Origin: an uncultured bacterium
Lineage (GTDB): Bacteria > Patescibacteriota > Dojkabacteria > J137
Length of the DNA: 64,000 nt
Direction of reading: 5' to 3'
Assembly (NCBI GenBank): GCA_963700155.1
Contig: OY969472.1
Location: 66,058 to 130,057 of the forward strand
Shown: positions 1 to 64,000 of the stretch, piece by piece
Layout: each line of letters begins with the position of its first letter
Position numbering within the stretch: the stretch's first letter is position 1
Position numbers and translations under genes: made by a program
Notes under the pieces: generated by a model
What the model was told of the DNA's origin: nothing
Seen by the model: only the letters and a program-made list of their open reading frames with translations
Databases searched by the model: none

Positions 1-11
1 AGCATGAAAAA

Positions 12-251
12 TTAATATGATATTGGGTATGAGAGTGTGTATGACTGAGGATAAGAAGGAGTAGTTGAAGTCAAATCTCCAGATTTTTCTTCACTGGTAT
101 TATTACTCAAAACAAAAAATAAAACTAAAATTACGATAATTCCTATAATTGCAATAACAATAGTAGAAATAACCATTAATTTTAGGTATTTTTTCTGTTC
201 AAGTTCATTATTATTTGTATTTGTTACAGTTGGCGGAATTGTATTCATCAA
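12..251 (-). CDS. small membrane protein, hypothetical
   Basis: 79-aa ORF with one central hydrophobic helix (IVIAIIGIIVILVLFFVL); no recognisable motif. Confidence 0.3.
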   Translation of the reverse strand: MMNTIPPTVTNTNNNELEQKKYLKLMVISTIVIAIIGIIVILVLFFVLSNNTSEEKSGDLTSTTPSYPQSYTLSYPISY

Positions 252-322
252 ATCTAAAAATTATATAACTTGTCTAATTTTATAATCATTTACTCAAGAA
301 TGGAAGGCTTATAATTCTACTT

Positions 323-928
323 CTACAAAACCTTCTCAACCCCAAATTCATAATCAGGGTTCCATAACATACTTATATAACCTCTGTGCTGTTCTTTTAT
401 CCTCTTAAAACCTATACCCTTAATAAGCTTTCTGATTTTATTCCATTCATCTTTGATATTACTCTTCCCATCATCGCTTTTTAACTCAAATTCTGCAAAG
501 TGTCCTAAATTTGTAACATCATCTAGAACTATTTCAAAATCTTTATATACATAAACTTCTCTTTTTTTCTCAAGTAGTAATTTATCTGTATAACCTAACT
601 TTTCTAATAATTTTAATGACTCATCCGGTTTATTTGTTTGAAACTCTATTTCGTCTATATTCTCAGCGGTATCCAAAATTTGATCTATAGCAAAAATTTT
701 TAAACAAACAGAACCTAAGTTTTCATTTTCAAATCTTACTCTTAAATAATGTTCAGAATCTTTAAAACCTTTTTTATGAGTATAGTAAAAAGTATTTTTA
801 GGATTATTTAAATAAAATTCTTTTTGATAAATTTCTTTTTCAAAACTGGCGTTCTTTTTCAACCAACTTTTTAATTTTTTAATTTCTGAGTCAACTAAAG
901 CTATTTTTATTTCTATCTCTCTTGCCAT
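323..928 (-). CDS. CYTH-domain protein (CyaB / thiamine-triphosphatase-like)
   Basis: N-terminal EIEIKIAL (ExExK) signature of the CYTH triphosphate-tunnel fold; start placed at the internal Met just before this motif rather than at the ORF-track Met. Confidence 0.5.
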   Translation of the reverse strand: MAREIEIKIALVDSEIKKLKSWLKKNASFEKEIYQKEFYLNNPKNTFYYTHKKGFKDSEHYLRVRFENENLGSVCLKIFAIDQILDTAENIDEIEFQTNKPDESLKLLEKLGYTDKLLLEKKREVYVYKDFEIVLDDVTNLGHFAEFELKSDDGKSNIKDEWNKIRKLIKGIGFKRIKEQHRGYISMLWNPDYEFGVEKVL

Positions 929-1045
929 ATTTCTATTTGTAATAAATAAGCATATAATTCTTATCACAGGTATACCTTTTTATATATTAGAATTTAAAAA
1001 ACAACTCTGGTATACTATGAATGTTCTAATTTTAAGCACTATAAA

Positions 1046-2488
1046 GTGATCCGAAGAGTTTTACTATCATTATTAATCTTTTGTGTTTTTGTAGTTATCT
1101 GTGTATATGTAATAGTTACCGCACAAGGTACTAAAATAGACAACAGTGGGAATGTTGTAAATACAAGCATAATAAGAGTTAATAGTATTCCAAAGGATGT
1201 TTCAGTATATATTAATGATAAGCAAGCATCTCTTACCGAGAATCGGGTGGAATGGCTTGAGCCAGGAACAGTAAAAGTAACTTTAAAAAAGAATGGTTAT
1301 ACAACTTGGGAAAAAGAGGTTACTTTAAAAGCTGGCATAATAGAAGATATTTATGCTCAACTTTATCCTGATAAATTAAATTTTGACAAGTTAACTTCAA
1401 TTAATGTTGATAAATTTTTCTTTTCAAATAATACAGATTACATCTTTTATTCTGTAATTAATGCTGTAAATTCAAAAGATAATGGCTTTTGGAGATTAAA
1501 ACTTACTAGGAATTTATTAGACATTGGAGCAATAACACCAACAAAAATATATACATATAATTCTGATGATCTGAAAATGTTAAGAGAAAATACTTATGAA
1601 GCACAAATTTCAGATGATAATTCGAAAGCAATAATCTCTTTACCTGAGGCCAAAATTGCTTATTATCTTGATTTTAATAATCCAGTTTTAATATCACTAA
1701 ATGACATCCTTACGTTCTTTCCATCCCAGATCAATTGGCTTAATAATTCTACAAATGTAGTTGTTACAGATGGGAAATTGCTTATCTATTTAGATGTAAA
1801 TTCGAGACAACAAAATCTCATTTATTATTCCCCAGACAAAAAAATCACATATTCAGTAAATGGGAATAACGTTTATTATTATAGAAATGATAAAGAGAAA
1901 TTGTACGCATATGTCAACGGGCAAAGTACAGAAGTACAATTTCTCGCTGACTTAAATATAAAAAATAAAATTTCAGAAATACTTACTCCTACAAATAACA
2001 ATTCACTAATTTATTTTCTAGCTGGAAATTTATTATATATTTACGATTTAAATAACCATGCTACTTTAAATATTCAAGACGTTAAAGAAGTAAAAGCATT
2101 ATCTTCTAATGGCAAATATCTTGCATTTGAAGATATTGAAGGAAAACTAGAAACTTTAATTTTAAAATCATCAGCTGACTTAAAATCCTATACAAATAAT
2201 ATCTATACTATTTCACTAGATCCTTCGAATTTAGTCAGTCTATCTTATACTCCATCCGGGAATAATTTAATTGGTCTAATCAAAGATACAAAAGGTGATA
2301 ATGCACTATGGTTTATGGATTATGATGGAATGAATCCTGTAAAATTAATTAATGGCGAGAAAATTATTAATAATAATTTTGCAGTTTCAAGTAATGGGTT
2401 AGACCTATATCTTCTTCTGAACGATAGTAGCAATGATGTAACTTCAACTCAAAGCATATATAACTACAGTCTTGAGCTTAATCAATAG
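1046..2488 (+). CDS. membrane-anchored secreted protein with PEGA-like domain and beta-propeller-like repeats
   Basis: N-terminal TM helix; the segment VNSIPKDVSVYINDKQ...TVKVTLKKNGYTTWEKEVTLKAG resembles a PEGA domain; the remainder is repetitive and beta-rich. Confidence 0.4.
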   Translation: MIRRVLLSLLIFCVFVVICVYVIVTAQGTKIDNSGNVVNTSIIRVNSIPKDVSVYINDKQASLTENRVEWLEPGTVKVTLKKNGYTTWEKEVTLKAGIIEDIYAQLYPDKLNFDKLTSINVDKFFFSNNTDYIFYSVINAVNSKDNGFWRLKLTRNLLDIGAITPTKIYTYNSDDLKMLRENTYEAQISDDNSKAIISLPEAKIAYYLDFNNPVLISLNDILTFFPSQINWLNNSTNVVVTDGKLLIYLDVNSRQQNLIYYSPDKKITYSVNGNNVYYYRNDKEKLYAYVNGQSTEVQFLADLNIKNKISEILTPTNNNSLIYFLAGNLLYIYDLNNHATLNIQDVKEVKALSSNGKYLAFEDIEGKLETLILKSSADLKSYTNNIYTISLDPSNLVSLSYTPSGNNLIGLIKDTKGDNALWFMDYDGMNPVKLINGEKIINNNFAVSSNGLDLYLLLNDSSNDVTSTQSIYNYSLELNQ

Positions 2489-4390
2489 TTAAATATTATT
2501 TACAAAATAATCAGATTCGTCACTTTCACTTCTCATATCAATATTTTTATGCACAACAACTTTACCTTTTTTTGAGTACTCTTCATCTAGTTCCTTCAAT
2601 TTGCTCATTACATCATCGGCTGTATTACAAACAATATAAGTATTTGATTCTGTATCATTCAATTTTAGGGTACTCTTTAAACTTGACATAAGATCGTTCC
2701 AAGATTTACCTAATAGAATTACAGGCTTATGTTGACCAAAGTAAAGATAAGCATTTGCAAGAATTGTAAACAGTAGTGATAAATTAGATAAACCTCTAAC
2801 TTCAGGCAAAATAAACACATCTGAGGATTTTATTAAATATTTAAGTTTTGAATCTAAATCGGAAAATACCGCAGTTGTGTAATTATCAAAATTTAATTTT
2901 GATTTCGGTTCATCAGTATAATCTGAGTAGAATGGTTTCAAGTACACTCCTTTGATTTTTACAGTTTTGTAATCCATAACTTTATTTAATAGATTTTCAC
3001 CATAACCTCTTCCGGAATCTACTGTTATATTTAAATTATTTGAAGCAAGCTTTTCAAAAAGTTTAATTAACTCATCATTCAAACCTTGATTTACAAGATC
3101 AGTATTTAATCCAACTAAAGCCACATTGTCAAATACTTTAAAAGTACCAATACTCTCTTTTTCAGATTCAGGAATTTCTTCAACAACAGGTTTTATAGAT
3201 GTTTCTGGGATATCAGGTTTATCATCATTTTGATATTCATCGTTTACGGCTTTTTCAATATTACTAAAAATTTCTTTGTCTAAATCAGCTTTTTCATCAA
3301 CTGGTCCTCCCTCTACAATTTTTTCTTTTTCAGAATGATCAGGTATATCAGTCCTTTCTGGATTTATAGTTTCAGAACCTTCTTCTTGATCCTTGTTTTC
3401 GAGAGATGAAACATCTCCTTCTTTTTGTTGATCTGTACTCTCAGGAACTTCCTCTTCATTTCCTACAACTAAAGTGTCTTTGATTGCATTTTCCGGTTCC
3501 GATTTACTAACATTATTTGCATCTGTTAAAACATCTGTGTTGTTAGAATCATTAGATTCTGTCAAAGGTTTACTTAAATTATCTTCTACTTTACTACTTG
3601 TCTCTTGTAAATCATTAATATTTGTAGATTCTGGTGTTGTAACTTTATTTTCACTCTGATCATTGGTATCTAACGTAGATGATTCAGGTAAAGTATTTGT
3701 TTCAACTTCAGTTGTTGGCAAATTTTCTGTCTGAACAGGTAAACTTTCCGTTGAAACTTGTTGAGGAACTACGTCTTGATCAAAATCTGGTTTATATTGT
3801 AAATATTCTGAGCTTTGTTCTTGCTGACCTTGAGGGGCAGCTGCAGAAGAAGCTTGAGTCATATCAGGTAATTCTGGCAGCTGCCCCTCTTGTGTTGTGG
3901 GTGCTACACTAGAATCACTTTGAACTTGCTGTACAGATGTATCAACTTGAGGATTATTTGAGATATCTTGTACTTGTTCAACTACTGGCTGTGTTACAGC
4001 TTGAGAATAATCTGTTTGAACTGGAGCACTTGAGTTTGTATCCTCTCCAGGTAAAGGTGGTAAATCTCCTGAATAATTTTGGTTTTGTGATGAATTATCA
4101 TATGTTGATAAATTAGGATTTGGATTAAAAGTTTGACTATTAGGTGTATATTCAGAATTTAATGTATCAGTACCAGTTGGATACTGTGCTGGTAAAGGCT
4201 GAACTGAAGATGACATCTGGTCTTGAGTAGGTTGTTGCATTGGATACTTGACTTCAGAAAATGGAGTAGATACTAACCTATCGCCTTGTTGTGAGTCATC
4301 TTGAACTGTAGTTTGAACAGAAGTACCATTTTGTACTTGTGAATTATTTGTACCTGAACTTGATTTGGTAATAAAATCGAACAATCCCAT
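2489..4390 (-). CDS. LOG-family (TIGR00730, lysine-decarboxylase-like) Rossmann protein with about 380-aa low-complexity N-terminal extension
   Basis: C-terminal 230 aa has LOG-like motifs (DSGRGYGENLL ... ILPEVRGLSNLSLLFTIL ... PVILLG); N-terminal two thirds are Q/S/T/P/E/D/N-rich and disordered. Confidence 0.5.
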   Translation of the reverse strand: MGLFDFITKSSSGTNNSQVQNGTSVQTTVQDDSQQGDRLVSTPFSEVKYPMQQPTQDQMSSSVQPLPAQYPTGTDTLNSEYTPNSQTFNPNPNLSTYDNSSQNQNYSGDLPPLPGEDTNSSAPVQTDYSQAVTQPVVEQVQDISNNPQVDTSVQQVQSDSSVAPTTQEGQLPELPDMTQASSAAAPQGQQEQSSEYLQYKPDFDQDVVPQQVSTESLPVQTENLPTTEVETNTLPESSTLDTNDQSENKVTTPESTNINDLQETSSKVEDNLSKPLTESNDSNNTDVLTDANNVSKSEPENAIKDTLVVGNEEEVPESTDQQKEGDVSSLENKDQEEGSETINPERTDIPDHSEKEKIVEGGPVDEKADLDKEIFSNIEKAVNDEYQNDDKPDIPETSIKPVVEEIPESEKESIGTFKVFDNVALVGLNTDLVNQGLNDELIKLFEKLASNNLNITVDSGRGYGENLLNKVMDYKTVKIKGVYLKPFYSDYTDEPKSKLNFDNYTTAVFSDLDSKLKYLIKSSDVFILPEVRGLSNLSLLFTILANAYLYFGQHKPVILLGKSWNDLMSSLKSTLKLNDTESNTYIVCNTADDVMSKLKELDEEYSKKGKVVVHKNIDMRSESDESDYFVNNI

Positions 4391-4495
4391 CTTTTTTAAT
4401 TAATATCTATTATAGATGAATTAGCTATAAATCCACCTTCAAGTTCAGGATACAGGAAGTAAAAATAAAATGCAATGAAGTAGTGATTTAAGAAT

Positions 4496-5041
4496 TTAAC
4501 TTTCAATACCTTTAATTAGAGAATGAACACCTCGCTCGATTGATCGATTTCTATGTAATAAATTTTCTGCAGTTCCAATAATTCCACCAGATTTTTCATT
4601 TATTATTCTGTTTAAGTTTGATAAATTAGGTTTAAATTCACCAATACTACCAATGATTAATGAATCATCAACTACACTTTCAAAAATTACTCCTAAGACT
4701 CTTGAAACCCATATTCTATGATGACCATTTCTAATAATTACACAATCAATTTTTTTACCATTTGAATTAATTCGAGAGAAGGGAACAATAATTGCTGGAT
4801 AATAAAGAATACCTGGAGTAGCGAGATTATGAATTTTAATCTGATCATTTAAAGAAAAATAACCATTATTAATAACTCCTTTTTCAAAAGCCAAATTGAT
4901 AAACGCTATAGCTCTTCCGAGCTTCTCACTGTCCCATGTTTCCTGAGTCGTATAAATTCTATCATTCATTTCTGAGCCAGGATTTATGTTAATAGTCTCA
5001 ACTTCATTTAGATTATTTTCTACAAGTCCTAATAGTCGCAC
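4496..5041 (-). CDS. ParB/Srx-fold nuclease-like domain protein
   Basis: DCVIIRNGHHRIWVSRVLG contains a DGHHR-type ParB-nuclease motif; paralog of the next gene. Confidence 0.35.
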   Translation of the reverse strand: MRLLGLVENNLNEVETININPGSEMNDRIYTTQETWDSEKLGRAIAFINLAFEKGVINNGYFSLNDQIKIHNLATPGILYYPAIIVPFSRINSNGKKIDCVIIRNGHHRIWVSRVLGVIFESVVDDSLIIGSIGEFKPNLSNLNRIINEKSGGIIGTAENLLHRNRSIERGVHSLIKGIES

Positions 5042-5081
5042 AATAATTGTTTAATATATATTAGATATATTATACAATTTA

Positions 5082-5642
5082 TTACTGTTCCATTCTAGCT
5101 AAATATAGTGTTATTTGACTATAAACCCATCTATTAAAGTTTATATGATTATCTTCGCCTCCTACTTTCTTTAAGGTTTTTTCACTCATTATTTCATTGA
5201 GCTCACGTAAACTTCTAGCATTTCCTATCTCAATTACTCCTGAATTTACATCCAAATCAACCTCTATTGGAATATTAAAAGTTCTTGCAATATTTATTCT
5301 ATGATGACCACCAAAAATTACGAAACATAAAATGTGATTATTTTTACTATCTATCCTGTCAAAAGGAATAAGAGTTGGTGCATCATAGTTCCCACTGCTA
5401 TAATAACGAAGAAATGCTTCTCTTTGTTTCTCGATTGTAAAAATTTCCCCAGGTTTTAAAATATTGCTTGCAAAAGCAAAGTTAAAAAACTTAAATGTAT
5501 CAACTATACTACTACCTTCAATCCAGTTCTGAGTACTATACAAATTTTTAAACGTATCATCATTTGGCATAAGTACTACTGTCCCTTTATTCAATATTTC
5601 ATATAAGAACTTTTTTCTATCTTGACTATACATAATCGGCAA
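5082..5642 (-). CDS. ParB/Srx-fold nuclease-like domain protein (tandem paralog)
   Basis: LCFVIFGGHHRINIARTFNIP, same motif and architecture as 4496-5041. Confidence 0.35.
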   Translation of the reverse strand: MPIMYSQDRKKFLYEILNKGTVVLMPNDDTFKNLYSTQNWIEGSSIVDTFKFFNFAFASNILKPGEIFTIEKQREAFLRYYSSGNYDAPTLIPFDRIDSKNNHILCFVIFGGHHRINIARTFNIPIEVDLDVNSGVIEIGNARSLRELNEIMSEKTLKKVGGEDNHINFNRWVYSQITLYLARMEQ

Positions 5643-5655
5643 ATAATAAAAAAAC

Positions 5656-5671
5656 CTCCCTTTCGGGAGGC
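5656..5671 (-). terminator. intrinsic-terminator-like hairpin CCTCCC-TTTC-GGGAGG followed by T7 on the minus strand, sited about 15 nt upstream of the 5642 start codon
   Basis: perfect 6-bp GC stem plus U-run when read on the minus strand; its position in a 5' leader suggests an attenuator or insulator. Confidence 0.4.
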
Positions 5672-5953
5672 TTTGAATTTAACTTAATTAATTCTTATAG
5701 CGCTAAATACCTCCCATAGCTTATCTTTCCTAAAATGAGGACAAGAATGAGAGAAATAATTTTGTTTAAAGAATTTTTATTCATTATTTTGTTGCTTATT
5801 ATTAATAACGAAACAGGACGATTATATTTTAAAGTATTTTATATTTCAAGATAAAAATTATCTATTTTTCAACTATTTTATATTTATCTATAGACATTTT
5901 AAGTACTTTTTAATAAACTCTGATTGTTAATATTCAAATTAGTAAAAGAATTT

Positions 5954-7378
5954 ATGGCTGAAAGATTAGAAATTCCAACAATCGTAAATATTACTTCAAC
6001 AGTAGAAAAAATTAAAAATGGAGAAATTAAAGTCATTGATTTAATTCAAGAACATTTAAACCGTGCAAAAGAAGTTAATCCTAGGATTAATGCTTTTATA
6101 ACAATTTTCGATGAATCTATAGAAAAAGCTAAAGAATTAGACAAAAAGATTAAGAATAAAGATGAATCGGTAATTAAACTTAAACTTTTAGGAATACCCT
6201 TCACAGCAAAAGACTTATATTTAGTAGAAAATACAAGAACAACATTTTCTTCAAAAATCACTGAAAATTTTATTGCTCCATATACTTCAACAGTAGTTAA
6301 GAAATGTTTGGACGAAGGAGCAATTCTAATTGGGAAAACAAATTCAGATCCATGGGGTTTTGGAGGTAGCGGAGAAAACTCTGGTTATGGACCAACAAAA
6401 CATCCTTTAGACTTTACAAAGACACCTGGAGGCTCCAGCGCAGGCGCTGGAGCCTCCTTATTAGCAGGAGTCGGCTTTTTTGCATTGGCTACTGACACTG
6501 GTGGTTCAACAAGATTACCAGCCTCTTTTTGCGGATTATATGGACTAAAGCCGACTTATGGAAGGAATTCAAGATATGGAATTGGTTCGATGGGCTCTTC
6601 TTTTGATACTCCTGGATTTTTAACAAGGCATATTGAAGATGTTGCGCTTCTTGAAGAAATTATGGCTGGTAAAGATATTAACGACTCAAGTACCTATGAA
6701 ATTCCTAATGAATATTTACCAAAATCTGAGTCTAAAATTAAAATAGGAATTCCTAAACAATACTTTGAAGAAGGTTTAGCACAAGAAGTAAGAAATGAAA
6801 TTGAAAATAAAATCCAAGAATTAAAAAATAAAGGATTTGAAATTAAAGATGTTTCACTTCCAAGTACAAAATATGGACTTGCAGCTTATTATATTCTAGT
6901 TCCTTCAGAGATTTCATCAAATAGAGCTAAATATGATGGAGTTAGATTTGGTCAGAAAGTAAGTGATAATTATGAAGAGAACATGATACAAAGCAGAAGT
7001 AAATATCTCGAAGATGAAGTTAAACGAAGAATCATGATAGGGACTTATTCTTTGAGTGCTGGTTATGCTGATAAATACTATCTACAAGCTAGTAAAGTTA
7101 GAACAAAATTAAAAAGAGAATTCAATAAAGTTTTTGAAGAAGTTGACTATCTAATCGCCCCCGTATCTCCTCTAACAGCTTTTAATCTTGGAGAAAAGTC
7201 TATGGATCCTGTTCAAATGTATCTAGTTGATATCTATACAGTAACAGCAAATCTTGTTGGTATTCCATCAATTGCTATCCCCTTAGGAAAAGACAATAAT
7301 AATCTTCCTGTTGGTTTTCAATTAATGGGTAAAAAATTCTCTGAACCAGAGCTTATACAAACAGCTTCAATGTTGTAA
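5954..7378 (+). CDS. gatA: Glu-tRNA(Gln)/Asp-tRNA(Asn) amidotransferase subunit A
   Basis: amidase signature GGSSAGAGASLLAG and GTDTGGSTRLPASFCGLYGLKPTYG; start set at MAERLE. Confidence 0.85.
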   Translation: MAERLEIPTIVNITSTVEKIKNGEIKVIDLIQEHLNRAKEVNPRINAFITIFDESIEKAKELDKKIKNKDESVIKLKLLGIPFTAKDLYLVENTRTTFSSKITENFIAPYTSTVVKKCLDEGAILIGKTNSDPWGFGGSGENSGYGPTKHPLDFTKTPGGSSAGAGASLLAGVGFFALATDTGGSTRLPASFCGLYGLKPTYGRNSRYGIGSMGSSFDTPGFLTRHIEDVALLEEIMAGKDINDSSTYEIPNEYLPKSESKIKIGIPKQYFEEGLAQEVRNEIENKIQELKNKGFEIKDVSLPSTKYGLAAYYILVPSEISSNRAKYDGVRFGQKVSDNYEENMIQSRSKYLEDEVKRRIMIGTYSLSAGYADKYYLQASKVRTKLKREFNKVFEEVDYLIAPVSPLTAFNLGEKSMDPVQMYLVDIYTVTANLVGIPSIAIPLGKDNNNLPVGFQLMGKKFSEPELIQTASML

Positions 7379-7427
7379 TGTAAAATAATTTTCATTATTA
7401 TGTGTTCATAGCTATTATTTTGAAATA

Positions 7428-8060
7428 ATGAAGAAAGTTTTTATTCTATTGTTTATTTTTGGAATTTTTTTAACATTTGGAATACGAACAGATGCTTTTA
7501 CAGCTGATCCAAATAGCGGAGAATATACTCAAGATACAACTTTAACTTTAGAACTCAAAGCTAAACCTCAAGGGAATGAAAATGCAGTGAGTATTGATCT
7601 ATTAGCTGAAGGTTTAACAATTACTAACTATACTCCACCATCAAGTTCTGATTGGATAGGTAATACATCTGATTGTTCAAACGGTCAGTTATATTCATCT
7701 GACAGAGTCTGTACTAGCATGGCCAAATCTTCAAAAATAGAGGATGGAGAATCTCTTGGAACGATAACAGTACAAATAAAAGGTTCTACATATGGGAAAA
7801 TAACTAAAGGATCAAACAATCTTTATTCTGATTCAACAAATCTAAGAAATGACTTAGGAACATTAGCCGAGTTTAATAAGACTTTTCAAAATAATAATTC
7901 AAGTTCACAGTTACTAAATATACAAATTAGTGAAAATTTACAACCAATACTTATAGCCCTAACATTAGCATTCATTGTAATTTTACTTGTTTTAATGTTT
8001 CTACCAAAAATAAAAACTGTCTTATCAAGCCGTAATGGTGAAAATCCAGGACCGTTTTAA
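7428..8060 (+). CDS. secreted protein with signal peptide and C-terminal TM anchor
   Basis: N-terminal hydrophobic signal, S/T/N-rich body, C-terminal helix ILIALTLAFIVILLVLMF. Confidence 0.35.
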   Translation: MKKVFILLFIFGIFLTFGIRTDAFTADPNSGEYTQDTTLTLELKAKPQGNENAVSIDLLAEGLTITNYTPPSSSDWIGNTSDCSNGQLYSSDRVCTSMAKSSKIEDGESLGTITVQIKGSTYGKITKGSNNLYSDSTNLRNDLGTLAEFNKTFQNNNSSSQLLNIQISENLQPILIALTLAFIVILLVLMFLPKIKTVLSSRNGENPGPF

Positions 8061-8077
8061 TATTAAAATTTACTCTT

Positions 8078-9058
8078 GTGAATATTAAGAAACCAATTCC
8101 AAGAATTCTAAGTTTGCTTTTAGCAATATCGATGCTTGGGTTAATCGGTCTAGTAATCTTTTTCAGAACTCAGACTGAAAATAATAACGCTCCAAATGAT
8201 TCAAATGCAATTTTTGGAGGACGACTAGAAAATGGTTATGAATTTGCAGGTTATGTAATTTCGGATAAAGTAACGAGTATAGAAATTTGTAGTGCAATAA
8301 TAGTATCTCCTACTCAGGCAATAACTGCTGCACACTGCTTAGATAATGATGGGCAGAAATTCGTAGGAATTGGTTCTTATACTAGTGAGGCAACTCAATA
8401 TTATAATGTAGACAGAGTAGTCATACATCCAAATTGGCTTACATTTAATAAAATAGGGAATGATCTTGGGATAATTATCTTAAAAGATCCAATTATACTT
8501 GATCAATATGCTGAAATTGCACAACCTGAAGCTGGATGTAATTATGTAGTTGTCGGTTACGGAAAGCAGAGCAATTTAGATAGTTTTACTCCTTTAAGAA
8601 AAAGTACAGATGTGTGTATAGAAAGTACAGACTATCTTGGTAATGCTATTAGTTTTAGTGGTAGACAAGGAGGATTATGTTTTGGTGATAGTGGAAGTGC
8701 TGTATTTGAAAAAGGTACAAATAAATTTGTTACGATAGCCTCAAGTATTGATTCTTGTTATATAAACAATTTTGCTGCCGGAGCGCAAATTTATCAAAAG
8801 ATAAATTTGCGCAATTCAAGTTTTGAAGATTCCTCAACCGAAGCAGTCCAGTGTGGTTACATTGATACACAAAATAATGGAGTTATAGACAAAGATGATT
8901 TGAAAGCCTTTGTTGGTGACTACCTTAAATATTGTGATAACAAAGGCTTAAATATTACTTTACAATGTGGGCTAAAAGATTCTAACCAGGATAATGTTAT
9001 TAACCTTGTAGATTTGGGACATTTTGCAAAGCTTTATACTGCAGGGACTTGTCTATGA
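8078..9058 (+). CDS. trypsin-like S1 serine protease with C-terminal dockerin-like repeat pair
   Basis: catalytic His motif ITAAHCL and Ser motif GDSGSAVF; C-terminus has two Ca-loop-like repeats DTQNNGVIDKDD and DSNQDNVINLVD, each followed by a helix. Confidence 0.65.
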   Translation: MNIKKPIPRILSLLLAISMLGLIGLVIFFRTQTENNNAPNDSNAIFGGRLENGYEFAGYVISDKVTSIEICSAIIVSPTQAITAAHCLDNDGQKFVGIGSYTSEATQYYNVDRVVIHPNWLTFNKIGNDLGIIILKDPIILDQYAEIAQPEAGCNYVVVGYGKQSNLDSFTPLRKSTDVCIESTDYLGNAISFSGRQGGLCFGDSGSAVFEKGTNKFVTIASSIDSCYINNFAAGAQIYQKINLRNSSFEDSSTEAVQCGYIDTQNNGVIDKDDLKAFVGDYLKYCDNKGLNITLQCGLKDSNQDNVINLVDLGHFAKLYTAGTCL

Positions 9059-9061
9059 AAA

Positions 9062-10498
9062 TTATTTTTCACCAACTACCTGACCTTCTGAAGTATCTTT
9101 AACTATAATTCCAAATTCATTTAAAAGTTTATCTCTTATTTTATCTGATTTTGCCCAATCTTTATTTATTCTTGCGATATTTCTTTCTTCAAGTAAAATT
9201 TTAGCTTCATTTGATATTTCTAATTCTTTTGGATTCTCTATACTCTCTACTAAATTCAACCCTAATACTTTATCAAAATCCTGAATTGTTACTAATTTAA
9301 TTTGAGCAGATAGACTAGACTTTGTAAGTTCCCAAACAATAGAAAGAGCTTCAGGAATATTAAAATCATTTTCTAAAGCTTCAACAAATTTATTTTTAAA
9401 TTCAGAGGAGGGTAGAGCACTTTCAGAATTTTGACCCTTCACTTCCCTGCTCCAGTCTGTTACAAAATTTATTAGACGGTTATATGCAACCTTCGCTGCT
9501 TCCAAACCTTCCCAAGTAAAATTTTGTTTTGAACGATAGTGAGCTTGTAAGAAAAAATATCGCAAGACTAGAGGATTGTAACCTTTTTCGATTATACTTG
9601 AAAGGTTATAAACATTACCTAGTGATTTACTCATCTTAGTTCCGTCAACATCAAGATGTTCATTATGAACCCAGTAATTTACATATTTAACACCATTTGC
9701 AGACTCGCTTTGAGCGATCTCGTTTGTATGATGAGTTGGTATGTGCTCTACCCCGCCCATATGAATATCGATTGTATCGCCTAGATTGGCCTTCACCATC
9801 GCAGAACATTCAATATGCCAACCTGGGAACCCATTACCTTTTTCAACTTCAGGAGATTCAAATGGTGAAGGCCAATACTGTAAAGCATTCTTATGAGCCT
9901 CTGTTTTAAAGAACCATAAAGCGAAATCCTCTGGATTTCGCTTGTTTGTTTCAGTAATTTCTCCATGACCTTCTCCTACTTTATTCATTTCAAGGTTTTG
10001 CCCACTTAGCTTAGTATAGTCAGGAAACTTCGACACATCAAAATATATCGCTTCAGGTGTCAAATAGGCAAAACCTTTATCTAAAAGTACCTTTACCATT
10101 TCAATCATTGGCTGAATATAGTCTGTTGCTCTTGCAGAAATTGTTGGTGGCAAAGTATTTAATAAATTCACATCTTTATCAAATTCTTCGATATATTTGT
10201 CAGCAATCTCCTGTGGGGTTAAACCTTCCCGCTTTGCTCCTTTCTCCATCTTATCTTCACCTTCATCAGCATCAGAAGTTAAATGACCAAAATCTGTATA
10301 GTTTCTTACATATTTAACATCATATCCAAGATAAATTAGACTTCGTCTTATCAAATCTCCCATCACCATCGCTCTCATATTCCCAATATGTTGAGTCCAA
10401 TAAACTGTAGGTCCACATTGATAAAATCTTACTTTACCTTCTTCTATCGGTTGAAAAACTTGAAGCTCTCTTCCCAATGTGTTGAATACTTTTAGCAT
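9062..10498 (-). CDS. cysS: cysteinyl-tRNA synthetase
   Basis: CGPTVY, HIGN and KMSKSLGN class I motifs. Confidence 0.9.
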   Translation of the reverse strand: MLKVFNTLGRELQVFQPIEEGKVRFYQCGPTVYWTQHIGNMRAMVMGDLIRRSLIYLGYDVKYVRNYTDFGHLTSDADEGEDKMEKGAKREGLTPQEIADKYIEEFDKDVNLLNTLPPTISARATDYIQPMIEMVKVLLDKGFAYLTPEAIYFDVSKFPDYTKLSGQNLEMNKVGEGHGEITETNKRNPEDFALWFFKTEAHKNALQYWPSPFESPEVEKGNGFPGWHIECSAMVKANLGDTIDIHMGGVEHIPTHHTNEIAQSESANGVKYVNYWVHNEHLDVDGTKMSKSLGNVYNLSSIIEKGYNPLVLRYFFLQAHYRSKQNFTWEGLEAAKVAYNRLINFVTDWSREVKGQNSESALPSSEFKNKFVEALENDFNIPEALSIVWELTKSSLSAQIKLVTIQDFDKVLGLNLVESIENPKELEISNEAKILLEERNIARINKDWAKSDKIRDKLLNEFGIIVKDTSEGQVVGEK

Positions 10499-10651
10499 AA
10501 TGTAAACTTAACAATTACCAGATTATACACTGTTAGTTATTTAATTTCAGTTCCAATGATTATTAATGCATTAATGTTGAATATACTTATAAATACAATA
10601 TATAGAAGGCACTTATCTGTGTACTTTTTGTGTATTTTACGTGCTTTCTAT

Positions 10652-11296
10652 CTATTGTTCAAAAACATCATACTTGAAAACTTTAACTTTCAATGATTTA
10701 AATAAATAAAAAACAGCTAATGCAGTCAGTAAATGCCATATAGTATGACCATTTATTATTAAAATATTCTGGCTGCAATAAATTTTTGTGTAGTCTCCTA
10801 TCCAAAATAAGAATCCTAAAAAAAATAAAGCTATTCCAATTTTCAGGAATTTTATATCCACTATTTCTTGTTTTTTGAGAATTAAATACATCAATCCTAC
10901 AAATGATATCAATGCGAAAAATAAAATTAGCAGAAGTGAAGTATTCAGCATTATTGATGTTATTAGGAGTATGAAATAACTAACATAAACTACAATTTTA
11001 TTTTTCGCCTTTAAATTCAATATAAATTCCAAAATTATAAAGGTCGACAATAGTACCATAGAAGATAAATCCAATATTAGACCAAACTCAGTTTTAAAAG
11101 TATGAAGTATAATACTTGTAATTCCTAAATAACTAGTAAGAACCCCAAAAAGTACAAATTTCCATGACGCTTTTTTCTTTGAGTTTAAAAGTATTATATA
11201 AATTCCAATAAGAATATAAGGAATGCAGCTAAGGGTATTGAAAGTCTCAATATTATTCGAAAAAAGCGTCTCACACCACTTTAACTCTGATAGCAT
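10652..11296 (-). CDS. polytopic membrane protein, hypothetical
   Basis: six or more hydrophobic helices; conserved His residues (HTIWHLL) but no firm family assignment. Confidence 0.35.
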   Translation of the reverse strand: MLSELKWCETLFSNNIETFNTLSCIPYILIGIYIILLNSKKKASWKFVLFGVLTSYLGITSIILHTFKTEFGLILDLSSMVLLSTFIILEFILNLKAKNKIVVYVSYFILLITSIMLNTSLLLILFFALISFVGLMYLILKKQEIVDIKFLKIGIALFFLGFLFWIGDYTKIYCSQNILIINGHTIWHLLTALAVFYLFKSLKVKVFKYDVFEQ

Positions 11297-11368
11297 AGCT
11301 TTATATCTAAATAATAATCTCTAGATTATACTAATTATTGTGATAGAATAAAGTGCACTTAAACTATT

Positions 11369-13063
11369 GTGAGAATGATACAGAAAAAAAGATTCTTAAC
11401 TAAGAAAAAACTTTTACTATTTTTTATTCTTCTTGTCGGAGGTTATATTTTGATAAGCAATAATCTTTCAGCACAGGTTGATGTACCCGACTCTCCAACA
11501 GTAAGTAGTGTTCAAGATCAATGGTGGAACGATGAATATTCTTATAGAAAAAAGATTGATGCTGGTGATTCCACAACAGCAGTATTTGAAATAAATCATG
11601 CAGAAATGGTTGTTGAAGGAAAATCAAATTCTGATGGGAATGATTTGAAAGTTGTAGCTCAAAAAGATAATGAATCATCAATTGTTAGTATTAATTTATC
11701 AAAACCAGATGTAACTAATACCAAAATTGAATTTACATTACTTAAAGATAACTCATATAAATATTATCTATATTATGGGAATAGATATCCTGAACAGACA
11801 AAAGTTTTAGGAGCTACTAAGATTTCTCTGAATACAAATTCCTCACTTGAACTTGAAGAGTCACCTATTTTTACCATAAATACTCAAAAAAAGTGGGTTC
11901 TAAAAGACTCAGATACAAAAAGTATTCTCTTAAGTTTACAAACAAAAGAAAGGATTGAAAATGCATCTGATGTTTATGCTGTAATAAACAATAATACAGA
12001 TAACAAAATTAAATCTATTTATAAAGATGGAATAATCACTGTTCCAAGCGGAGAAGTAAAGGTTGGAAGAGATAAAGTTTATATTCTCATAAAATATAAC
12101 GGAACAACATTTAGAACTAATACTACAATCTTTAATTATTCTTACCCCTTATATGTTGCATGGACAATAGACTGGGAAGGAACAATTCCTGATTATAAAT
12201 ATTTAGGCGATATGGAGAATATTTCAGAAGACTTTTCTATCCCAATGACTCAATACTTTAATCCTAGAATCTATATTAATTTAAATATTACTGATGAGCA
12301 AAGAAAGTATGTTTCAGATTGGTTAAAGAAAAGATATGTTTTAGGTGACGATATTGGGATGCACATGCATATGCAGCATGATATGGTTGAAGAAGCTGGT
12401 GTTAAAGCAAAATATGATGCACAATCTTGGGATAATGGTGTTAGTGGTTATGATACTCCAAGTACAGATTATACTCATGATGAATATCTGAAAATTTTAG
12501 ATTGGGGGAAAAATGAATTAAAGACTCAACTCTCAAGATTTTCGAATTTTGATATCCCAGACCTTCAAGGTTATCGAGCTGGAGGATGGTTTGCTAATCT
12601 TGATACCCTAAGAGCAATACAAGATGCTGGATTTATTTATGATACTTCCGGAAGATCTCCTTTACCACTTGGAGCAAATAAAATTACTCAAACCTGGAAT
12701 TTAAAAACAACAAGTCAGCCATATTATATTTCCAAAGATGATCAAAATTCAGACACTCCTCCAGTAATGGCTTTAAAAGAACTTCCTGACAATGGAATGG
12801 ATTCATATTGGTCAGCTGCTGAGGAATTAATTCAAAATTTTTATTCAAATTATAATCCTGGTGATGTTCTGACTAGTGATAAGATTGTTGTATTTCTGTC
12901 TCACCCAGACTGGTTTTATATAGATGAGCCTAAACTTACAAAATTATTTACTGAGATAAGCAAATATAAAAATGAATATGATATGGGGCCAGTAAAATTT
13001 GTGACTTTGAGAAACTACCTTGCTAAATCTGATTATATAAATAGTTTGGATAAATCAAATTAG
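11369..13063 (+). CDS. secreted protein, possibly CE4 polysaccharide-deacetylase-like
   Basis: N-terminal TM/signal; weak resemblance to CE4 motifs (TIDWEG, GMHMHMQHD, YRAGGW...IQDAGFIYD). Confidence 0.3.
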   Translation: MRMIQKKRFLTKKKLLLFFILLVGGYILISNNLSAQVDVPDSPTVSSVQDQWWNDEYSYRKKIDAGDSTTAVFEINHAEMVVEGKSNSDGNDLKVVAQKDNESSIVSINLSKPDVTNTKIEFTLLKDNSYKYYLYYGNRYPEQTKVLGATKISLNTNSSLELEESPIFTINTQKKWVLKDSDTKSILLSLQTKERIENASDVYAVINNNTDNKIKSIYKDGIITVPSGEVKVGRDKVYILIKYNGTTFRTNTTIFNYSYPLYVAWTIDWEGTIPDYKYLGDMENISEDFSIPMTQYFNPRIYINLNITDEQRKYVSDWLKKRYVLGDDIGMHMHMQHDMVEEAGVKAKYDAQSWDNGVSGYDTPSTDYTHDEYLKILDWGKNELKTQLSRFSNFDIPDLQGYRAGGWFANLDTLRAIQDAGFIYDTSGRSPLPLGANKITQTWNLKTTSQPYYISKDDQNSDTPPVMALKELPDNGMDSYWSAAEELIQNFYSNYNPGDVLTSDKIVVFLSHPDWFYIDEPKLTKLFTEISKYKNEYDMGPVKFVTLRNYLAKSDYINSLDKSN

Positions 13064-13067
13064 AAAT

Positions 13068-13403
13068 TTATTTTGATTCTTCCCATAATAATTTTTGAAC
13101 ATCTGTCCAAAGATAGGTATAGTCAATTATATGTTCATACAAAGTTCCGACTCCTGTTCTAATATCTGACATAAATCTAAAACAATTATTAAAATCTAAA
13201 TCACTGATTAGATTTTCTAAACTTAGAGCTTTTTTTAAATTTGATAAATCAGTAAGCAAAAGTCCTAAACCTTCATTACCTAAATATATTTTAGACTCGT
13301 TTTTAGATCCTTCACTTAATCTCCACAAAGAATCTTGCAAAAGTACTTCGAAATTATCTAAAGATTCATCGAGATTAGCAGGAACAGCATTTAAATTATT
13401 CAT
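13068..13403 (-). CDS. hypothetical protein
   Basis: 111-aa ORF with host-like composition; no motif. Confidence 0.3.
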   Translation of the reverse strand: MNNLNAVPANLDESLDNFEVLLQDSLWRLSEGSKNESKIYLGNEGLGLLLTDLSNLKKALSLENLISDLDFNNCFRFMSDIRTGVGTLYEHIIDYTYLWTDVQKLLWEESK

Positions 13404-13478
13404 AAAGATTTATTAAAATTTATATATTGAATATTAACACAGTTGTTTGAGTTTCAATAAATTCCAGATTTAATACTA

Positions 13479-14927
13479 CTAATCAAACCTTGGGAAAAGA
13501 ATTATAGTTTCTTGTTCATCCAAAGCATTTTTTGCCTTCACAGAACTATCAGGAATTATTGGAGAATATAACTCTATCACTTTATCTAAGAGATATCCTA
13601 AACTATAAAGAGTTGTTACAATTTTGTTTTCATCTTTTTCAAGCCAAGGTTTGTTTTCATCAATATATTTATTTCCATACGAACATAAATCATTCACAAC
13701 TTGTATAGCTTCAAATATCTGATAATTTTCAAAATACTCTTCAAATCTTTTAACTTCTTTATCTACTATTATTTTTAGTTCATCATCAACTGACTCTAAA
13801 TCAGTTAATTTTATTGTTTTCCTATTTGCTAGATGAATTACCCTATTCAAAAGATTTCCAAAATTATTTCCTAAATCTGAATTATATTTAGTTTCTAATC
13901 TTTCAAAATTAAAATCACCATCATTTCCTAATTGAAATTCTGAAAGTAATGCATATCTGACTGCATCAACAGTATATTTTTGTGATAATTCAACAGGATC
14001 AATTGCATTATTATTACTCTTCCCTATTTTCTGTCCATTTACTGTAAAGAATCCTTGAACGATTACATTTTGCGGTAGCTCATACCCTGCAGACTTTAGC
14101 ATTGCTGGCCATAAAATAGCATGGAATTTAATTATATCTTTACCAACTAAATGATGCGCTGCCGGCCAGAACTTTTTATAGTAATCTTTTGCTTTAAATT
14201 CTGGAAACTGAAGCACCGACAAATAATTCGGCAGCGCATCATACCAGACATAAATAGTTTGTGATTCATCAAACGGAACTTTCACACCCCAAGAAACATT
14301 TGCTCTTGTAACAGGAATATCTTTTAAGCCTGCTTTGATTAAACCATGAACATAAGAAGACCATTTCTCAGGTTTAACAAATTCGGGATTTTCTTCATAA
14401 TACTTTAAAAGCCAATCCTGATACTTAGAAAGTTTAAAATAATAATTTTTTTCTTTTGTATATACTGGTGTTTTTGTAGGATGGTTAGGACATTTTCCAT
14501 CAATCAAATCATCTTCATTATAATAGGCTTCACAACTTTCACAATACCATCCTTCATATTCACCTTCATAAATATCACCGTTATCATAAGATTTTTGGAT
14601 TAATTCTTGAGCAAATTTTTCATGTTCAGGATCAGTTGTTCTTACAAAATAGTCGTTTGAGATTTTTAATTCTTCCCAAATTTTTTGAAATTCAGCTGCA
14701 TAATAATCAACATATTCTTTTGGTGACTGGTTGTTTTCTTTTGCTTTTTTTGCAATATTTCCACCATGTTCGTCTAAACCGGTTAAAAAGAAAACATTTT
14801 CATTTCCTAATTTGTTTCGATAGTATCTTGCAATTGAGTCTGCAATAAAGACGTCATAAGCTGTTCCTATGTGAGGAAGTCCTGTTGGATAAAATATCGG
14901 TGTTGTAATGTAAAAGTTATCGTTCAT
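13479..14927 (-). CDS. metG: methionyl-tRNA synthetase (minimal form without C-terminal tRNA-binding domain)
   Basis: PHIGTAYDVFIADSIARYYR (HIGH region), zinc knuckle CESCEAY...CPNH, KIGKS (KMSKS variant). Confidence 0.9.
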   Translation of the reverse strand: MNDNFYITTPIFYPTGLPHIGTAYDVFIADSIARYYRNKLGNENVFFLTGLDEHGGNIAKKAKENNQSPKEYVDYYAAEFQKIWEELKISNDYFVRTTDPEHEKFAQELIQKSYDNGDIYEGEYEGWYCESCEAYYNEDDLIDGKCPNHPTKTPVYTKEKNYYFKLSKYQDWLLKYYEENPEFVKPEKWSSYVHGLIKAGLKDIPVTRANVSWGVKVPFDESQTIYVWYDALPNYLSVLQFPEFKAKDYYKKFWPAAHHLVGKDIIKFHAILWPAMLKSAGYELPQNVIVQGFFTVNGQKIGKSNNNAIDPVELSQKYTVDAVRYALLSEFQLGNDGDFNFERLETKYNSDLGNNFGNLLNRVIHLANRKTIKLTDLESVDDELKIIVDKEVKRFEEYFENYQIFEAIQVVNDLCSYGNKYIDENKPWLEKDENKIVTTLYSLGYLLDKVIELYSPIIPDSSVKAKNALDEQETIILFPRFD

Positions 14928-14970
14928 TTTTAAAGTAAGTAAAATTTAATATTAAAATAATCTTATAAAT

Positions 14971-15396
14971 TCATAATTCTTTGTCCGAGGTAATTCTAGT
15001 AATAATTGATAGACCTTTATCTGGATCTTCTTGATATATTTTAAATGTAGCACCATTCCATCTAAAATAAAAATCGTTACTTTTATTTGAAGCTATCCTT
15101 CTTACCAAATATAACCATTCATTATAACTATAAATTGATAAATCTACTTCTGCATTACTTGCATTAGATAATTGGATATTACATATCTCAAGCGGCATTT
15201 GAACTGATCCGGTACCTCTAATCCGATAAGAACATCGATATACTTTATCAAATAAAATATAAAAAGGTGGATTATATTTATTAATATCACTATTAGAAAT
15301 GTTCTGCTGTTCTAATGCAGAGATATATTCATTAATAATTCTTATTGTTGATTCTATATCTACCTCAAAGTTACTCCAATTGTTAATGTTTTTCAT
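14971..15396 (-). CDS. hypothetical protein
   Basis: the ORF-track N-terminus translates the terminator T-run from a TTG start; a start at the internal Met (MKNINNW) is more plausible. Confidence 0.3.
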   Translation of the reverse strand: MKNINNWSNFEVDIESTIRIINEYISALEQQNISNSDINKYNPPFYILFDKVYRCSYRIRGTGSVQMPLEICNIQLSNASNAEVDLSIYSYNEWLYLVRRIASNKSNDFYFRWNGATFKIYQEDPDKGLSIITRITSDKEL

Positions 15397-15451
15397 ATTT
15401 TTATTATATGATTTACTAAAAAGTTTTGAATAATAAAAGTAAAAGTGAATA

Positions 15452-15479
15452 TAAAAAAATCCCAATTTCTTGGGATTTA
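15452..15479 (-). terminator. rho-independent terminator on the minus strand between the island and the host gene
   Basis: AAATCCCAA-TTTC-TTGGGATTT stem followed by T7 on the minus strand. Confidence 0.45.
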
Positions 15480-15634
15480 AGATTCATATAGGTATGAATA
15501 TAAATCCCTTAGTTGGGAACAGACATCATAATAAAGAATTTTTGTGATTTAGTAATATTCATATTAAGAATTTTATCAGATGAAATTGTTATAGACAAAT
15601 TTTATTAGCTATTTTAAAGATTCAATAGCGAAAA

Positions 15635-15652
15635 GGGGGATTTTCATCCCCC
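15635..15652 (-). terminator. GC hairpin GGGGGA-TTTTCA-TCCCCC after the stop of the truncated paralog, marking the left edge of the island
   Basis: 6-bp GC stem, then UUUUCG on the minus strand. Confidence 0.4.
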
Positions 15653-15661
15653 TTTTCTAAA

Positions 15662-15871
15662 CTATCCTTTCTGAAGAGTTTCCTCTTCACTAATGATTTC
15701 AACAGGCCCATCTGCTGATTCGAGGAACCTCTTAGGTTTCTCAGGTAGATGATTTTTCCTCTTCAACTCGGATTCGTCTTCAGCAAGATTGTCCCAAAAA
15801 GTACTTACCTTTAGTTTTACCCATTCAACCAGAAGTTGATAGAGCAAATTAGGGACTATAATGCAGACCAC
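15662..15871 (-). pseudogene. truncated copy of the island membrane-protein family (C-terminal 69 aa only)
   Basis: aligns with the C-terminal tails of 16097-16621 and 17853-18329 (EKPKRFLESADGPVEII versus EETPKNDLVWHEESLEII); the upstream reading frame runs about 20 further codons, then stops where the sequence becomes AT-rich. Confidence 0.45.
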
Positions 15872-15948
15872 TGTTATAAGCAGCGGAAGTTCAGGGAAAA
15901 CCTTACCTACCGCATAAATAATGAGATTAAATTACTGTTAAGAGCATA

Positions 15949-15974
15949 AAGAATGGTTTAGTTTTAAAAGAACT
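15949..15974 (-). promoter_or_regulatory. island promoter-like box, copy a (plus strand AGAATGGTTTAGTTTTAAAAGAAC)
   Basis: one of seven copies of TTTTAAAGAAC, each 40-200 nt upstream of a minus-strand unit. Confidence 0.4.
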
Positions 15975-16010
15975 TTAGTACTAAATAATTTTTTACATTA
16001 GCACTTAACT

Positions 16011-16073
16011 TTTACCGTTTCGTCTTACCAATTACTTGGAAGACTCTTCAGTCCAGCTTCGCTGGAGACGGTC
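16011..16073 (-). ncRNA. hammerhead ribozyme, type III topology (HHR1)
   Basis: on the minus strand: GACCG-GUC | UCCAGC-GAA-GCUGGA | CUGAAGA | GUCUUCC-AAGUAAUU-GGUAAGAC | GAAA | CGGU; all core positions present. Confidence 0.7.
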
Positions 16074-16074
16074 A

Positions 16075-16091
16075 GGGGGATTTTATCCCCC
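16075..16091 (-). other. GC hairpin GGGGGA-TTTTA-TCCCCC between the stop codon of the 174-aa gene and HHR1
   Basis: 6-bp stem; no U-run; abuts the 5' arm of hammerhead stem III. Confidence 0.4.
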
Positions 16092-16096
16092 TTTCC

Positions 16097-16621
16097 CTAA
16101 ACCATACCTTTCTCCAATCTTTCGTCGATTGTGGCGTCAACCACGAGGAGACTCTCTCCATTCCAATGGAGATCTTCGTTCTTCGGCTTCTCTTCGTTCT
16201 TATCCTTCTCAGGTTCCATTGGGACAAGATATTTCCCAACCCAATGGTAGCGTACTGGTTGATTCTCGTTTTTCTTTTTTTCCTCGTTTCCAGAATTCTC
16301 CCACTTCAATACCCAGGTTAAGATAAGCCGTGGTCCATCAATTACCAAGTTATAGCACAGCAATACCATCACCATTGGTAATAAATCAAACATCCAATGA
16401 TTAAGGTATAGGTCGAGTAGGTGTATTACGAACACCATCATAGGGATACCTATCTTGAGCCATCCCCACACATCTTCTCTTGTTTCATTTTTAAACCAGA
16501 AATCGGTGAAAAAATCGCCAAATAGAACGCCAAAAACGATAAAAAAAAGGACAGCCAGTATCACGTAGATTACTTTCCCGACGACTACAACAACGACTTT
16601 GGCAATACGTTTTACAGACAC
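16097..16621 (-). CDS. island membrane protein family member (174 aa), 2-3 TM helices plus K/E-rich C-terminal tail
   Basis: GTG start 7 nt after AGGAGGG; GC-rich codon use; paralog of 17853-18329. Confidence 0.5.
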   Translation of the reverse strand: MSVKRIAKVVVVVVGKVIYVILAVLFFIVFGVLFGDFFTDFWFKNETREDVWGWLKIGIPMMVFVIHLLDLYLNHWMFDLLPMVMVLLCYNLVIDGPRLILTWVLKWENSGNEEKKKNENQPVRYHWVGKYLVPMEPEKDKNEEKPKNEDLHWNGESLLVVDATIDERLEKGMV

Positions 16622-16661
16622 TTTGATTCCCTCCTTTGCGGGTTGAATATCTTGAGAAATT

Positions 16662-16686
16662 AGAATGGTTTAGATTTTAAAAGAAC
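16662..16686 (-). promoter_or_regulatory. island promoter-like box, copy b (AGAATGGTTTAGATTTTAAAAGAAC)
   Basis: near-identical to copies a and d; 41 nt upstream of the 16621 start. Confidence 0.4.
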
Positions 16687-16942
16687 AATAAGTATTAAAT
16701 AAAAAATTTTACATTAATACTAATTCTTATTTTATTATATCATAAAAAATATATAATGTATATATCGTGTATTAATTAGAGTTTATCAAATGTTTTAGGA
16801 GAAACAAATATCTGCCCTCAAACAACATCCCGATAAAATCAAGATCCCTACCGTGTTTAAGGGCATATATTTACCTACGAATTATACCATTCAGAGTGTA
16901 TTTTAATATTTTTGGACTGTAGGGAAGTCCAATATTATTTTA

Positions 16943-17003
16943 CAAACCTTTCGTCTTACCAAATATGGAAGACTCATCAGTCCCGATTATCGGGAGAGGT
17001 TTT
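16943..17003 (-). ncRNA. hammerhead ribozyme, type III topology (HHR2)
   Basis: on the minus strand: AAACC-CUC | UCCCG-AUAA-UCGGGA | CUGAUGA | GUCUUCC-AUAUUU-GGUAAGAC | GAAA | GGUUU. Confidence 0.7.
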
Positions 17004-17009
17004 GGCGGG

Positions 17010-17387
17010 ATTCATATAGACTTTAACTAAAGTATCCCGCCAATTTACGCCACAGAGTGAATCATTTTGATATCTCCTCTAGAATCGAACATCTGGGCAA
17101 AAGCCCTTTGATCATTCACTTTAGCTAGTGAGACTAAAGTACTCAATAACTCCTTCGATGTTCCATCTTAGGTAGTTGATCAGGTCAAGTTACTGACCCT
17201 ATTGAGTTTGCACTAATATTTTTAGTACTATCGCATCGGCCCCAGAGAATTAGCTAACTCCGTACCGACTTTGCGCACAGGCAGTTTGTGATTTAACACA
17301 GCAGAGGGCTACTAACCACGATTTGAGTAACTAACCCAAACCAACATCTGCACTTATACCCTGTGAATTTTGTAATTCCCTCGAGAA
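17010..17387 (-). ncRNA. ORF-free structured segment between the 90-aa gene and HHR2 (3' UTR or independent ncRNA)
   Basis: GC-rich, no ORF of 60 aa or more; several hairpins (GGGC-AAAA-GCCC, GGTCA-AGTTAC-TGACC, ACTTTAG...CTAAAGT). Confidence 0.3.
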
Positions 17388-17660
17388 TTATTTCAAAGTT
17401 AACTCCTTGTATCTACGGATTCCCTGCACAACGCCTCTATAGAAGCAATCTCCAGCGGGATACCACTGGAGTGAGTCCTGTTCACGCATCTCAATCTTGA
17501 GATACGTTTCGAGTCCCCCATGGTCCTCCACGATGACCAGGAATACTACATGACCCCGTGGGTCTTCAACCAGAAACTCGCAGTATTGACCTGCGAGGTC
17601 AAGGTCGAGCTTTTGAAGCTCGACTGCCGCCGCAATTTCGAACCTTGAGTATTTATTCAT
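17388..17660 (-). CDS. island soluble protein, 90 aa, unknown function
   Basis: ATG 5 nt after GGAGGAG; GC-rich; no motif recognised. Confidence 0.45.
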   Translation of the reverse strand: MNKYSRFEIAAAVELQKLDLDLAGQYCEFLVEDPRGHVVFLVIVEDHGGLETYLKIEMREQDSLQWYPAGDCFYRGVVQGIRRYKELTLK

Positions 17661-17681
17661 CTTCTCCTCCACAGAGAACTA

Positions 17682-17697
17682 CATGCCAAATGGCATG
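17682..17697 (-). promoter_or_regulatory. palindrome CATGCC-AAAT-GGCATG in the 5' leader of the 90-aa gene
   Basis: 6-7 bp inverted repeat about 25 nt upstream of the start; same element upstream of two other island genes. Confidence 0.45.
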
Positions 17698-17750
17698 AGC
17701 TTATAGACATACATCTACAAACTGCTGCCATCTAACAATTCGATAGTATA

Positions 17751-17763
17751 AATTTTTAAAGAC
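17751..17763 (-). promoter_or_regulatory. island promoter-like box, copy c (AATTTTTAAAGAC)
   Basis: immediately downstream (minus sense) of HHR3; 91 nt upstream of the 17660 start. Confidence 0.35.
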
Positions 17764-17821
17764 CCAGTTTCGTCTTACCAAAATTTGGAAGACTCATCAG
17801 TCAGGCTAAGCCTGAGACTGT
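17763..17821 (-). ncRNA. hammerhead ribozyme, type III topology (HHR3)
   Basis: on the minus strand: CACAG-GUC | UCAGGC-UUA-GCCUGA | CUGAUGA | GUCUUCC-AAAUUUU-GGUAAGAC | GAAA | CUGGG. Confidence 0.7.
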
Positions 17822-17842
17822 GGAGAGGAATTTCACCTCTCC
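17822..17842 (-). other. GC hairpin GGAGAGG-AATTTCA-CCTCTCC between the stop codon of the 158-aa gene and HHR3
   Basis: 7-bp stem abutting the 5' arm of hammerhead stem III. Confidence 0.4.
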
Positions 17843-17852
17843 GATTTTGACT

Positions 17853-18329
17853 TTATTTCTTTTTTCTAAACCATCCTTTCTGAGGATCTTCGTCCTCCTC
17901 TATGATCTCAAGCGACTCTTCGTGCCACACAAGATCATTTTTGGGGGTTTCTTCGTTTTTCTTTTTCTTCTCTTTCTCCTCTTTATCCTCTGGAATCTTC
18001 TCCCAGAATCTAAAAAGAAGAATCCTGACTCCATCAACCAGGAGTTGACCTACCATGTAGGTCGCTAACATGATTATTAAAGCTTGGATTACGACTTGCA
18101 CTAAGTCATAATTCATGGGATTAATTGAATTCGTGAACATTATTATTGCTATTGCCCCGATAATAAGGGGTAATACCAATTTGAAAAAAAAGATTGAGGA
18201 GGTATTGCCGTGTAGCATCCACCAGTCCCAATCACCAAAGAATAAAACAGAAAATACCCTCCCCAAATTCTTCTTGGAAAGTCTGATATAGTTGTAAAAT
18301 TTTCGTAGATCCCGACGAGTGATCATCAT
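17853..18329 (-). CDS. island membrane protein family member (158 aa), 3 TM helices plus K/E-rich C-terminal tail (holin-like topology)
   Basis: paralog of 16097-16621 (shared LFGD...W, LLVDGVRIL, EETPKNDLVWHEESL motifs); SD AGGGAG. Confidence 0.5.
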   Translation of the reverse strand: MMITRRDLRKFYNYIRLSKKNLGRVFSVLFFGDWDWWMLHGNTSSIFFFKLVLPLIIGAIAIIMFTNSINPMNYDLVQVVIQALIIMLATYMVGQLLVDGVRILLFRFWEKIPEDKEEKEKKKKNEETPKNDLVWHEESLEIIEEDEDPQKGWFRKKK

Positions 18330-18413
18330 TTACTCCCTAGTAGAAAAATTGAACGAATTGTCATAATCGACATTCTAAGAACTTTGAGTACTCAAAATGC
18401 CGACTATGACTTA

Positions 18414-18437
18414 AGATGGTCTAGATTTTTAAAGAAC
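18414..18437 (-). promoter_or_regulatory. island promoter-like box, copy d (AGATGGTCTAGATTTTTAAAGAAC)
   Basis: 85 nt upstream of the 18329 start. Confidence 0.4.
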
Positions 18438-18472
18438 TTTATATTAATCCCAATGTAAAAGCATAAAAGGTT

Positions 18473-18496
18473 TCTCCCCTGATTTCTCAGGGGAGA
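18473..18496 (-). terminator. perfect hairpin TCTCCCCTGA-TTTC-TCAGGGGAGA downstream of the 337-aa gene
   Basis: 10-bp stem; U-rich tract follows on the minus strand. Confidence 0.4.
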
Positions 18497-18685
18497 GATA
18501 ACGAAATTTCAGACTTTAGTCTATCTCCAATTGGAGATTGTACCTGCACAAGGCAGGATTTTTCTGATCTATTCTTTTCTCAGGTTTATAACGGGTCTGC
18601 TAACCGTACAGTTCAGCCTGGTAAGGTTAGACTAAAACTGTCCCTAAGCTTTATTCAAGTTTAGGTTTGAGATATGAAATTTCAC

Positions 18686-19699
18686 CTAACGTCGATAGAT
18701 CATCCCAGACCCAAAGGCTTTGGGTGGGGATATCTTCATCCCCATTCGAGCGAATACACTTTCAAGGCGTGTTCGCTCTGACTCAAGTTTGAAGTTATCT
18801 CCCCCGGTGGGGAAGAACACAAAAACCTGAGTTTTGGGGTTTTGTTCAAGGATGACACGAATATCATCCTCTCCCGCTCCAACTTGAAGCGGAAACGACG
18901 TTGAAAACGGCTGGGTTTCCACCCAGCCGATAATTTCTGAGAGCGGCTTCAAGCCGCTCGAAGTGTAATCAGGGAGAGTGATGCGAACACCCTCTCCCTC
19001 CGTATAAATTGTCCAGATTCGTCCCTTCTCGCGGAGGGAAAACAGCTTTGCCCAAATCTGGGAATCGCTGCTCTGAGCTAGGACACTGGCGACGTACGAG
19101 TCCAACTCGTAGCCTCCAATGTCCATCCCAACCATACCCGCCGTGTAAGCGAATGCCCCCGCAGCTTGGCGGAGATAAGCGCCGGACACAATGAATGTGT
19201 CCGGCTCCCGTTCGAACCACTCAATGTGGTCGAACACGAACGGGGTCACGGGATCAACCGTGACCTTCAAAAAAGCTTGGTCGTGCTCAACCTGAGCACG
19301 ACCGTTTGCAAACCGGACAGCTTCAGCAGCGATTTTCATCGCTGCCTCCACCGCCCAGTTCGAGTCAGGGTCGTCCGCCCAGCGGGTGACCCATTCTTTC
19401 GAAATCCCAGCCTGGCGTTCGCCAGGCACGGAAACAATAACCCCCCAGCGGAGCTGGGAAGTATTGAGCCATTGCGGCATCGCTGCCGCAACGACTCCCG
19501 GGGTATTTTGCATGACAACCGCCTCGGCAGAGGCGGTAATTGCTTGCTGCTCGATCTCGGTCAACTGACCGATAACTTCAGCTTTGTTGAGCGCGAACGT
19601 AACGTTCGCGCTTCCAACAACTTCGACTTGGATGTGGCCGAAGTCGGTCGCATGACGACCGACAACAAAGAACTTTTTGGTTTGAATTTCATTTGCCAT
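18686..19699 (-). CDS. island 337-aa protein, unknown function (strongly GC-biased codons)
   Basis: ATG preceded by GGGGAGGAG; no catalytic or structural motif recognised from sequence alone. Confidence 0.5.
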   Translation of the reverse strand: MANEIQTKKFFVVGRHATDFGHIQVEVVGSANVTFALNKAEVIGQLTEIEQQAITASAEAVVMQNTPGVVAAAMPQWLNTSQLRWGVIVSVPGERQAGISKEWVTRWADDPDSNWAVEAAMKIAAEAVRFANGRAQVEHDQAFLKVTVDPVTPFVFDHIEWFEREPDTFIVSGAYLRQAAGAFAYTAGMVGMDIGGYELDSYVASVLAQSSDSQIWAKLFSLREKGRIWTIYTEGEGVRITLPDYTSSGLKPLSEIIGWVETQPFSTSFPLQVGAGEDDIRVILEQNPKTQVFVFFPTGGDNFKLESERTRLESVFARMGMKISPPKAFGSGMIYRR

Positions 19700-19710
19700 T
19701 TTGAATCTCC

Positions 19711-19725
19711 TCCCCTTCGTGGGGA
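19711..19725 (-). promoter_or_regulatory. 5-bp GC hairpin overlapping the SD of the 337-aa gene
   Basis: minus strand UCCCC-ACGAA-GGGGA; the 3' arm is part of the GGGGAGGAG SD. Confidence 0.3.
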
Positions 19726-19741
19726 CTTAAAAGAACAGATT

Positions 19742-19759
19742 TCATGCCCATTGGCATGA
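19742..19759 (-). promoter_or_regulatory. palindrome TCATGCC-CATT-GGCATGA in the leader of the 337-aa gene
   Basis: 7-bp inverted repeat; a related TGCCA-A-TGGCA core at 19791-19801. Confidence 0.45.
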
Positions 19760-19900
19760 GTCAGAAAACAAATTTTTGCTTTCAAGCTACTGCCAATGGC
19801 AATCTTCTCTTTTTAGAGTTAGACATTGAAAATTTCGTTTGCAGTTATACTGCTACATTGAAATTAATATTTTATGAAGTTATTAAAATTAATTAATAAC

Positions 19901-19916
19901 TTGTTTTTTAAAGAAC
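19901..19916 (-). promoter_or_regulatory. island promoter-like box, copy e (TTGTTTTTTAAAGAAC)
   Basis: about 200 nt upstream of the 19699 start. Confidence 0.35.
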
Positions 19917-20113
19917 ATCTTCTTAAAAGAAGAGATTAATTTAAAAAGACTAAAATACCCTCTTATTTCAAGGTTCGAGAGGTGGTCTTTAGCCACCCCT
20001 CATTTGTATTCTACTTGATTACTAAAAAAACTTAAGTTTTCAAGTAGATAGACTTTAGACATTTTTCACTCGCACCTATTTCTAGGTTGCCTCTTTGTGA
20101 GTTTTTTGGTGGG

Positions 20114-20527
20114 TTAAAAAGATTCCACCTCATGAACTCCCCCAAGGGGGCTGCTAACCAGCCGGGTCGCCCCGACTGACTCAGCGATCCGATTCAGCCG
20201 AGGACTGACCTCGGCAATCCTCAAAAGGAGGTCACTCTTTTTGGGATCCTCCACAGGAGTATCCCAAAGTTCTTTTGCCTCCTCTAAGGTGTAGGGCATA
20301 CCGCCCTCCACCCTAATTTCGACGCCCACCCACTGGGCGTCGACCTCGAGGTATTTAACCTCGGCTTTGAATCCTTCCTTTAGGAAGGATTGCAAAACCT
20401 GTTCTTTCTTCGCCTGCATACCTTGCAGGCGAACGATCATACCCTCCAAGGTTTTTACACCTTCGAGAAAATCCCCCACCCTAACGGTGGGGTATAGACC
20501 GTCATCAAAGTGCATTGTTACTTTCAT
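20114..20527 (-). CDS. island soluble protein, 137 aa, unknown function
   Basis: ATG 5 nt after GGAGGAG; the ORF-track start at 20566 is the ATG inside the leader palindrome and is unlikely. Confidence 0.45.
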   Translation of the reverse strand: MKVTMHFDDGLYPTVRVGDFLEGVKTLEGMIVRLQGMQAKKEQVLQSFLKEGFKAEVKYLEVDAQWVGVEIRVEGGMPYTLEEAKELWDTPVEDPKKSDLLLRIAEVSPRLNRIAESVGATRLVSSPLGGVHEVESF

Positions 20528-20549
20528 TTTTCTCCTCCTCGGAGAATAT

Positions 20550-20568
20550 TCATGCCCGAATGGCATGA
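20550..20568 (-). promoter_or_regulatory. palindrome TCATGCC-CGAAT-GGCATGA in the leader of the 137-aa gene
   Basis: 7-bp inverted repeat; this leader is about 75% identical over 105 nt to the 90-aa gene leader. Confidence 0.45.
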
Positions 20569-20620
20569 GTATATAGACACAAATCTACATACTACTACCA
20601 TTCAGCAATTTGAAAGTACA

Positions 20621-20634
20621 AGTTTTTAAAGAAC
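20621..20634 (-). promoter_or_regulatory. island promoter-like box, copy f (AGTTTTTAAAGAAC)
   Basis: 94 nt upstream of the 20527 start. Confidence 0.4.
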
Positions 20635-20639
20635 ACTGC

Positions 20640-21350
20640 TTTCACAGAGGTTGATAAACTTTTTGATTTACCAACCTCTATTAAAGCTTTTAAGGACTGC
20701 CCTGCTCTCGCGGGGCTTTTGTCATTCGACTTACTTTAAGACTTTTCTCTTACACCTCGGCCACAACGGCTTGGAGGTAAATTTTGTAAATGCCGAAAAA
20801 CTCGGAATTTACTATTTAATATTTGTCTGCATTATATGCAGCACTTTGCTTCGGACAACTAATGTTACCCCCGACCATAATTGCATCTCTCCTATCACTT
20901 TTCGGAGAGAGGATTGAAAACTTTTTAAAATTCTCAATCCTCTCCCCGAAAATCGGGGAAAGGAAAGTCTTTGCTCAAGTGATAGTAACTTGAGACTACT
21001 ATCTTTTTAACCGGTTAACTGTACCTCGCTTTTACGAGACCACCAGTAATCTAACCGATCATCCAGATAATCAAGTATTTAAATACTTAACTACCTTGGT
21101 AGGGTAAGGTAACAAATATATAAATATTTGATTACCTAAATAGCTAGTTCGTACTCACATTTAAGTGAACCACCGAATTTAGCATTAAGCTTTTGTTTAA
21201 TGGAACAAAGCCTAAAAAACAAAAAAAGCTTAGCGTGACTTAAGATAATTCAATCTTAAACCTTGCTAAGCTTTCTAAAAAAACATATTATATTTTTAAT
21301 ATTAATATGTTCAAGCCAATAAGGTAGGATTTATTATCTTGAGCAAATAT
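20640..21350 (-). ncRNA. ORF-free, hairpin-dense segment of about 700 nt; candidate structured RNA with its own promoter box
   Basis: at least 10 stems of 6-9 bp (AGAGGTTG..CAACCTCT, TCTCTCC..GGAGAGA, GAGGATTGA..TCAATCCTC, CCCCGA..TCGGGG, CTCAAGT..ACTTGAG, TTAACCGGTTAA, AAGTATTTAAATACTT, GCTTAGC..GCTAAGC); box g at its upstream end; the only ORF (88 aa, plus strand) looks spurious. Confidence 0.3.
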
Positions 21351-21351
21351 T

Positions 21352-21366
21352 AAGTTTTAAAAGAGC
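21352..21366 (-). promoter_or_regulatory. island promoter-like box, copy g (AAGTTTTAAAAGAGC), no ORF downstream
   Basis: marks the right edge of the island; followed on the minus strand by the structured ORF-free segment. Confidence 0.3.
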
Positions 21367-21563
21367 ATTTATTACTTTAAAGATATTACTATTATATACC
21401 TAGATATATAATATGTCAATACATGGCAACAAATTTTATATATTTTGACATATCACCTATTCACCCTATCAATAAGGCTATCAACAAATCGACGCTGCAT
21501 TATTTACTATTTTTTCACCAATTAGTGATAGTTTTTATCAAAAATGAGTTAGAATAAATACAT

Positions 21564-23711
21564 ATGATACAAAAAAATAACAAACATCAACCTGATGAAA
21601 ATATTGAAACTCAGGTTGATTTAAAAAGAGAGTTGTTTAGTCTTATAAAATCCTCCATTCTTGCAAGAACTAAAGCTAATAGAATGGACTCATATGATAG
21701 TCAAGAAATTTTAAATGCAATTTTTCACCAATTTCCTCAGCTCAGAAGTGAACAATTGCTCCATAATCATCTTGAATGGAATATAAATGAAGTTGATTGG
21801 AACTCTTCAGATTACGTAAATTACTTTTATGGGAATCCTGAAAATTTAGATACAGTTGTTAAATTTATTACTGATAATATTTGGTCTATTCCATTTTTAA
21901 CACCTAATCTGATAAATGAAGCGAAGAAAGAAGATGTTATACCATCAACTATACAAATCTTATATTCAATAATAGAAAAACTCTTACAGCAAAGAAACAT
22001 TGAATCCGCAAAAACATTAAGCAAGAAAATTCTAGTTAATATAAATCTGCTAGTTGAGCTAGGTGGTCATATATGGGTAAATAAATTATTAGAAGCGATT
22101 TCACTACAGAATCATGATCTTTGGGTAAATATATACGGTATGAAAGAGGAAGAATATCAATATTATTTAGATTATCAGAAAAAGATTGAGGGTATTTATG
22201 AATTCAATTCACAAATTCGAAAGCTTGCAAAAGGTAGAATCAACAACTATTCAAGAGATGAAAATGGAGAATTGATTACAACACGCACCGATCATGAAAG
22301 CGAAATTTGGAGAATTGCTGGTAGGAATATACCTTTTATACAACCAGATGATGTACTAGAAAAAGATATCTCAGAAATATGGAGAAATTACGAACAAGAA
22401 CTAATTAATTATATTACTAAAATAAATAAAAGTGATCCTGGGTGGCAATTAATTATAACCGAAATAAATAAACTGGTAGAATATTTAGGAGATAAGGACA
22501 TCAGAGGTCTACACTTAGAATATCCTTTTTGTTTAAATACATTAAGGCAAAATATATTATCTGAATTTAAACGAAAGATTTATTACGACACAAAAACTCT
22601 ACCTGGGAAAACTCCAGCTCCTAAAGACGATAGAGGAAAATCTACGAATTTTCTTGCACAAAATTCAAGCCAAAATGTTTTTATAAGCTATCTGGCATTG
22701 CGACGCCTTATGTTCCCAGACGAAGATTTAGAAAATATAGATGTAAATTCCCCTCGAGCTCATTTAGATTTAGATAGCGTTTATGAAATAGCAAATTTTG
22801 AAGAATATTCAGAAAGCAAACAACTTGAAAGTACACTATATAGAAGAAATATGATATTAGAAATATTAAAAGAATTAAACCTGAATACCACTCAAATCTT
22901 TGAACTAGGCAGTGGGAGTGGTTGGCTTACAAAACAATTACACGATTCCCTACCTGAAGTCCCTATACACAGTCTGGAAATAAGTACTGACCAAATAAAT
23001 GCTGCAAAAAGATTTTTGAAAGATGCAATAGATAAAGAAAATATAACAATTTCCCAACTATCTTGGGACGAATTATCTAGTTGGGTTCCCTTTATAAATA
23101 GAAACAAGACAATTCCAGCAGTATTACTTTGGATGGGAAGAAGTGCTACACATGAAGAGAGTCAAGATTCCTTTATAGCAACGTTACTTAACTTTTCTAA
23201 GTTTATGGAAAATGGAGATTTTCTAATAATGGATATGCCTGATCCAAATACAGGAACATATATAAAACTAAGACAAAATATGGTTAATGCGTTCAATAAA
23301 ATTGGGGAAAATTTAGACCCAATTGTACACATCGAACTAGAAGATTTTGACTATTTGGTTGATTCACCTGATGGTGAACATAATTATAATAGATTTACAC
23401 CTTCCTATCAGAAACTATTGAAAATTTTTGAATTTATAGGATTAGAACCTCAAATTGTTACATTACCGGAGAATATTGGGAAATCAAACTTTAGGAACCT
23501 TGAACAAACTGATAAGATGGATAAATGCATTTTAGAAAGAGTAAATTCAACAGAATATACTAAACGATCAGATCATTCTAACGGATTAACTGATGAAGAT
23601 TATAATAATCGTAGAAATATGGTTTTTGTATTAAAAAAGACAAGAAATGTAGATAGTTTTATATTAAACAATAAGACAGCATTATTACAAACACCTGGAA
23701 GAAGATTATAA
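21564..23711 (+). CDS. multidomain protein with C-terminal class I SAM-dependent methyltransferase fold
   Basis: motif I ELGSGSGW in the C-terminal third; N-terminal 400 aa unassigned. Confidence 0.45.
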   Translation: MIQKNNKHQPDENIETQVDLKRELFSLIKSSILARTKANRMDSYDSQEILNAIFHQFPQLRSEQLLHNHLEWNINEVDWNSSDYVNYFYGNPENLDTVVKFITDNIWSIPFLTPNLINEAKKEDVIPSTIQILYSIIEKLLQQRNIESAKTLSKKILVNINLLVELGGHIWVNKLLEAISLQNHDLWVNIYGMKEEEYQYYLDYQKKIEGIYEFNSQIRKLAKGRINNYSRDENGELITTRTDHESEIWRIAGRNIPFIQPDDVLEKDISEIWRNYEQELINYITKINKSDPGWQLIITEINKLVEYLGDKDIRGLHLEYPFCLNTLRQNILSEFKRKIYYDTKTLPGKTPAPKDDRGKSTNFLAQNSSQNVFISYLALRRLMFPDEDLENIDVNSPRAHLDLDSVYEIANFEEYSESKQLESTLYRRNMILEILKELNLNTTQIFELGSGSGWLTKQLHDSLPEVPIHSLEISTDQINAAKRFLKDAIDKENITISQLSWDELSSWVPFINRNKTIPAVLLWMGRSATHEESQDSFIATLLNFSKFMENGDFLIMDMPDPNTGTYIKLRQNMVNAFNKIGENLDPIVHIELEDFDYLVDSPDGEHNYNRFTPSYQKLLKIFEFIGLEPQIVTLPENIGKSNFRNLEQTDKMDKCILERVNSTEYTKRSDHSNGLTDEDYNNRRNMVFVLKKTRNVDSFILNNKTALLQTPGRRL

Positions 23712-23728
23712 ATTTTTAGATAAACAAA

Positions 23729-24487
23729 ATGATTAATACAACAGATATTGGAATAACTGATAAAGCTTTTGAACTTTACTCAATACTTTTAAAAAATGGG
23801 CTCTCCACTGTTGGCTACTTAATAAAACAGTCTGGTTATAAAAGAGCAACAGTCTATAAAAACTTATATTCCTTAGAAAGTATCGGATTAATTACAAAAA
23901 TTGATGTTAAAAAAGTAATCAATTTTAAAGCAGAACCTCCCAAAAAATTACTTGAATTAGCAGAAAAAAAATATATTGACACAAGACGTGTCTTATCTGA
24001 TATTGAAGGTCTTTTACCTGATTTAAATTCTGATTATATTTTATCAACTGAAAAACCAATAGTTACAACATTTGAAGGTGTAAAAGGATTAAAAAAGATA
24101 TATGAAGATATGCTTTCCGAAAAAAAGGAAATATTTGCAATTTTACAACCAAGTATTGTTGAACCGGAATTATTTAACTGGCTAAATAAAAATTTTTTTA
24201 AAAGAAGAAAAAAATTAGGAATAAGAGTAAATGCATTAGTATCAACTGGTAGTTGGTCCACTGACTATGTAAAACAAACAGAAAAAGATGATATTGGTAA
24301 AACTAGGTTAGTTTCTAGTCAAAAATATCCTTTCAAACTTGAGATGGATATTTTTGGCGACAAGGTGGCTTTCATTAACTACAAAAAGGGCGAGCCTCTA
24401 ATTGGGATTATTATCCACAATCCTTTTATTGCAAAAACAATGAAAGCCACCTTTGATTTAGCTTGGTTAGGAGCAGCAGATAGTTAA
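23729..24487 (+). CDS. TrmB-like HTH transcriptional regulator
   Basis: N-terminal winged-helix segment (GYKRATVYKNLYSLESIGLI) plus a C-terminal effector-like domain. Confidence 0.45.
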   Translation: MINTTDIGITDKAFELYSILLKNGLSTVGYLIKQSGYKRATVYKNLYSLESIGLITKIDVKKVINFKAEPPKKLLELAEKKYIDTRRVLSDIEGLLPDLNSDYILSTEKPIVTTFEGVKGLKKIYEDMLSEKKEIFAILQPSIVEPELFNWLNKNFFKRRKKLGIRVNALVSTGSWSTDYVKQTEKDDIGKTRLVSSQKYPFKLEMDIFGDKVAFINYKKGEPLIGIIIHNPFIAKTMKATFDLAWLGAADS

Positions 24488-24507
24488 ATAGTTAGAAAAG
24501 AATTTAA

Positions 24508-24849
24508 TTACTGTTCATTAAGAGATAATACTGTAGGTTTATTATAACCTTTAACCTCATAAATAACCCCATTCCATTCAGTATAAACAATCCCGATATG
24601 ATCTTTTGTAAATCTATCCCTTGATATTTCACCCATAAATTTAAACCAAAGATAATTCTCAACATTTCTTTTATCATTTTTAATATACTCAGAATCTGGA
24701 ATATACCTTGTAGCAAATGTTCTACCATCACCTATAACTAACCATTTCAACAGTGAGTTAATATCTTTAAGAAAATATAGGGAATTAAGTTCACCTTCCC
24801 AATCGGGAGTATGCTCTTCTAACTCATAAATAGATTCTAAAGAAGACAT
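24508..24849 (-). CDS. hypothetical protein
   Basis: 113-aa ORF, no motif. Confidence 0.3.
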   Translation of the reverse strand: MSSLESIYELEEHTPDWEGELNSLYFLKDINSLLKWLVIGDGRTFATRYIPDSEYIKNDKRNVENYLWFKFMGEISRDRFTKDHIGIVYTEWNGVIYEVKGYNKPTVLSLNEQ

Positions 24850-24910
24850 ATCTTTAAATTAAAAGTTTCGCAGATATTAACACTTTATTTTGACAGTTGT
24901 AAAGTCTAGA

Positions 24911-25339
24911 TTACTTTTTCCAGTCACATTTTTGCTGAACACATCTACATGAATATCCTAAATCTTTTGGCAAAGGTTGTGTTGGAGCAACACAAACTGA
25001 AACCGCTGGTTCATCTGTTCCACTTCCACAAATTTCAGAATTACATCCCATTACAGTACAATCAGAATCGATATTACAGGCTCCTTTTGTAGAACTCCCA
25101 TAGTATTCAGGAGTAGAAACAGGATTTTCTTGATTATAACTATTTCCATCTATATCGCACTTAACTGGCGAAGTAGCTATAATTGTTCCTCCAGCAGTTA
25201 CACACTCATCAAAGGTGTTTATTGAATTATTAGCTACCTCTTCTTTTTGATTTGCAAAATAAAGTACTACAATAGAAAAAAGAGTTCCTAAGATTATTAA
25301 TATAAAAAATATTAATAAAAATCTTTTATTTTCATCCAT
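24911..25339 (-). CDS. membrane-anchored cysteine-rich secreted protein
   Basis: N-terminal TM helix; 11 Cys in the C-terminal 90 aa (CDIDGNSY...CNIDSDCTVMGCNSEICGSG...CRCVQQKCDW). Confidence 0.35.
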   Translation of the reverse strand: MDENKRFLLIFFILIILGTLFSIVVLYFANQKEEVANNSINTFDECVTAGGTIIATSPVKCDIDGNSYNQENPVSTPEYYGSSTKGACNIDSDCTVMGCNSEICGSGTDEPAVSVCVAPTQPLPKDLGYSCRCVQQKCDWKK

Positions 25340-25378
25340 CTCATTAAAATTAATTTATAAACTTACTATCATTTTATA

Positions 25379-28048
25379 TTAATAGTTTATCGATATCCAT
25401 TTTTTTAAACAATCAAGAACTTCATCTTTTGAAAGGTCTGCTCTTCTCATAATCATCTTTTCATTATTACCTTCTATACCATATCGGACTACAATTTCAG
25501 TATCTCCTCCATTCTCAAAACATTTTTTTAAATTTTGTAACTCACTTTCATCTGTTACACCTCGTATATCAATATTTAATTTTCTTGGTTGATGTAATGT
25601 GTTCCCATGTTCTACTTCATTTACTATAATTGATTTCCTATCGTCGCGAATATTTATTGTACCTCTGATAATTAAAGGTGTTGTTTCGAGAAGCAAATGT
25701 TGAATTTTTTCAAAAGTTCGGGGAAATACAACTGCATCAGCTTTACTTGTGTCATCTTCAAGTGTAAGTATCGCCATCCTTTGATTATCTTTCTTAGTAA
25801 AAGTATATCTTACATTAGAAATAGTACATAGAACTTTAATATTCTTATTGTGTTCTAATTCATCTATTGTGTTTAATTTAACAAATTCTGGGAAAATTCT
25901 TGTCCATCCAAATCTCTGTAAGGGATGAGATGAGATAAAAATTCCTAAAAGCTCTTTTTCCCATTTTATTTTCTCGTTCTCTCTAACAGGATCAACTTCG
26001 GGTAAAGTAGTTGCATTAACTTTTCTTACAACGGGTTCTTCATCACCACCTAAAAGACTAAATAAGTCAGTCTGATTTTCATCAACAGCTTTTGATTTTA
26101 TATTCGCCTTTTGTAAAACTTCTGGCATTACAGTTAAAAGCGCATTCCTATCCCCAAATTCATCTAATGCACCTGAACGTATTAAACTTTCTAATGATCT
26201 TTTATTAATAATATCTGTTCCAACTCTTACTACTAAATCATCCATGCTTGTATATACTCCATTTTCTTCTCTTTCTTTTATAGTCGTTTGACAAACTTTA
26301 ATCCCAACATTTTTTATAGCACCTAACCCAAATCGGATAGAATCTTCGTTTTCAGGGGAGAAGTAAACTTTAGAAGTATTTATATTTGGTGGCAAGACTT
26401 TATAACCCATTCTTTTAGCTTCTTGAATATCAATTGTAACCCTATCTAAATTTTCAAGGTCAGCATGCATCAAAGCTGTCATAAATTCTAAAGGGAAATG
26501 TGCTTTTAAATATGCACATTTATATGCCAACACAGCATACCCAGCAGCATGAGCTTTATTGAATCCATAATCAGCAAATGGCAAAAGCATTTCCCAAAGT
26601 TTATCTGCTACTGCCTGCGAAAAGCCGTTTTTTACGATTCCTTCTTTAAATTTTGGCTCTTCTTTCTTCATTACATCAAGTTTCTTTTTCCCGACGGCTT
26701 TTCGCAGGCTATCAGCTGCACCCATATTATAACCTGCTAAATCTACAGCAACTCTCATCAACTGCTCTTGATAAATCATATATCCATTTGTAACATCAAC
26801 AATATGTTTAAGTTCAGGAATTGGATATTCAGCTTTTTTTAATCCATGTTTTATTTTTATATAGTCAGGGATGTATTTCATGGCACCTGGACGATATGCA
26901 GCAACCATAAAACAGATATCCTCTTGTGTTTCAGGTCTAAGTTCTTTTAGATATTGCTGCATAGGTGGTGACTCAAACTGGAATACACCAATTGTTTCAC
27001 CTTTAGAAAATATGTCAAAGGTTTTTTTATCATCTGAAGGAATATTATAAAAATCTACATTATTTCCATCTTTTCCATTAATTAACTTAAGAGCATAATC
27101 AATAATACCTAATGTTCTTAAACCCAAGAAATCAAATTTCATTAAACCTAACTCTTCAATATATGGACCTTCAAACTGAGTTACAGTTCTACCCTCACCT
27201 CCTCGCTCTTTTTGAAGTGGAACATAGTTTATTATTGGACCTGGAGTAATAAGATGTCCGCAAGCATGTACTGAAGAATGTCTCCCCATATTCTCAATCT
27301 TGCGAACATAATTAGCAAGTTCCTGAAGCTTAGGATTTCCATTTATTATCGAAGAAAATTCTTCATCTGTCTCCATCATCTTGTCTATTGGATAAACTTT
27401 TCCAAATAAAACGTGAACCATTTTAGAAAGCTTATCAGCTAATACTAAATCGATACCCATTACTCTTGCAACATCTCTAATCGCAGCTTTAGTTTTTAAT
27501 CTTCCAATGGCTATAATCGCAGAAACTGCATCTTCACCATATTTTTCTTGAGCATATGCAATAACCTCATCTCTTCTTGTATCTTGAATATCCATATCGA
27601 TATCTGGAGGTGAAGGCCTTTCAGGGTTTAAAAATCTTTCAAAATAAAGTTCCCACTTTAAAGGTTCAACCTCAACAATTTCAAGACAATGAGCAACAAC
27701 ACTTCCTGCAACAGAACCTCGTACTCCCATAAGGATTCCCTGGCTTGCTGACCATTTCATTAAGTCAGAAACTACAAGAAAATAATCATCGTATCCTTTG
27801 TCATGAATAACACCTAATTCATATTCAATTCTTTCAAATAAATCATCACCTAAATAATCTTTTAAAGTTTCATAATTTGCATTATCAATTTCTTGAAGCA
27901 TAAAATCATTAGTTAATGACTTTTTCTCATGACGATATTTAGAATCTTTATATTTTATTATTGCACCTTGATAAGTCTGCTTTTTTAAGTTCATCTCCTG
28001 CAGTGCTTCCTTTTGGTACATTCCAAAACTTTGGCTGAACTCTGTCAA
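25379..28048 (-). CDS. dnaE: DNA polymerase III alpha subunit, polymerase core and C-terminal part (in a different frame from the PHP part)
   Basis: DnaE palm/fingers motifs (GYDDYFLVVSDLM, FDFLGLRTL, KAHAAGYAVLAYKCAYLKAHFP). Confidence 0.8.
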   Translation of the reverse strand: MTEFSQSFGMYQKEALQEMNLKKQTYQGAIIKYKDSKYRHEKKSLTNDFMLQEIDNANYETLKDYLGDDLFERIEYELGVIHDKGYDDYFLVVSDLMKWSASQGILMGVRGSVAGSVVAHCLEIVEVEPLKWELYFERFLNPERPSPPDIDMDIQDTRRDEVIAYAQEKYGEDAVSAIIAIGRLKTKAAIRDVARVMGIDLVLADKLSKMVHVLFGKVYPIDKMMETDEEFSSIINGNPKLQELANYVRKIENMGRHSSVHACGHLITPGPIINYVPLQKERGGEGRTVTQFEGPYIEELGLMKFDFLGLRTLGIIDYALKLINGKDGNNVDFYNIPSDDKKTFDIFSKGETIGVFQFESPPMQQYLKELRPETQEDICFMVAAYRPGAMKYIPDYIKIKHGLKKAEYPIPELKHIVDVTNGYMIYQEQLMRVAVDLAGYNMGAADSLRKAVGKKKLDVMKKEEPKFKEGIVKNGFSQAVADKLWEMLLPFADYGFNKAHAAGYAVLAYKCAYLKAHFPLEFMTALMHADLENLDRVTIDIQEAKRMGYKVLPPNINTSKVYFSPENEDSIRFGLGAIKNVGIKVCQTTIKEREENGVYTSMDDLVVRVGTDIINKRSLESLIRSGALDEFGDRNALLTVMPEVLQKANIKSKAVDENQTDLFSLLGGDEEPVVRKVNATTLPEVDPVRENEKIKWEKELLGIFISSHPLQRFGWTRIFPEFVKLNTIDELEHNKNIKVLCTISNVRYTFTKKDNQRMAILTLEDDTSKADAVVFPRTFEKIQHLLLETTPLIIRGTINIRDDRKSIIVNEVEHGNTLHQPRKLNIDIRGVTDESELQNLKKCFENGGDTEIVVRYGIEGNNEKMIMRRADLSKDEVLDCLKKWISINY

Positions 28049-28964
28049 AAGCTATACTATAATCTTCTATTTGTTCAGATATTTTCATTGTATTTTCTAC
28101 TGCGGAGATTTCATCGGAAAACTTCTCTTCCATCTCTTCAGATGATGTTATATAAGTCCCAACGTAACCTTTTCTACAAGTTTCATCTGAGAGAAGTTTT
28201 CCGTCTTTTATTGCAAATAGTACTGTTTGAACATCTTTATCTTCAGCGTCTAAATAATGAGCGTCTGTAGTGGCTACAAGCGGAAGTTTATATTTGTCTG
28301 CGAATTCTCTTAGCTTTAAATTCGCGAATTTCTGTTGTCTTGCATCATCAATAGATTCTTCACCTGAGTCATCATTTAAGTTTGAGCTAATTCTCGACTT
28401 TTCACCACTAGTTAAATCATCACTTCCATTAAAGCCATGACGCTGCAATTCTAAATAAAAGTTATCTTTAAAAGTATTACTAAAGAATTGCAGCCATTCT
28501 TCTGCTTTATCAAATTCTTTTCTTAAAATATGCCTTGATAATGGGCCAGCCATACATGCTGAAGTACAAATGATGCCTTCAGAATATTTTTGTAAAATTT
28601 CTCTATCAACTCTAGGTCTATAATACATCCCCTCTAACTGTCCAATACTTACAATTTTTAATAAATTTTGATAACCAGTAAAATTCTTAGCAAGAAGTAA
28701 TAAATGATAATATTTTATACCACCGACTGTCTCTCTAAGAGTTCTCTCTTTTGGTGCAAGATAAATTTCGCAACCGATTATCGGTTTTATATGAAAATCT
28801 TTGGAATATTTCCAGAATTCAGCCATTCCATACATAACGCCATGGTCAGTTAAAGCTACAGAATCCATTCCAAGTTTTTGGACTTTATCTAAAAGTTTTG
28901 GGATTCGATTAACACCATCCAATAATGAATATTCTGAGTGTACGTGTAAATGTGTGAACGACAT
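27948..28964 (-). CDS. dnaE: DNA polymerase III alpha subunit, N-terminal PHP domain part
   Basis: FTHLHVHSEYSLLDG PHP signature; overlaps the next dnaE ORF by 101 nt in another frame, with an A6 run in the overlap. Confidence 0.8.
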   Translation of the reverse strand: MSFTHLHVHSEYSLLDGVNRIPKLLDKVQKLGMDSVALTDHGVMYGMAEFWKYSKDFHIKPIIGCEIYLAPKERTLRETVGGIKYYHLLLLAKNFTGYQNLLKIVSIGQLEGMYYRPRVDREILQKYSEGIICTSACMAGPLSRHILRKEFDKAEEWLQFFSNTFKDNFYLELQRHGFNGSDDLTSGEKSRISSNLNDDSGEESIDDARQQKFANLKLREFADKYKLPLVATTDAHYLDAEDKDVQTVLFAIKDGKLLSDETCRKGYVGTYITSSEEMEEKFSDEISAVENTMKISEQIEDYSIAFDRVQPKFWNVPKGSTAGDELKKADLSRCNNKI

Positions 28965-29102
28965 AATAAAGGAATTTTTTGTTAGAAATTTATCTTCATT
29001 ATTACATGAGAACTTAAAATTTTCTAGACAAAATTTTTCTAAGTTGCAGGGCTCCTCCGATCTCCTGCAACAACTAAAAAGATTCTTGCAGCGGATGAGC
29101 CC

Positions 29103-29213
29103 TTACGGGGACCAGCGGAGAATCTGCGGATTATTTGCTATAGCAACACCTATCAGAATTCCTAATAGAACAACAGCTAATAAAGCTGTTGCCATAGCTT
29201 TATAACTTTTCAT
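29103..29213 (-). CDS. small hydrophobic peptide (36 aa) with strong SD, locally GC-rich
   Basis: GGAAGGAGGAG 6 nt before ATG; MKSYKAMATALLAVVLLGILIGVAIANNPQILRWSP; followed by an imperfect GC hairpin. Confidence 0.3.
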   Translation of the reverse strand: MKSYKAMATALLAVVLLGILIGVAIANNPQILRWSP

Positions 29214-29461
29214 TGTGACTCCTCCTTCCCGTTTGGGAAATTATAGCACTAATGAATACTAGTTTTTTGTAATAGATATTTCTGACCATTCAATAGTCTT
29301 GGAATATTTTTTGACCAAACATTATACGAGTTGTTGCTTCTATGAGTGGAAAGAAACTAAAGGTAAATAAGGAAACAATATTTAATAGTGGTTATGTAGC
29401 ATAATTATATTACAACCTAAAATCTTAACTGATATAATAAATCGGAATTTAATATCTATCT

Positions 29462-30979
29462 ATGAATCAAAGAATAAAAACTTTATTTAAGAAGAAAAAT
29501 ATATTTTTATATTTAATCATTTGTTTATTACTACTCTATTTGGTATTTCAATTAAATATCTTTAGAAATTTCACTTGGCAGAATTATATCTATATTCATC
29601 AAGATTTCTGGAGAAGGATGATAGATGCACAGTATTACTTAGGATTAAGAGCTGATCCACAATTTCATCCACCAATTCCTTCTTTGATCTTCTCATTATT
29701 TATTTTACTTAAAAATAATCAGCTGTTTATAATAAATTTTATTTCAAATACTTTATTTGCATTTTTAATATTTATCATTTGCAGAAAATTTACTAAGAAT
29801 TCTATTGCAGCTTTTGTAACATCTATTTTTTACCTAACGAATTATTCTATAATAAATCAGGCAAATTATCTTGGTCTTTATGATCTTCTAGCCAGTTTTG
29901 TAATAACTTTAGGTGTCTTTTTGTTTATTATCAAATCTAGGTCATTAAAGTGGAATTTTATTGTTGGAATTATTTTAGGTTTTGCTGGGCTGATTCAATA
30001 CTCTGGTATTTTCTCAATACCATTAATAATTCTATTAATAATTTTTGATAAGAATCTATCAAAACAAAATAAAATTAGAAATTGTTTAACTTTAATACTT
30101 TCATCAGGAATAATTTTTTCAACTTTTTTTATTTATAGATTTCTATTTTTCGGCAATCCTTTATATTCCCAAGTTGAACATTTTGGTTTTATTGGTTTTA
30201 AACTTTCGAGTCTAGTTTATTATATATTTGCAATTCCTGCATTTTTTAAAATTCCTGTAGTTTTGGTCTCTTTAGGAGGTTTATATAAAATAATAAGAAG
30301 CAAATCTCACTTTAAATTTATTCTTTTAATTTTGCCTTCTGTAATCTTTTTTCTATTTTTATATACTTGGATTGATTGGAGGTTTATGGTTTATTTTATT
30401 CCCATTATTTACTTACTATTCTGTGAAGGATTAATATTTCTTAAACCTTTAATACTAAAAAATAAGATTATTTTTACTAGCTCTATTATTTTTGGAATAA
30501 TTGCAATTGCTTATAACAACCTTTATTCAATTGGGAACTTTGGAATTATTACTGGATTAAATTCTATAATCTCTGAAGACATTAATTATAATAATGGGAA
30601 TCAGTCTTATAGATTTAATAACATTACTCTTGAATCTAATTTTATACCTTACTTTTTAACAGACATCACAAAGATAAATGGTAATGATTCTGAATTAAAT
30701 TATTTCAATAACATTGTAAACTACCAGAATGTGCTCGATATTAAAAATATAATAAAAGAAAGTAGTTTTGAATTAGAACTAAATGATGAAATATTTGTAA
30801 GAGATCATCAATTTAAGGTTGCTTTTGGAAGAGAAGTCCTTTTAAATCCTTCAGTTGAACAAGTTGAAATGTCTGATTTTATCATTAGTGATCATATCCT
30901 ATCTGATAAAAGAACAAAAGAATATACTTTATTAAAACAATTTAACACACTTTATCTTTATACTTTGGTAAAGAATTAA
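29462..30979 (+). CDS. polytopic membrane protein, possibly GT39/GT83-type (ArnT/PMT-like) glycosyltransferase
   Basis: about 11 predicted TM helices with large loops; weak family-level resemblance only. Confidence 0.3.
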   Translation: MNQRIKTLFKKKNIFLYLIICLLLLYLVFQLNIFRNFTWQNYIYIHQDFWRRMIDAQYYLGLRADPQFHPPIPSLIFSLFILLKNNQLFIINFISNTLFAFLIFIICRKFTKNSIAAFVTSIFYLTNYSIINQANYLGLYDLLASFVITLGVFLFIIKSRSLKWNFIVGIILGFAGLIQYSGIFSIPLIILLIIFDKNLSKQNKIRNCLTLILSSGIIFSTFFIYRFLFFGNPLYSQVEHFGFIGFKLSSLVYYIFAIPAFFKIPVVLVSLGGLYKIIRSKSHFKFILLILPSVIFFLFLYTWIDWRFMVYFIPIIYLLFCEGLIFLKPLILKNKIIFTSSIIFGIIAIAYNNLYSIGNFGIITGLNSIISEDINYNNGNQSYRFNNITLESNFIPYFLTDITKINGNDSELNYFNNIVNYQNVLDIKNIIKESSFELELNDEIFVRDHQFKVAFGREVLLNPSVEQVEMSDFIISDHILSDKRTKEYTLLKQFNTLYLYTLVKN

Positions 30980-32541
30980 TGATTAGCAATAGACTTCTCA
31001 GACCATTTAATAGTTTTTGTATGTTTTTGACCTAACATCATTCTTGTTGTAGCTTCTATAAAAGGAAAAAAACTAAAAGTGAACAGTGAGACAATATTTA
31101 AAGGAATTTCTGCTAACATAATAAATAAAAACTTTAATCCTGACATATTTTTTGGTTTTTCAGGTATGACCAAGAATTTATAAAAAGTTGTAGGTAATAA
31201 TAATAAAACAGTAATACTCATAATTGCGGAAATTGTAGTTGGGACAGTATAAGCAAGTACATAATTATTTAGTTGATAGTTGATTAAAAAAACTATTGGT
31301 AAACCAAAAGCCATTAAAAACGCAAACACTTTCCAAAAAACAAAAACTTGGAATAAATGAAATACTTTACTTATCCTTTCGAAAATATTTACATGTAGTT
31401 TTGGACTTAATAATATTTTTAATGCAATTGGAACGCTTATTACTCCCCATCCCCATCTTAAATACTGACTGTATTGTGCTTTATGATTTTTCATATATCC
31501 TTGTTCATAAATTGCATCTGCACTAAGAGGTACAAAAAATACTTCACACTTCCAATCACCATGTAGATAAAAATAAGGTCTCCAATAAAAAGTTGTATCA
31601 TCAATACCTAATGATGTATCCCAATAATTAACATCTTTCATTAGTTTTAAATTCAAAGTGTAACATGACCAAGTTTCTCTTTTGTCTTTCTCTAAAACTG
31701 AAGAAGCCAGAACTGGAAGAGTTAAACTGATTGCAATGATTCGAATCAAAGCCGGTACATCCCAATAATTATTATTAAAAGTATATATTGCTGTTTGGTA
31801 GAATTTATTATTTCTTTTTACTGAAATCAGCCATTGATATGCCGAAGCTGCAAGATATTCTTTGTGGAATACTAAATCTCCATCAGGAGCTGTAATAAGA
31901 AATTTGCTAATATCTTCTCCTCTTTTCTCAAGTTCAGCAACAGCATTTCTTGTTCCCCAGGTTCTATTTGCAGCAGCACCTATTGCTTCTCCAGGAATAT
32001 CATCTGGATGTGTAAATACCATTAATCTATCTCCAAAAAAATCACCGAAATCTTCTCGAAGCTGCTTTTCTCTTTGTGCATATATTGGATCCTTTTTGGC
32101 TTTCCTTGCCTCAATAGAAACTGAAAGATAAATTAGTTCTTTTGGATAATTTTGATTAACTAATGCCTGAATGCTTCGTTTTAGTACAGGATATTCTTCA
32201 CCATAATGAGCTATGACTATTAGATATTTAGGAAGAACTCCTTCCGTAGGAAGGAGTTCTTCCTGTGGAAGCTGTTCTCTCTTAAGTTCTAAACAATTTT
32301 TCTTCCAATCTATATTTATATCTTTCTTATACCTTGCAAATCCTATTACAACTCCAATTGCAGTAAATATTGCCCTGTAAAGCCAATATACAGAAAGAAC
32401 AACCAATATATTAATAATTAAATATGAAATTGTATTTCCGGCAAGTCCTGCAATTATTGGAGAAAGTAATAATAACCAAAGTAAAACTCCGGGTATAATT
32501 TCTAAAAACCTTTCAAATCTATCGTTGGAATCTTCTTTCAT
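30976..32541 (-). CDS. GT2 processive glycosyltransferase (cellulose/chitin-synthase-like)
   Basis: DGD and QYLRWGWG (QxxRW) motifs flanked by TM helices. Confidence 0.55.
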   Translation of the reverse strand: MKEDSNDRFERFLEIIPGVLLWLLLLSPIIAGLAGNTISYLIINILVVLSVYWLYRAIFTAIGVVIGFARYKKDINIDWKKNCLELKREQLPQEELLPTEGVLPKYLIVIAHYGEEYPVLKRSIQALVNQNYPKELIYLSVSIEARKAKKDPIYAQREKQLREDFGDFFGDRLMVFTHPDDIPGEAIGAAANRTWGTRNAVAELEKRGEDISKFLITAPDGDLVFHKEYLAASAYQWLISVKRNNKFYQTAIYTFNNNYWDVPALIRIIAISLTLPVLASSVLEKDKRETWSCYTLNLKLMKDVNYWDTSLGIDDTTFYWRPYFYLHGDWKCEVFFVPLSADAIYEQGYMKNHKAQYSQYLRWGWGVISVPIALKILLSPKLHVNIFERISKVFHLFQVFVFWKVFAFLMAFGLPIVFLINYQLNNYVLAYTVPTTISAIMSITVLLLLPTTFYKFLVIPEKPKNMSGLKFLFIMLAEIPLNIVSLFTFSFFPFIEATTRMMLGQKHTKTIKWSEKSIANH

Positions 32542-32612
32542 AACTTACAGTAGTTAATTCTAATGCATAAATTGTGTTAAGATATTTTGATTAATTTAAA
32601 ATTTTTGGGCAA

Positions 32613-32990
32613 ATGAATAACCAAAATAGCATAACTGATAATACACCGAAAAATTCATCTGTACAAACTTCAGAAAGGACAACAGTTGATGATATTAGAA
32701 AAAAAATTAAGGTAGAAGAAATTGAAGCAGGAATTTTTAGAGCAACAACTGATTCAAGTAACTATATTATTGAATATGATATGAATAAATGTATTGGTGC
32801 TGCATCATGCGCGGTTCTTGCTCCTTTGACATTTTTTATGAATGAAGAGAACCGCGCAGAAATCAAAGATGATGGTACTTGGGATAATGATGAATTAATT
32901 CTAAGTGCCGCAGAATCATGTCCAGTTCTTGCAATAAAAATTATTGATAAACGAACTGAAGATATAATTTTTCCAGTAGATGATATTTAA
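32613..32990 (+). CDS. ferredoxin-like protein with a single 4Fe-4S cluster
   Basis: CIGAASCAVLAP ... AESCPVLAI cysteine pattern typical of mono-cluster Fer4 domains. Confidence 0.45.
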   Translation: MNNQNSITDNTPKNSSVQTSERTTVDDIRKKIKVEEIEAGIFRATTDSSNYIIEYDMNKCIGAASCAVLAPLTFFMNEENRAEIKDDGTWDNDELILSAAESCPVLAIKIIDKRTEDIIFPVDDI

Positions 32991-34240
32991 CAGTCTTTTC
33001 TTATCGGAAAACTTAGTTTGAAATTTGATCCTTTTTTACTATTATCAAGTAATATTTCACCATTAAGTGATTTTACTGCCTTTTCTGCTATGGAAAGTCC
33101 TAGTCCTGAACCGAATGGGTTTACTTTCTGTGCATTTTGACCTCTATAAAATTTTTGGAAGATGTGAGGCTGCTCATTTTCAGGAATTCCGATACCTGCA
33201 TCTGAAACTATGATAATAATATTAGAATCATCTTTTTTTAAATCAATATTAATATTCCCATTATTAGAATATTCTGCTGCATTGGATATTATTGGCATTA
33301 AAGCATAATAAATTAGATCATTTGTTCCGCAAATAATAATATCTTCATCAATATTTGAACTAAATTTTATTTTAAATTTATTCGCTAGCTCTCCCTTGCT
33401 GACAAGCTCTTTAATATATTTTACTATTCTTATCTTATTATTATTTTCATCAACATTTAAGCTATCAATTTTATTTATTGTGAGAATGTTATTTATCATT
33501 GAACTTAAAACTCTTGTTGATCTTAAGATTTCATTAAAGAATTTCTCTCTATCTTTGGTAGAAACTTTAGATTTAATCATTTCATCTACAATTTTATCGA
33601 TATGATTTAAAGAAGATTGTATTGTCTTAAAAGATAAATCTCTAAATTCATTTTTTTTATTTTCTTCATTCCTCTGGTTAGTAATATCTCTTTCAATCCC
33701 TACATAAAATTGAATATTACCTTCCGTATTAAGTATTGGAGCGATACTCACTGCTGCAGTATAAAGTTGACCATTTTTTCTTTTATTTATAACTTCGCTA
33801 ACAAAAGGAATCTTCTTTATACTTATAGTATCCCAAAGTTTTTCATAATAAGGTTTATTCATTCTACCTCCCCATAGATCTTTACTCCCAGCTTTCTTAC
33901 CAATCATCTCATTTAGATCAAAGCCTGTTATTTTTGAAGCTGCTCTATTAGCATAAAGTATTTTCCCCTGAGGATCAGTTACAATTATATGGTCTGAAGC
34001 ATTATCAAAAGCAAGTTTAAGAGCTCCCAACTTATTCTTTATTAACAGCTTTTCCCATGGATCATTAGCTGTAACAAATTCATCATCACCTAATGCTGCA
34101 ATTTTTACCAAATGATCAATTTGTCCACATCTACTGCATTTGGTTTCTATCATCCCATTTTCAAAAGTACCTTTATAAAGAAGCTTGTTACATTTGGAGC
34201 ACCGGTGTTCAAAAGATTTTTCGTCCATAATTAGGCTCAA
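32987..34240 (-). CDS. cytoplasmic PAS sensor histidine-kinase-like protein with N-terminal zinc ribbon
   Basis: CSKCN...CSRCG zinc ribbon; PAS (DHIIVTDPQGKILYANRAASKITG); HATPase N/G1/G2 boxes (DAGIGI, GSGLGL); H-box not canonical. Confidence 0.55.
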   Translation of the reverse strand: MSLIMDEKSFEHRCSKCNKLLYKGTFENGMIETKCSRCGQIDHLVKIAALGDDEFVTANDPWEKLLIKNKLGALKLAFDNASDHIIVTDPQGKILYANRAASKITGFDLNEMIGKKAGSKDLWGGRMNKPYYEKLWDTISIKKIPFVSEVINKRKNGQLYTAAVSIAPILNTEGNIQFYVGIERDITNQRNEENKKNEFRDLSFKTIQSSLNHIDKIVDEMIKSKVSTKDREKFFNEILRSTRVLSSMINNILTINKIDSLNVDENNNKIRIVKYIKELVSKGELANKFKIKFSSNIDEDIIICGTNDLIYYALMPIISNAAEYSNNGNINIDLKKDDSNIIIIVSDAGIGIPENEQPHIFQKFYRGQNAQKVNPFGSGLGLSIAEKAVKSLNGEILLDNSKKGSNFKLSFPIRKDC

Positions 34241-34353
34241 AGCAGTAAAATTTATATTAGGACTTCTAATGAGCCTCTTTCTTAAAATAATATTTCTTAA
34301 ATTGATACTATTAAATAGTATTATTTTTAGACTTTAAATACAAACATTTTAGG

Positions 34354-35415
34354 TTATATTATGTAAACCTTCTGAGCTTTTTTCATAGCTTCATTATATT
34401 TGGATATAGCTTCCAATAAAGAAACATTATTAATAATTCCACCACCTGCTTTTTTATGTCCTTTTAGATCAAAACCATAAGGGGATAATACTTCTGTAAG
34501 ATCAATATTGGCATTATAATTTTTCACACGATATATAAGTTTCACACTTTTAAGATCATTATTTACAGTCAAAATTAAACTGTATGGATAATCTTCAACC
34601 ATTCTCATAACTTGATTAACATAATACCTTGATAAATTCTTAGACTCCCACTCTTCACCAAACGTATTATTTAAATAACTTTTTTTATCCATATCAATCT
34701 CCAAAATAGAAGTCATTGATTCTTTGTAATATTTTGTATTTTCTATTGCCCATGCTGTGAAATCCATCATTTCCTTAGGGATTGAGAGATCAACTGCTTT
34801 ATAATGATCTGCTCCTAAATCAATTAGTTGCTGTGCAAAAGAGAAAGTATCTTTAAAAATTGCATGACTAAATACTCCTGTATCCCCTATCAAAGCCATA
34901 TAAATATATTGAATTACTTCTTGTGGGATATTTATATCTTCATCTTTTAGGAAATAATCATAAAAAACTTTTGCAGTACATGAATCTAACTTTCTTACAG
35001 TAGAATCGGCAATTTCTTCTTCTATTTTTCCAGAAAGGTGATGATCAATACTAACAAATTTATCTAAAGAAGTTAAAGCCATCACCTTCTTGTAATCATT
35101 AGTAAGAAATTGCCGAAATTCATTACCATCGGGGAGTATTATTAAGTCATAATAATTAAAATCAACTTCATTAACATATCTCTGTTCTACAAAATCGATA
35201 TTAGGAAAATGTTTAATATGATCTGGAATGGTTGTAAAAGTATAAGTTGAAACTTCTTTTTTCAAGATATTTTCTAAATACCACCTTATTATCAGAGTTG
35301 TGCCTAAACAATCATAATCTATTGGTCTAGAAGCAATAATTAAAATTGTATTAGCATTACTAATTTTCTTCTTAATATTATTAACCATTGTGAGTAACAA
35401 GTCTGATTCATCCAT
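34354..35415 (-). CDS. DHH/DHHA1 phosphoesterase (NrnA-like)
   Basis: DHH motif SIDHHLSG and DHHA1 GHKKAGGG. Confidence 0.5.
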   Translation of the reverse strand: MDESDLLLTMVNNIKKKISNANTILIIASRPIDYDCLGTTLIIRWYLENILKKEVSTYTFTTIPDHIKHFPNIDFVEQRYVNEVDFNYYDLIILPDGNEFRQFLTNDYKKVMALTSLDKFVSIDHHLSGKIEEEIADSTVRKLDSCTAKVFYDYFLKDEDINIPQEVIQYIYMALIGDTGVFSHAIFKDTFSFAQQLIDLGADHYKAVDLSIPKEMMDFTAWAIENTKYYKESMTSILEIDMDKKSYLNNTFGEEWESKNLSRYYVNQVMRMVEDYPYSLILTVNNDLKSVKLIYRVKNYNANIDLTEVLSPYGFDLKGHKKAGGGIINNVSLLEAISKYNEAMKKAQKVYII

Positions 35416-35448
35416 ATACGGTAATTATAAATGAAGAAATAAGTCTGA

Positions 35449-36018
35449 TTATTGTGCAGTAACATCGATCTCAATTAATTTTTCATATTTTATGCTGTCA
35501 AGGAAGACATCTACCACAACCCTATAATGACCAGGATCTAACTTAACAGTAACTCCTCCAGGCTTATTTTGACTTAAATTTAGTTCAACTTCAGTATCAA
35601 CACTATTACTTGCAAAAGTCCAATAAATATCAAACTGATTTTCAGGATTTCCTCCCCAATCACTACCATTAATCTTAGGAACAGCATTAAATAAATAATC
35701 TCCACCACCTTTATTTTGATAGTTAATATCTGCTGTCAACTCTCTATTTGCACTTACATCTGAGACTCCAGTGGAATTTCTGTTTGCATAAAATATAACT
35801 CCATAACTACCTACTAATAATCCAATTGCTAAAAATACCGCTAACGGTTTACCTAAAAATCCATATCTTGGTTTTTGAAGTTCATTAATTCTTTTATTTT
35901 GAGAGATAATAATAAAACTCATTACAGCAATAATTACTGTGACTATAACGAAAATTCCTACATACGTTGCATATTCTTTATCTATTAATCCCTGTTTTAT
36001 CTGTTCTAATGGATCCAT
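35449..36018 (-). CDS. membrane-anchored hypothetical protein
   Basis: single N-terminal TM helix; no motif. Confidence 0.3.
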   Translation of the reverse strand: MDPLEQIKQGLIDKEYATYVGIFVIVTVIIAVMSFIIISQNKRINELQKPRYGFLGKPLAVFLAIGLLVGSYGVIFYANRNSTGVSDVSANRELTADINYQNKGGGDYLFNAVPKINGSDWGGNPENQFDIYWTFASNSVDTEVELNLSQNKPGGVTVKLDPGHYRVVVDVFLDSIKYEKLIEIDVTAQ

Positions 36019-36227
36019 ATTTACTTAATGTATTTTAATTATATAATTGTAAAGTATAATAAAAAGTTTTGGAAGTAAATTTTTAAATTACCTTAAATGC
36101 CAAAACTAAACCAGAAAAACAAATGCAACAAATTAAAAATAAGACTATAAATATTATAATTGCTAACCCAGTCATTATTTTCTGATCCTTTGTTTTTTGC
36201 ATTAACCTTTAGTAATAAACTATACTT

Positions 36228-36301
36228 TGGAGTCGATGAGACTCGAACTCACACTCCCTGCTATGCCATAGCAGTGCTTTAGCCAGTTAAGCTACGACCC
36301 C
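36228..36301 (-). tRNA. tRNA-Ala (anticodon GGC)
   Basis: cloverleaf folds by hand: anticodon loop AUGGCAU, G3:U70 Ala identity pair, T-loop TTCGAGT; no encoded CCA. Confidence 0.8.
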
Positions 36302-36341
36302 TCACAACTTGATTATATCAAAACAGCATTCAATAAGAAGG

Positions 36342-36992
36342 TCAGCTAATCTTTATATCTTTTACAAAATTTTCAAAAATTTTAACTTGTTCCTGGTTCT
36401 TACTTAAATCTGAATCTAATGATGAAGTATTAATGCAGAATCCTTGCTTAAAACATCCATAAACCTGGTAGTAGATATTTTTATCTGTAACAGGTTGAGA
36501 CTGATCAGAATTTTCATCTCTAGATTCTAAAACTAAAGCTTTATAAACTGCCCCAATATCCTGTCCATTTGAAGTTATTGTTTTTACAACGTCTTTAACC
36601 TCTGGTGCATAAGGCGCTATTAAGAAAGTTGGTGTTGAAATATATAAAGTACTACTCCCATTATTAACAACATAAATTCTACAATCTGTCTGATTTTGTG
36701 TATCACACTTTATCAATGAATTATCGTTATTTTGATATGCAGTTGTAATTTCCCAATTTTTCGGAACATTTATTTTTTTATCTCCTAATTCTAATGTTTT
36801 TGAATTATTTAATTCTAAAACAGTCCCTGTAATTGAGCCAAAGAGCTGTGTGTTTTGTACCTCACTTGTATTATTACTATTCTGAGAATTTCTGTAAATA
36901 ATAAAGAAGATCATTAGTACAATTATTATTATAATGAATACAGTTAACCTGTTATCAAGTTTATTTGTAGGTCTTTTTATTTTGATAGCCAT
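36342..36992 (-). CDS. membrane-anchored secreted hypothetical protein
   Basis: N-terminal TM helix; no motif. Confidence 0.3.
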   Translation of the reverse strand: MAIKIKRPTNKLDNRLTVFIIIIIVLMIFFIIYRNSQNSNNTSEVQNTQLFGSITGTVLELNNSKTLELGDKKINVPKNWEITTAYQNNDNSLIKCDTQNQTDCRIYVVNNGSSTLYISTPTFLIAPYAPEVKDVVKTITSNGQDIGAVYKALVLESRDENSDQSQPVTDKNIYYQVYGCFKQGFCINTSSLDSDLSKNQEQVKIFENFVKDIKIS

Positions 36993-37048
36993 TTAGAAAA
37001 ATAATATTATGCTATACTAACTTAATACAGATTAAACCTTATTTCAAG

Positions 37049-37564
37049 ATGGTATCTAAAATTTTCAAAGCTTCTAGAGCTAATTTTGAGGATATTAAAG
37101 GTTTAATGCTTACTGCGTTAAAAGAAGATCCCAAAGGATTTAGTGTTTCTTTTGAAGAATATAATACCAACTCAGATTTTTGGTGGTTTACTTATATTGA
37201 TCCATACCTTTCAGGAGAAAAAGATGTTATGTATTTGATTAGCACAGATGATCAAGTTGTTGGGATGGCTGGAATAATTTTTGAATTTAGAGAAAGAAAA
37301 CGCCATGTTGCAACTTTAGTTTGGGTATATATAAAAAAAGAATTCAGAGGAAAAGGGTTAGGAAAAGAATTAATTAATTTTATTGTTAATGATTTAAAAA
37401 CTCAGGAAAATATTATTAAATTAAGTCTTCTAGTAAATTCTACTCAAAATAATGCATTAAACTTATACAAAAAATTAGGTTTTGAAACTGCTGGAGTTTT
37501 AAAGAAAGATATAAAAATTGGTGATGAGTTTATTGATACATATTCAATGGAGCTTTTTCTTTGA
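37049..37564 (+). CDS. GNAT family N-acetyltransferase
   Basis: acetyl-CoA-binding motif RGKGLGKELINF. Confidence 0.6.
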   Translation: MVSKIFKASRANFEDIKGLMLTALKEDPKGFSVSFEEYNTNSDFWWFTYIDPYLSGEKDVMYLISTDDQVVGMAGIIFEFRERKRHVATLVWVYIKKEFRGKGLGKELINFIVNDLKTQENIIKLSLLVNSTQNNALNLYKKLGFETAGVLKKDIKIGDEFIDTYSMELFL

Positions 37565-37697
37565 AAATCTAAATATTTTGACATAATTACCCTCCATAAA
37601 CTATAATGATATAACACATTAGAAAATGCTTCACATCAACTTCTTAAAGCTTTTGACACTTTCTTGGAGATAAATTTAGTTCTTATCTAAATAAGCT

Positions 37698-38168
37698 ATG
37701 GATAATCTACAAATTCCAGAAAATGAAATGTTAGTTTCAAATACAGTTTTAAAATTATTAAGATTTTTTAGAGATAATTATGATGAAGGAGATTTATTAG
37801 CATTGTGCGAAAAAATTTCTATTGGGTTTGATGATCTTAAAATTAAACAACAGATAAATATGATCCTCGAACTATATAAAACTGATAGATCAAGAATTTA
37901 TCCTGAAATATATAACTTTTTAGATTCAGATGAAATTTTTCCGCTTCTTGAGCAATCAAATATTGAAGCTTTGCAGAGGTTTTTGCATAATATTGCCTCA
38001 AGAAGACTTCCAGTCAATGCAACGTTAGCTCAAATGCAAAATGAAATAAGAGATTTAATTGGTGAAATTCTAAAAAAAACTGAAAGTGATAAAGTCAGTC
38101 TTGAAAATATTCTAAAACTTATTCTTAATAAACAGATAAGAGTTACACCTACTCAATTAGAAAGCTAA
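37698..38168 (+). CDS. hypothetical protein
   Basis: 156-aa ORF, no motif. Confidence 0.3.
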   Translation: MDNLQIPENEMLVSNTVLKLLRFFRDNYDEGDLLALCEKISIGFDDLKIKQQINMILELYKTDRSRIYPEIYNFLDSDEIFPLLEQSNIEALQRFLHNIASRRLPVNATLAQMQNEIRDLIGEILKKTESDKVSLENILKLILNKQIRVTPTQLES

Positions 38169-38240
38169 ATATTCATTTCTGCTTCACAAATTAAATGATT
38201 TACTTTGATATAATATAGTTATATTTTTTTCAATATATAA

Positions 38241-38495
38241 ATGATTCAAACTGTAGGGGATATTATATTATTTCTCTTCATAACTTTTATAATTGCAATA
38301 ATTCTAGTCCCTATTTTAATTGCTGTATTTTTTTATTTTATTTTAAAAGGTAATACTGGTAAGTTCAATCTGACTGAAACAATTAAAAGCATTTTTACAA
38401 AAATTCAAGGTTTTTTCAAAACAAAAGTAGATCCAAAGAAATATGATAAGAATGGAAATAAAATAGAAGATGCTGAATTTAGAGAATTAAATTAA
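38241..38495 (+). CDS. small membrane protein
   Basis: 84 aa with one long hydrophobic segment. Confidence 0.3.
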   Translation: MIQTVGDIILFLFITFIIAIILVPILIAVFFYFILKGNTGKFNLTETIKSIFTKIQGFFKTKVDPKKYDKNGNKIEDAEFRELN

Positions 38496-39901
38496 TAAAC
38501 CCACATAGCCTCTATTCCAATTATATTATTATCAATTAGTTTTTTATCTTTCTGATCTAAAACTATCAAACTAGCTGAAGAAGGTTTGGTCTGGAATAAA
38601 TAGTTCCTCTGATCCTCGAAATTCAATAGATTTTGCTTAGTGTATCTTTCGATTACAATATATCTATCATCAGGACTGATTCTTGGAAGTTCTAGACTAC
38701 GATCTTCATCCTTTAATAAAACCTTTTCATTTCCTTTATTATCAATTTTCACAATTTCATAAATCCCTTTTGTTGTAGGTAATTCTTTATATTCTTGTGC
38801 AAAAATTATATCATCATCAGTAAAATCATATTCAGGATCAAGAACTGGTACATCACCATTAGTTAATTTTTTTTGCTTTCTGTCAGAAGTATAAACCGTA
38901 AGATATTGAGCTTTAGTATATGTCGATAAAGGATCATATGCTATATAAATTATTTTATCGCTGTCTTTGTTAAAACCACCATCAGCTAAAAACCTTTCCA
39001 ATACTGTTTTATCTGAAGGATTATCAATTGGTATAATGTAATAATATGAGTCACTTGATTTAAATAAAATACTTCCACCATCAGCAGAATACTTCATATC
39101 AATTATCTGTATTGAAAGATAATCACTATTCAAAATCTTATTAGTTCCAGAATCAATATCATATAAATTCAAATCAATCTGGTTAGAAGGTTGGGTATAT
39201 TCGTCTTTTTTTTCAATTTCTTGTGTTAAATAAATAAATTGATTTGCAACTGGTGAAAAATCTAATCTATCAATGGTGACAGAACCCAAATCAAATTTCT
39301 TAATTTCTCCTGTTTTAAGATTTTTAAATTGTAAACTATCAATTCCTTCACTATCTGTAACAACAACAAGATAATCTTTATTTAATGCGAACAGCTTAAT
39401 ATTTGATGTTTGAAATAGAACCTTTGGGTTCTGGAAGTCAGGATCTGCTAAAATTATTTGCTGATCACTTTGTGAGTTTTTTTGAATATAAGCTAAATGT
39501 AAATTTTCTGTTTTGAAATTATAGAGAAAATCTTCTGTTAAATTTTTTCCATAAACATCCTTCATATCCTTGCTGATTTTAATTTGGTAATCAGTTGAAG
39601 CTATTAAATTGCCTTTAAAAATGATAAACAAGGTATTATTTGACCATGATGTAGAAAAATTAGCTGATGGATTTATAGTTACATAGTGGGCCGATGAATC
39701 TTTATTCATCGGCCCACTAAAATATACTTTAACTCTTTGGTCTTTTATTCCTAATGAATTCTGATCTCCATTAATCTCAACAAATCTAACATGTGGAGCT
39801 GTATTCAAATTTAGATACACAAAAATAAGTATCAAAATTAAAATCACTACAATTGAAAATGACATTATAAGATTAAATTTGTCTTTAAAAAAAACCCTCA
39901 T
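38492..39901 (-). CDS. membrane-anchored beta-propeller (TolB-like) protein
   Basis: N-terminal TM helix followed by repetitive beta-rich sequence. Confidence 0.35.
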   Translation of the reverse strand: MRVFFKDKFNLIMSFSIVVILILILIFVYLNLNTAPHVRFVEINGDQNSLGIKDQRVKVYFSGPMNKDSSAHYVTINPSANFSTSWSNNTLFIIFKGNLIASTDYQIKISKDMKDVYGKNLTEDFLYNFKTENLHLAYIQKNSQSDQQIILADPDFQNPKVLFQTSNIKLFALNKDYLVVVTDSEGIDSLQFKNLKTGEIKKFDLGSVTIDRLDFSPVANQFIYLTQEIEKKDEYTQPSNQIDLNLYDIDSGTNKILNSDYLSIQIIDMKYSADGGSILFKSSDSYYYIIPIDNPSDKTVLERFLADGGFNKDSDKIIYIAYDPLSTYTKAQYLTVYTSDRKQKKLTNGDVPVLDPEYDFTDDDIIFAQEYKELPTTKGIYEIVKIDNKGNEKVLLKDEDRSLELPRISPDDRYIVIERYTKQNLLNFEDQRNYLFQTKPSSASLIVLDQKDKKLIDNNIIGIEAMWVY

Positions 39902-39909
39902 AAAATTTT

Positions 39910-40755
39910 TTAGTATATATATGGATTATTAGGTTCATCAATCTTTTCTAGATTATCAGCAATAATAACTAGCTGGTCTTTTCCTTCAATATTCTGAATA
40001 TCAAACTTTCCATGTACTAGAACCCAATCATCTACCTTAAATTCTTTGTCCCAATTCCCAGAAATAACAGGCATACCAACTGGTCTTGCATCAACTGCAC
40101 AACAAGTAATTACAAACCTTGAAACAAGAAATATATTACTTCCTAGTGAGTCTTTTTTGAAAATAAATCCTTTAACATTCACATTTTTACCTTTATAAAA
40201 ACTTAAGTCTGGGTTGTAATTTAGTGAAGTAATCCAATCACCTAAATCATAATTATCTGTGTTTGAAAATGTTTGCACAACTGAGCTGCTTCCCTGTAGG
40301 CTTACAGTATTAAAATCAGATTCTCTTTGATATGCTGTAATTGAAGAAAGGCTTTTTGGCGCGGTAAAAATGAATAATAAAAGACAAATAGTTAATCCAA
40401 GATAACTTATATAAACTGGAATATGAACTTTTTTAAAGAACACTATTGTTAATAATAAATCTAATAAAAGCAAATTAACATTTACTACAAAAGCCAAAAA
40501 GCCCACCACAAACAATATAATAAATTTGCCGATAAACCCCCTATACTTGAGAATCCAAGGTTTTATAGTTTTATAGTTTTTGAATAATAGATACAAAAGA
40601 CCTAATAAAGAAACTGATAAAGCAGTGAGACTTGCAATGTGGCTATATTCAAAGAAATTAGGATTAATATAATTATTTATCTGATTTGTTGTATAAAGAT
40701 AAAGATTATATCCTCCAAAAACTAAAATTATTATCAGCTTTAAAAATAACTTCAT
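39910..40755 (-). CDS. TIGR03943/DUF1980-type membrane protein (partner of DUF318 permease)
   Basis: N-terminal TM helices plus C-terminal soluble domain; adjacent to a YraQ-type permease as is typical for this pair. Confidence 0.4.
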   Translation of the reverse strand: MKLFLKLIIILVFGGYNLYLYTTNQINNYINPNFFEYSHIASLTALSVSLLGLLYLLFKNYKTIKPWILKYRGFIGKFIILFVVGFLAFVVNVNLLLLDLLLTIVFFKKVHIPVYISYLGLTICLLLFIFTAPKSLSSITAYQRESDFNTVSLQGSSSVVQTFSNTDNYDLGDWITSLNYNPDLSFYKGKNVNVKGFIFKKDSLGSNIFLVSRFVITCCAVDARPVGMPVISGNWDKEFKVDDWVLVHGKFDIQNIEGKDQLVIIADNLEKIDEPNNPYIY

Positions 40756-41762
40756 TATATAAAGTGGTTAACAATTAAACCAATTAAAACACTAAACAGT
40801 GTTACAAACAAAGTAATTAAAACTAGAACTTTTAATTTGAATGTGCTTTTCATCATGGTTAAAATTTTCATATCAATCATTGGTCCAAAAACTAGAAATG
40901 AAACTATTGAACCAATCGTAAATGTTCCAACATAAGGTAAAGCTACAAAAGCATCAACATTTGAACAAACTGAGATCACGAATGCAAATAGTATCATGGC
41001 AATAATTGACAGAAACGGGCTTTGCCCTATAGCTGTAATAACATCTCTTGGAATAAATACTTGCGATAAAGCTGCAAAAACCGCACCAATTGTCAGCATT
41101 TTTGCAACTTCAATAAACTCATTTTGAAATATTTCGATTCCTTCAAAAAACATTCCATGATCATGATGTTCATGAACTTCACAAACTTCTCCATAAAATT
41201 CATCAGTTAAGAGTGAATTCTGATCTTTTTTATAACTTATTAATATTCCTATAAAATTTGCAACAATAAAGGCCGAAACTGCCCTAATTAGAACTATTGA
41301 AGTATCAGGTGCAAACGCTTGATAGGTTGCCCATAATGTTATGGGATTAACAACAGGAGCTGCAAGTAAAAAAGTAACTGACTGTGACACAGTAAAGTTC
41401 TTAGCTATTAATCTTCTTGCGACAGGAACATTTCCACACTCACAGACTGGCATTAAGAATCCTAAAAGTGATATTAAAATATGACTTACAAATCTATTTT
41501 TTGGTAAATGTTTATGAAGCCATTCTTCGCTAACAAATAAACCTACTATAACTGAAACAGCAACTCCTAATAAAATGAACGGGAAAGCTTCAACTATTAC
41601 ACTTAAAAATAAAGTTATAAATTCCTGAACTTTTGCAGCTAAAATCTGTCCATTTGGGTCATAGGCAAGATACTGGTCTAAATTAAAAAGTTTAAACAGA
41701 TATACACCTGCTACAATTAAAAGTATTAAAATAAGAAAAGAATTTTGTTTTAACAATTTCAT
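40755..41762 (-). CDS. DUF318/YraQ-type permease
   Basis: polytopic; CECGNVPVARRL and HEHHDHG motifs. Confidence 0.5.
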   Translation of the reverse strand: MKLLKQNSFLILILLIVAGVYLFKLFNLDQYLAYDPNGQILAAKVQEFITLFLSVIVEAFPFILLGVAVSVIVGLFVSEEWLHKHLPKNRFVSHILISLLGFLMPVCECGNVPVARRLIAKNFTVSQSVTFLLAAPVVNPITLWATYQAFAPDTSIVLIRAVSAFIVANFIGILISYKKDQNSLLTDEFYGEVCEVHEHHDHGMFFEGIEIFQNEFIEVAKMLTIGAVFAALSQVFIPRDVITAIGQSPFLSIIAMILFAFVISVCSNVDAFVALPYVGTFTIGSIVSFLVFGPMIDMKILTMMKSTFKLKVLVLITLFVTLFSVLIGLIVNHFI

Positions 41763-41807
41763 TTATTTAGTTTAAAATCTCTATCATTATACTCTTGAGA
41801 TTCATTT

Positions 41808-44288
41808 ATGACACCAATGCAAGAACAATACAATCGAATCAAACATGAATATGGTGATGCTATAGTACTTTTCAGGCTTGGTGATTTTTATGAAGCTTTT
41901 GATGAAGATGCCGTCAGTATTTCAAAAATTTTAGGAATCACACTAACCGGACGAGGTAAGAATGAAACACGAAGACCAATGGCAGGAATTCCACATCATG
42001 CACTTCCTAACTATTTACCCAAATTAATTGAAGCCAATCTGAAAATTGCTATTGCTGATCAAATGGAAGAGCCTGTTGCAGGAAAATTAGTTGAAAGGCA
42101 AGTTACAAAATTAATCACACCAGGAACAATTTTAGATGAAAATTCTTTGGATAGCTCAAAGAATAACTATATAGCTTCAGTATTTTTTGATGAAAAGAAT
42201 ATTTGTTTAACTTATTGTGATCTTTCAACTGGAGAATTAAAAACATTTGAGACCAACTCAGCTGCCGCTTTCAAAATAGAACTAAATAAAATTGCACCTG
42301 CAGAGGTGATTATTCTTGAAAAGCAGAAAGAAAAACTTAATGAAATGACAGATTTTTTTCTAGAAGCTGTTGAAGATAAAAATTCTGACTATAAAAAAAA
42401 CTATGAGTTATTAACTAAACAATTTGGGACTTCAAACTTAAAAGGCTTTGGAATTGAAAATAACGAAGGAATAATCACCTCTGCAGGAATACTTATTCAA
42501 TATTTAATAGATTGCCAAAAAACTGAATTAAATCATATTAAAGATATTAAAATATACAATTATTCAGATTTTATGCATCTGGATATGGAAACCATAAGAA
42601 ATCTCGAGCTGGTTTTCCCTATGAATAATTCAGGGCAAGATTCTACTCTATTTTACTTTTTGAATGGATGTGAGACTTCTATGGGTAAAAGGAAATTAAG
42701 AAACTGGATAATAAACCCATTAATTAATAAAGAAATGCTGGAAGATAGAATAGAATCTGTAGATTATTTTTTTGAAAACCCAATTATTACATCAGAGTTA
42801 AAAGAGAATCTTAGTAATATTATAGATTTAGAGAGGGTTGCTGGAAAAATTGGAGTTGGATCAGCTAATCCAAAAGATCTATATGCTTTAAAACTAAGTT
42901 TAAGATTTGTATTTGAATTTTTTAAAAATTTAAAAGAAATTGATACAAAACTGCCTACGAGAATCGAGCATTTAGTTAACCAATCTGAACAATTAGAAGT
43001 AGAAATTCAAAAGAATATAATCGAACTAATCGAAAAAAGTATTAAGGAAGATCCACCTGCAATAATTAGTGAAGGAGGAATTATAAATGATCAATACAAT
43101 CATGAAGTTGATGAATTAAGAGAAATTAGAACAAATGCAAGGTCAATTTTAGCTAAGATGCAACAGGAAGAAATTGTAAAAACAAGTATCCCCTCTTTGA
43201 AAATTTCATATAACAATGTTTTTGGATATTATATTGAAGTTACAAGAACCCATCTTGATAAGGTTCCAGATTCATATATTCGTAAACAAACTTTAGCAAA
43301 CGCGGAAAGATTTATAACTGAAGAGTTAAAAGTTCTTGAAGAAAAAATATTAAGTGCGCAAGATAATTTATTGAGATTAGAAAGTGAACTTTACAAAAAT
43401 ATAATAGGAGAAATCTCAAAGCATTTAGAAGTTTTATTGGGGCTTGCAGATCTTGTATCTGAAATCGATGTTCTTTCCAACTTTGGTTATATTTCCCGAA
43501 AGTACCAATACTGCAAGCCCCACCTAGTAGATTCAGATATTCTAAACATTGAAAACGGAAGACATCCAGTTGTTGAACGTCTAATTAGTAGCTTTACTCC
43601 AAATTCAACAAAATTTGACAAGAATTCAAAAATACACATTCTTACCGGACCAAATATGTCTGGGAAATCAACTTATATTAGACAAACGGCTTTGATCGTT
43701 TTAATGGCTCAGATTGGCTGTTTCGTTCCAGCAGATAAGTGTGAACTATCAATTATTAACAGAATCTTTACCAGAGTTGGGGCTTCAGATAATTTAAGTC
43801 GAGGTGAGTCCACATTTATGGTTGAGATGAACGAAACAGCCAACATTCTAAATAATGCTGATTCTAAGAGCTTGATTATTCTTGATGAAGTTGGGAGAGG
43901 AACAAGTACTTATGATGGAGTTGCAATTGCATGGTCAATTATTGAATATATTTCAAAGCATTTGAAAAGCAAGACTCTTTTTGCAACTCATTACCACGAA
44001 CTTACAGAACTTGAAAACAGAATGAATTCAATTAAAAATTATAATGTAGAGGTTCTTGAAGATAATGGTGAAATAATGTTTAAACATAAAATTATTGAAG
44101 GTTCTGCAAATAAAAGCTATGGAGTACATGTTGCTATGATTGCAGGTGTACCCAAGGAAGTTGTAACCAGAGCAAATGAAATATTGAAGAATTTTGAGAA
44201 TCCTGATAATAATAAACAGACAAAGGATAAGAAAAACTCTCCTACTACTCCGAAGAAAATTCATCCGGAGCAGTTAGGACTAATTTAA
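41808..44288 (+). CDS. mutS: DNA mismatch repair protein MutS
   Basis: N-terminal mismatch-binding domain (GDFYEAFDEDA) and Walker A GPNMSGKST. Confidence 0.9.
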   Translation: MTPMQEQYNRIKHEYGDAIVLFRLGDFYEAFDEDAVSISKILGITLTGRGKNETRRPMAGIPHHALPNYLPKLIEANLKIAIADQMEEPVAGKLVERQVTKLITPGTILDENSLDSSKNNYIASVFFDEKNICLTYCDLSTGELKTFETNSAAAFKIELNKIAPAEVIILEKQKEKLNEMTDFFLEAVEDKNSDYKKNYELLTKQFGTSNLKGFGIENNEGIITSAGILIQYLIDCQKTELNHIKDIKIYNYSDFMHLDMETIRNLELVFPMNNSGQDSTLFYFLNGCETSMGKRKLRNWIINPLINKEMLEDRIESVDYFFENPIITSELKENLSNIIDLERVAGKIGVGSANPKDLYALKLSLRFVFEFFKNLKEIDTKLPTRIEHLVNQSEQLEVEIQKNIIELIEKSIKEDPPAIISEGGIINDQYNHEVDELREIRTNARSILAKMQQEEIVKTSIPSLKISYNNVFGYYIEVTRTHLDKVPDSYIRKQTLANAERFITEELKVLEEKILSAQDNLLRLESELYKNIIGEISKHLEVLLGLADLVSEIDVLSNFGYISRKYQYCKPHLVDSDILNIENGRHPVVERLISSFTPNSTKFDKNSKIHILTGPNMSGKSTYIRQTALIVLMAQIGCFVPADKCELSIINRIFTRVGASDNLSRGESTFMVEMNETANILNNADSKSLIILDEVGRGTSTYDGVAIAWSIIEYISKHLKSKTLFATHYHELTELENRMNSIKNYNVEVLEDNGEIMFKHKIIEGSANKSYGVHVAMIAGVPKEVVTRANEILKNFENPDNNKQTKDKKNSPTTPKKIHPEQLGLI

Positions 44289-44296
44289 ATTTTATA

Positions 44297-44773
44297 TTGA
44301 TTTTTATGATCGACTTGCCTGATCCAATTTTAGATGACTCTTTAGATTCTTTTAGTTGGGATGAATTATATACTTTCAAATCAAGTTTTGTTCAAGAAAA
44401 TCAAAAAGTACTCGAAGATTTGAAAGTTAAAATAATAAATAAAACATTTGATAATACCGAACTTTTTAAAGATTTTAAAATAGATAATAAACCGCTAAAT
44501 ATTTTAAAAATTGAGCGAGCTAAATTAGATTATTTGTGCTTTAGTCTTGTATTTTTCTCATTTATAAAAACAGGTGATATTTCAAAATTTGAACCCAGCA
44601 TATTAAAATTAACTAAAGAATTTATTGACCACTTTCAAAGTAAAGTTGAAGATGTTTTTTATATTCTAATAGAAAAAGACACTAAACCTTATAATGTTAG
44701 TCGTATGAAAGAGCTTAGCTTAATAATAGATGAAGTTATAGAAGCTGTGACTGCAATTAATGATGCGGTATAA
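44297..44773 (+). CDS. hypothetical protein
   Basis: 158-aa ORF, no motif. Confidence 0.3.
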   Translation: MIFMIDLPDPILDDSLDSFSWDELYTFKSSFVQENQKVLEDLKVKIINKTFDNTELFKDFKIDNKPLNILKIERAKLDYLCFSLVFFSFIKTGDISKFEPSILKLTKEFIDHFQSKVEDVFYILIEKDTKPYNVSRMKELSLIIDEVIEAVTAINDAV

Positions 44774-44993
44774 AAAAGTTAATATCTTTATTGTAGATAT
44801 TTGCTAATTCAATAAGCTCAATTATATCAAGCCTTCTATCACCATTTTCAATTTTTGAGATATATGATGCGTATTTATTAATCTTATCAGCAACATATTC
44901 TTGCTTAAAACCAGCCTCTCTTCTAGCTTCTCTTAACTTTTTTGTAATAAATTCATACTTTGGGTCGTAGATGCTTTTAATCGAGTTCTTCAT
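44757..44993 (-). CDS. XRE-family HTH transcriptional regulator
   Basis: QEYVADKINKYASYISKIENGDRRLDI helix-turn-helix. Confidence 0.55.
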   Translation of the reverse strand: MKNSIKSIYDPKYEFITKKLREARREAGFKQEYVADKINKYASYISKIENGDRRLDIIELIELANIYNKDINFFIPHH

Positions 44994-45184
44994 AGAGAAT
45001 CAATAATATGTAAACTTAGATAATTTAAAATCAGTTTGAATATTAAACTGTAAGGTGTATTTTACCAAAAGAGAAACTAAATTACCTTTAAGAATGTGTA
45101 AATTTTACATTAAAATTTCTGGTTTAGCAGAAACTATCAAGTTCTGCTAAAATATGTTATAAATAACCTGGTTAAAAATACTCA

Positions 45185-45919
45185 ATGGATATAACAGATA
45201 GGCAAAAAAAACTTTTATTAACTATAATTCAAGAATTCATTGAAACTGCTGAAGCAGTCGGTTCAATAAGTCTTCAAAACAAATATAAATTCAAAGTAAG
45301 CCCTGCAACAATTAGAAATGAAATGGCTGAACTTGTCTTACAAGGTTATTTATATCAAAAAAACAGTAGTGGAGGAAGAATTCCTACAACAAAAGGCTGG
45401 AGATATTTTATAGAAACTTTAATAAGTGCTGGTCTTTGGGATGAACCTGATATTGTTACAAAAGAACAGATTAAAACTAATTTAAATAAAGTAAAGTTTA
45501 ATAATAATGAATTAATTAGGAAAGCCATAAATTATCTAAGTGAATTATCTGATAATGCCGCATTTGCTTTAATTGATGGAGACATTTATTATGCAGGGCT
45601 CTCAAATATGGTTGATATACCTGAGTTTAGAGAAATTGGGAAAATGCAGAAAATTTTAGCGCTTTTGGAAGACTATTATACACTTTCAGAAATTGTTAAT
45701 AAACATCTTGTTGATGATGATATTAATATTTTAATAGGTGAAGAAGCCGAACAAACTGAGTTTGAGGATTATGCTGTTGTATTTTCTGAGATCAGAACAC
45801 ATCAAAATCAAAAAGGATATATTGCTGTAATAGGGCCGAATAGAATGCCTTATAATCAAATTATTCCTGCTATCAAGTATCTTGCAGATACTTTACGAAA
45901 GTTAGTTTCAAATTGGTGA
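45185..45919 (+). CDS. hrcA: heat-inducible transcription repressor HrcA
   Basis: N-terminal HrcA wHTH (ATIRNEMAELVLQGYL); position upstream of grpE-dnaK. Confidence 0.75.
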   Translation: MDITDRQKKLLLTIIQEFIETAEAVGSISLQNKYKFKVSPATIRNEMAELVLQGYLYQKNSSGGRIPTTKGWRYFIETLISAGLWDEPDIVTKEQIKTNLNKVKFNNNELIRKAINYLSELSDNAAFALIDGDIYYAGLSNMVDIPEFREIGKMQKILALLEDYYTLSEIVNKHLVDDDINILIGEEAEQTEFEDYAVVFSEIRTHQNQKGYIAVIGPNRMPYNQIIPAIKYLADTLRKLVSNW

Positions 45920-45962
45920 TTTTTAAATATTTTTTTTAAGTAAATTATTAGATTTTTGTTTT

Positions 45963-46889
45963 ATGGAAAGTTTAAGTAATAAAATTAAGAAAATAGTTAA
46001 TGAAGCAAAAGCTTTAAGAGAAAAATATATTTTAGATACTCCAGCTGAATTAGATTATGTTGCCTTATTTACACATAAAAATAAAGAATATGAATTCTAT
46101 TTAGAAGAAGCTAGTAAAATAGGGAAAATAAAAAGTGAAAACAAAACTGGTGTAACTTTTGAGTTAAATGAAAACTATGAAACTATTGATGGTGAATTTA
46201 AATTTCTAAAAATAAGAAAACCTGATGATAAAAAAACACAATTAGGTGCACCCGATTATAAAATTGCAAACTATGAAGAATTTAAAAATAAATATCTTGA
46301 TAATTTTCATTTTATTATAAAAAAGTCATCAGATGGATTTGAGCTTATTGAATTATCTGATAAAGACTTTGATGTTTTGATTTACTTTCCAAGAATTCCG
46401 CTAAGTTCAGAAAAAGAAAATACCAATTCAAATCTAGATGAATTGCAGGAACTAAAGCTTCAATTAACTGAAGAGAAGGGGAAAAGATTGCAGTTGATGG
46501 CGGATTTCCAGAACTTCCAAAAAAGAATAAATGAGGAGAAATCCGCCTGGGGTGCTTTATCAAATATGGCGTTGATCCAAGATATTCTTGAAGTCTTTGA
46601 TGATATTGAGCTAGCCATGAATGATGAGAATTTAACATTAGAGCATGCAAAGCATTCATTGAAATCTGCACAAGATAAAATAATAGCTGCAGCATTAAAA
46701 GCAGGAGTAGAAAAAATTGAAGTTAATGTTGGCGATGAATTTGATAAAGAAAAAATGGAAGCAGTAACAATGGTTCCTGTACAAGATAAAAAACAATCTG
46801 GAAGAGTCATTGCAGTTATTAGTTCAGCATATAAATTGACAAACAAGGAAGGTATCTTAAGACCTGCTAAGGTTGTTATAGGTAAATAA
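45963..46889 (+). CDS. grpE: nucleotide exchange factor GrpE (with N-terminal extension)
   Basis: C-terminal GrpE coiled-coil and beta-domain (LQLMADFQNFQKR ... VMKGY-like); operon context. Confidence 0.75.
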   Translation: MESLSNKIKKIVNEAKALREKYILDTPAELDYVALFTHKNKEYEFYLEEASKIGKIKSENKTGVTFELNENYETIDGEFKFLKIRKPDDKKTQLGAPDYKIANYEEFKNKYLDNFHFIIKKSSDGFELIELSDKDFDVLIYFPRIPLSSEKENTNSNLDELQELKLQLTEEKGKRLQLMADFQNFQKRINEEKSAWGALSNMALIQDILEVFDDIELAMNDENLTLEHAKHSLKSAQDKIIAAALKAGVEKIEVNVGDEFDKEKMEAVTMVPVQDKKQSGRVIAVISSAYKLTNKEGILRPAKVVIGK

Positions 46890-46965
46890 CTTCTTTCTTG
46901 ACAATCAAAAGTTAGCAGGTATACAATTAGAGTGCTAATTTAAAATAAATATTATTAAAATTATT

Positions 46966-48906
46966 ATGGCAAAAGTAGTAGGAATAGATTTAGGAACAAC
47001 TAACTCGGTTGTTGCATTCGTTCAGGCAGGTAAGCCTGAAGTTATTACCAGCAAAGAAGGTTCAAGATTAATCCCTTCTGTTGTTGCTATCGACAATAAA
47101 ACTGAAATTGTAGGAATCACAGCAAAAAACCAGATGGTAACTAATCCTGGACAGACTTTTTATTCAATAAAAAGATTAATCGGAAGACATTATGATGATC
47201 CTGAAGTTCAAAAAGATGTTAAATTACTCCCATTTGATATTAGAAAAGGAGACAAAGGTGGTGTGGAAATTAAATTTGGAGATGAATGGGTTGCTCCTGA
47301 AGTTATCTCTGCTAAAGTTCTTGCAAAGATAAAAACTGATGCTGAAGCTTATTTAGGAGAAAAAATTACTGAAGCTGTTATTACAGTACCGGCTTATTTT
47401 GATGACTCACAAAGACAAGCAACAAAAAATGCAGGTAAAATCGCTGGTTTCGATGTAAAAAGAATTATTAATGAACCTACTGCTGCAGCTATAGCTTATG
47501 GATTAGATAAGCAAGGAGATCAGACAATTGCAGTTTATGACTTAGGAGGAGGTACTTTTGATATTTCAATCTTAGAAATCGGAGATGGAGTTTATGAAGT
47601 TAAATCAACTAATGGAGACACACACCTTGGAGGTGATGACTTTGACCAGGCTTTGATTGACTACTTTACAGATGAATTCAAAAAGGGACAAGGAATTGAC
47701 TTAAGAGAAGATCCTACAGCTTTACAACGATTAAAAGAGGCTGCTGAAAAGGCTAAGATTACCTTATCAAGTTCAGAATCAACAGAAGTAAATCTTCCAT
47801 ATATTACAGCAGATGCAAAAGGCCCAAAACACTTCAGAATGAATATTACAAGAGCCCAATACGAAAAATTAGTTGGAGACTTGGTAGAAAAAACTTTTGC
47901 TGCAGTCGATAAAGCTATAAAAGATGCAGGAGTTTCAAAGAGCGATATTCATGAAGTTATTATGGTTGGAGGAATGACTAGAATGCCTTTAGTTTTGAGA
48001 AGGGTTGAAGAATATTTTGGAAAGAAACCAAACCAATCTGTTAATCCTGATGAAGTTGTAGCAGTTGGAGCTGCATTACAGGCTGCAGTATTAGCAGGAG
48101 ATTCAAATGTTCAGGATATTACTCTATTGGATGTAACTCCTCTTTCATTAGGAATAGAAGTTAATGCGGGGGAAATGCATGTATTAATTGCAAGAAATAC
48201 TACAATTCCAACAGAAAAATCTGAAGACATGTTTACTACTGCAGTTGATAATCAACCTGCAATTGATGTCAAAGTTCTCCAAGGAGAAAGACCACTAGCT
48301 AATGATAATAAAGTTTTAGGCACTTTCAGATTAGATGGCATTGCACCAGCACCAAGAGGAGTTCCAAGATTCTCGATAACATTTAAAATTGATGCAAACG
48401 GTATTTTAAACGTTAAAGCAAAAGATTTAGGGACAAATAAAGAGAAAGATATAACTATTACAGCTTCAACAAACATGGATCAATCAGAAATTGATAAAAG
48501 AGTTAAAGAAGCTGAAGAAAATAGAGCAAAAGACGATGCAGTCGTAGAAAGATTAAAAGCAAAAAATGAAGCTGATACTCTAGTCTATCAATCTGAAAAA
48601 TTAATAAGTGATAATAAAGAAAAAATAGGTGAAGATATGGTAAAGCAGATTGAAGAGAAAGTTAAGATTGTTAAGGATTTGATTTCAAAAGAAGACTTTA
48701 ATACAGAAGAAGTTAAAAAAGCGAGTGATGACTTAATGAATAAAATGCAGGAAGCAGGAGCAAAGGTTTATGAAGATATAAATAAAGCTGAAGCTGCTGC
48801 TCAGGAAGGGTCTAAAGATAGTCAAGCAGATAATCCAGAAGATAAAAAAGATGCTGACAAACCTGCAGAAGGAGAAGTTATAGAACCAGAAGATAAGAAA
48901 GAGTAA
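46966..48906 (+). CDS. dnaK: molecular chaperone DnaK (Hsp70)
   Basis: [24 protein letters not shown] Hsp70 signatures. Confidence 0.95.
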
Positions 48907-48926
48907 AAGCTACAAAATATTAAGAT

Positions 48927-48962
48927 AAAAAAAGGGGGTTTTCTTTGAAAACCCCCTTTTTT
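48927..48962. terminator. bidirectional rho-independent terminator after dnaK
   Basis: A-run, GGGGGTTTT-CTTTG-AAAACCCCC, T-run. Confidence 0.7.
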
Positions 48963-48984
48963 ATAACTACAATCTTTAATTTAA

Positions 48985-49227
48985 TTATTTTGTAAAATAT
49001 TCATAATACTTCTGTATTTCTACATTATAATCAGTATTTAGTGCTGATTCATATACTTCAGATAAAAGAGTAATTGCTTCTTCTTTTAAATTACTTAAAG
49101 TTTCTTGGTCAATTTCTTGATCGAGCTCTTCAGTTAATTTTTTGTAAATCTGTCTAAGTCTATTCATACAATCTTTAACGTTTATTACTTCGTGATTTGA
49201 AGATTGTTTTAAAAATGAAGAATCCAT
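48985..49227 (-). CDS. hypothetical protein
   Basis: 80-aa ORF. Confidence 0.3.
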   Translation of the reverse strand: MDSSFLKQSSNHEVINVKDCMNRLRQIYKKLTEELDQEIDQETLSNLKEEAITLLSEVYESALNTDYNVEIQKYYEYFTK

Positions 49228-49243
49228 ATATATTAAATAATAA

Positions 49244-49699
49244 TTAAGCTTCTAAAATTTTTAGTTCTTTTTTCTTATGGTCTAATAAAATATTCATTAA
49301 ATTACTAACATTAAGTTTAACATCATTTTCGCTATCAACGTTTATAATACCAATATGTTTTAAATATTCTAATAAATTATCATAAAGTGACTGAAAAAAT
49401 TCTTTTAGAATACCTACGGTAATCCCTGAAGTTTCGATAGCGCCTTTTTCAAGATCCACAAAAAGATTCATTATATTCTTCCAATTTTCTTCAAGTTTAA
49501 CTAATTCATTTGATCTCAAAATTGTAGTATTTCTAAAAAATAACTTTCTATTAAATTCATTAAGAAATAGAAGTGATTGTTTTATTTCATCAGGAAGATC
49601 AATTACTTCACAATTGTTTTTAACTTGATTAAACTTTACAAGAGAATCTCTTGCAGTTAAGTTTACCTCGTCAACTGTCAAAGTTTTTTTATTGGGCAT
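49244..49699 (-). CDS. hypothetical protein
   Basis: 151-aa ORF. Confidence 0.3.
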   Translation of the reverse strand: MPNKKTLTVDEVNLTARDSLVKFNQVKNNCEVIDLPDEIKQSLLFLNEFNRKLFFRNTTILRSNELVKLEENWKNIMNLFVDLEKGAIETSGITVGILKEFFQSLYDNLLEYLKHIGIINVDSENDVKLNVSNLMNILLDHKKKELKILEA

Positions 49700-49812
49700 A
49701 ATATGACTATAACATGTAGATTCATTGGATTATATAAACTGTTAAATAATTAATCAAATAATTTTATCTGATATAATCCTTAAATATTTATAGTATTTGA
49801 TATAATAATTAA

Positions 49813-50196
49813 GTGAAAGATAACCTCAAACGAAAAACTGTTTCTAATAAGGGTATTACTTTTCCTAAAGAACTTAATATTTATGAGCATAAAACAGTTA
49901 TAGATGAATCTGTTCTAAAAAATATTGAGCTTTTTATATCAATAATTTATCAACGTATCTTCGACTATAATTATGATATTCCAATCAATTTTAGAGTAAG
50001 AGCAGGACTAGCATATAGAGCTATATCTGAAAGAATGGATTTTAGTAAAGCTATTGAAATTCTCGCAGATTTTGAGGAAATTTATAAAGAGCGATATTTC
50101 GAACATCTTCGAGAAGAAGATTTAAGATTATTTAGAAAAGTACATAATTTAAAAGAGTCATATTTCAAATGCAGAGAAGCATTACAAGAATCATAA
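49813..50196 (+). CDS. hypothetical protein
   Basis: 127-aa ORF, abuts the asnS stop. Confidence 0.3.
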   Translation: MKDNLKRKTVSNKGITFPKELNIYEHKTVIDESVLKNIELFISIIYQRIFDYNYDIPINFRVRAGLAYRAISERMDFSKAIEILADFEEIYKERYFEHLREEDLRLFRKVHNLKESYFKCREALQES

Positions 50197-51510
50197 TCAT
50201 GGTTTATTTAAAACAGTTGTCCTTGGGAAAGGAATTGTTTCTCTAATGTGGTGAACTCCAGAAATCCATCTTACAGTTCTTTCTAATCCAATTCCAAAAC
50301 CAGAGTGAGGAACAGAACCGTATTTTCTAACATTCAAATACCATTCATAATCTTTCATATCATATTTTCTTGCAATTAATTCACTCAACAATTTCTCATA
50401 ATCATCTTCTCTTTGACTTCCGCCAATAATTTCCCTCGCTTCTTCAGGTGCTATTAAATCAGAACAAACCGCTCTTTTTAAACCTCTTTCATCAACATAA
50501 TTTTTCATGTAAAAGGCTTTTACATCAAATGGATAATCTTCAATAAATACCGGGACCTGAAAATGATTTCCTATTTCAATCTCTTCTTCTGTTGTCATAT
50601 CGTCATTATAATCAACTTTCATTCCTTTCTCTTCCAGTAGTTTTTTAGCATCATAATGTTTCATTCTTATAAAAGATTCATTAACTATCTTATCCATTAA
50701 AGAAATATCACGCTCTAAAATTTTAAGTTCAGTTTTACAATTTTCAAGAGCATCTTTAAGGATTCTTTTTACTAATCTTTCTTGTAAATCTTCATTCATT
50801 TGCTGGTCATGAAAAGCCATTTCAGCATCCATCATCCAAAACTCTGAAAGATGATTTCTTGTTTTAGATTTTTCTGCTCTAAAGACGGGACCAAAATCAT
50901 ATACCTTACCAAATCCCATAATTCCTGCTTCCGAATACAGCTGACCAGATTGCGTCAAATACATTTTGGTCCCGTAATAATCAAGATCAAAAAGTTGAGT
51001 TGTATCTTCACAAGAAGTTGGCTGTAAAATTGGAGTATCAAATCTTATAAATCCTTCTTCGGCAAAAAAGTTAGTTATCGATAAAAATACCTGATTGCGG
51101 ATTCTTAGTACTGCCCAGGGAGTTTTTGATCGCAAATAGAGATCTCTATTTTCGAACAAAAACTCCGGTCCATGATCTTTTTTGCCGATTGGATATTCTG
51201 GAGCTAAACTTACAATTTCTAAATCAGTGACTAGAATTTCATATTCATCTTTTGAAGGATGTTTTGAAACTATACCAGATACAACACAAGAAGATTCAAT
51301 TGTTACATCTTCTGATGCCTTCCAAACTTCCTCTGAAACCTTAACTTTTTCTAAAACTCCCTGTGTAAAACCTGAACCATCTCTTAGTTGCAAAAAAGCT
51401 ATCTTTCCAGAAGATCTTTTATTATATAACCATCCCAAAACTTTAACTTCTTGAGCTATTTTACCTTTTAAGGAAGTTATACTATCTACATCTTTTTCTG
51501 ATAATTTCAT
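50197..51510 (-). CDS. asnS: asparaginyl-tRNA synthetase (class IIb; archaeal-type AspRS not excluded)
   Basis: FRAEKSKTRNHLSEFWMMDAEMAF and GFGIGLERTVRW...FPR class II motifs; 437 aa. Confidence 0.7.
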   Translation of the reverse strand: MKLSEKDVDSITSLKGKIAQEVKVLGWLYNKRSSGKIAFLQLRDGSGFTQGVLEKVKVSEEVWKASEDVTIESSCVVSGIVSKHPSKDEYEILVTDLEIVSLAPEYPIGKKDHGPEFLFENRDLYLRSKTPWAVLRIRNQVFLSITNFFAEEGFIRFDTPILQPTSCEDTTQLFDLDYYGTKMYLTQSGQLYSEAGIMGFGKVYDFGPVFRAEKSKTRNHLSEFWMMDAEMAFHDQQMNEDLQERLVKRILKDALENCKTELKILERDISLMDKIVNESFIRMKHYDAKKLLEEKGMKVDYNDDMTTEEEIEIGNHFQVPVFIEDYPFDVKAFYMKNYVDERGLKRAVCSDLIAPEEAREIIGGSQREDDYEKLLSELIARKYDMKDYEWYLNVRKYGSVPHSGFGIGLERTVRWISGVHHIRETIPFPRTTVLNKP

Positions 51511-51525
51511 ATTTTCTTAATAAAA

Positions 51526-51552
51526 TATAAAAAAATCCCTTTTTAGGGATTT
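51526..51552 (-). terminator. rho-independent terminator (minus strand) between the 51670 gene and asnS
   Basis: AAATCCC-TTTTTA-GGGATTT followed by T-run on the minus strand. Confidence 0.55.
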
Positions 51553-51669
51553 ATTATTATTTCAACAATAATAATCCCTCCCATTAATGAGAGTTGTTAT
51601 TTTGATTATTATTGTTAGTATTTATTTTCATCAAAATGATTATATCCTTACCTGTTTTAAATTTCAACC

Positions 51670-51996
51670 TTAGTTAGAAGGATAAGAAACTGGATTCTGA
51701 TTTGAATTAGAATTCTGACTATTCGAAGTTGCATTATTTCCATTACCGAATATATCTGAATTTCTTCCTTGATTAATTTCATCAATTACAACATTTACAA
51801 CATCGCCAATTAGAGGGATCTGTCTCGATCGTGAAATTATAAGTCCCAAAACACCTACTATAATAGTCGCACCAATAATTCCCCCTGCTCCCCAAGCAAG
51901 ACCACCTATTAAGTTATCAATAAAAATCTTACCTCTTGGTTTTTCTGTTACATTATTATATTTATCTTTTAATTGAAATTCTTCGTTATTACTCAT
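51670..51996 (-). CDS. small membrane protein
   Basis: central G/A-rich TM helix; N/S-rich C-terminus. Confidence 0.3.
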   Translation of the reverse strand: MSNNEEFQLKDKYNNVTEKPRGKIFIDNLIGGLAWGAGGIIGATIIVGVLGLIISRSRQIPLIGDVVNVVIDEINQGRNSDIFGNGNNATSNSQNSNSNQNPVSYPSN

Positions 51997-52076
51997 ATTT
52001 GGTAGTATTTGAAAATACTACTAAGTGTATTATATTTTCTTATAGAAATAAAGAATATGGAGCTTTGATAAAACGA

Positions 52077-52292
52077 TTATATTGAAATATTTTTGTTCTT
52101 TTTAATATTAACTTTTTTAACATATCCTGTAATTGTATTTTTTAAATTGGATAAATATTCTTCTTCTAATAACTTCGGCTTTTTTATACCTTTCTTTTTT
52201 ATATTATTATTTTTTAATTTATACTTTTCTTCCAAAATATCTAGTGATGCTTTAACATCGGCAAGTTGTTTTCTACTTTTAACCTTCTGCAT
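52077..52292 (-). CDS. small lysine-rich basic protein
   Basis: 71 aa, more than 25% Lys. Confidence 0.25.
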   Translation of the reverse strand: MQKVKSRKQLADVKASLDILEEKYKLKNNNIKKKGIKKPKLLEEEYLSNLKNTITGYVKKVNIKKNKNISI

Positions 52293-52398
52293 TTATTTAA
52301 TTATTAAAATTTAAGTTAGAATATAAAGTCAACAAAATTATTTAATAATAGTATAAAATTTTAGAACATCAGTAAATTAATTGTAAAAACTTTGTAAA

Positions 52399-52596
52399 AT
52401 GAAAAAAACAAATAAAACATATGCTAATAATCTAAGTGATATAAGGCATGACCTTAAAAATAGTTTAACAATAATTCAAGGATATTCCGAACTACTTTCT
52501 AAAAGAATTAAAACAGAAAAAGAAAAAAAATGGATACAAGAAATTTTAAATGAATCGAAAAAACTTTACGAAATTATTGATATTAGGATAAGATAA
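52399..52596 (+). CDS. orphan HisKA (DHp) domain protein, 65 aa
   Basis: H-box-like IRHDLKNSLTIIQGYSELL with no ATPase domain; converges on the response regulator gene. Confidence 0.35.
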   Translation: MKKTNKTYANNLSDIRHDLKNSLTIIQGYSELLSKRIKTEKEKKWIQEILNESKKLYEIIDIRIR

Positions 52597-52601
52597 CTAA
52601 A

Positions 52602-53270
52602 CTATTCCTTTATTGAATAACCAAAACCTCTTGCAGAGTGTATCAGTTTTTTCTTATGACCTTTATCTATTTTTTTTCTCAAACTACTTATAAAGACATC
52701 AACAACTCTTGTCTCTATATCAGGAGCAAATACCCAAATTCTGTTTAAAATCATTTCTCTTGTTAATACCTGATTCTTGTTTAATATTAAGTATTCAAGT
52801 AATTTATATTCCCTTGGAGATAAATTTATTAATTTCCCATTTCTTGATACTTCAAATGTTTTCCTATTTAAAATAAGATCATCAAGTTTTAATTCAGAGT
52901 CATCACCTTCAGAATTTTTCAATCTAGTTCTGATTCTTGCTAAAAATTCATCAGCAACAAAAGGTTTAGAAATGTAATCATCAGCACCTAAATTAAGCAG
53001 ATTCACAACATCACTTGTTTCGTTTTTTCCAGTCAAAACTATGATAGGCAAATCCTTATGTTTTTTCCTTATTTCTTGACAAACTGATTCACCAGAAATA
53101 TCAGGTAGCTTTAAATCTAAAACTACTAAATCTGGAATTGAGGAGGATAAAATATTTAATGCCTCTGAACCATCTGAAGCTATCTTTGCATAAAAATCAT
53201 TCTCAGTAAGAAGTTCCTTTAAATAATTCTGTAATGAAACATCATCGTCAACCACAAGTATTGTTTGCAT
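52602..53270 (-). CDS. OmpR-family response regulator
   Basis: receiver domain (VVDDD...DLVVLDLKLPD) plus winged helix (LTREMILNRIW). Confidence 0.8.
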   Translation of the reverse strand: MQTILVVDDDVSLQNYLKELLTENDFYAKIASDGSEALNILSSSIPDLVVLDLKLPDISGESVCQEIRKKHKDLPIIVLTGKNETSDVVNLLNLGADDYISKPFVADEFLARIRTRLKNSEGDDSELKLDDLILNRKTFEVSRNGKLINLSPREYKLLEYLILNKNQVLTREMILNRIWVFAPDIETRVVDVFISSLRKKIDKGHKKKLIHSARGFGYSIKE

Positions 53271-53331
53271 TTTTTAGATTTCTAAAATATTTAAATTATA
53301 GACTATAATTTGTAAAATACATAACCTTGAT

Positions 53332-53709
53332 TTAATTAATTGCTTCTTTAACCTTATCTAATAATAATTCTACTTCAAAAGGTTTTTTTATATATCCACT
53401 TACATTAGCTTTTTTTGCAATTTGATCAACCTCATTTAAAGCAGAAATGAAAAGGATTGGAATCTCTCCAACTGAAACTTCCTTATTAATTTTATCTACT
53501 ACTTCCCTACCATCACAACTCTTCATCCAAAGATCAAGTAATATAAGATCTGGCTTAAAATCTTTAACTAAACTTAAAATTCTTTCACAACTAGATGTCA
53601 GTAAGGTCTTATATCCATTATCTTCAAGAATGATGCCTAAAACTTCTAAAATACTTTCTTCATCATCACACACTAGTATTTTTTTCATTTTTTTATTATT
53701 TTTTTTCAT
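53332..53709 (-). CDS. single-domain CheY-like response regulator
   Basis: ILVCDDEESI...DLILLDLWM receiver motifs, no output domain. Confidence 0.7.
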   Translation of the reverse strand: MKKNNKKMKKILVCDDEESILEVLGIILEDNGYKTLLTSSCERILSLVKDFKPDLILLDLWMKSCDGREVVDKINKEVSVGEIPILFISALNEVDQIAKKANVSGYIKKPFEVELLLDKVKEAIN

Positions 53710-53725
53710 AGTAAAATTTTAATAT

Positions 53726-54148
53726 TTAACTATCTTGCTGATGAGCAACTTTTTTATATAGTGGTATTGTCACATAAAATGTTGATCCTTTCCCTTTTTC
53801 GCTTTCAACTTCAATTCTACCTTGATGCTTCTTTATTATTTCTGAAGAGATATATAGTCCTAATCCAAGGCCAAAGAATCTATTTTGTTTATTTTCTTCG
53901 CTAATATAAAATCTTTTAAAAATTTTCTTTTGATCATCTTTATTTATTCCAATGCCATAATCTTTCACACTCATAACAACATTACTCTTCCCTTTCTTAA
54001 TATCAATAATAATTTTATTACTACTCGGGGAATACTTAACAGCATTATTAAGTAAATTTATAATCACTTGTTCTATTCTTCTTTTATCAGCATAAATAAA
54101 TGTTTCTATATTATTTAATTTCACTAATTTATGTGTTGGATAAGTCAT
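53726..54148 (-). CDS. histidine kinase, HATPase_c part (frame-shifted from the upstream part)
   Basis: N box NLLNNAVKYS, G boxes DYGIGI and GLGLGL; the frame extends upstream as VSHLLDVSRLQAGRLSLEK. Confidence 0.6.
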   Translation of the reverse strand: MTYPTHKLVKLNNIETFIYADKRRIEQVIINLLNNAVKYSPSSNKIIIDIKKGKSNVVMSVKDYGIGINKDDQKKIFKRFYISEENKQNRFFGLGLGLYISSEIIKKHQGRIEVESEKGKGSTFYVTIPLYKKVAHQQDS

Positions 54149-54203
54149 TTGAAGATTTTCGATAGTATCGTTTAATAGAACATTAAAATCAAAAACTTGT
54201 TTT

Positions 54204-55877
54204 TCAAGAGATAATCTTCCAGCTTGAAGTCTTGAGACATCTAATAAATGACTTACTAAGATTCGTTAGGTTATCAACTTGTATATCCATTTTTTTTAAA
54301 TATGATAATGATTTTTCATCATCTTCTTTTTTAGATCTATGAATTAAAATCTGGGTGAATGCCTTTATTGTAGTAATCGGAGTCTTAAGCTCATGACTTG
54401 CAATACTCATGAACTCATCTTTTAATCTTTCTCTTTCTCGTGTTTCAGTTATATCACTCGCAATATTTATTGCAAGCTTAATTTTCTTTTGATCATCAAA
54501 AATGCCTGTTGATTTTATTTTAAGCCAACGATATTTTTTCCCCAATTTATCATATAATCTAAATGTTTTATCAACTTCTTTTTTTTCACCTTTTAAAACT
54601 TTTGTAGCTGGGAGATCTTTATTACCTGCTGTTTTACCATTCTCATCAAAAAGTTCAAATCTTGATGCTAAATTTTCTGCTAATCCTTTTGGTTCTAACT
54701 TCCATATTTCTTCAGCTGAACTATACCCCAATAATTCTGCAGCCTTATCATTTAAGAATATAGTTTTACCTTTCTCATCTTGAACTGAAATAGCATCTGC
54801 TACATTTTGAAAAATGACTTCTAGCTGATCTCTAGATTCTTTAAGTTTACGTTCATTTTGTTTTCTTTCACTAATATCCAACACATAGCTTAAATGAATT
54901 CCTTTATCATAATCAATCATTATTCTTGCAACTAATGCTTGAACTCTACTCCCATCTTTTTTTAGGTATACTTTTTCATATGTATCTGTAACACCTTTAT
55001 TCTTAAGAATTTTAGCTTGTTTATTATCAATTTCCTTATATTTTTTTGGGGTTATCTTATTCCAGTTAAGAAATCCTTTATCTAGTTCTTCTCTTGAGTA
55101 ACCAAGCATATTTAAGAAAGCAGTATTTACATCAATAATTTTCCAATTTAAATCTGCAATAACTATTCCAATTACATTTGAATTAACAAATTTCTTATAA
55201 TAAGATTCATTTTTTCTCATCACCTCCTCCCTTTCTTTAAAACTTGTTATATCTCTTAAATATAGAGCTAATCCATTATTCTGGAGAGTTGGGAAAGCAT
55301 GAATTTCGAGCCATTTATTATTATCTGGAAAGTAATTATCAAAAGAAATAGACTCATTATTTGTTAAAGCATTATTAATCATCTTAGAAAAATCAGTTTC
55401 CTTAGAATTTGGGAACAAACTCCAAAAATCTTCTCCAATAATATTACTCTTTGGAGTTTTTAGAAGTACCTCAGCTTCATGATTTAAATAAACAACCTTC
55501 CAAGCTGAATCAATACTAAGAAAAGCGTCATTAATGCTGTCCATAAGAATCTGAATTTTTTCTGAGGAGCTTTTTAAATCTGTTTTCATTTCTTCAATTT
55601 CCATTAGTTGCATTCTGCTTTTTTTTATTGCAGTATGCATATTTTCAGCCAGATAACATATAACTGTTGAAAGTATTAAAAAAATAATTAGAAGAGTAAC
55701 ATCCTCAGTAGTTGCTACCCTCAAAGAACCAACTGGAGACTGCAAAAAATAATTTATTAAGAAAGCCGAGAATAATGTAGTAATTAATCCATAATAAAAT
55801 CCTTGAAACCAAGAAGAAACAATAACACCTAATAGAAAAAACAAATATACCCCACTATTATTTGAATTACCAAACAA
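54204..55877 (-). CDS. histidine kinase, TM, PAS and HisKA part (frame-shifted from the ATPase part)
   Basis: two PAS-like domains and H-box SHELKTPIT; ends 55 nt before the ATPase ORF. Confidence 0.6.
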   Translation of the reverse strand: MFGNSNNSGVYLFFLLGVIVSSWFQGFYYGLITTLFSAFLINYFLQSPVGSLRVATTEDVTLLIIFLILSTVICYLAENMHTAIKKSRMQLMEIEEMKTDLKSSSEKIQILMDSINDAFLSIDSAWKVVYLNHEAEVLLKTPKSNIIGEDFWSLFPNSKETDFSKMINNALTNNESISFDNYFPDNNKWLEIHAFPTLQNNGLALYLRDITSFKEREEVMRKNESYYKKFVNSNVIGIVIADLNWKIIDVNTAFLNMLGYSREELDKGFLNWNKITPKKYKEIDNKQAKILKNKGVTDTYEKVYLKKDGSRVQALVARIMIDYDKGIHLSYVLDISERKQNERKLKESRDQLEVIFQNVADAISVQDEKGKTIFLNDKAAELLGYSSAEEIWKLEPKGLAENLASRFELFDENGKTAGNKDLPATKVLKGEKKEVDKTFRLYDKLGKKYRWLKIKSTGIFDDQKKIKLAINIASDITETRERERLKDEFMSIASHELKTPITTIKAFTQILIHRSKKEDDEKSLSYLKKMDIQVDNLTNLSKSFIRCLKTSSWKIIS

Positions 55878-56070
55878 TAGATACCTTAAAACAAATATGG
55901 CGAGGGCGATAAAGATCGCCCTCGCTACTTTGTAGCTAATTCTTACATATTTATTTTTGAATATTTTTGCTAGTTTTATATATAAAGTTTAATATATAAA
56001 TTCACCGAAGAATAATATTAAATTATATCATGGTAAAATTTCATAAATTTATCTTACTGACAGCTTAAAA

Positions 56071-56781
56071 ATGAATATAGTAATAAAATTTTCAAGAAAG
56101 CCTGGAGGATTCTCCGAAAAATTAGAAGAATTTGATATTTCAAAAATAGACGACTTAAATAGAGAAATATTTGAATTTATAGATCCAGAAACCAATGAAA
56201 GATTGGTTGAAAAAACTAATGCAATATTTAACTTTTTACAACAGCTTGGAATAAATCAAAAAATGATAACAGCTAAATATAGATCTAAAGATTATCAAAT
56301 TTTAGTTGAAAACAATGCAAATGTTCTTGTTATTGGTGTGAAAAAAACCACAACTGCTAAAGATTTAGATTCACTTTTTGGAGTTGAGTTCGATCCAATA
56401 GATGAATATGGCCCAATCTGTGAAATCAGAGATTTTACTTTTGTAGTTAATCCTAAATCTTCAATTGTTATAAACACTTCTAATACTCTTAGATTTTTAA
56501 ATATTATAAAAGATGACTTAGAGAAAGAAATAAAAGACAAATTGACTCATGAGATAGAGGGAAAAGAAAATGAAGCTGAAGAGTCGGATAATACACCGGA
56601 AACTAACAACACTATCGAACATAATCAAACTAGAGTTGAGAATGATTCTACAAAAAATAAGAAAAAACCTAATAGTGAGGAACCAACCAGTGAACATACA
56701 GGAAAGAATTATAGAGAAGGTGGAGAAACTCTCAGAAAGTATTTGAAAGATTTAAAACGAAGGGATCAAGATGAGCCTTAG
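56071..56781 (+). CDS. hypothetical acidic protein
   Basis: 236-aa ORF, E/K/N/T-rich C-terminus. Confidence 0.3.
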   Translation: MNIVIKFSRKPGGFSEKLEEFDISKIDDLNREIFEFIDPETNERLVEKTNAIFNFLQQLGINQKMITAKYRSKDYQILVENNANVLVIGVKKTTTAKDLDSLFGVEFDPIDEYGPICEIRDFTFVVNPKSSIVINTSNTLRFLNIIKDDLEKEIKDKLTHEIEGKENEAEESDNTPETNNTIEHNQTRVENDSTKNKKKPNSEEPTSEHTGKNYREGGETLRKYLKDLKRRDQDEP

Positions 56782-58185
56782 TTACTTTCTCTTCTCTATT
56801 TTTATGCCAAGTTCTTTCAACTGCTCTTCGCTAATATCACTAGGTGCATCCATTACTGAAGTTCTTCCATTGTAGGTCATAGGGAAAGCAATCGTTTCCT
56901 TTAAAGATTCTTCACCAGATAAAAGCATTATTAATCTATCAATTCCTAAAGCTATACCTCCATGTGGTGGTGTTCCGGTTTTGAAAGCTTCAATCATGTG
57001 TCCAACACTTTTTTCAATTTCATCCTCAGAATATCCCATAATTTCATACGTGGCTTTTAAAACTTCAGGATTATGAGCACGAATGCTTCCGCCACCAACT
57101 TCATATCCGTTACATACTAAGTCATATTGATTTGTAATAATTTTTTCTATATTTTCATGTTTTAAAAGCCATTCTAAATGTTCTTCAATTGGAGCACTGA
57201 ACGGATTATGTGTAAATGTCCAGCCGCTTTTGCCATCTCGAACTTCTGCTGCATCTTCTTTATCAACTTTTTTAAAGAATGGGAAATTAACAACCCAGGC
57301 AAAAGCTAAAGTCCCATCTTTCTTTTCTTCTTCACTCCGCAGATCAAATTTATCAGCTCCATACTTTTCAATTGCTTCCTGATAATTTATTACTGGGAAA
57401 GGATCTTGTTTTATTTTTCCTCCGATACTTTTAACTGAAGATTTAACAACATCTTCAACAGTTTTCATAACATCCTCTCTCGAAGGGAAACTCATCTCTA
57501 AATCCAATTGAGTAAACTCAAATCCTCTGTCAGCTCTTAGGTTTTCATCTCTGATACATTTTGCAACTTGGAAATAGTTTTCAAAACCTGCAGTCATTAA
57601 TAACTGTTTGTATTGTTGCGGGCTTTGCGGAAGTGCGTAAAACTTTCCGGGATTCATTCTTGATGGAACTACAAAGTCTCTTGCTCCTTCCATTGTTGAT
57701 TTTGTAAGCATTGGAGTTTCAATTTCTACAAAGTCTCTTTGATAAAGATTTTCCCGCAAAGCCCGCACAAATTTTGATCTTAAATTTAAGACTTTATTCA
57801 TTCGGGTTCTTCGCAAATCTAAATATCTATATCTTAACCTTGTTTCTTCTTTAATGTCATAACCATCACCTTCTACTGGGATAGGCAAAGCTTCTGCTCT
57901 ATTTAAAATTTTGTATTCTTTTACATCAACTTCGACTGTTCCTGTTTCCATATCAGGATTTATCATTTTTTCAGGTCGTTTTTTAACTTCACCAACAACT
58001 TCAATAACAGATTCTACAGTTACATCTTTCATTAACTCATATCCTACAATTTGAATTTTTCCTGTTCTATCACGTAAATCGATAAATGTTAATTTACCCA
58101 TGACTCTTACATTTTCAGCCCATCCTTGTAGTTTGATTGTTGTTCCAACTAGTTCAGTAGTTTGTTTAACTAATGTTCGTTCCAT
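56782..58185 (-). CDS. aspS: aspartyl-tRNA synthetase (bacterial type, short form lacking the GAD insertion)
   Basis: FYALPQSPQQYKQLLM and CIRDENLRADRGFEFTQLDLEMSF; 467 aa. Confidence 0.85.
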   Translation of the reverse strand: MERTLVKQTTELVGTTIKLQGWAENVRVMGKLTFIDLRDRTGKIQIVGYELMKDVTVESVIEVVGEVKKRPEKMINPDMETGTVEVDVKEYKILNRAEALPIPVEGDGYDIKEETRLRYRYLDLRRTRMNKVLNLRSKFVRALRENLYQRDFVEIETPMLTKSTMEGARDFVVPSRMNPGKFYALPQSPQQYKQLLMTAGFENYFQVAKCIRDENLRADRGFEFTQLDLEMSFPSREDVMKTVEDVVKSSVKSIGGKIKQDPFPVINYQEAIEKYGADKFDLRSEEEKKDGTLAFAWVVNFPFFKKVDKEDAAEVRDGKSGWTFTHNPFSAPIEEHLEWLLKHENIEKIITNQYDLVCNGYEVGGGSIRAHNPEVLKATYEIMGYSEDEIEKSVGHMIEAFKTGTPPHGGIALGIDRLIMLLSGEESLKETIAFPMTYNGRTSVMDAPSDISEEQLKELGIKIEKRK

Positions 58186-58383
58186 TTATTTAGGTTTAAA
58201 ATTTAATTTATATTAGTAAATCTCTATTGGATTTTACATTTTTATTTGAATTATTGCACTTGGATATTTTTTAGGGTATAGAAATCTGTCAGCTTTTAGC
58301 TGACACCATCTGAAGTGTTGTTGAAAATAAAAATTCTTCTAAACATAAATTGATTATAGAACTTTCGAATCTATTTTTAAACC

Positions 58384-59694
58384 TTAATTCCCATACTTAG
58401 AAGTCATCCAAGACGCTCCTCCAACACTAGTAATATTTAAAGGAGTAACTGTCTTTGAACTTGTATCTAAATTATAAGTATCAAAAGATTTATCTATCAA
58501 ACTACCGACTCCCTCCATTGGACAATCCTCTTCATTTACACAAGCTTGAAGTTCAGTAAAAGCCAATTTAGTATCACTAATCCAAAAACCGTCTTTAGCA
58601 TTTGTTGCTACTTGAGTATTTGTATTAGTATCCAAATCATAAACGTAAACTTTATGATTTGAATTGTCACTATAAATTATCATATTTGATCCTGTTAGAA
58701 CTGATGGATTATATGAAGTTGAACTAATACCTGTAATTTGGGTTGAACTTGCATCATCCACATTATATGAATAGATCCCATTTGTCGTTGTACTGCTATT
58801 ATTATACTGTCTGTAAACTATAACTGAATCATTTAACCATTCAGGTTGTGTTGCATGTTCTATAGTCTGTGTAGTGTTTGTTGCTAAATTGTAAATATAA
58901 ACATTAAAGTCCATTGGATCACGGGGCGAGGAGGTTGAAATTTCAAACATCTTTGTCCCATCAGGTGAGAATCTAATTTTTTCACTATCTTCAACAAAAC
59001 CTCCTCGCCCATATGCTTCGATATTAATATTTTCTAAAGTTGATTCACTTCCATTATCATTAGATTTAAGTACCCATTTTGTATCAGTTGTATAAAGATA
59101 TGCGAACTTAGTGGTTGAACTAAAGCCTGATACTAATAAATAATCTGAGTTACCTAATGTTTTCTTAGATGTGACAGATCCTGAATTAACGTTTATTGTA
59201 AACACCCCACAGCCAAAATTTCCAGTAACTGTTGCACATTTGGTAAAGCCAACATTATCACCGTCAATTACCTGCAAACTTCTTATATCAATTGATGGGA
59301 GCTCTGTCCCATTCGAATCATAAGCTGGTGTGTTCTGTGGATTAGCAGGATAATTAGTTAATTCTGTACTTGTATGACTATCTACATCATAGGAATAAAT
59401 ATTGTTTCCCTGAACATAATAAATTTTATTATCTACTGCTTCTGGTTGATTAGTTTGTTGTTGTGGATTTTGATCAGTATTTGTCTGAGTATCATTTGCA
59501 GACGAACTTGGATTATTTCCTAGATTATTATTACTCGCGCTATTGCTTAGCAAAATATATAAAACTACTAAGACAATGATAATAAGACATAAAAACACCA
59601 GAGCAACTATTATTAGCAATTTTTTATTTTTACTAGATTTAGTTTGTTCGGTAGGATTTGCCGGCATTGGCGGATTTGGAAGTTCGTTGGACAT
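58384..59694 (-). CDS. membrane-anchored beta-propeller (TolB-like) protein
   Basis: N-terminal TM helix, low-complexity linker, repetitive beta-rich body. Confidence 0.35.
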   Translation of the reverse strand: MSNELPNPPMPANPTEQTKSSKNKKLLIIVALVFLCLIIIVLVVLYILLSNSASNNNLGNNPSSSANDTQTNTDQNPQQQTNQPEAVDNKIYYVQGNNIYSYDVDSHTSTELTNYPANPQNTPAYDSNGTELPSIDIRSLQVIDGDNVGFTKCATVTGNFGCGVFTINVNSGSVTSKKTLGNSDYLLVSGFSSTTKFAYLYTTDTKWVLKSNDNGSESTLENINIEAYGRGGFVEDSEKIRFSPDGTKMFEISTSSPRDPMDFNVYIYNLATNTTQTIEHATQPEWLNDSVIVYRQYNNSSTTTNGIYSYNVDDASSTQITGISSTSYNPSVLTGSNMIIYSDNSNHKVYVYDLDTNTNTQVATNAKDGFWISDTKLAFTELQACVNEEDCPMEGVGSLIDKSFDTYNLDTSSKTVTPLNITSVGGASWMTSKYGN

Positions 59695-59764
59695 TTAGTG
59701 CATTTTAAGAAATGAAATACTAGTTTAGTATATCAAGTTTAAAATGAGATTTGGAAATAAAATT

Positions 59765-59836
59765 CTGAGCAGGTAGGACTCGAACCTACACTCCTCCCGT
59801 TAACAGCGGGGTGCTTTACCATTAAGCTACTGCTCA
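59765..59836 (-). tRNA. tRNA-Asn (anticodon GTT)
   Basis: hand-folded cloverleaf: acceptor TGAGCAG/CTGCTCA, anticodon loop CUGUUAA, T-loop TTCGAGT. Confidence 0.75.
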
Positions 59837-60311
59837 TCAAGACAATAGTTTTATAAATTAAATGTAAAAAAACTATATTGTCGCATTAGTCCCGATTTAT
59901 CGGGGCTCAACAAAGTATCTGTTAATTATAAACTAAATAGGTGAATCAAACCACATTTCCTGATGAAAATCTAGAAGAAAAAAAGAAACACATATGATAC
60001 AATCTACTCCCTGAAGATATAACTTTCTATATTTTTATTAGTCTCCGGTACCGGAAATTTCCGAAATAGCTTGACATAGGTTCGCGTACATATTGCGTTA
60101 CCACCTACAGTATCGCAATAACTTACCATAACTATTCCGAAAATATCTGACATAATATTAACAAGAATAAAATAACTGGTCAACGTAAATCTGAATAGAA
60201 ATTAATATACTATAAAAAGAAGTTATATATTACAAATATGTCTTCTATTTTAAATAATTATCGTGAAATAAACTATTAGCTGGAGTGTTCACTTAAAGAA
60301 AATTGAAAAAG

Positions 60312-61595
60312 TTATCCTTCTTTTTCAATTTTCTTTTCGATTTGCTGAATTGGTTGACCATTATACAAAGGAAGTCCTAGTGTGAATGTACTTCCTTCAC
60401 CTACATTACTTTTGACGTCTACCTTCCCATCCATAATCTTAATTAGATTGAATGTAACGAATAATCCCAAACCAGTTCCGCCAGGTCTTACAATTTCAAT
60501 TTGGCTTTTAAGATCTTGATGAGCAGCAATTTGCTCTTCAATATACTGCCTTGCTCTAAAGAATTTCTCTCCTAGTCTTTTCATATCTTCGTCTGTAATA
60601 CCAATCCCAGTATCTTTAACTGAAAGATATCCCATTTGATCATCTTTGGATAAGATTATTTCAATTGTTCCTTTGAAAGTATACTTTACAGCATTGCTAA
60701 CAAAATTATCAGCAGCTTCTTCAACACGAGTTTTATCTGCATAAATAAATATTGGTTCTGTTGGAGGATTATAGATTACTGATAGACCTTTCTTTTCTGC
60801 ATCTTTCTGAAATCCTTCTAATGACTCTTTCACTACATCAAGTAGATTTACTTTTTCTAGAGTTAGCTGGAAACCTTTTCCTTCAGTTTTAGTTGCAGAA
60901 AGGAGTGTTTCAATTAAATCTACTTCTCTTCTTGTTGAATCAATAGCCATTTCTAAATATTTAGAAAGATTGGCAACGGATTGGGTATTATCTTTTTTAG
61001 CAGACATATCCATCATTAAGAGTGCATTTCTTGCTATTGAGATTGGAGTTCTTAATTCATGCCCCATAATGTCTATCATATCTCGTTCATGACGTCTTAC
61101 TTCTTCAAGTTGGCCTAAAGCCGTCTCAAGATTTTTTTGAACCTCCTGTGAAGTTTCGTAAAGATTTGCATTTTCTAACGCAATTCCGATTTGATTGGCA
61201 TAGGTTGAGAATAACTGTTTCTCATTATCTTCAATTTGATTTATATCTTTATTTTTAAGGAAATAAGCTAAGACACCGATCGTTTGTCCTCGGGAGATTA
61301 CAGGATATACTGCTATAGACTTAATATTTAATATTGCCGATACAGCAGGAATAAGTTGTTTAGGAACAGGAGGAGACATATAATCTTCTAAATTAGTAGT
61401 GAATTGTGGTCTACCTGTTTTTAATACTACTGTCCCAATATTATTAACATATTTAGAATCATTTATATTTACTATGTATTGACTAAAATCACCGATTACT
61501 TTCTCCACTTGATAAGATAACTGGTTTCTACTCGAAGCAATAATTTTTAATTCTTTTTTCACCTCATCAAAACTACCCAATGCTGCTCCTATCAT
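60312..61595 (-). CDS. soluble GAF-domain sensor histidine kinase
   Basis: GAF-like N-terminal half; H-box GHELRTPIS; G boxes DTGIGI and GGTGLGL. Confidence 0.7.
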   Translation of the reverse strand: MIGAALGSFDEVKKELKIIASSRNQLSYQVEKVIGDFSQYIVNINDSKYVNNIGTVVLKTGRPQFTTNLEDYMSPPVPKQLIPAVSAILNIKSIAVYPVISRGQTIGVLAYFLKNKDINQIEDNEKQLFSTYANQIGIALENANLYETSQEVQKNLETALGQLEEVRRHERDMIDIMGHELRTPISIARNALLMMDMSAKKDNTQSVANLSKYLEMAIDSTRREVDLIETLLSATKTEGKGFQLTLEKVNLLDVVKESLEGFQKDAEKKGLSVIYNPPTEPIFIYADKTRVEEAADNFVSNAVKYTFKGTIEIILSKDDQMGYLSVKDTGIGITDEDMKRLGEKFFRARQYIEEQIAAHQDLKSQIEIVRPGGTGLGLFVTFNLIKIMDGKVDVKSNVGEGSTFTLGLPLYNGQPIQQIEKKIEKEG

Positions 61596-61850
61596 ATATT
61601 CATTCTGTGGTAAGGAATCAACAGCTGATTGTGCTACTTCTCTTGGAATAAGTGTTCTAGAAATATTTGTCCTATAATTTTTTCAACTTGATAAGAAAAT
61701 TGATTTCTACTTGTAGCGATTACTCTAAGTTCTTTTTTAACATCATTGAAACTACCTAAAACTGCTCCCCATCATCGATTCATCTTGTGGAAGAGAATCA
61801 ACTGCTGCTTGAGCTACTTCTCGTGGATTTAAAGTTTTTGATACGTTAGA
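61506..61850. repeat. diverged tandem duplication (2 copies of about 165 bp, period about 178 bp, about 80% identity) spanning the 7TM/GAF-HK gene junction
   Basis: copy A 61506-61669 and copy B 61684-61850 align base by base. Confidence 0.6.
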
Positions 61851-62801
61851 GGTTAGGTTGTATAAGGATTTAGTGTTTTTTAGCTCAACAGACATTGCAC
61901 CGGATGCATCTTTAAGTGCTTTATTAACTTTAACTAATTCTTCACTTTGTTGCTTTTCCGTAAGGACACCTCGGACCAAAATTATTGAAATAATTACAAA
62001 AAAGGTGAAGATAATAATCTTTACTACTTGTTCTAATAAATTATTACTTAAGGCTAAGATATCTATTATTAATAAAACGCCTATAATACTAATAAGAAGT
62101 GCAGTTAATGTAACTTTCACCCCTAAAAATTCACCCTTAAGTATTGCATATGCTGTGAATGCCAAAAATAAAACTGCTGAATAATCACCTAAATGTTGGT
62201 ATTCAGCTGTACCTAGAATCGTTGGGGATAATATATTAAATATTACGTTAAAAACTATAAGGAAAAATGTCCCTATTAAAAAATATATTACTTTCCTTTT
62301 TTCAACAAATGTAAGTTTAAAATAACGAGAGACAAAATAATAGACTAGAATTCCAGTAATTAAGACAGCATATAAATTAAAATAGAGATTTATTGGACCA
62401 AAATTAATCTCATTACCCCATTCTCTTCTGATTACCCCTTGTATAATACTATCTGTAAATAATGATAAGAAAATGAATATCAAAGTAAGTGCTATCAATA
62501 AACCCTTAAATTTTTTATTAGAAATCTTTAAAAAATTTTCAATATAGAAAATGTATGCTGCAAGAAAAAAACCAGCGACAAATGACCAATTAATTTTATA
62601 AAATAAAATAGCTGCTGATAAATCATTATTTGAATAACCAAGATAGGCAAAATCAACCCAACCAACTAAGAATAAAGTCATCACAACAAACCATCTATAT
62701 AATGGTTCTTTTAGTGAATTTGCTAAAACAACAATTACAAGGAAAACACTTGCAGCGTTAATTAAAGCTAATATTATTCCCTCAACTAAATTAGATGTCA
62801 T
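61752..62801 (-). CDS. 7-8 TM membrane sensor module (receptor half of a split sensor kinase)
   Basis: polytopic N-terminal region; its cytoplasmic tail ...REVAQAAVDSLPQDESMMG parallels the sequence just upstream of the GAF-HK start. Confidence 0.5.
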   Translation of the reverse strand: MTSNLVEGIILALINAASVFLVIVVLANSLKEPLYRWFVVMTLFLVGWVDFAYLGYSNNDLSAAILFYKINWSFVAGFFLAAYIFYIENFLKISNKKFKGLLIALTLIFIFLSLFTDSIIQGVIRREWGNEINFGPINLYFNLYAVLITGILVYYFVSRYFKLTFVEKRKVIYFLIGTFFLIVFNVIFNILSPTILGTAEYQHLGDYSAVLFLAFTAYAILKGEFLGVKVTLTALLISIIGVLLIIDILALSNNLLEQVVKIIIFTFFVIISIILVRGVLTEKQQSEELVKVNKALKDASGAMSVELKNTKSLYNLTSNVSKTLNPREVAQAAVDSLPQDESMMGSSFR

Positions 62802-62803
62802 TT

Positions 62804-63673
62804 TTACAGTTTAAATATTATTTCTCCTATTATAAGGATAATTGGCCAAAATATATACTCACCATCAACAACAATATATGAAAGGGTTCGCAAATCTTTC
62901 TTCTGAATATTTTGGCTAACTATAAGATAAGTAGTTCCATAAATTATAAAAAATATGAGAATTATTCCTTCTAGTGGAATTACTTTATTAAGAATACCTA
63001 ATAGTAATGGTATAAGTGATAATAAATTAATAAGTTGTAGTATCATTATTGTTTTATTTTTACCAAAGTATACTGCCATCGTTTTAAGTCCTAACTTTTT
63101 GTCACTTTCTATATCTTTGATATCAAAAAAAGTAGAATTAACAATCCATCTTAAAAGTACAAAAATAAAAAAATAAATAAAAAACAATTCTAAATCTAAT
63201 CCATAGTAAATAGGCACAACTAATATTATTAATGCCCAAAAAAATGAAGTATATATATTTTTGAAGCCTAAAAGGTATTTAGAAAAAAAATTCTTAATGC
63301 CTTCTGTATAAAGAATTCCAAATAAAACTATAAAAAGTATAAATAAAATTGTTGGAATATTTGTGAGTGCTAGCAATATAATTAACACTACCGAATAAAA
63401 TATAAGTGATAGTTTTATAAAGTTAGACCTCTGTAGAATATGCTGAGATCTTTCTGGATTTGAAAGAATGTCAACACCTAGCTCCTTATAATGATTATAG
63501 GTGTAAATAATTTGTGAACCTAAATAAGAAATTGCAAGAATTATGAAATTAATCGGTAACCCTAAAAGCAAAATAACTGTCATTACAATTCCTGAAGCGC
63601 CTAGAGATAATAAATGTCCGCCATAAACAAACTCAACACTTAGTTTTAAAAATATACTTTTCACTAAATTCAT
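62804..63673 (-). CDS. UbiA-family prenyltransferase
   Basis: YNHYKELGVDILSNPER (NxxxDxxxD-like) and DIKDIESDKKLGLKT (DxxxD...GxKT) motifs within polytopic helices. Confidence 0.5.
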   Translation of the reverse strand: MNLVKSIFLKLSVEFVYGGHLLSLGASGIVMTVILLLGLPINFIILAISYLGSQIIYTYNHYKELGVDILSNPERSQHILQRSNFIKLSLIFYSVVLIILLALTNIPTILFILFIVLFGILYTEGIKNFFSKYLLGFKNIYTSFFWALIILVVPIYYGLDLELFFIYFFIFVLLRWIVNSTFFDIKDIESDKKLGLKTMAVYFGKNKTIMILQLINLLSLIPLLLGILNKVIPLEGIILIFFIIYGTTYLIVSQNIQKKDLRTLSYIVVDGEYIFWPIILIIGEIIFKL

Positions 63674-64000
63674 TATACTTATAAGAAATCTTTGTTTTAT
63701 TAGTAAGTATACAGCTTTGAATAAATTATTTCATTCCAATTCAAATATTCTTTAGATGATTTTCATTTAACTCAAAGTGATTAATTATATAAAATTTGGC
63801 TCTTCTTTTTCAGCACTTACTAATGAAGTACAATAAGATTACAACGTCAGACTTCAATAACAAATATATGTATGTTAGATTTTGCATAAAAGTGGTTTCG
63901 ACTAATATTATGGATATATGCCTGAGTAAACAAAATTACTTTATTTTTAAATGTATTTCATTAATAATATTATTTTCTAACTATTGCTTTTTGAAAAATT

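Follow-up and report, generated by a model that had tools for sequence, protein, structure and literature searches.

A palindrome in three gene leaders of a bacterial genomic island is predicted to pair within a long RNA hairpin, a possible processing signal and 5' stabiliser

Folding, together with a comparison of the three copies, shows that each of the CATGCC/GGCATG palindromes ahead of genes A, B and C belongs to a predicted cis-acting structured RNA in the 5' leader of the respective gene. We consider this element most likely to be a signal for mRNA processing or stability and not a DNA switch. Our leading, still tentative, reading is that the leader hairpin would act as a processing signal whose cut strand refolds as a 5' stabiliser, with the cut attributed to an RNase III-like step by analogy to known signals.

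A scan of the window (the whole 64-kb stretch of DNA that was analysed) with the pattern CATGCC-N(3-6)-GGCATG returned exactly three matches, listed in Table 1, against a chance expectation of 0.01; none of 100 shuffles reached three. This bears out the preliminary description, which had reported three palindromes at these sites with arms of 6–7 bp, spacers of 4 or 5 nt and a GGAGGAG downstream. The arms measure 6 bp in leader A and 7 bp (TCATGCC/GGCATGA) in leaders B and C, the spacers are 4, 4 and 5 nt long in A, B and C, and GGAGGAG follows every one of the palindromes ahead of the gene start. All three are located upstream of the ATG, at distances of 21 nt (A), 43 nt (B) and 23 nt (C), with the minus strand being the coding strand. 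Specificity of the element for the soluble-protein genes is supported as well: a covariance model of the element gives no further copy in the window, in line with the earlier observation that the membrane-protein genes lack it. Conservation reaches far past the palindrome, and leaders A and C, which are 81% identical over 77 nt, are clear duplicates.

The palindromes contain ATG triplets, two of which had been thought to be mistaken for start codons. This turned out to be true of gene C only, for which the ORF list gives 150 aa starting at 20566, on the palindrome ATG, while the NCBI annotation gives 137 aa. For gene A, the mechanical ORF begins at a GTG inside the SD, and the palindrome ATG ahead of gene B is not in frame with the gene. 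Translation of a leader peptide from the palindrome ATG (MPFGM-stop in A, 22 codons in B) is unlikely, since this ATG has no preceding SD.

Table 1. Positions of the leader elements, genes and predicted ribozymes, numbered along the window. Helices and hammerheads are predictions.
Feature	Position	Strand	Remarks
Leader A palindrome, CAUGCC-AUUU-GGCAUG	17682..17697	-	P1 3' strand at 17684-17695
Leader A P1 5' strand, UGUUAGAUGGCA	17726..17737	-	pairs with the entire palindrome core, spacer included
Leader A P2	17698..17723	-	11 bp and GUAU loop; 2x2 internal loop GC/CA separates P2 from P1
Leader A P3, UUCUCU/GGAGAA	17662..17678	-	half-sequesters the SD GGAGGAG (17664-17670); ATG at 17660
Leader B palindrome, CAUGCC-AAUG-GGCAUG	19743..19758	-	P1 3' strand at 19745-19756
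Leader B P1 5' strand, UGCCAUUGGCA	19791..19801	-	same segment as the earlier "related core"
Leader B entire extended hairpin	19727..19813	-	extra lower helix, P1, internal loop GU/CA, P2 of different sequence
Leader B P3, UCCCC/GGGGA	19711..19725	-	overlaps the SD; ATG at 19699
Leader C palindrome, CAUGCC-AUUCG-GGCAUG	20551..20567	-	P1 3' strand at 20553-20565, one bulged G
Leader C P1 5' strand, UGCUGAAUGGUA	20596..20607	-	
Leader C P2	20568..20593	-	11 bp and UUGU loop; internal loop GU/CA
Leader C P3, UUCUCC/GGAGAA	20530..20546	-	over the SD; ATG at 20527
Gene A	17388..17660	-	90 aa, ORFan
Gene B	18686..19699	-	337 aa; N-terminal domain with 15 distant relatives in phage replication modules
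Gene C	20114..20527	-	137 aa, ORFan
Island of higher GC	15630..21420	-	37–58% GC versus 29% GC of the genome
HHR1, predicted hammerhead type III	17762..17823	-	ends 24 nt upstream of the leader A P1 5' strand
HHR2, predicted hammerhead type III	16943..17003	-	
HHR3, predicted hammerhead type III, core CUGAAGAG	16012..16074	-	

In the predicted fold of the full leader, the palindrome provides the 3' strand of a basal helix of about 12 bp (P1), whose partner segment is located about 40 nt upstream. P1 continues into a conserved 2x2 internal loop (G-Y/C-A in all three copies), followed by P2 of about 11 bp and a tetraloop. The whole hairpin spans 57–87 nt, and both palindrome arms as well as the "spacer" pair with the upstream segment. 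This long hairpin is the MFE and the centroid fold in each of the three leaders (z = -5.3, -3.9 and -7.0; for the hairpin alone, z = -6.2, -6.1 and -4.8). Folding energies on the sense and antisense strand are -28.6 and -11.6 kcal/mol for A, -28.6 and -16.4 kcal/mol for C, and -31.2 and -26.6 kcal/mol for B, and the covariance model scores 79, 78 and 66 bits on the sense strand versus 25, 19 and 15 bits on the antisense strand. With 12 bp in P1 and 11 bp in P2, leaders A and C have the double helix of about 20–22 bp that belongs to the RNase III format, B being longer, and the internal loop lies near the helix centre in all three copies, as in RNase III signals. The related core TGCCAATGGCA noted earlier at 19791-19801 is indeed present; however, according to the folding it is not a second site but the P1 partner strand of leader B. 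Against Rfam 15, the leaders matched no family at the gathering threshold and only noise-level miRNA models at E <= 10.

The comparison set consists of three paralogous copies from one genome, with A and C being close relatives. These two differ by 11 substitutions and one indel; eight of the 11 substitutions fall into paired columns without breaking a single pair (P about 0.0008 in 200,000 simulations). Double compensatory changes between them occur twice, one being UA to AU within P2 and the other AU to GC at a pair that involves the palindrome spacer. Considering all three copies, 91% of the cells are paired versus 30–42% for slid partners, and four pairs change on both sides. Leader B has diverged nearly everywhere but in the palindrome and the loop core, and keeps the architecture with an unrelated P2 sequence. 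The palindrome arms are invariant, whereas 6 of the 12 positions of their P1 partner strand differ among the copies. The bases around the internal loop, UGGYA-GY-AG ... CU-CA-UGCCA, likewise do not vary, not even in the diverged leader B. RNase III alone does not explain these core bases, since it needs no specific sequence, and their invariance points to a possible additional recognition of the element by a sequence-specific factor.

These data revise two points of the preliminary description. Its suggestion of an RNA stem-loop, made at least as strongly as that of a DNA operator, holds as far as the RNA level is concerned (G-U pairs, a much weaker opposite strand, a varying spacer length and compensatory changes), but the stem-loop is not autonomous in the full leader. 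Similarly, the spacer does vary in length as described, but it changes in concert with its upstream partner and is thus no loose loop.

Because the arms and the "spacer" pair with the upstream segment in P1, the local palindrome hairpin is virtually absent from the predicted fold of the full leader; its probability amounts to 0.06 in leader B and to about 0 in the other two. The CA of the loop and the UG of the tail, both left unpaired by P1, also belong to the arms, and the palindromy hence exceeds P1. Given this invariant excess, the local hairpin looks as if it were also under selection; the arms never vary and therefore have no covariation of their own. A hypothetical RNA starting at the first palindrome base folds into this hairpin with zero unpaired 5' bases, plus P3. 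The long and the local hairpin are mutually exclusive, and the latter forms only without the upstream strand. In these models, a second state represented by the local hairpin is plausible once the upstream strand has been removed.

In the mechanism we propose, a transcript containing the upstream segment would fold into one long interrupted hairpin, while P3 would separately cover half of the SD. Its approximately 23 bp (two helical turns) with a central loop would match bacterial RNase III processing signals in format, comparable to those of the T7 early transcript. Through an RNase III-like cut at its central loop, the hairpin would lose the upstream strand, and the freed 3' strand, a perfect palindrome starting with the loop bases "CA", could then refold to a hairpin exactly at the new 5' end, predicted at or beside 17697, 19758 and 20567. 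Hairpins at the 5' terminus are classic 5' stabilisers of mRNA, and the refolded hairpin might act in this way. The element and the three predicted hammerheads of the island would thereby cut the long island transcript into stable single-gene mRNAs. RNase III substrates have been described as twofold symmetric helices of 22 bp cut at the centre, with loops giving single-strand cuts, and the polycistronic RNA of T7 contains five RNase III signals (PMC3867540). For 5'-terminal stem-loop stabilisers, references are listed in PMC3997798.

Several known systems resemble the leaders in part. Like them, the T7 early signals (R0.3-R1.3, R1.1) are irregular hairpins of about two turns with an internal loop at mid-height. 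The leaders also share with T7 the position immediately ahead of a cistron, within a phage-like block of several genes on the same strand, and the pseudo-twofold sequence symmetry of their helix suits a homodimeric enzyme. However, there is no sequence relationship to the T7 signals, cleavage of the leaders is a prediction only, and the leader core is invariant, which RNase III does not require. To our knowledge, the refolding of a 3'-strand palindrome into a 5'-terminal hairpin has not been described for the T7 signals. With the upstream strand gone, the leaders would correspond to stabilisers of the ompA/papA type, i.e. a hairpin without unpaired 5' bases ahead of the SD region; these are made at the primary transcription start, whereas the leaders are predicted to refold after processing. 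Bistable leaders, such as attenuators and riboswitch expression platforms, likewise have two exclusive pairings that share one strand. In contrast to those, the leaders have neither an aptamer nor an SD-bearing leader peptide, a terminator U-tract is missing from A and C, and the proposed trigger is cleavage instead of a ligand or the ribosome.

The three elements predicted as type III hammerheads, a self-cleaving class, all contain the catalytic core CUGANGA...GAAA, with the NUH triplets GUC, CUC and GUC; the cleavage sites are predicted at about 17815, 16995 and 16066 (HHR1 to HHR3). Their stems I and III are 100% paired with three double-compensatory pairs each, stem II is invariant, and closed stems I and II with an open stem III correspond to the type III topology. 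The scores against RF00008 (38.3, 34.3 and 32.3 bits; E = 1e-5 to 5e-4) remain below the gathering threshold of 48.5, with the long stem II insert reducing them. For prophages, clustered hammerheads that flank single genes and process the transcripts have been described (Perreault et al. 2011, PMC3088659). The island, which is foreign DNA as well, resembles these clusters with respect to the type III topology, the coding-strand location among genes whose function is not known, the intact core and the covarying stems. Different from the prophage examples, the island hammerheads adjoin the palindrome element without being part of it, with only leader A being directly preceded by one; there is no hammerhead ahead of leaders B and C. 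No terminator is located in the 24 nt between HHR1 and P1 of leader A, and consequently transcripts bearing HHR1 also carry the upstream P1 strand of this leader.

Among the alternative explanations, we place a simple local RNA stem-loop first, although it appears unlikely. Transcription would then start downstream of the upstream partner, leaving a stabiliser or protein-binding hairpin near the 5' end. This would fit the perfect, invariant arms of 6–7 bp, the stability of the isolated hairpin (-10.6 to -11.9 kcal/mol) and the palindromy beyond the P1 pairing, and the motif GTTCTTTAAAAA, which recurs upstream of every cassette, could be part of an internal promoter. However, the covariation between upstream segment and spacer and the 0/8 broken pairs between A and C would be left unexplained, and as GTTCTTTAAAAA lies 15 nt before the P1 5' strand, a start just past the motif would retain this strand. 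Moreover, there is no sigma-70-like promoter inside the hairpin, and transcripts bearing HHR1 must enter P1 of leader A. It is rather improbable that the long hairpin and P3 form a translational operator or sensor, by which a host or island protein or temperature would control ribosome access without cleavage. The SD of each leader is overlapped by P3, whose sequence in B differs in a compensatory manner (UCCCC/GGGGA versus UUCUCC/GGAGAA), and the invariant loop-flanking bases suggest sequence-specific recognition. Yet P3 comprises only 5–6 bp, P1-P2 has no contact to the SD, no RNA-binding domain was detected in the island proteins, and the predicted folds show no alternative pairing between P1 and P3.

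Based on the two mutually exclusive folds, the leaders could also be transcription attenuators, with the local hairpin as terminator and the long hairpin as antiterminator sequestering its 5' arm. A terminator scan indeed flags the palindrome of leader B (19759-19742, followed by AAUCUGUUCU), albeit weakly. What makes this reading improbable is that the hairpin is not followed by a U-tract in A and C, that the stem has only 6–7 bp, and that the antiterminator fold is favoured by 6–9 kcal/mol (A, C) and is the first to form as the RNA is made, which would leave the switch permanently on if no extra factor intervened. A double-stranded DNA operator for a dimeric repressor, with a second operator in leader B at 19791-19801, is very improbable, even though a perfect inverted repeat is found at three genes of one class and a gene for a TrmB-like winged-helix regulator (23729-24487) lies 2 kb from the island. 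A spacer of 4 or 5 bp changes the phasing of the half-sites, contrary to the fixed spacing expected of an operator, and the stability is strongly strand-asymmetric. The upstream "second sites" in A and C (TGTTAGATGGCA, TGCTGAATGGTA) are poor DNA palindromes but, via G-U pairs, perfect RNA partners. The sites are also positioned just ahead of the SD, with no sigma-70-like promoter there, and no DNA-binding domain was detected in the island proteins. Least of all do we favour the absence of any function, i.e. a leader module copied before three genes whose palindrome and pairing were simply inherited by descent. Leaders A and C are clear duplicates, and the element has been found in one genome only; but all substitutions in paired columns since the duplication keep the pairing, and B shows the same architecture despite its divergence outside the palindrome and loop core.

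If the processing model is true, processing signal and stabiliser would share the same 16 bases, and one cut would convert them. This would offer a compact route to a stable, translatable mRNA for a foreign cassette in a new host and would place processing by ribozymes and by a protein nuclease side by side on one transcript. A more far-reaching version, which we regard as doubtful, would be a new class of processing-triggered RNA switch, in which the precursor is read at the loop core by a sequence-specific factor and cut, whereupon the palindromic 3' strand refolds into a cap-like hairpin at the 5' end. With the hammerheads, it would constitute the expression system of an ORFan cassette element not described before, in an AT-rich bacterium with a small genome, with GTTCTTTAAAAA marking the cassettes. 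Coming from one genome and from sequence alone, the finding is modest and local. It also gives reason for caution: short perfect palindromes in leaders may be misread as isolated hairpins or operators, while in this case the presumed loop pairs elsewhere.

A homologous leader was not found in viral, metagenome, genome, phage or plasmid collections. The pattern scan of viral contigs gave 97 matches to the palindrome alone, as predicted by chance, and scans for the extended leader and for the hammerhead subtype of the island gave zero matches. Scans for the palindrome plus SD matched four metagenome and six genome contigs, all unrelated high-GC sequences with no shared flank, and a low-stringency blastn search with the whole island against phages and plasmids returned nothing. 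With a relaxed hammerhead probe, more than 120 viral contigs were obtained, but their hammerheads are of type I and bear no relation to the island, and a search of 912 kb of such contigs with the leader model found nothing.

At the protein level, genes A and C have zero relatives among 5.8 billion proteins, and the island proteins showed no matches to Pfam, PHROGs, PADLOC or PDB sequences. The structure model of gene C is unusable (pLDDT 55), and the confidently modelled N-terminal domain of gene B has no fold match in PDB or BFVD. The 15 distant relatives of gene B belong to ordinary phage replication modules without leader, palindrome or hammerhead, and a search of genome contigs with gene B gave nothing. 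The island contains no integrase and no further hallmark gene of phages.

Further motif assignments were rejected. An archaeal TATA reading of GTTCTTTAAAAA is ruled out, as the host is a bacterium (DnaE, MutS, DnaK). On inspection, TGGCAG-N-TTG in the P1 5' strand does not fit a sigma-54 promoter, which would need one more base of spacing and the GC at -12 that this sequence lacks, and an integron attC site is at odds with a GTTRRRY-like core that occurs in leader A only and in the wrong orientation. The island itself is delimited by a consensus sigma-70 promoter at 21391-21419 and a terminator at 15636-15652.

The pattern CATGCC-N(3-6)-GGCATG matched three times in the 64-kb window (17682–17697, 19743–19758 and 20551–20567), compared to a mean of 0.01 matches in dinucleotide-preserving shuffles, with 0/100 shuffles reaching three. 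The palindromes CATGCC-N4/5-GGCATG reported in the 5′ leaders of three soluble-protein genes (A, B and C) are thus real and non-random. All three genes lie on the minus strand, and the palindrome is located 21–43 nt upstream of the ATG, followed by GGAGGAG. An ATG within the palindrome had been thought to be mistaken for the start codon in two cases, but only one case stands: the mechanical ORF of gene C (150 aa) starts at this ATG, and the protein is publicly annotated with 137 aa; in leader A, it reads MPFGM-stop, and in leader B it is out of frame.

Features of the foreign island and its leaders (window positions)
Feature	Position	Strand	Remark
Gene A	17388-17660	minus	90 aa
Gene B	18686-19699	minus	337 aa
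Gene C	20114-20527	minus	137 aa in public annotation
M1, small membrane protein	15662-15871	minus	paralogous to M2 and M3
M2, small membrane protein	16097-16621	minus	paralogous to M1 and M3
M3, small membrane protein	17853-18329	minus	paralogous to M1 and M2
HHR1, type III hammerhead	17823-17762	minus	38 bits vs RF00008; after M3
HHR2, type III hammerhead	17003-16943	minus	34 bits vs RF00008; after 384-nt spacer downstream of gene A
HHR3, type III hammerhead	16074-16012	minus	32 bits vs RF00008; after M2
GTTCTTTAAAAA (or GTTCTTTTAAAA)	20623-20634, 19905-19916, 18426-18437, 17753-17764, 16675-16686, 15962-15973	minus	ahead of all six cassettes
Consensus sigma-70 promoter, perfect (TTGACA-17-TATAAT)	21419-21391	minus	upstream island edge, directed inward
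Terminator	15652-15636	minus	downstream island end

Folding of each full leader resulted in one architecture for all three, in which the palindrome is not a stand-alone element, as the preliminary description had it, but one strand of a longer leader hairpin. The 3′ strand of the basal helix (P1, ~12 bp) is the whole palindrome core including the “spacer”. A 2x2 internal loop (G-C/C-A in leader A, G-U/C-A in B and C) leads to an upper helix (P2), which has 11 bp and a tetraloop in leaders A and C and the same layout with a different sequence in leader B. A few bases downstream, a small hairpin (P3) uses half of the SD as its 3′ strand. The supposed related core at 19791–19801 (TGCCAATGGCA) forms the 5′ side of the P1 helix in leader B, and the extra spacer base of leader C is a bulged G in P1. 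The hairpin alone showed z-scores of -6.2, -6.1 and -4.8 in the three leaders. When the leader was folded whole, the probability of the palindrome's local hairpin was ~0 for A and for C and 0.06 for B; forcing this hairpin cost 9.1, 5.8 and 1.0 kcal/mol, respectively.

The long hairpin is very likely a selected RNA structure. Leaders A and C share 81% identity over 77 nt, so conservation reaches far wider than the palindrome. One indel and 11 substitutions separate them. Of the substitutions, eight affect paired columns and break 0 pairs, four being single wobble-compatible changes and four forming two double-compensatory changes, among them A-U to G-C between the fourth spacer base and the upstream strand. 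When the same substitutions were placed at random, all pairs were kept in 0.08% of 200,000 trials. With all three copies considered, pairing holds in 91% of cells versus 30–42% with partners slid by one to three columns, and four pairs changed on both sides; leader B has U-A in place of A-U at another spacer position, and its P2 is wholly replaced. Consequently, the spacer, previously read as a variable loop, is a paired, covarying segment. No homologous leader was found in the viral, metagenome, genome, phage and plasmid collections searched, so that three paralogues from one genome supply all of the comparative evidence. That the hairpin is a functionless duplicate appears extremely improbable given these changes. 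A DNA operator, suggested by the palindromic arms, is very improbable: the helix contains many G-U pairs, folding energies (leaders A, C and B) were -28.6, -28.6 and -31.2 kcal/mol for the sense versus -11.6, -16.4 and -26.6 for the antisense strand, and a covariance model built from the sense structure scored 79, 78 and 66 bits on the sense versus 25, 19 and 15 bits on the antisense strand. Together with the compensatory changes, this asymmetry upholds the RNA reading of the preliminary description. Moreover, the upstream P1 partners in leaders A and C (TGTTAGATGGCA, TGCTGAATGGTA) are poor DNA palindromes, and a two-operator DNA model thus does not fit.

P1 alone does not require a self-complementary 3′ strand. 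The palindrome arms are identical in 3/3 copies, although leader B diverged elsewhere; they include two loop bases (CA) and two tail bases (UG), all unpaired in P1, and the P1 partner strand varies at 6/12 positions. These observations suggest that the local palindrome hairpin is also under selection, and hence that a second constraint acts on the 3′ strand. The leader hairpin is probably bistable. For an RNA starting at the first palindrome base, this hairpin is predicted with 0 unpaired 5′ nucleotides, followed by P3. One possible explanation is processing and refolding. Bacterial RNase III ideally acts on a twofold symmetric helix of ~22 bp, which it cuts centrally; internal loops at the centre lead to single-strand cuts, and five such signals are present in the early polycistronic RNA of T7 (PMC3867540). 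P1, loop and P2 match this format. A cut at the internal loop would detach the upstream strand, and the freed palindrome could snap into a 5′-terminal stem-loop, a known protection from 5′-end-dependent decay according to references listed in PMC3997798. As a full mechanism, this is a tentative proposal. RNase III alone does not account for the invariant loop core, which is possibly the mark of a factor with sequence specificity. If transcription started downstream of the partner strand, a simple local hairpin would form the same stem-loop, but this reading is unlikely; upstream of leader A, only 24 nt and no terminator separate HHR1 from the upstream strand, which is therefore transcribed whenever HHR1 is. 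A translational operator, with P3 reaching into the SD, is rather doubtful, and a transcription attenuator is quite improbable.

The element, a new motif though familiar in kind, lies in a foreign island punctuated by hammerhead ribozymes. This 5.7-kb island (about 15630–21420) has 37–58% G+C in a window of ~29% G+C. The sigma-70 promoter may be where a single long island transcript begins, which would reach to the terminator. On the minus strand, the order is promoter, ~750 nt of highly structured non-coding RNA, leader C with gene C, leader B with gene B, M3, a hairpin, HHR1, leader A with gene A, 384 nt of non-coding sequence, HHR2, M2, HHR3, the remnant M1 and the terminator. Upstream of leader C, the non-coding stretch 20636–21000 (minus; MFE -134.7 kcal/mol, z = -10) contains a 25-bp perfect hairpin (~20895–20955) and a 16-bp hairpin just ahead of the GTTCTTTAAAAA motif, and matched no Rfam family. 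Between gene A and HHR2, 17004–17387 (minus; no ORF, ~41% G+C, moderately structured with z = -3.3) may represent a ribozyme-released non-coding RNA or a decayed cassette. Genes A and C are ORFans, 15 distant relatives of the gene B N-terminal domain occur in phage replication modules, and the island proteins gave 0 matches to Pfam, PHROGs, PADLOC and PDB sequences. M1, M2 and M3 share 33–35% identity and each carries a lysine/glutamate-rich tail, M1 being only a C-terminal remnant. The restriction of the element to the soluble-protein genes was confirmed. The M3 leader (18345–18410, minus) has its own unrelated hairpin of ~20 bp (GUCAUAGUCGGCAUU.../...AAUGUCGAUUAUGAC), the M2 leader is without structure, and a different block (TAATGTAAAA...GTTCTTTTAAAATCTAAACCATTC) is conserved upstream of all three M genes.

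The hammerheads score below the Rfam RF00008 gathering score of 48.5 (E between 1e-5 and 5e-4). Their catalytic cores are complete, cleavage triplets are valid, and pairing reaches 100% in both stem I and stem III, each of which shows three double-compensatory pairs; a G+C-rich hairpin precedes each ribozyme. Cleavage was shown for prophage hammerhead clusters flanking single genes, which are thought to divide long transcripts into gene-length mRNAs (PMC3088659). Besides that, a type I hammerhead with a near-invariant stem II (CTGATGAGTCTTTGAAAATTAAGACGAAA) was observed in >120 viral contigs, many from metagenome 3300045988, some with two or three copies. In A, C and M3, exactly 15 nt separate the GTTCTTTAAAAA motif, which occurs six times on the island minus strand, from the long leader hairpin that follows. 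The motif does not resemble a sigma-70 promoter; it may serve as an internal promoter for some factor or as a single-strand nuclease site.

The presence of DnaE, MutS and DnaK identifies the host of the 1.14-Mb source contig as a bacterium. Host dnaE (25379–28964, minus) is apparently split into overlapping ORFs (27948–28964 and 25379–28048), which points to a frameshift, an error in sequencing or programmed slippage.

Follow-up and report, generated by a model that had tools for sequence, protein, structure and literature searches.

We tentatively favour the reading that the ORF-free segment at 20640-21350 of the window (the whole 64,000-nt stretch of Dojkabacteria DNA analysed here) is a composite structured leader or spacer RNA, and not one globular ribozyme-like molecule. 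In the model that we propose, the segment would form the non-coding beginning of a transcription unit, the rightmost one in a foreign-looking island, and be transcribed on the minus strand. Its AT-rich promoter-proximal part (21391-21214) would supply a promoter and box f, a copy of the island's repeated box, followed by two terminator-like hairpins, T1 and T2, which might either end an RNA of ~170 nt or serve as an attenuator or insulator. The remaining ~570 nt (21212-20638) are predicted to form about a dozen independent stable hairpins, including a 25-bp helix, and this chain would end directly at box g and the SD-sequestering leader of a 137-aa gene. As RNA structures, the hairpins would serve as terminators and barriers, block nucleases and offer sites for double-strand-specific processing, and may insulate, stabilise and gate the expression of downstream mRNAs that are themselves hyper-structured. 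That the segment is transcribed, where its transcripts end and what its hairpins do is what we infer in this model.

The earlier note on this DNA had seen no credible ORF in the segment, and this is borne out by its stop codons (13-25 per minus-strand frame), by its short ORFs (the longest on the minus strand has 41 aa) and by a GC content that is flat across the codon phases (0.34/0.35/0.35, with ~0.6/0.3-0.4/0.55-0.6 in real island ORFs). The check for small ORFs with an SD, which the note had proposed, yielded an SD-like motif at only two minus-strand starts, and there is no codon periodicity across the segment. It is extremely unlikely that the segment serves to encode micro-proteins: ATG 20878 (20 aa) is preceded by AGGAG at 10 nt and TTG 20937 (41 aa) by GGAG at 4 nt, which speaks for such products, whereas that TTG is buried within the 25-bp stem, the third candidate, an 88-aa plus-strand TTG ORF, lacks an SD and runs antisense to every island gene, and the island genes all use GGAGG-type SDs at 5-9 nt. 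The GC content had been described as well above that of host intergenic regions, which is so for 20640-21100 (38.6%) and not for the right third, 21101-21350, which is host-like (26.8%). A second assembly is identical over the whole segment.

As had also been noted, the segment is extremely structured. On the minus strand its 711 nt reach a folding energy of -243.8 kcal/mol, where dinucleotide shuffles give -156.4 +/- 6.2 (z = -14.1); the plus strand reaches -206 kcal/mol, with -131.8 for its shuffles (z = -11.4). Nine perfect Watson-Crick hairpins have a stem of at least 6 bp, and all the stems that the earlier note had named are present in the sequence:

21007-21018, stem TTAACCGGTTAA
21073-21088, stem AAGTATTTAAATACTT
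21228-21271, stem GCTTAGC...GCTAAGC
20886-20910, stem TCTCTCC/GGAGAGA
20944-20958, stem CCCCGA-AAA-TCGGGG

What kind of structure do these stems build? The predicted fold is a beads-on-a-string arrangement of local hairpins and not an ornate one. When pairs are limited to a span of at most 150 nt, the fold reaches -239 kcal/mol vs -244 kcal/mol for the global fold, so that pairs spanning more than 150 nt add less than 5 kcal/mol, and the sole long-range helix has 9 bp, a length of which we estimate about one to be expected by chance in 711 nt. Of the large ornate structured RNA that had been suggested, the non-coding and strongly folded character stands; that it is one large ornate RNA is not supported, in view of the local hairpin chain, the internal terminator-like hairpins and the lack of an Rfam match. 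The segment fold contains 29 G.U pairs on the minus strand vs 15 on the plus strand; in helices defined alike for both strands the wobbles number 10 vs 1 (p ~ 0.01), an asymmetry that comprises only 11 positions and is also seen in one host control stretch (78 vs 48). Such strand-asymmetric wobbles indicate that the segment folds as RNA on the gene-sense (minus) strand. Antisense pairing of the segment with five gene leaders was no better than with shuffles (z = -0.3 to -1.1).

Along the minus strand, from right to left, the parts of the segment and its borders are:

21391-21419, minus strand: sigma-70-type promoter TTGACA-17-TATAAT, 12/12 matches, pointing into the segment
21355-21366, minus strand: box f, GCTCTTTTAAAA, a variant of the island box with one mismatch
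21277-21312, minus strand: T1, AT-rich hairpin with U7 directly after it, resembling an intrinsic terminator in sequence and predicted folds
21214-21274, minus strand: T2, a terminator-like hairpin AAAGCUUAGC...GCUAAGCUUU around a 10-bp inner stem, followed by U7GU6
20998-21212, minus strand: local hairpin chain (predicted fold) of 21212-21186, 21177-21148 and a branched domain, 21144-20998
20887-20967, minus strand: longest hairpin, with a 25-bp core helix, 20952-20899 (inverted repeat)
20737-20884, minus strand: branched domain 20884-20760 and small hairpin 20752-20737 (predicted fold)
20638-20716, minus strand: GC hairpin 20716-20699 and terminal 15-bp hairpin 20687-20638 (inverted repeat, fold)
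20623-20634, minus strand: box g, GTTCTTTAAAAA, the start of the next cassette

The segment is thus bracketed by the island's repeated box, as the earlier note had described, with copies f and g at either end. Its term "promoter box" fits less well, for a box copy is indeed there but is unlike a sigma-70 promoter and has no use elsewhere in the window. The promoter at 21391-21419 is the only perfect site in 6.3 kb, and a sigma-70-like site, TTGTCC-16-TATAAT, lies at 20858-20831, within the 20737-20884 part. A plus-strand TTGACA at 21445-21450 mirrors the minus-strand promoter. The ~45 nt after box f have a paralogue in the box-leader stretch of a 174-aa gene (21327-21359 vs 16640-16672, 73%).

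T1 and T2 both have a hairpin directly before a U-run on the transcribed strand, as intrinsic terminators and attenuators do, and we regard them as putative terminators, which a simple terminator scan did not list, the T1 stem having too few G-C pairs. T2, with a 12-bp and a 10-bp stem, was also found as an inverted repeat, and the domain 21319-21179 is predicted to fold with a dG of -40.4 and a mean pair probability of 0.84. Since the two terminator-like hairpins lie at most ~180 nt from the promoter, 50-150 nt past box f, a single 700-nt RNA is doubtful. It counts against the leader reading that efficient termination at T1 and T2 would leave 570 nt needing read-through or another promoter. 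Further along, the branched domain 21144-20998 includes a 14-bp helix (21096-21065) with three G.U pairs. The longest hairpin has a predicted dG of -45.0 and a mean pair probability of 0.93, with -33.1 for its plus-strand version, and its 25-bp core contains three G.U pairs on the minus strand, at positions where the plus strand would have A.C mismatches; this helix would be long enough for an RNase III-type substrate. The terminal 15-bp hairpin abuts box g.

At the gathering score, Rfam 15, whose families include GOLLD, ROOL, HEARO, OLE, raiA, riboswitches, twister, pistol and hatchet, gave only two tRNAs over the whole window and no match in the segment, in agreement with the earlier statement that no known family could be assigned. 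At E<=10 with permissive filters over 15000-22000, the segment gave only sub-threshold matches (miRNA-precursor, rox1, SscA and SprD), mostly over the long hairpins and none of them near the gathering score (17.6-31.5 bits vs 58-100); in the longest hairpin the only matches are weak ones to miRNA precursors, which reflect a generic long hairpin. No homologue of the segment was found in phage or plasmid records (50,697 and 72,556, respectively, searched with blastn), in viral contigs (where the single match to an 18-mer of the 25-bp hairpin was a 20-nt one due to chance, and the leader pattern matched nothing) or via the island proteins. A metagenome scan with the leader-hairpin and SD pattern returned 24 matches, all of them unrelated coding motifs.

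The island around the segment spans ~5.8 kb (about 15630-21400), with 41% GC in a 29% GC genome and 50% of it coding, and the mobile-looking surroundings that had been pointed out are supported in this sense. Its six ORFs, three hammerheads and seven boxes all lie on the minus strand and follow a cassette plan in which a box, TCTTTWAAAA, and a structured leader precede an orphan ORF that is small and has a strong SD, after which comes a hairpin and/or a type III hammerhead. The box is confined to the island, and its core TCTTTWAAAA is invariant in 7/7 copies. Among the five structured ORF-free spacers of the island the segment is the longest, and its box-to-box distance of 732 nt compares with 718, 713 and 673 nt for other cassettes. 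The other ORF-free spacers are structured as well, with z = -6.4, -6.0 and -3.3 on the sense strand; the second structured stretch of the earlier note (17004-17387) is indeed structured, but only modestly so (z = -3.3). Searches with Pfam, PHROGs, PADLOC and NCBIfam found no phage hallmark genes in the island, which encodes no Rep, integrase, relaxase or morphogenesis gene. The only att-like flanking repeat is a shared AT-rich 11-mer, which is not significant; the segment has no iterons and no tandem or iterated repeats, and the island has no DnaA box. A replication origin was rejected, given the lack of iterons, direct repeats, DnaA boxes and a Rep-like protein. Integron attC cassettes were also rejected, as the box GTTCTTTWAAAA has pyrimidines at RRR and no inverted partner, and the island lacks an integrase.

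The hammerheads were identified with Rfam and a custom model:

17762-17823, minus strand: type III hammerhead 1
16943-17003, minus strand: type III hammerhead
16012-16074, minus strand: type III hammerhead

Their Rfam scores (38.3, 34.3 and 32.3 bits) lie under the gathering score of 48.5, and the custom model, built on 13 hammerheads of the island type and searched with its filters disabled, placed them at 16008-16079, 16939-17008 and 17758-17828 with 76-80 bits; 13 of 17 pairs covary across the 13 sequences. They come after the 158-aa gene, the 94-aa gene with its 3' UTR, and the 174-aa gene, and the island thus is a hammerhead-punctuated small-gene array, with at least two same-strand hammerheads by small ORFs. 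A dead hammerhead in the segment was considered and rejected: the same model, filters off, found nothing at E<=10 in 20640-21350. An independent island of the same build occurs in a Saccharibacteria MAG (L012), where a hammerhead and box are followed by two ORF-free leaders, one of 524 nt (z = -11.1 on the sense and -5.1 on the antisense strand) and the other of 434 nt (z = -6.2), both of which end at the SD-ATG of a small gene. As a whole, this second island shows no wobble strand asymmetry.

Is the excess of structure particular to the ORF-free segment? It spans ~18700-21320 and is denser in the flanking ORFs, with 13.8 and 12.1 hairpins per kb vs 5.6 in the segment. The features concerned are:

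20528-20632, minus strand: conserved leader of the 137-aa gene (repeat and hairpin scans)
20114-20527, minus strand: 137-aa orphan ORF with a strong SD, hairpin-saturated
18686-19699, minus strand: 337-aa ORF with a conserved N-terminal domain (165 aa) of unknown function, hairpin-saturated

The leader of the 137-aa gene shares 81% identity over 77 nt with that of the unrelated 94-aa gene (17686-17762) and carries a CAUGCC...GGCAUG hairpin (20550-20568) and an SD-sequestering one (20530-20546). The 137-aa ORF (codon-phase GC 0.63/0.34/0.58) contains 5 stems of at least 7 bp vs 0.1 expected, and the 337-aa ORF 14 stems vs 0.4 expected, with z = -10.5 and z = -14.9, respectively, against synonymous-codon shuffles. 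Because structure is equal or stronger within the neighbouring ORFs, it is not a discriminator for an ncRNA gene, and the earlier use of structure as the mark of a discrete one is not supported here. The saturation of the adjoining ORFs shows that hairpins are made here regardless of local function, by a process or by selection, and individual hairpins of the segment may therefore lack a specific role.

Apart from the N-domain of the 337-aa protein, the island proteins are orphans. The 137-aa protein matches only itself in 5.8e9 clustered proteins and 1.8e9 representatives and is without relatives among the GTDB genomes, and the profile of the island's membrane-protein paralogues also matches only itself. 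The N-domain belongs to a 15-member family and is modelled confidently (pLDDT >90), yet it has no match in the PDB by sequence or fold; none of its 14 distant relatives lies in a similar island, and some are in phage-like contigs carrying Mom, SSB, serine recombinase or Dam. The idea that hairpin saturation characterises this family was rejected, since only 2 of the 10 genes examined show it: eight other homologues are without it, and in the unrelated high-GC phage-like contig L001 (7247-9188) it extends over the homologous gene and the ORF-poor 800 nt upstream.

How else could the segment be read? A stand-alone gene for a large structured ncRNA of ~710 nt, with box f as promoter, the hairpin 20687-20638 as 3' end and a function of its own (e.g. 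as scaffold, decoy or ribozyme), is unlikely. Such a gene would account for the segment filling a whole cassette slot, for the strongest fold z-score among the island spacers, for the sense-strand wobble bias and for the missing coding signal, and GOLLD and ROOL offer precedents in phage-like regions; it is at odds with the lack of an Rfam family at E<=10 and of homologues, with a chain of local hairpins to which long-range pairs contribute no energy, with two terminator-like hairpins 50-150 nt after box f, with neighbouring ORFs that are structured as strongly or more strongly, and with the comparable ORF-free segments of L012, which run straight into an SD-ATG and so are leaders there. We also think it not likely that the structure is a by-product without specific function, left across 18686-21350 by a hairpin-generating process (e.g. 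templated quasi-palindrome correction) or by generic selection (e.g. for resistance to single-strand nucleases), the ORF-free part being a spacer or a decayed cassette. The saturation extends over the whole region and peaks in the ORFs, where the stems are almost all perfect Watson-Crick and without strand bias; it recurs regionally in L001 and is absent from the eight other homologues, and box f with its first 45 nt is a paralogue of the 174-aa promoter-leader region with no gene after it. The helices of the segment, however, are longer (14-25 bp) and keep their wobbles to the sense strand, which resembles purifying selection at the RNA level, and the segment shows no trace of a former gene (each frame has 13-25 stops, and GC is even across the codon phases) or, with the sensitive hammerhead model, of a former ribozyme.

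An element acting as DNA in a mobile replicon, such as a single-strand origin, an ssDNA (Frpo-like) promoter, a packaging signal or a recombination site, is highly unlikely. Both strands fold far beyond shuffles, many stems are perfect palindromes and the segment sits at one end of a foreign island, but iterons, tandem repeats, DnaA boxes, significant flanking direct repeats and genes for Rep, integrase, relaxase or morphogenesis are all absent, and an ssDNA promoter needs the template (plus) strand to fold, whereas the wobbles favour the minus strand 10 to 1. We hold it quite unlikely that the segment and its two neighbouring genes (18686-21350) are one hyper-structured RNA of an undescribed, CPR-specific "hammerhead + box" cassette class. 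In such an RNA codon choice would be subordinate to folding, and the stretch without ORFs would represent a large non-coding domain new to science (e.g. a nuclease-proof scaffold, a packaging/export signal or a decoy).

The role of clustered prokaryotic hammerheads has been an open question since 2011. To this the island and its Saccharibacteria counterpart add a conserved box by the ribozymes and long, strongly folded non-coding leaders, and the Dojkabacteria genome adds a codon arrangement of the CDSs that is bent to an extreme towards hairpins (z about -15 vs synonymous shuffles). If these RNAs are built almost fully double-stranded, this may be a strategy by which they survive in ultra-small episymbiotic bacteria, in the face of the host's RNases or of a defence that targets RNA, or reflect another kind of RNA handling, and the island, at 5.8 kb, would be compact enough for a test object. 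Should the hairpins prove a mutational by-product, the segment would be ordinary spacer DNA, and fold z-scores alone would fail to identify ncRNA genes in such islands.

The composite leader or spacer that we favour shares features with several known systems. GOLLD and ROOL are examples of large ncRNAs that occur in phage-like regions. Like these and HEARO, OLE and raiA, the segment falls in the range of 500-800 nt, has no ORF, lies in a mobile context and has a high predicted stability; unlike them, it has no covariance-model match at E<=10 and no homologue family was found, and in place of conserved multi-stem junctions and pseudoknots it has a local hairpin chain with internal terminator-like hairpins. 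The genomes of single-stranded RNA phages (Leviviricetes) have secondary structure throughout, and the island resembles them in its stable hairpins across coding and non-coding parts, beyond the needs of the protein sequence, but it is part of a bacterial DNA chromosome (in two assemblies), with bacterial promoters and SDs and no homologues of replicase, maturation or coat proteins. Phage early operons have RNase III sites, as in the T7 early region, and promoter-proximal terminators that need read-through, as in lambda. Like such early leaders, the segment combines a strong promoter, putative terminators and long hairpins, among them a 25-bp helix of RNase III length, before small early-type genes; unlike them, it shows no sequence relationship and no identifiable antiterminator protein or nut/put-like element, and its 570-nt run of ~12 hairpins is far longer than the T7 and lambda sites.

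Clustered hammerheads by small non-conserved ORFs occur in prophages (Perreault et al. 2011, PMC3088659; de la Pena et al. 2017, PMC6155905), where they are thought to process long transcripts, the accepted guess being a processing into gene-length RNAs. The island resembles these clusters in its same-strand hammerheads, 820-930 nt apart with small orphan genes between them. It differs in its apparently CPR-type host and in having no phage structural or integrase genes, with the segment itself carrying no ribozyme; it also has a conserved box beside the ribozyme, long hyper-structured ORF-free leaders and hairpin-saturated CDSs, none of which is reported for the described clusters.

Folded as minus-strand RNA, the ORF-free segment at 20640-21350 reaches -243.8 kcal/mol against -156.4 kcal/mol in shuffles (z = -14.1), and its plus strand also folds strongly (z = -11.4). 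Every stem named in the earlier note was found in the sequence, and its view that no credible ORF lies here was borne out: GC is flat across the codon phases (0.34/0.35/0.35 vs about 0.6/0.3/0.55 in each real island ORF). The longest minus-strand ORF has 41 aa, with a TTG start inside a 25-bp helix, just one more start, that of a 20-aa ORF, has an SD-like motif, and the 88-aa plus-strand ORF, which has no SD, is not credible either. Box copies are indeed present at both ends. The reported rise in GC holds for the left two thirds (38.6%) but not for 21101-21350 (26.8%), and the excess of hairpins, real in the segment, continues beyond it into the neighbouring ORFs. The feature is real and unusual. 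Its parts, in minus-strand order from 5′ to 3′, are:

21419-21391, minus strand: sigma-70 promoter, 12/12 matches
21366-21355, minus strand: box f, then 45 nt with a paralogue in the box and leader region of the 174-aa gene; here no gene follows
21312-21277, minus strand: terminator-like hairpin T1, AT-rich, then U7
21274-21214, minus strand: terminator-like hairpin T2, 12 + 10 bp, then U7GU6
21212-20638, minus strand: a run of some twelve local hairpins or small branched domains, among them helices of 14, 15 and 25 bp
20634-20623, minus strand: box g, directly after the hairpin run, then the 77-nt leader of the 137-aa gene

The sigma-70 promoter faces head-to-head a plus-strand TTGACA directed at a divergent 715-aa gene. 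The two TTGACA boxes (ATATGTCAA ... TTGACATAT) lie within 21391-21450, one facing the island and the other the 715-aa gene, which points to an operator common to both. In the 715-aa protein, a SAM-methyltransferase motif region shows weak and non-specific resemblance to several families of methyltransferases, e.g. bacterial Hen1 (E = 0.002).

Because limiting the pair span to 150 nt costs the fold less than 5 kcal/mol, the segment resembles beads on a string. Its fold contains 29 G.U pairs on the minus strand vs 15 on the plus strand. When helices were defined in the same way on both strands, transition-type mismatches appeared as G.U 10 times on the minus strand and once on the plus strand (p ~0.01). 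No other evidence speaks as strongly as this wobble bias for a role of the helices as sense-strand RNA, although positions are few and one host stretch used as control is likewise skewed.

The island around the segment (~15630-21400) has a GC content of 41%, with local peaks of 54%, vs ~29-30% in the window, and is flanked by genes including MetRS, a DnaE fragment and a TrmB-like regulator. It is not an assembly chimera, since an independent assembly (L044, Logan run ERR11571143, 11,257 nt) matches window positions 14464-25720 at 99.98% identity, both junctions included. The only two differences, at 16082 and 16084, fall in the loop of a GGGGGAU...AUCCCCC hairpin directly upstream of hammerhead 3 and leave its stem unchanged. 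All plausible island genes are on the minus strand and only half of the island is coding. After box g it carries:

20527-20114, minus strand: 137-aa ORF (mechanical ORF 150 aa, start further upstream)
19905-19916, minus strand: box
19699-18686, minus strand: 337-aa ORF
18426-18437, minus strand: box
18329-17853, minus strand: 158-aa ORF
17823-17762, minus strand: type III hammerhead ribozyme
17753-17764, minus strand: box
17672/17660-17388, minus strand: 94/90-aa ORF
17003-16943, minus strand: type III hammerhead ribozyme
16675-16686, minus strand: box
16621-16097, minus strand: 174-aa ORF
16074-16012, minus strand: type III hammerhead ribozyme (hammerhead 3)
15962-15973, minus strand: box
15871-15662, minus strand: 69-aa ORF

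Is strong folding peculiar to the segment? In a sliding 150-nt z-score profile, a strong structure excess on both strands runs from ~18700 to 21320, through the 337-aa and 137-aa ORFs, with host flanks near 0. Perfect Watson-Crick hairpins (stem ≥7 bp, loop 3-9), compared with block shuffles, number 14 in the 337-aa ORF (0.4 expected), 5 in the 137-aa ORF (0.1 expected) and 4 in the segment (0.3 expected); in the rest of the window both observed and expected counts are ~1 per kb. In the two ORFs, perfect hairpins of 7-11 bp recur every ~65-80 nt, and even the codons of the invariant GRH motif of the 337-aa protein form a perfect 8-bp hairpin. When codons were permuted with the protein unchanged, the 337-aa ORF had an MFE z-score of -14.9 and the 137-aa ORF one of -10.5, vs -4.5, -3.3 and -0.7 for the other island ORFs and -1.4 and +0.2 for two host genes. 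ORF-free spacers also fold on the sense strand (19700-20113, z = -6.4; 18330-18685, z = -6.0), as does the second stretch that had been called structured (17004-17387, z = -3.3). The segment is the ORF-free part of a 2.7 kb hyper-structured block and, because the adjacent ORFs are hairpin-saturated, structure does not distinguish a non-coding RNA gene here. The feature behind the large structured RNA proposed earlier is real and strongly folded, but the evidence does not mark it out as one ornate RNA gene.

Searches for relatives returned little at the nucleotide level: blastn of phage and plasmid collections gave no match, pattern scans of viral contigs one chance 20-mer, and a metagenome scan with the leader pattern unrelated coding motifs only. 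No island protein belongs to a family in Pfam, PHROGs, PADLOC or NCBIfam. For the 337-aa protein, 14 relatives were found, all limited to its N-terminal 165 residues; the resulting 15-sequence family (alignment A1) has invariant G-R-H, Q, P, R, N and TVDP..F, and the domain is modelled by AlphaFold with pLDDT >90, with no Pfam, PHROG, PDB sequence or fold match. These relatives sit in other contexts, some among early-type genes of phage-like contigs with Mom, SSB, Dam or serine recombinase. On one such contig (L001, JGI 3300003465, GC 64%), 7247-9188 is hairpin-saturated over the homologue and its ORF-poor upstream 800 nt, with 25 perfect stems ≥7 bp in 2 kb and a hairpin element of ~75 nt that recurs behind two tiny ORFs (7587-7660, 7872-7945); the block has no Rfam match. 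Saturation is absent from the other eight homologues examined. The 158-, 174- and 69-aa products are membrane-protein paralogues (33-35% identity) with C-terminal tails rich in Lys/Glu, the 69-aa one probably a remnant since it has neither an SD nor the N-terminal half. For these and the 137-aa protein, no relatives were found in 5.8 billion clusters or 1.8 billion representatives.

Non-coding elements recur along the island. The 77-nt 5′ leaders of the unrelated 137-aa and 94-aa genes (20556-20632 and 17686-17762) are 81% identical and contain a CAUGCC-loop-GGCAUG hairpin found also ahead of the 337-aa gene (19742-19759). The leader of the 137-aa gene ends in an SD-sequestering hairpin (UUCUCC-GAGGA-GGAGAA) immediately before ATG 20527. 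The leader sequence looks like a translational control element common to both genes. Antisense pairing of the segment with island leaders was considered and dropped, no complementarity being found. The seven minus-strand boxes, spaced by 732, 718, 1479, 673, 1078 and 713 nt, share the invariant core TCTTTWAAAA, are unlike a sigma-70 promoter and are not used elsewhere in the window, where matches are at chance level; an exact GTTCTTTAAAAA match at 40430-40441 (minus), in host-composition DNA, is probably one of chance. Each hammerhead comes after a gene and a hairpin, at spacings of 820 and 931 nt. They score 32-38 bits, under the Rfam gathering score, and share a long, identical helix II (GUCUUCCA...UGGUAAGAC). 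An exact-pattern scan for this helix found seven more copies in MAG contigs (L007-L013), most of them CPR, which makes a convincing case that the window hammerheads are genuine despite their low scores. The seven MAGs are one each of Dojkabacteria, WWE3 and Microgenomates, two of Saccharibacteria, an unnamed bacterium and one with the label Bacillota. An alignment of 13 sequences has 96.7% of its cells paired, and in 13/17 pairs both sides change, a convincing case of covariation.

An island of the same design lies at 4070-8000 in the Saccharibacteria contig L012 (CAZEMP010000002.1; 8 kb of 159.6 kb viewed), with GC 45-54% vs 28% in the host. Type III hammerheads occur there at least four times, at intervals of 730-850 nt. 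A canonical GTTCCTTWAAAT box follows two of four (~5117, ~7497) by 3-5 nt, variant or non-box sequence (TGTTTTTTAATAAAA; TGTTAAACAC) follows the other two, and a separate GTTCCTTAAAAT box lies at ~6773. Next in each cassette come an ORF-free leader (130-520 nt) and a small SD-led gene (70-123 aa); leaders of 524 nt (z = -11.1 sense, -5.1 antisense) and 434 nt (z = -6.2) continue directly into the start codon. Hammerhead and box apart, the two islands have no sequence similarity. A viral contig (L038, IMGVR_UViG_3300008219_000041, 400-1800) also has small genes divided by hammerhead-like and other repeated structured motifs, unrelated in sequence to the window island.

The most economical reading, which we advance tentatively, sees the segment as a composite, structured leader/spacer RNA belonging to an island of hammerhead-and-box cassettes. 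A stand-alone large ncRNA is rather unlikely, though it keeps some weight because the segment fills a cassette-sized slot (732 nt) and has the strongest z-score. We would give a similarly low probability to the segment being a by-product of whatever fills the block with hairpins: these are denser in the ORFs, but the segment helices differ in style and show strand bias. A DNA-level origin or ssDNA promoter is very improbable, as no iterons, DnaA boxes, Rep or integrase were found and the strand of the wobbles speaks against it; that the segment encodes micro-ORFs is more improbable still.

If the segment is a leader/spacer, its strong promoter and tandem terminators might act as an attenuator, an insulator or a source of short RNA. 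The run of stable hairpins could bar exonucleases, make RNA polymerase stop or pause, and provide sites for double-strand-specific cleavage, just ahead of a conserved leader that would gate translation of the 137-aa gene. More surprising than the segment are the hairpin-saturated coding sequence next door and the recurrent hammerhead, box and long-leader design in CPR genomes. The leader/spacer reading fits the L012 leaders as well as the view in the literature that small orphan genes lie on long transcripts which clustered hammerheads process (PMC3088659, PMC6155905).
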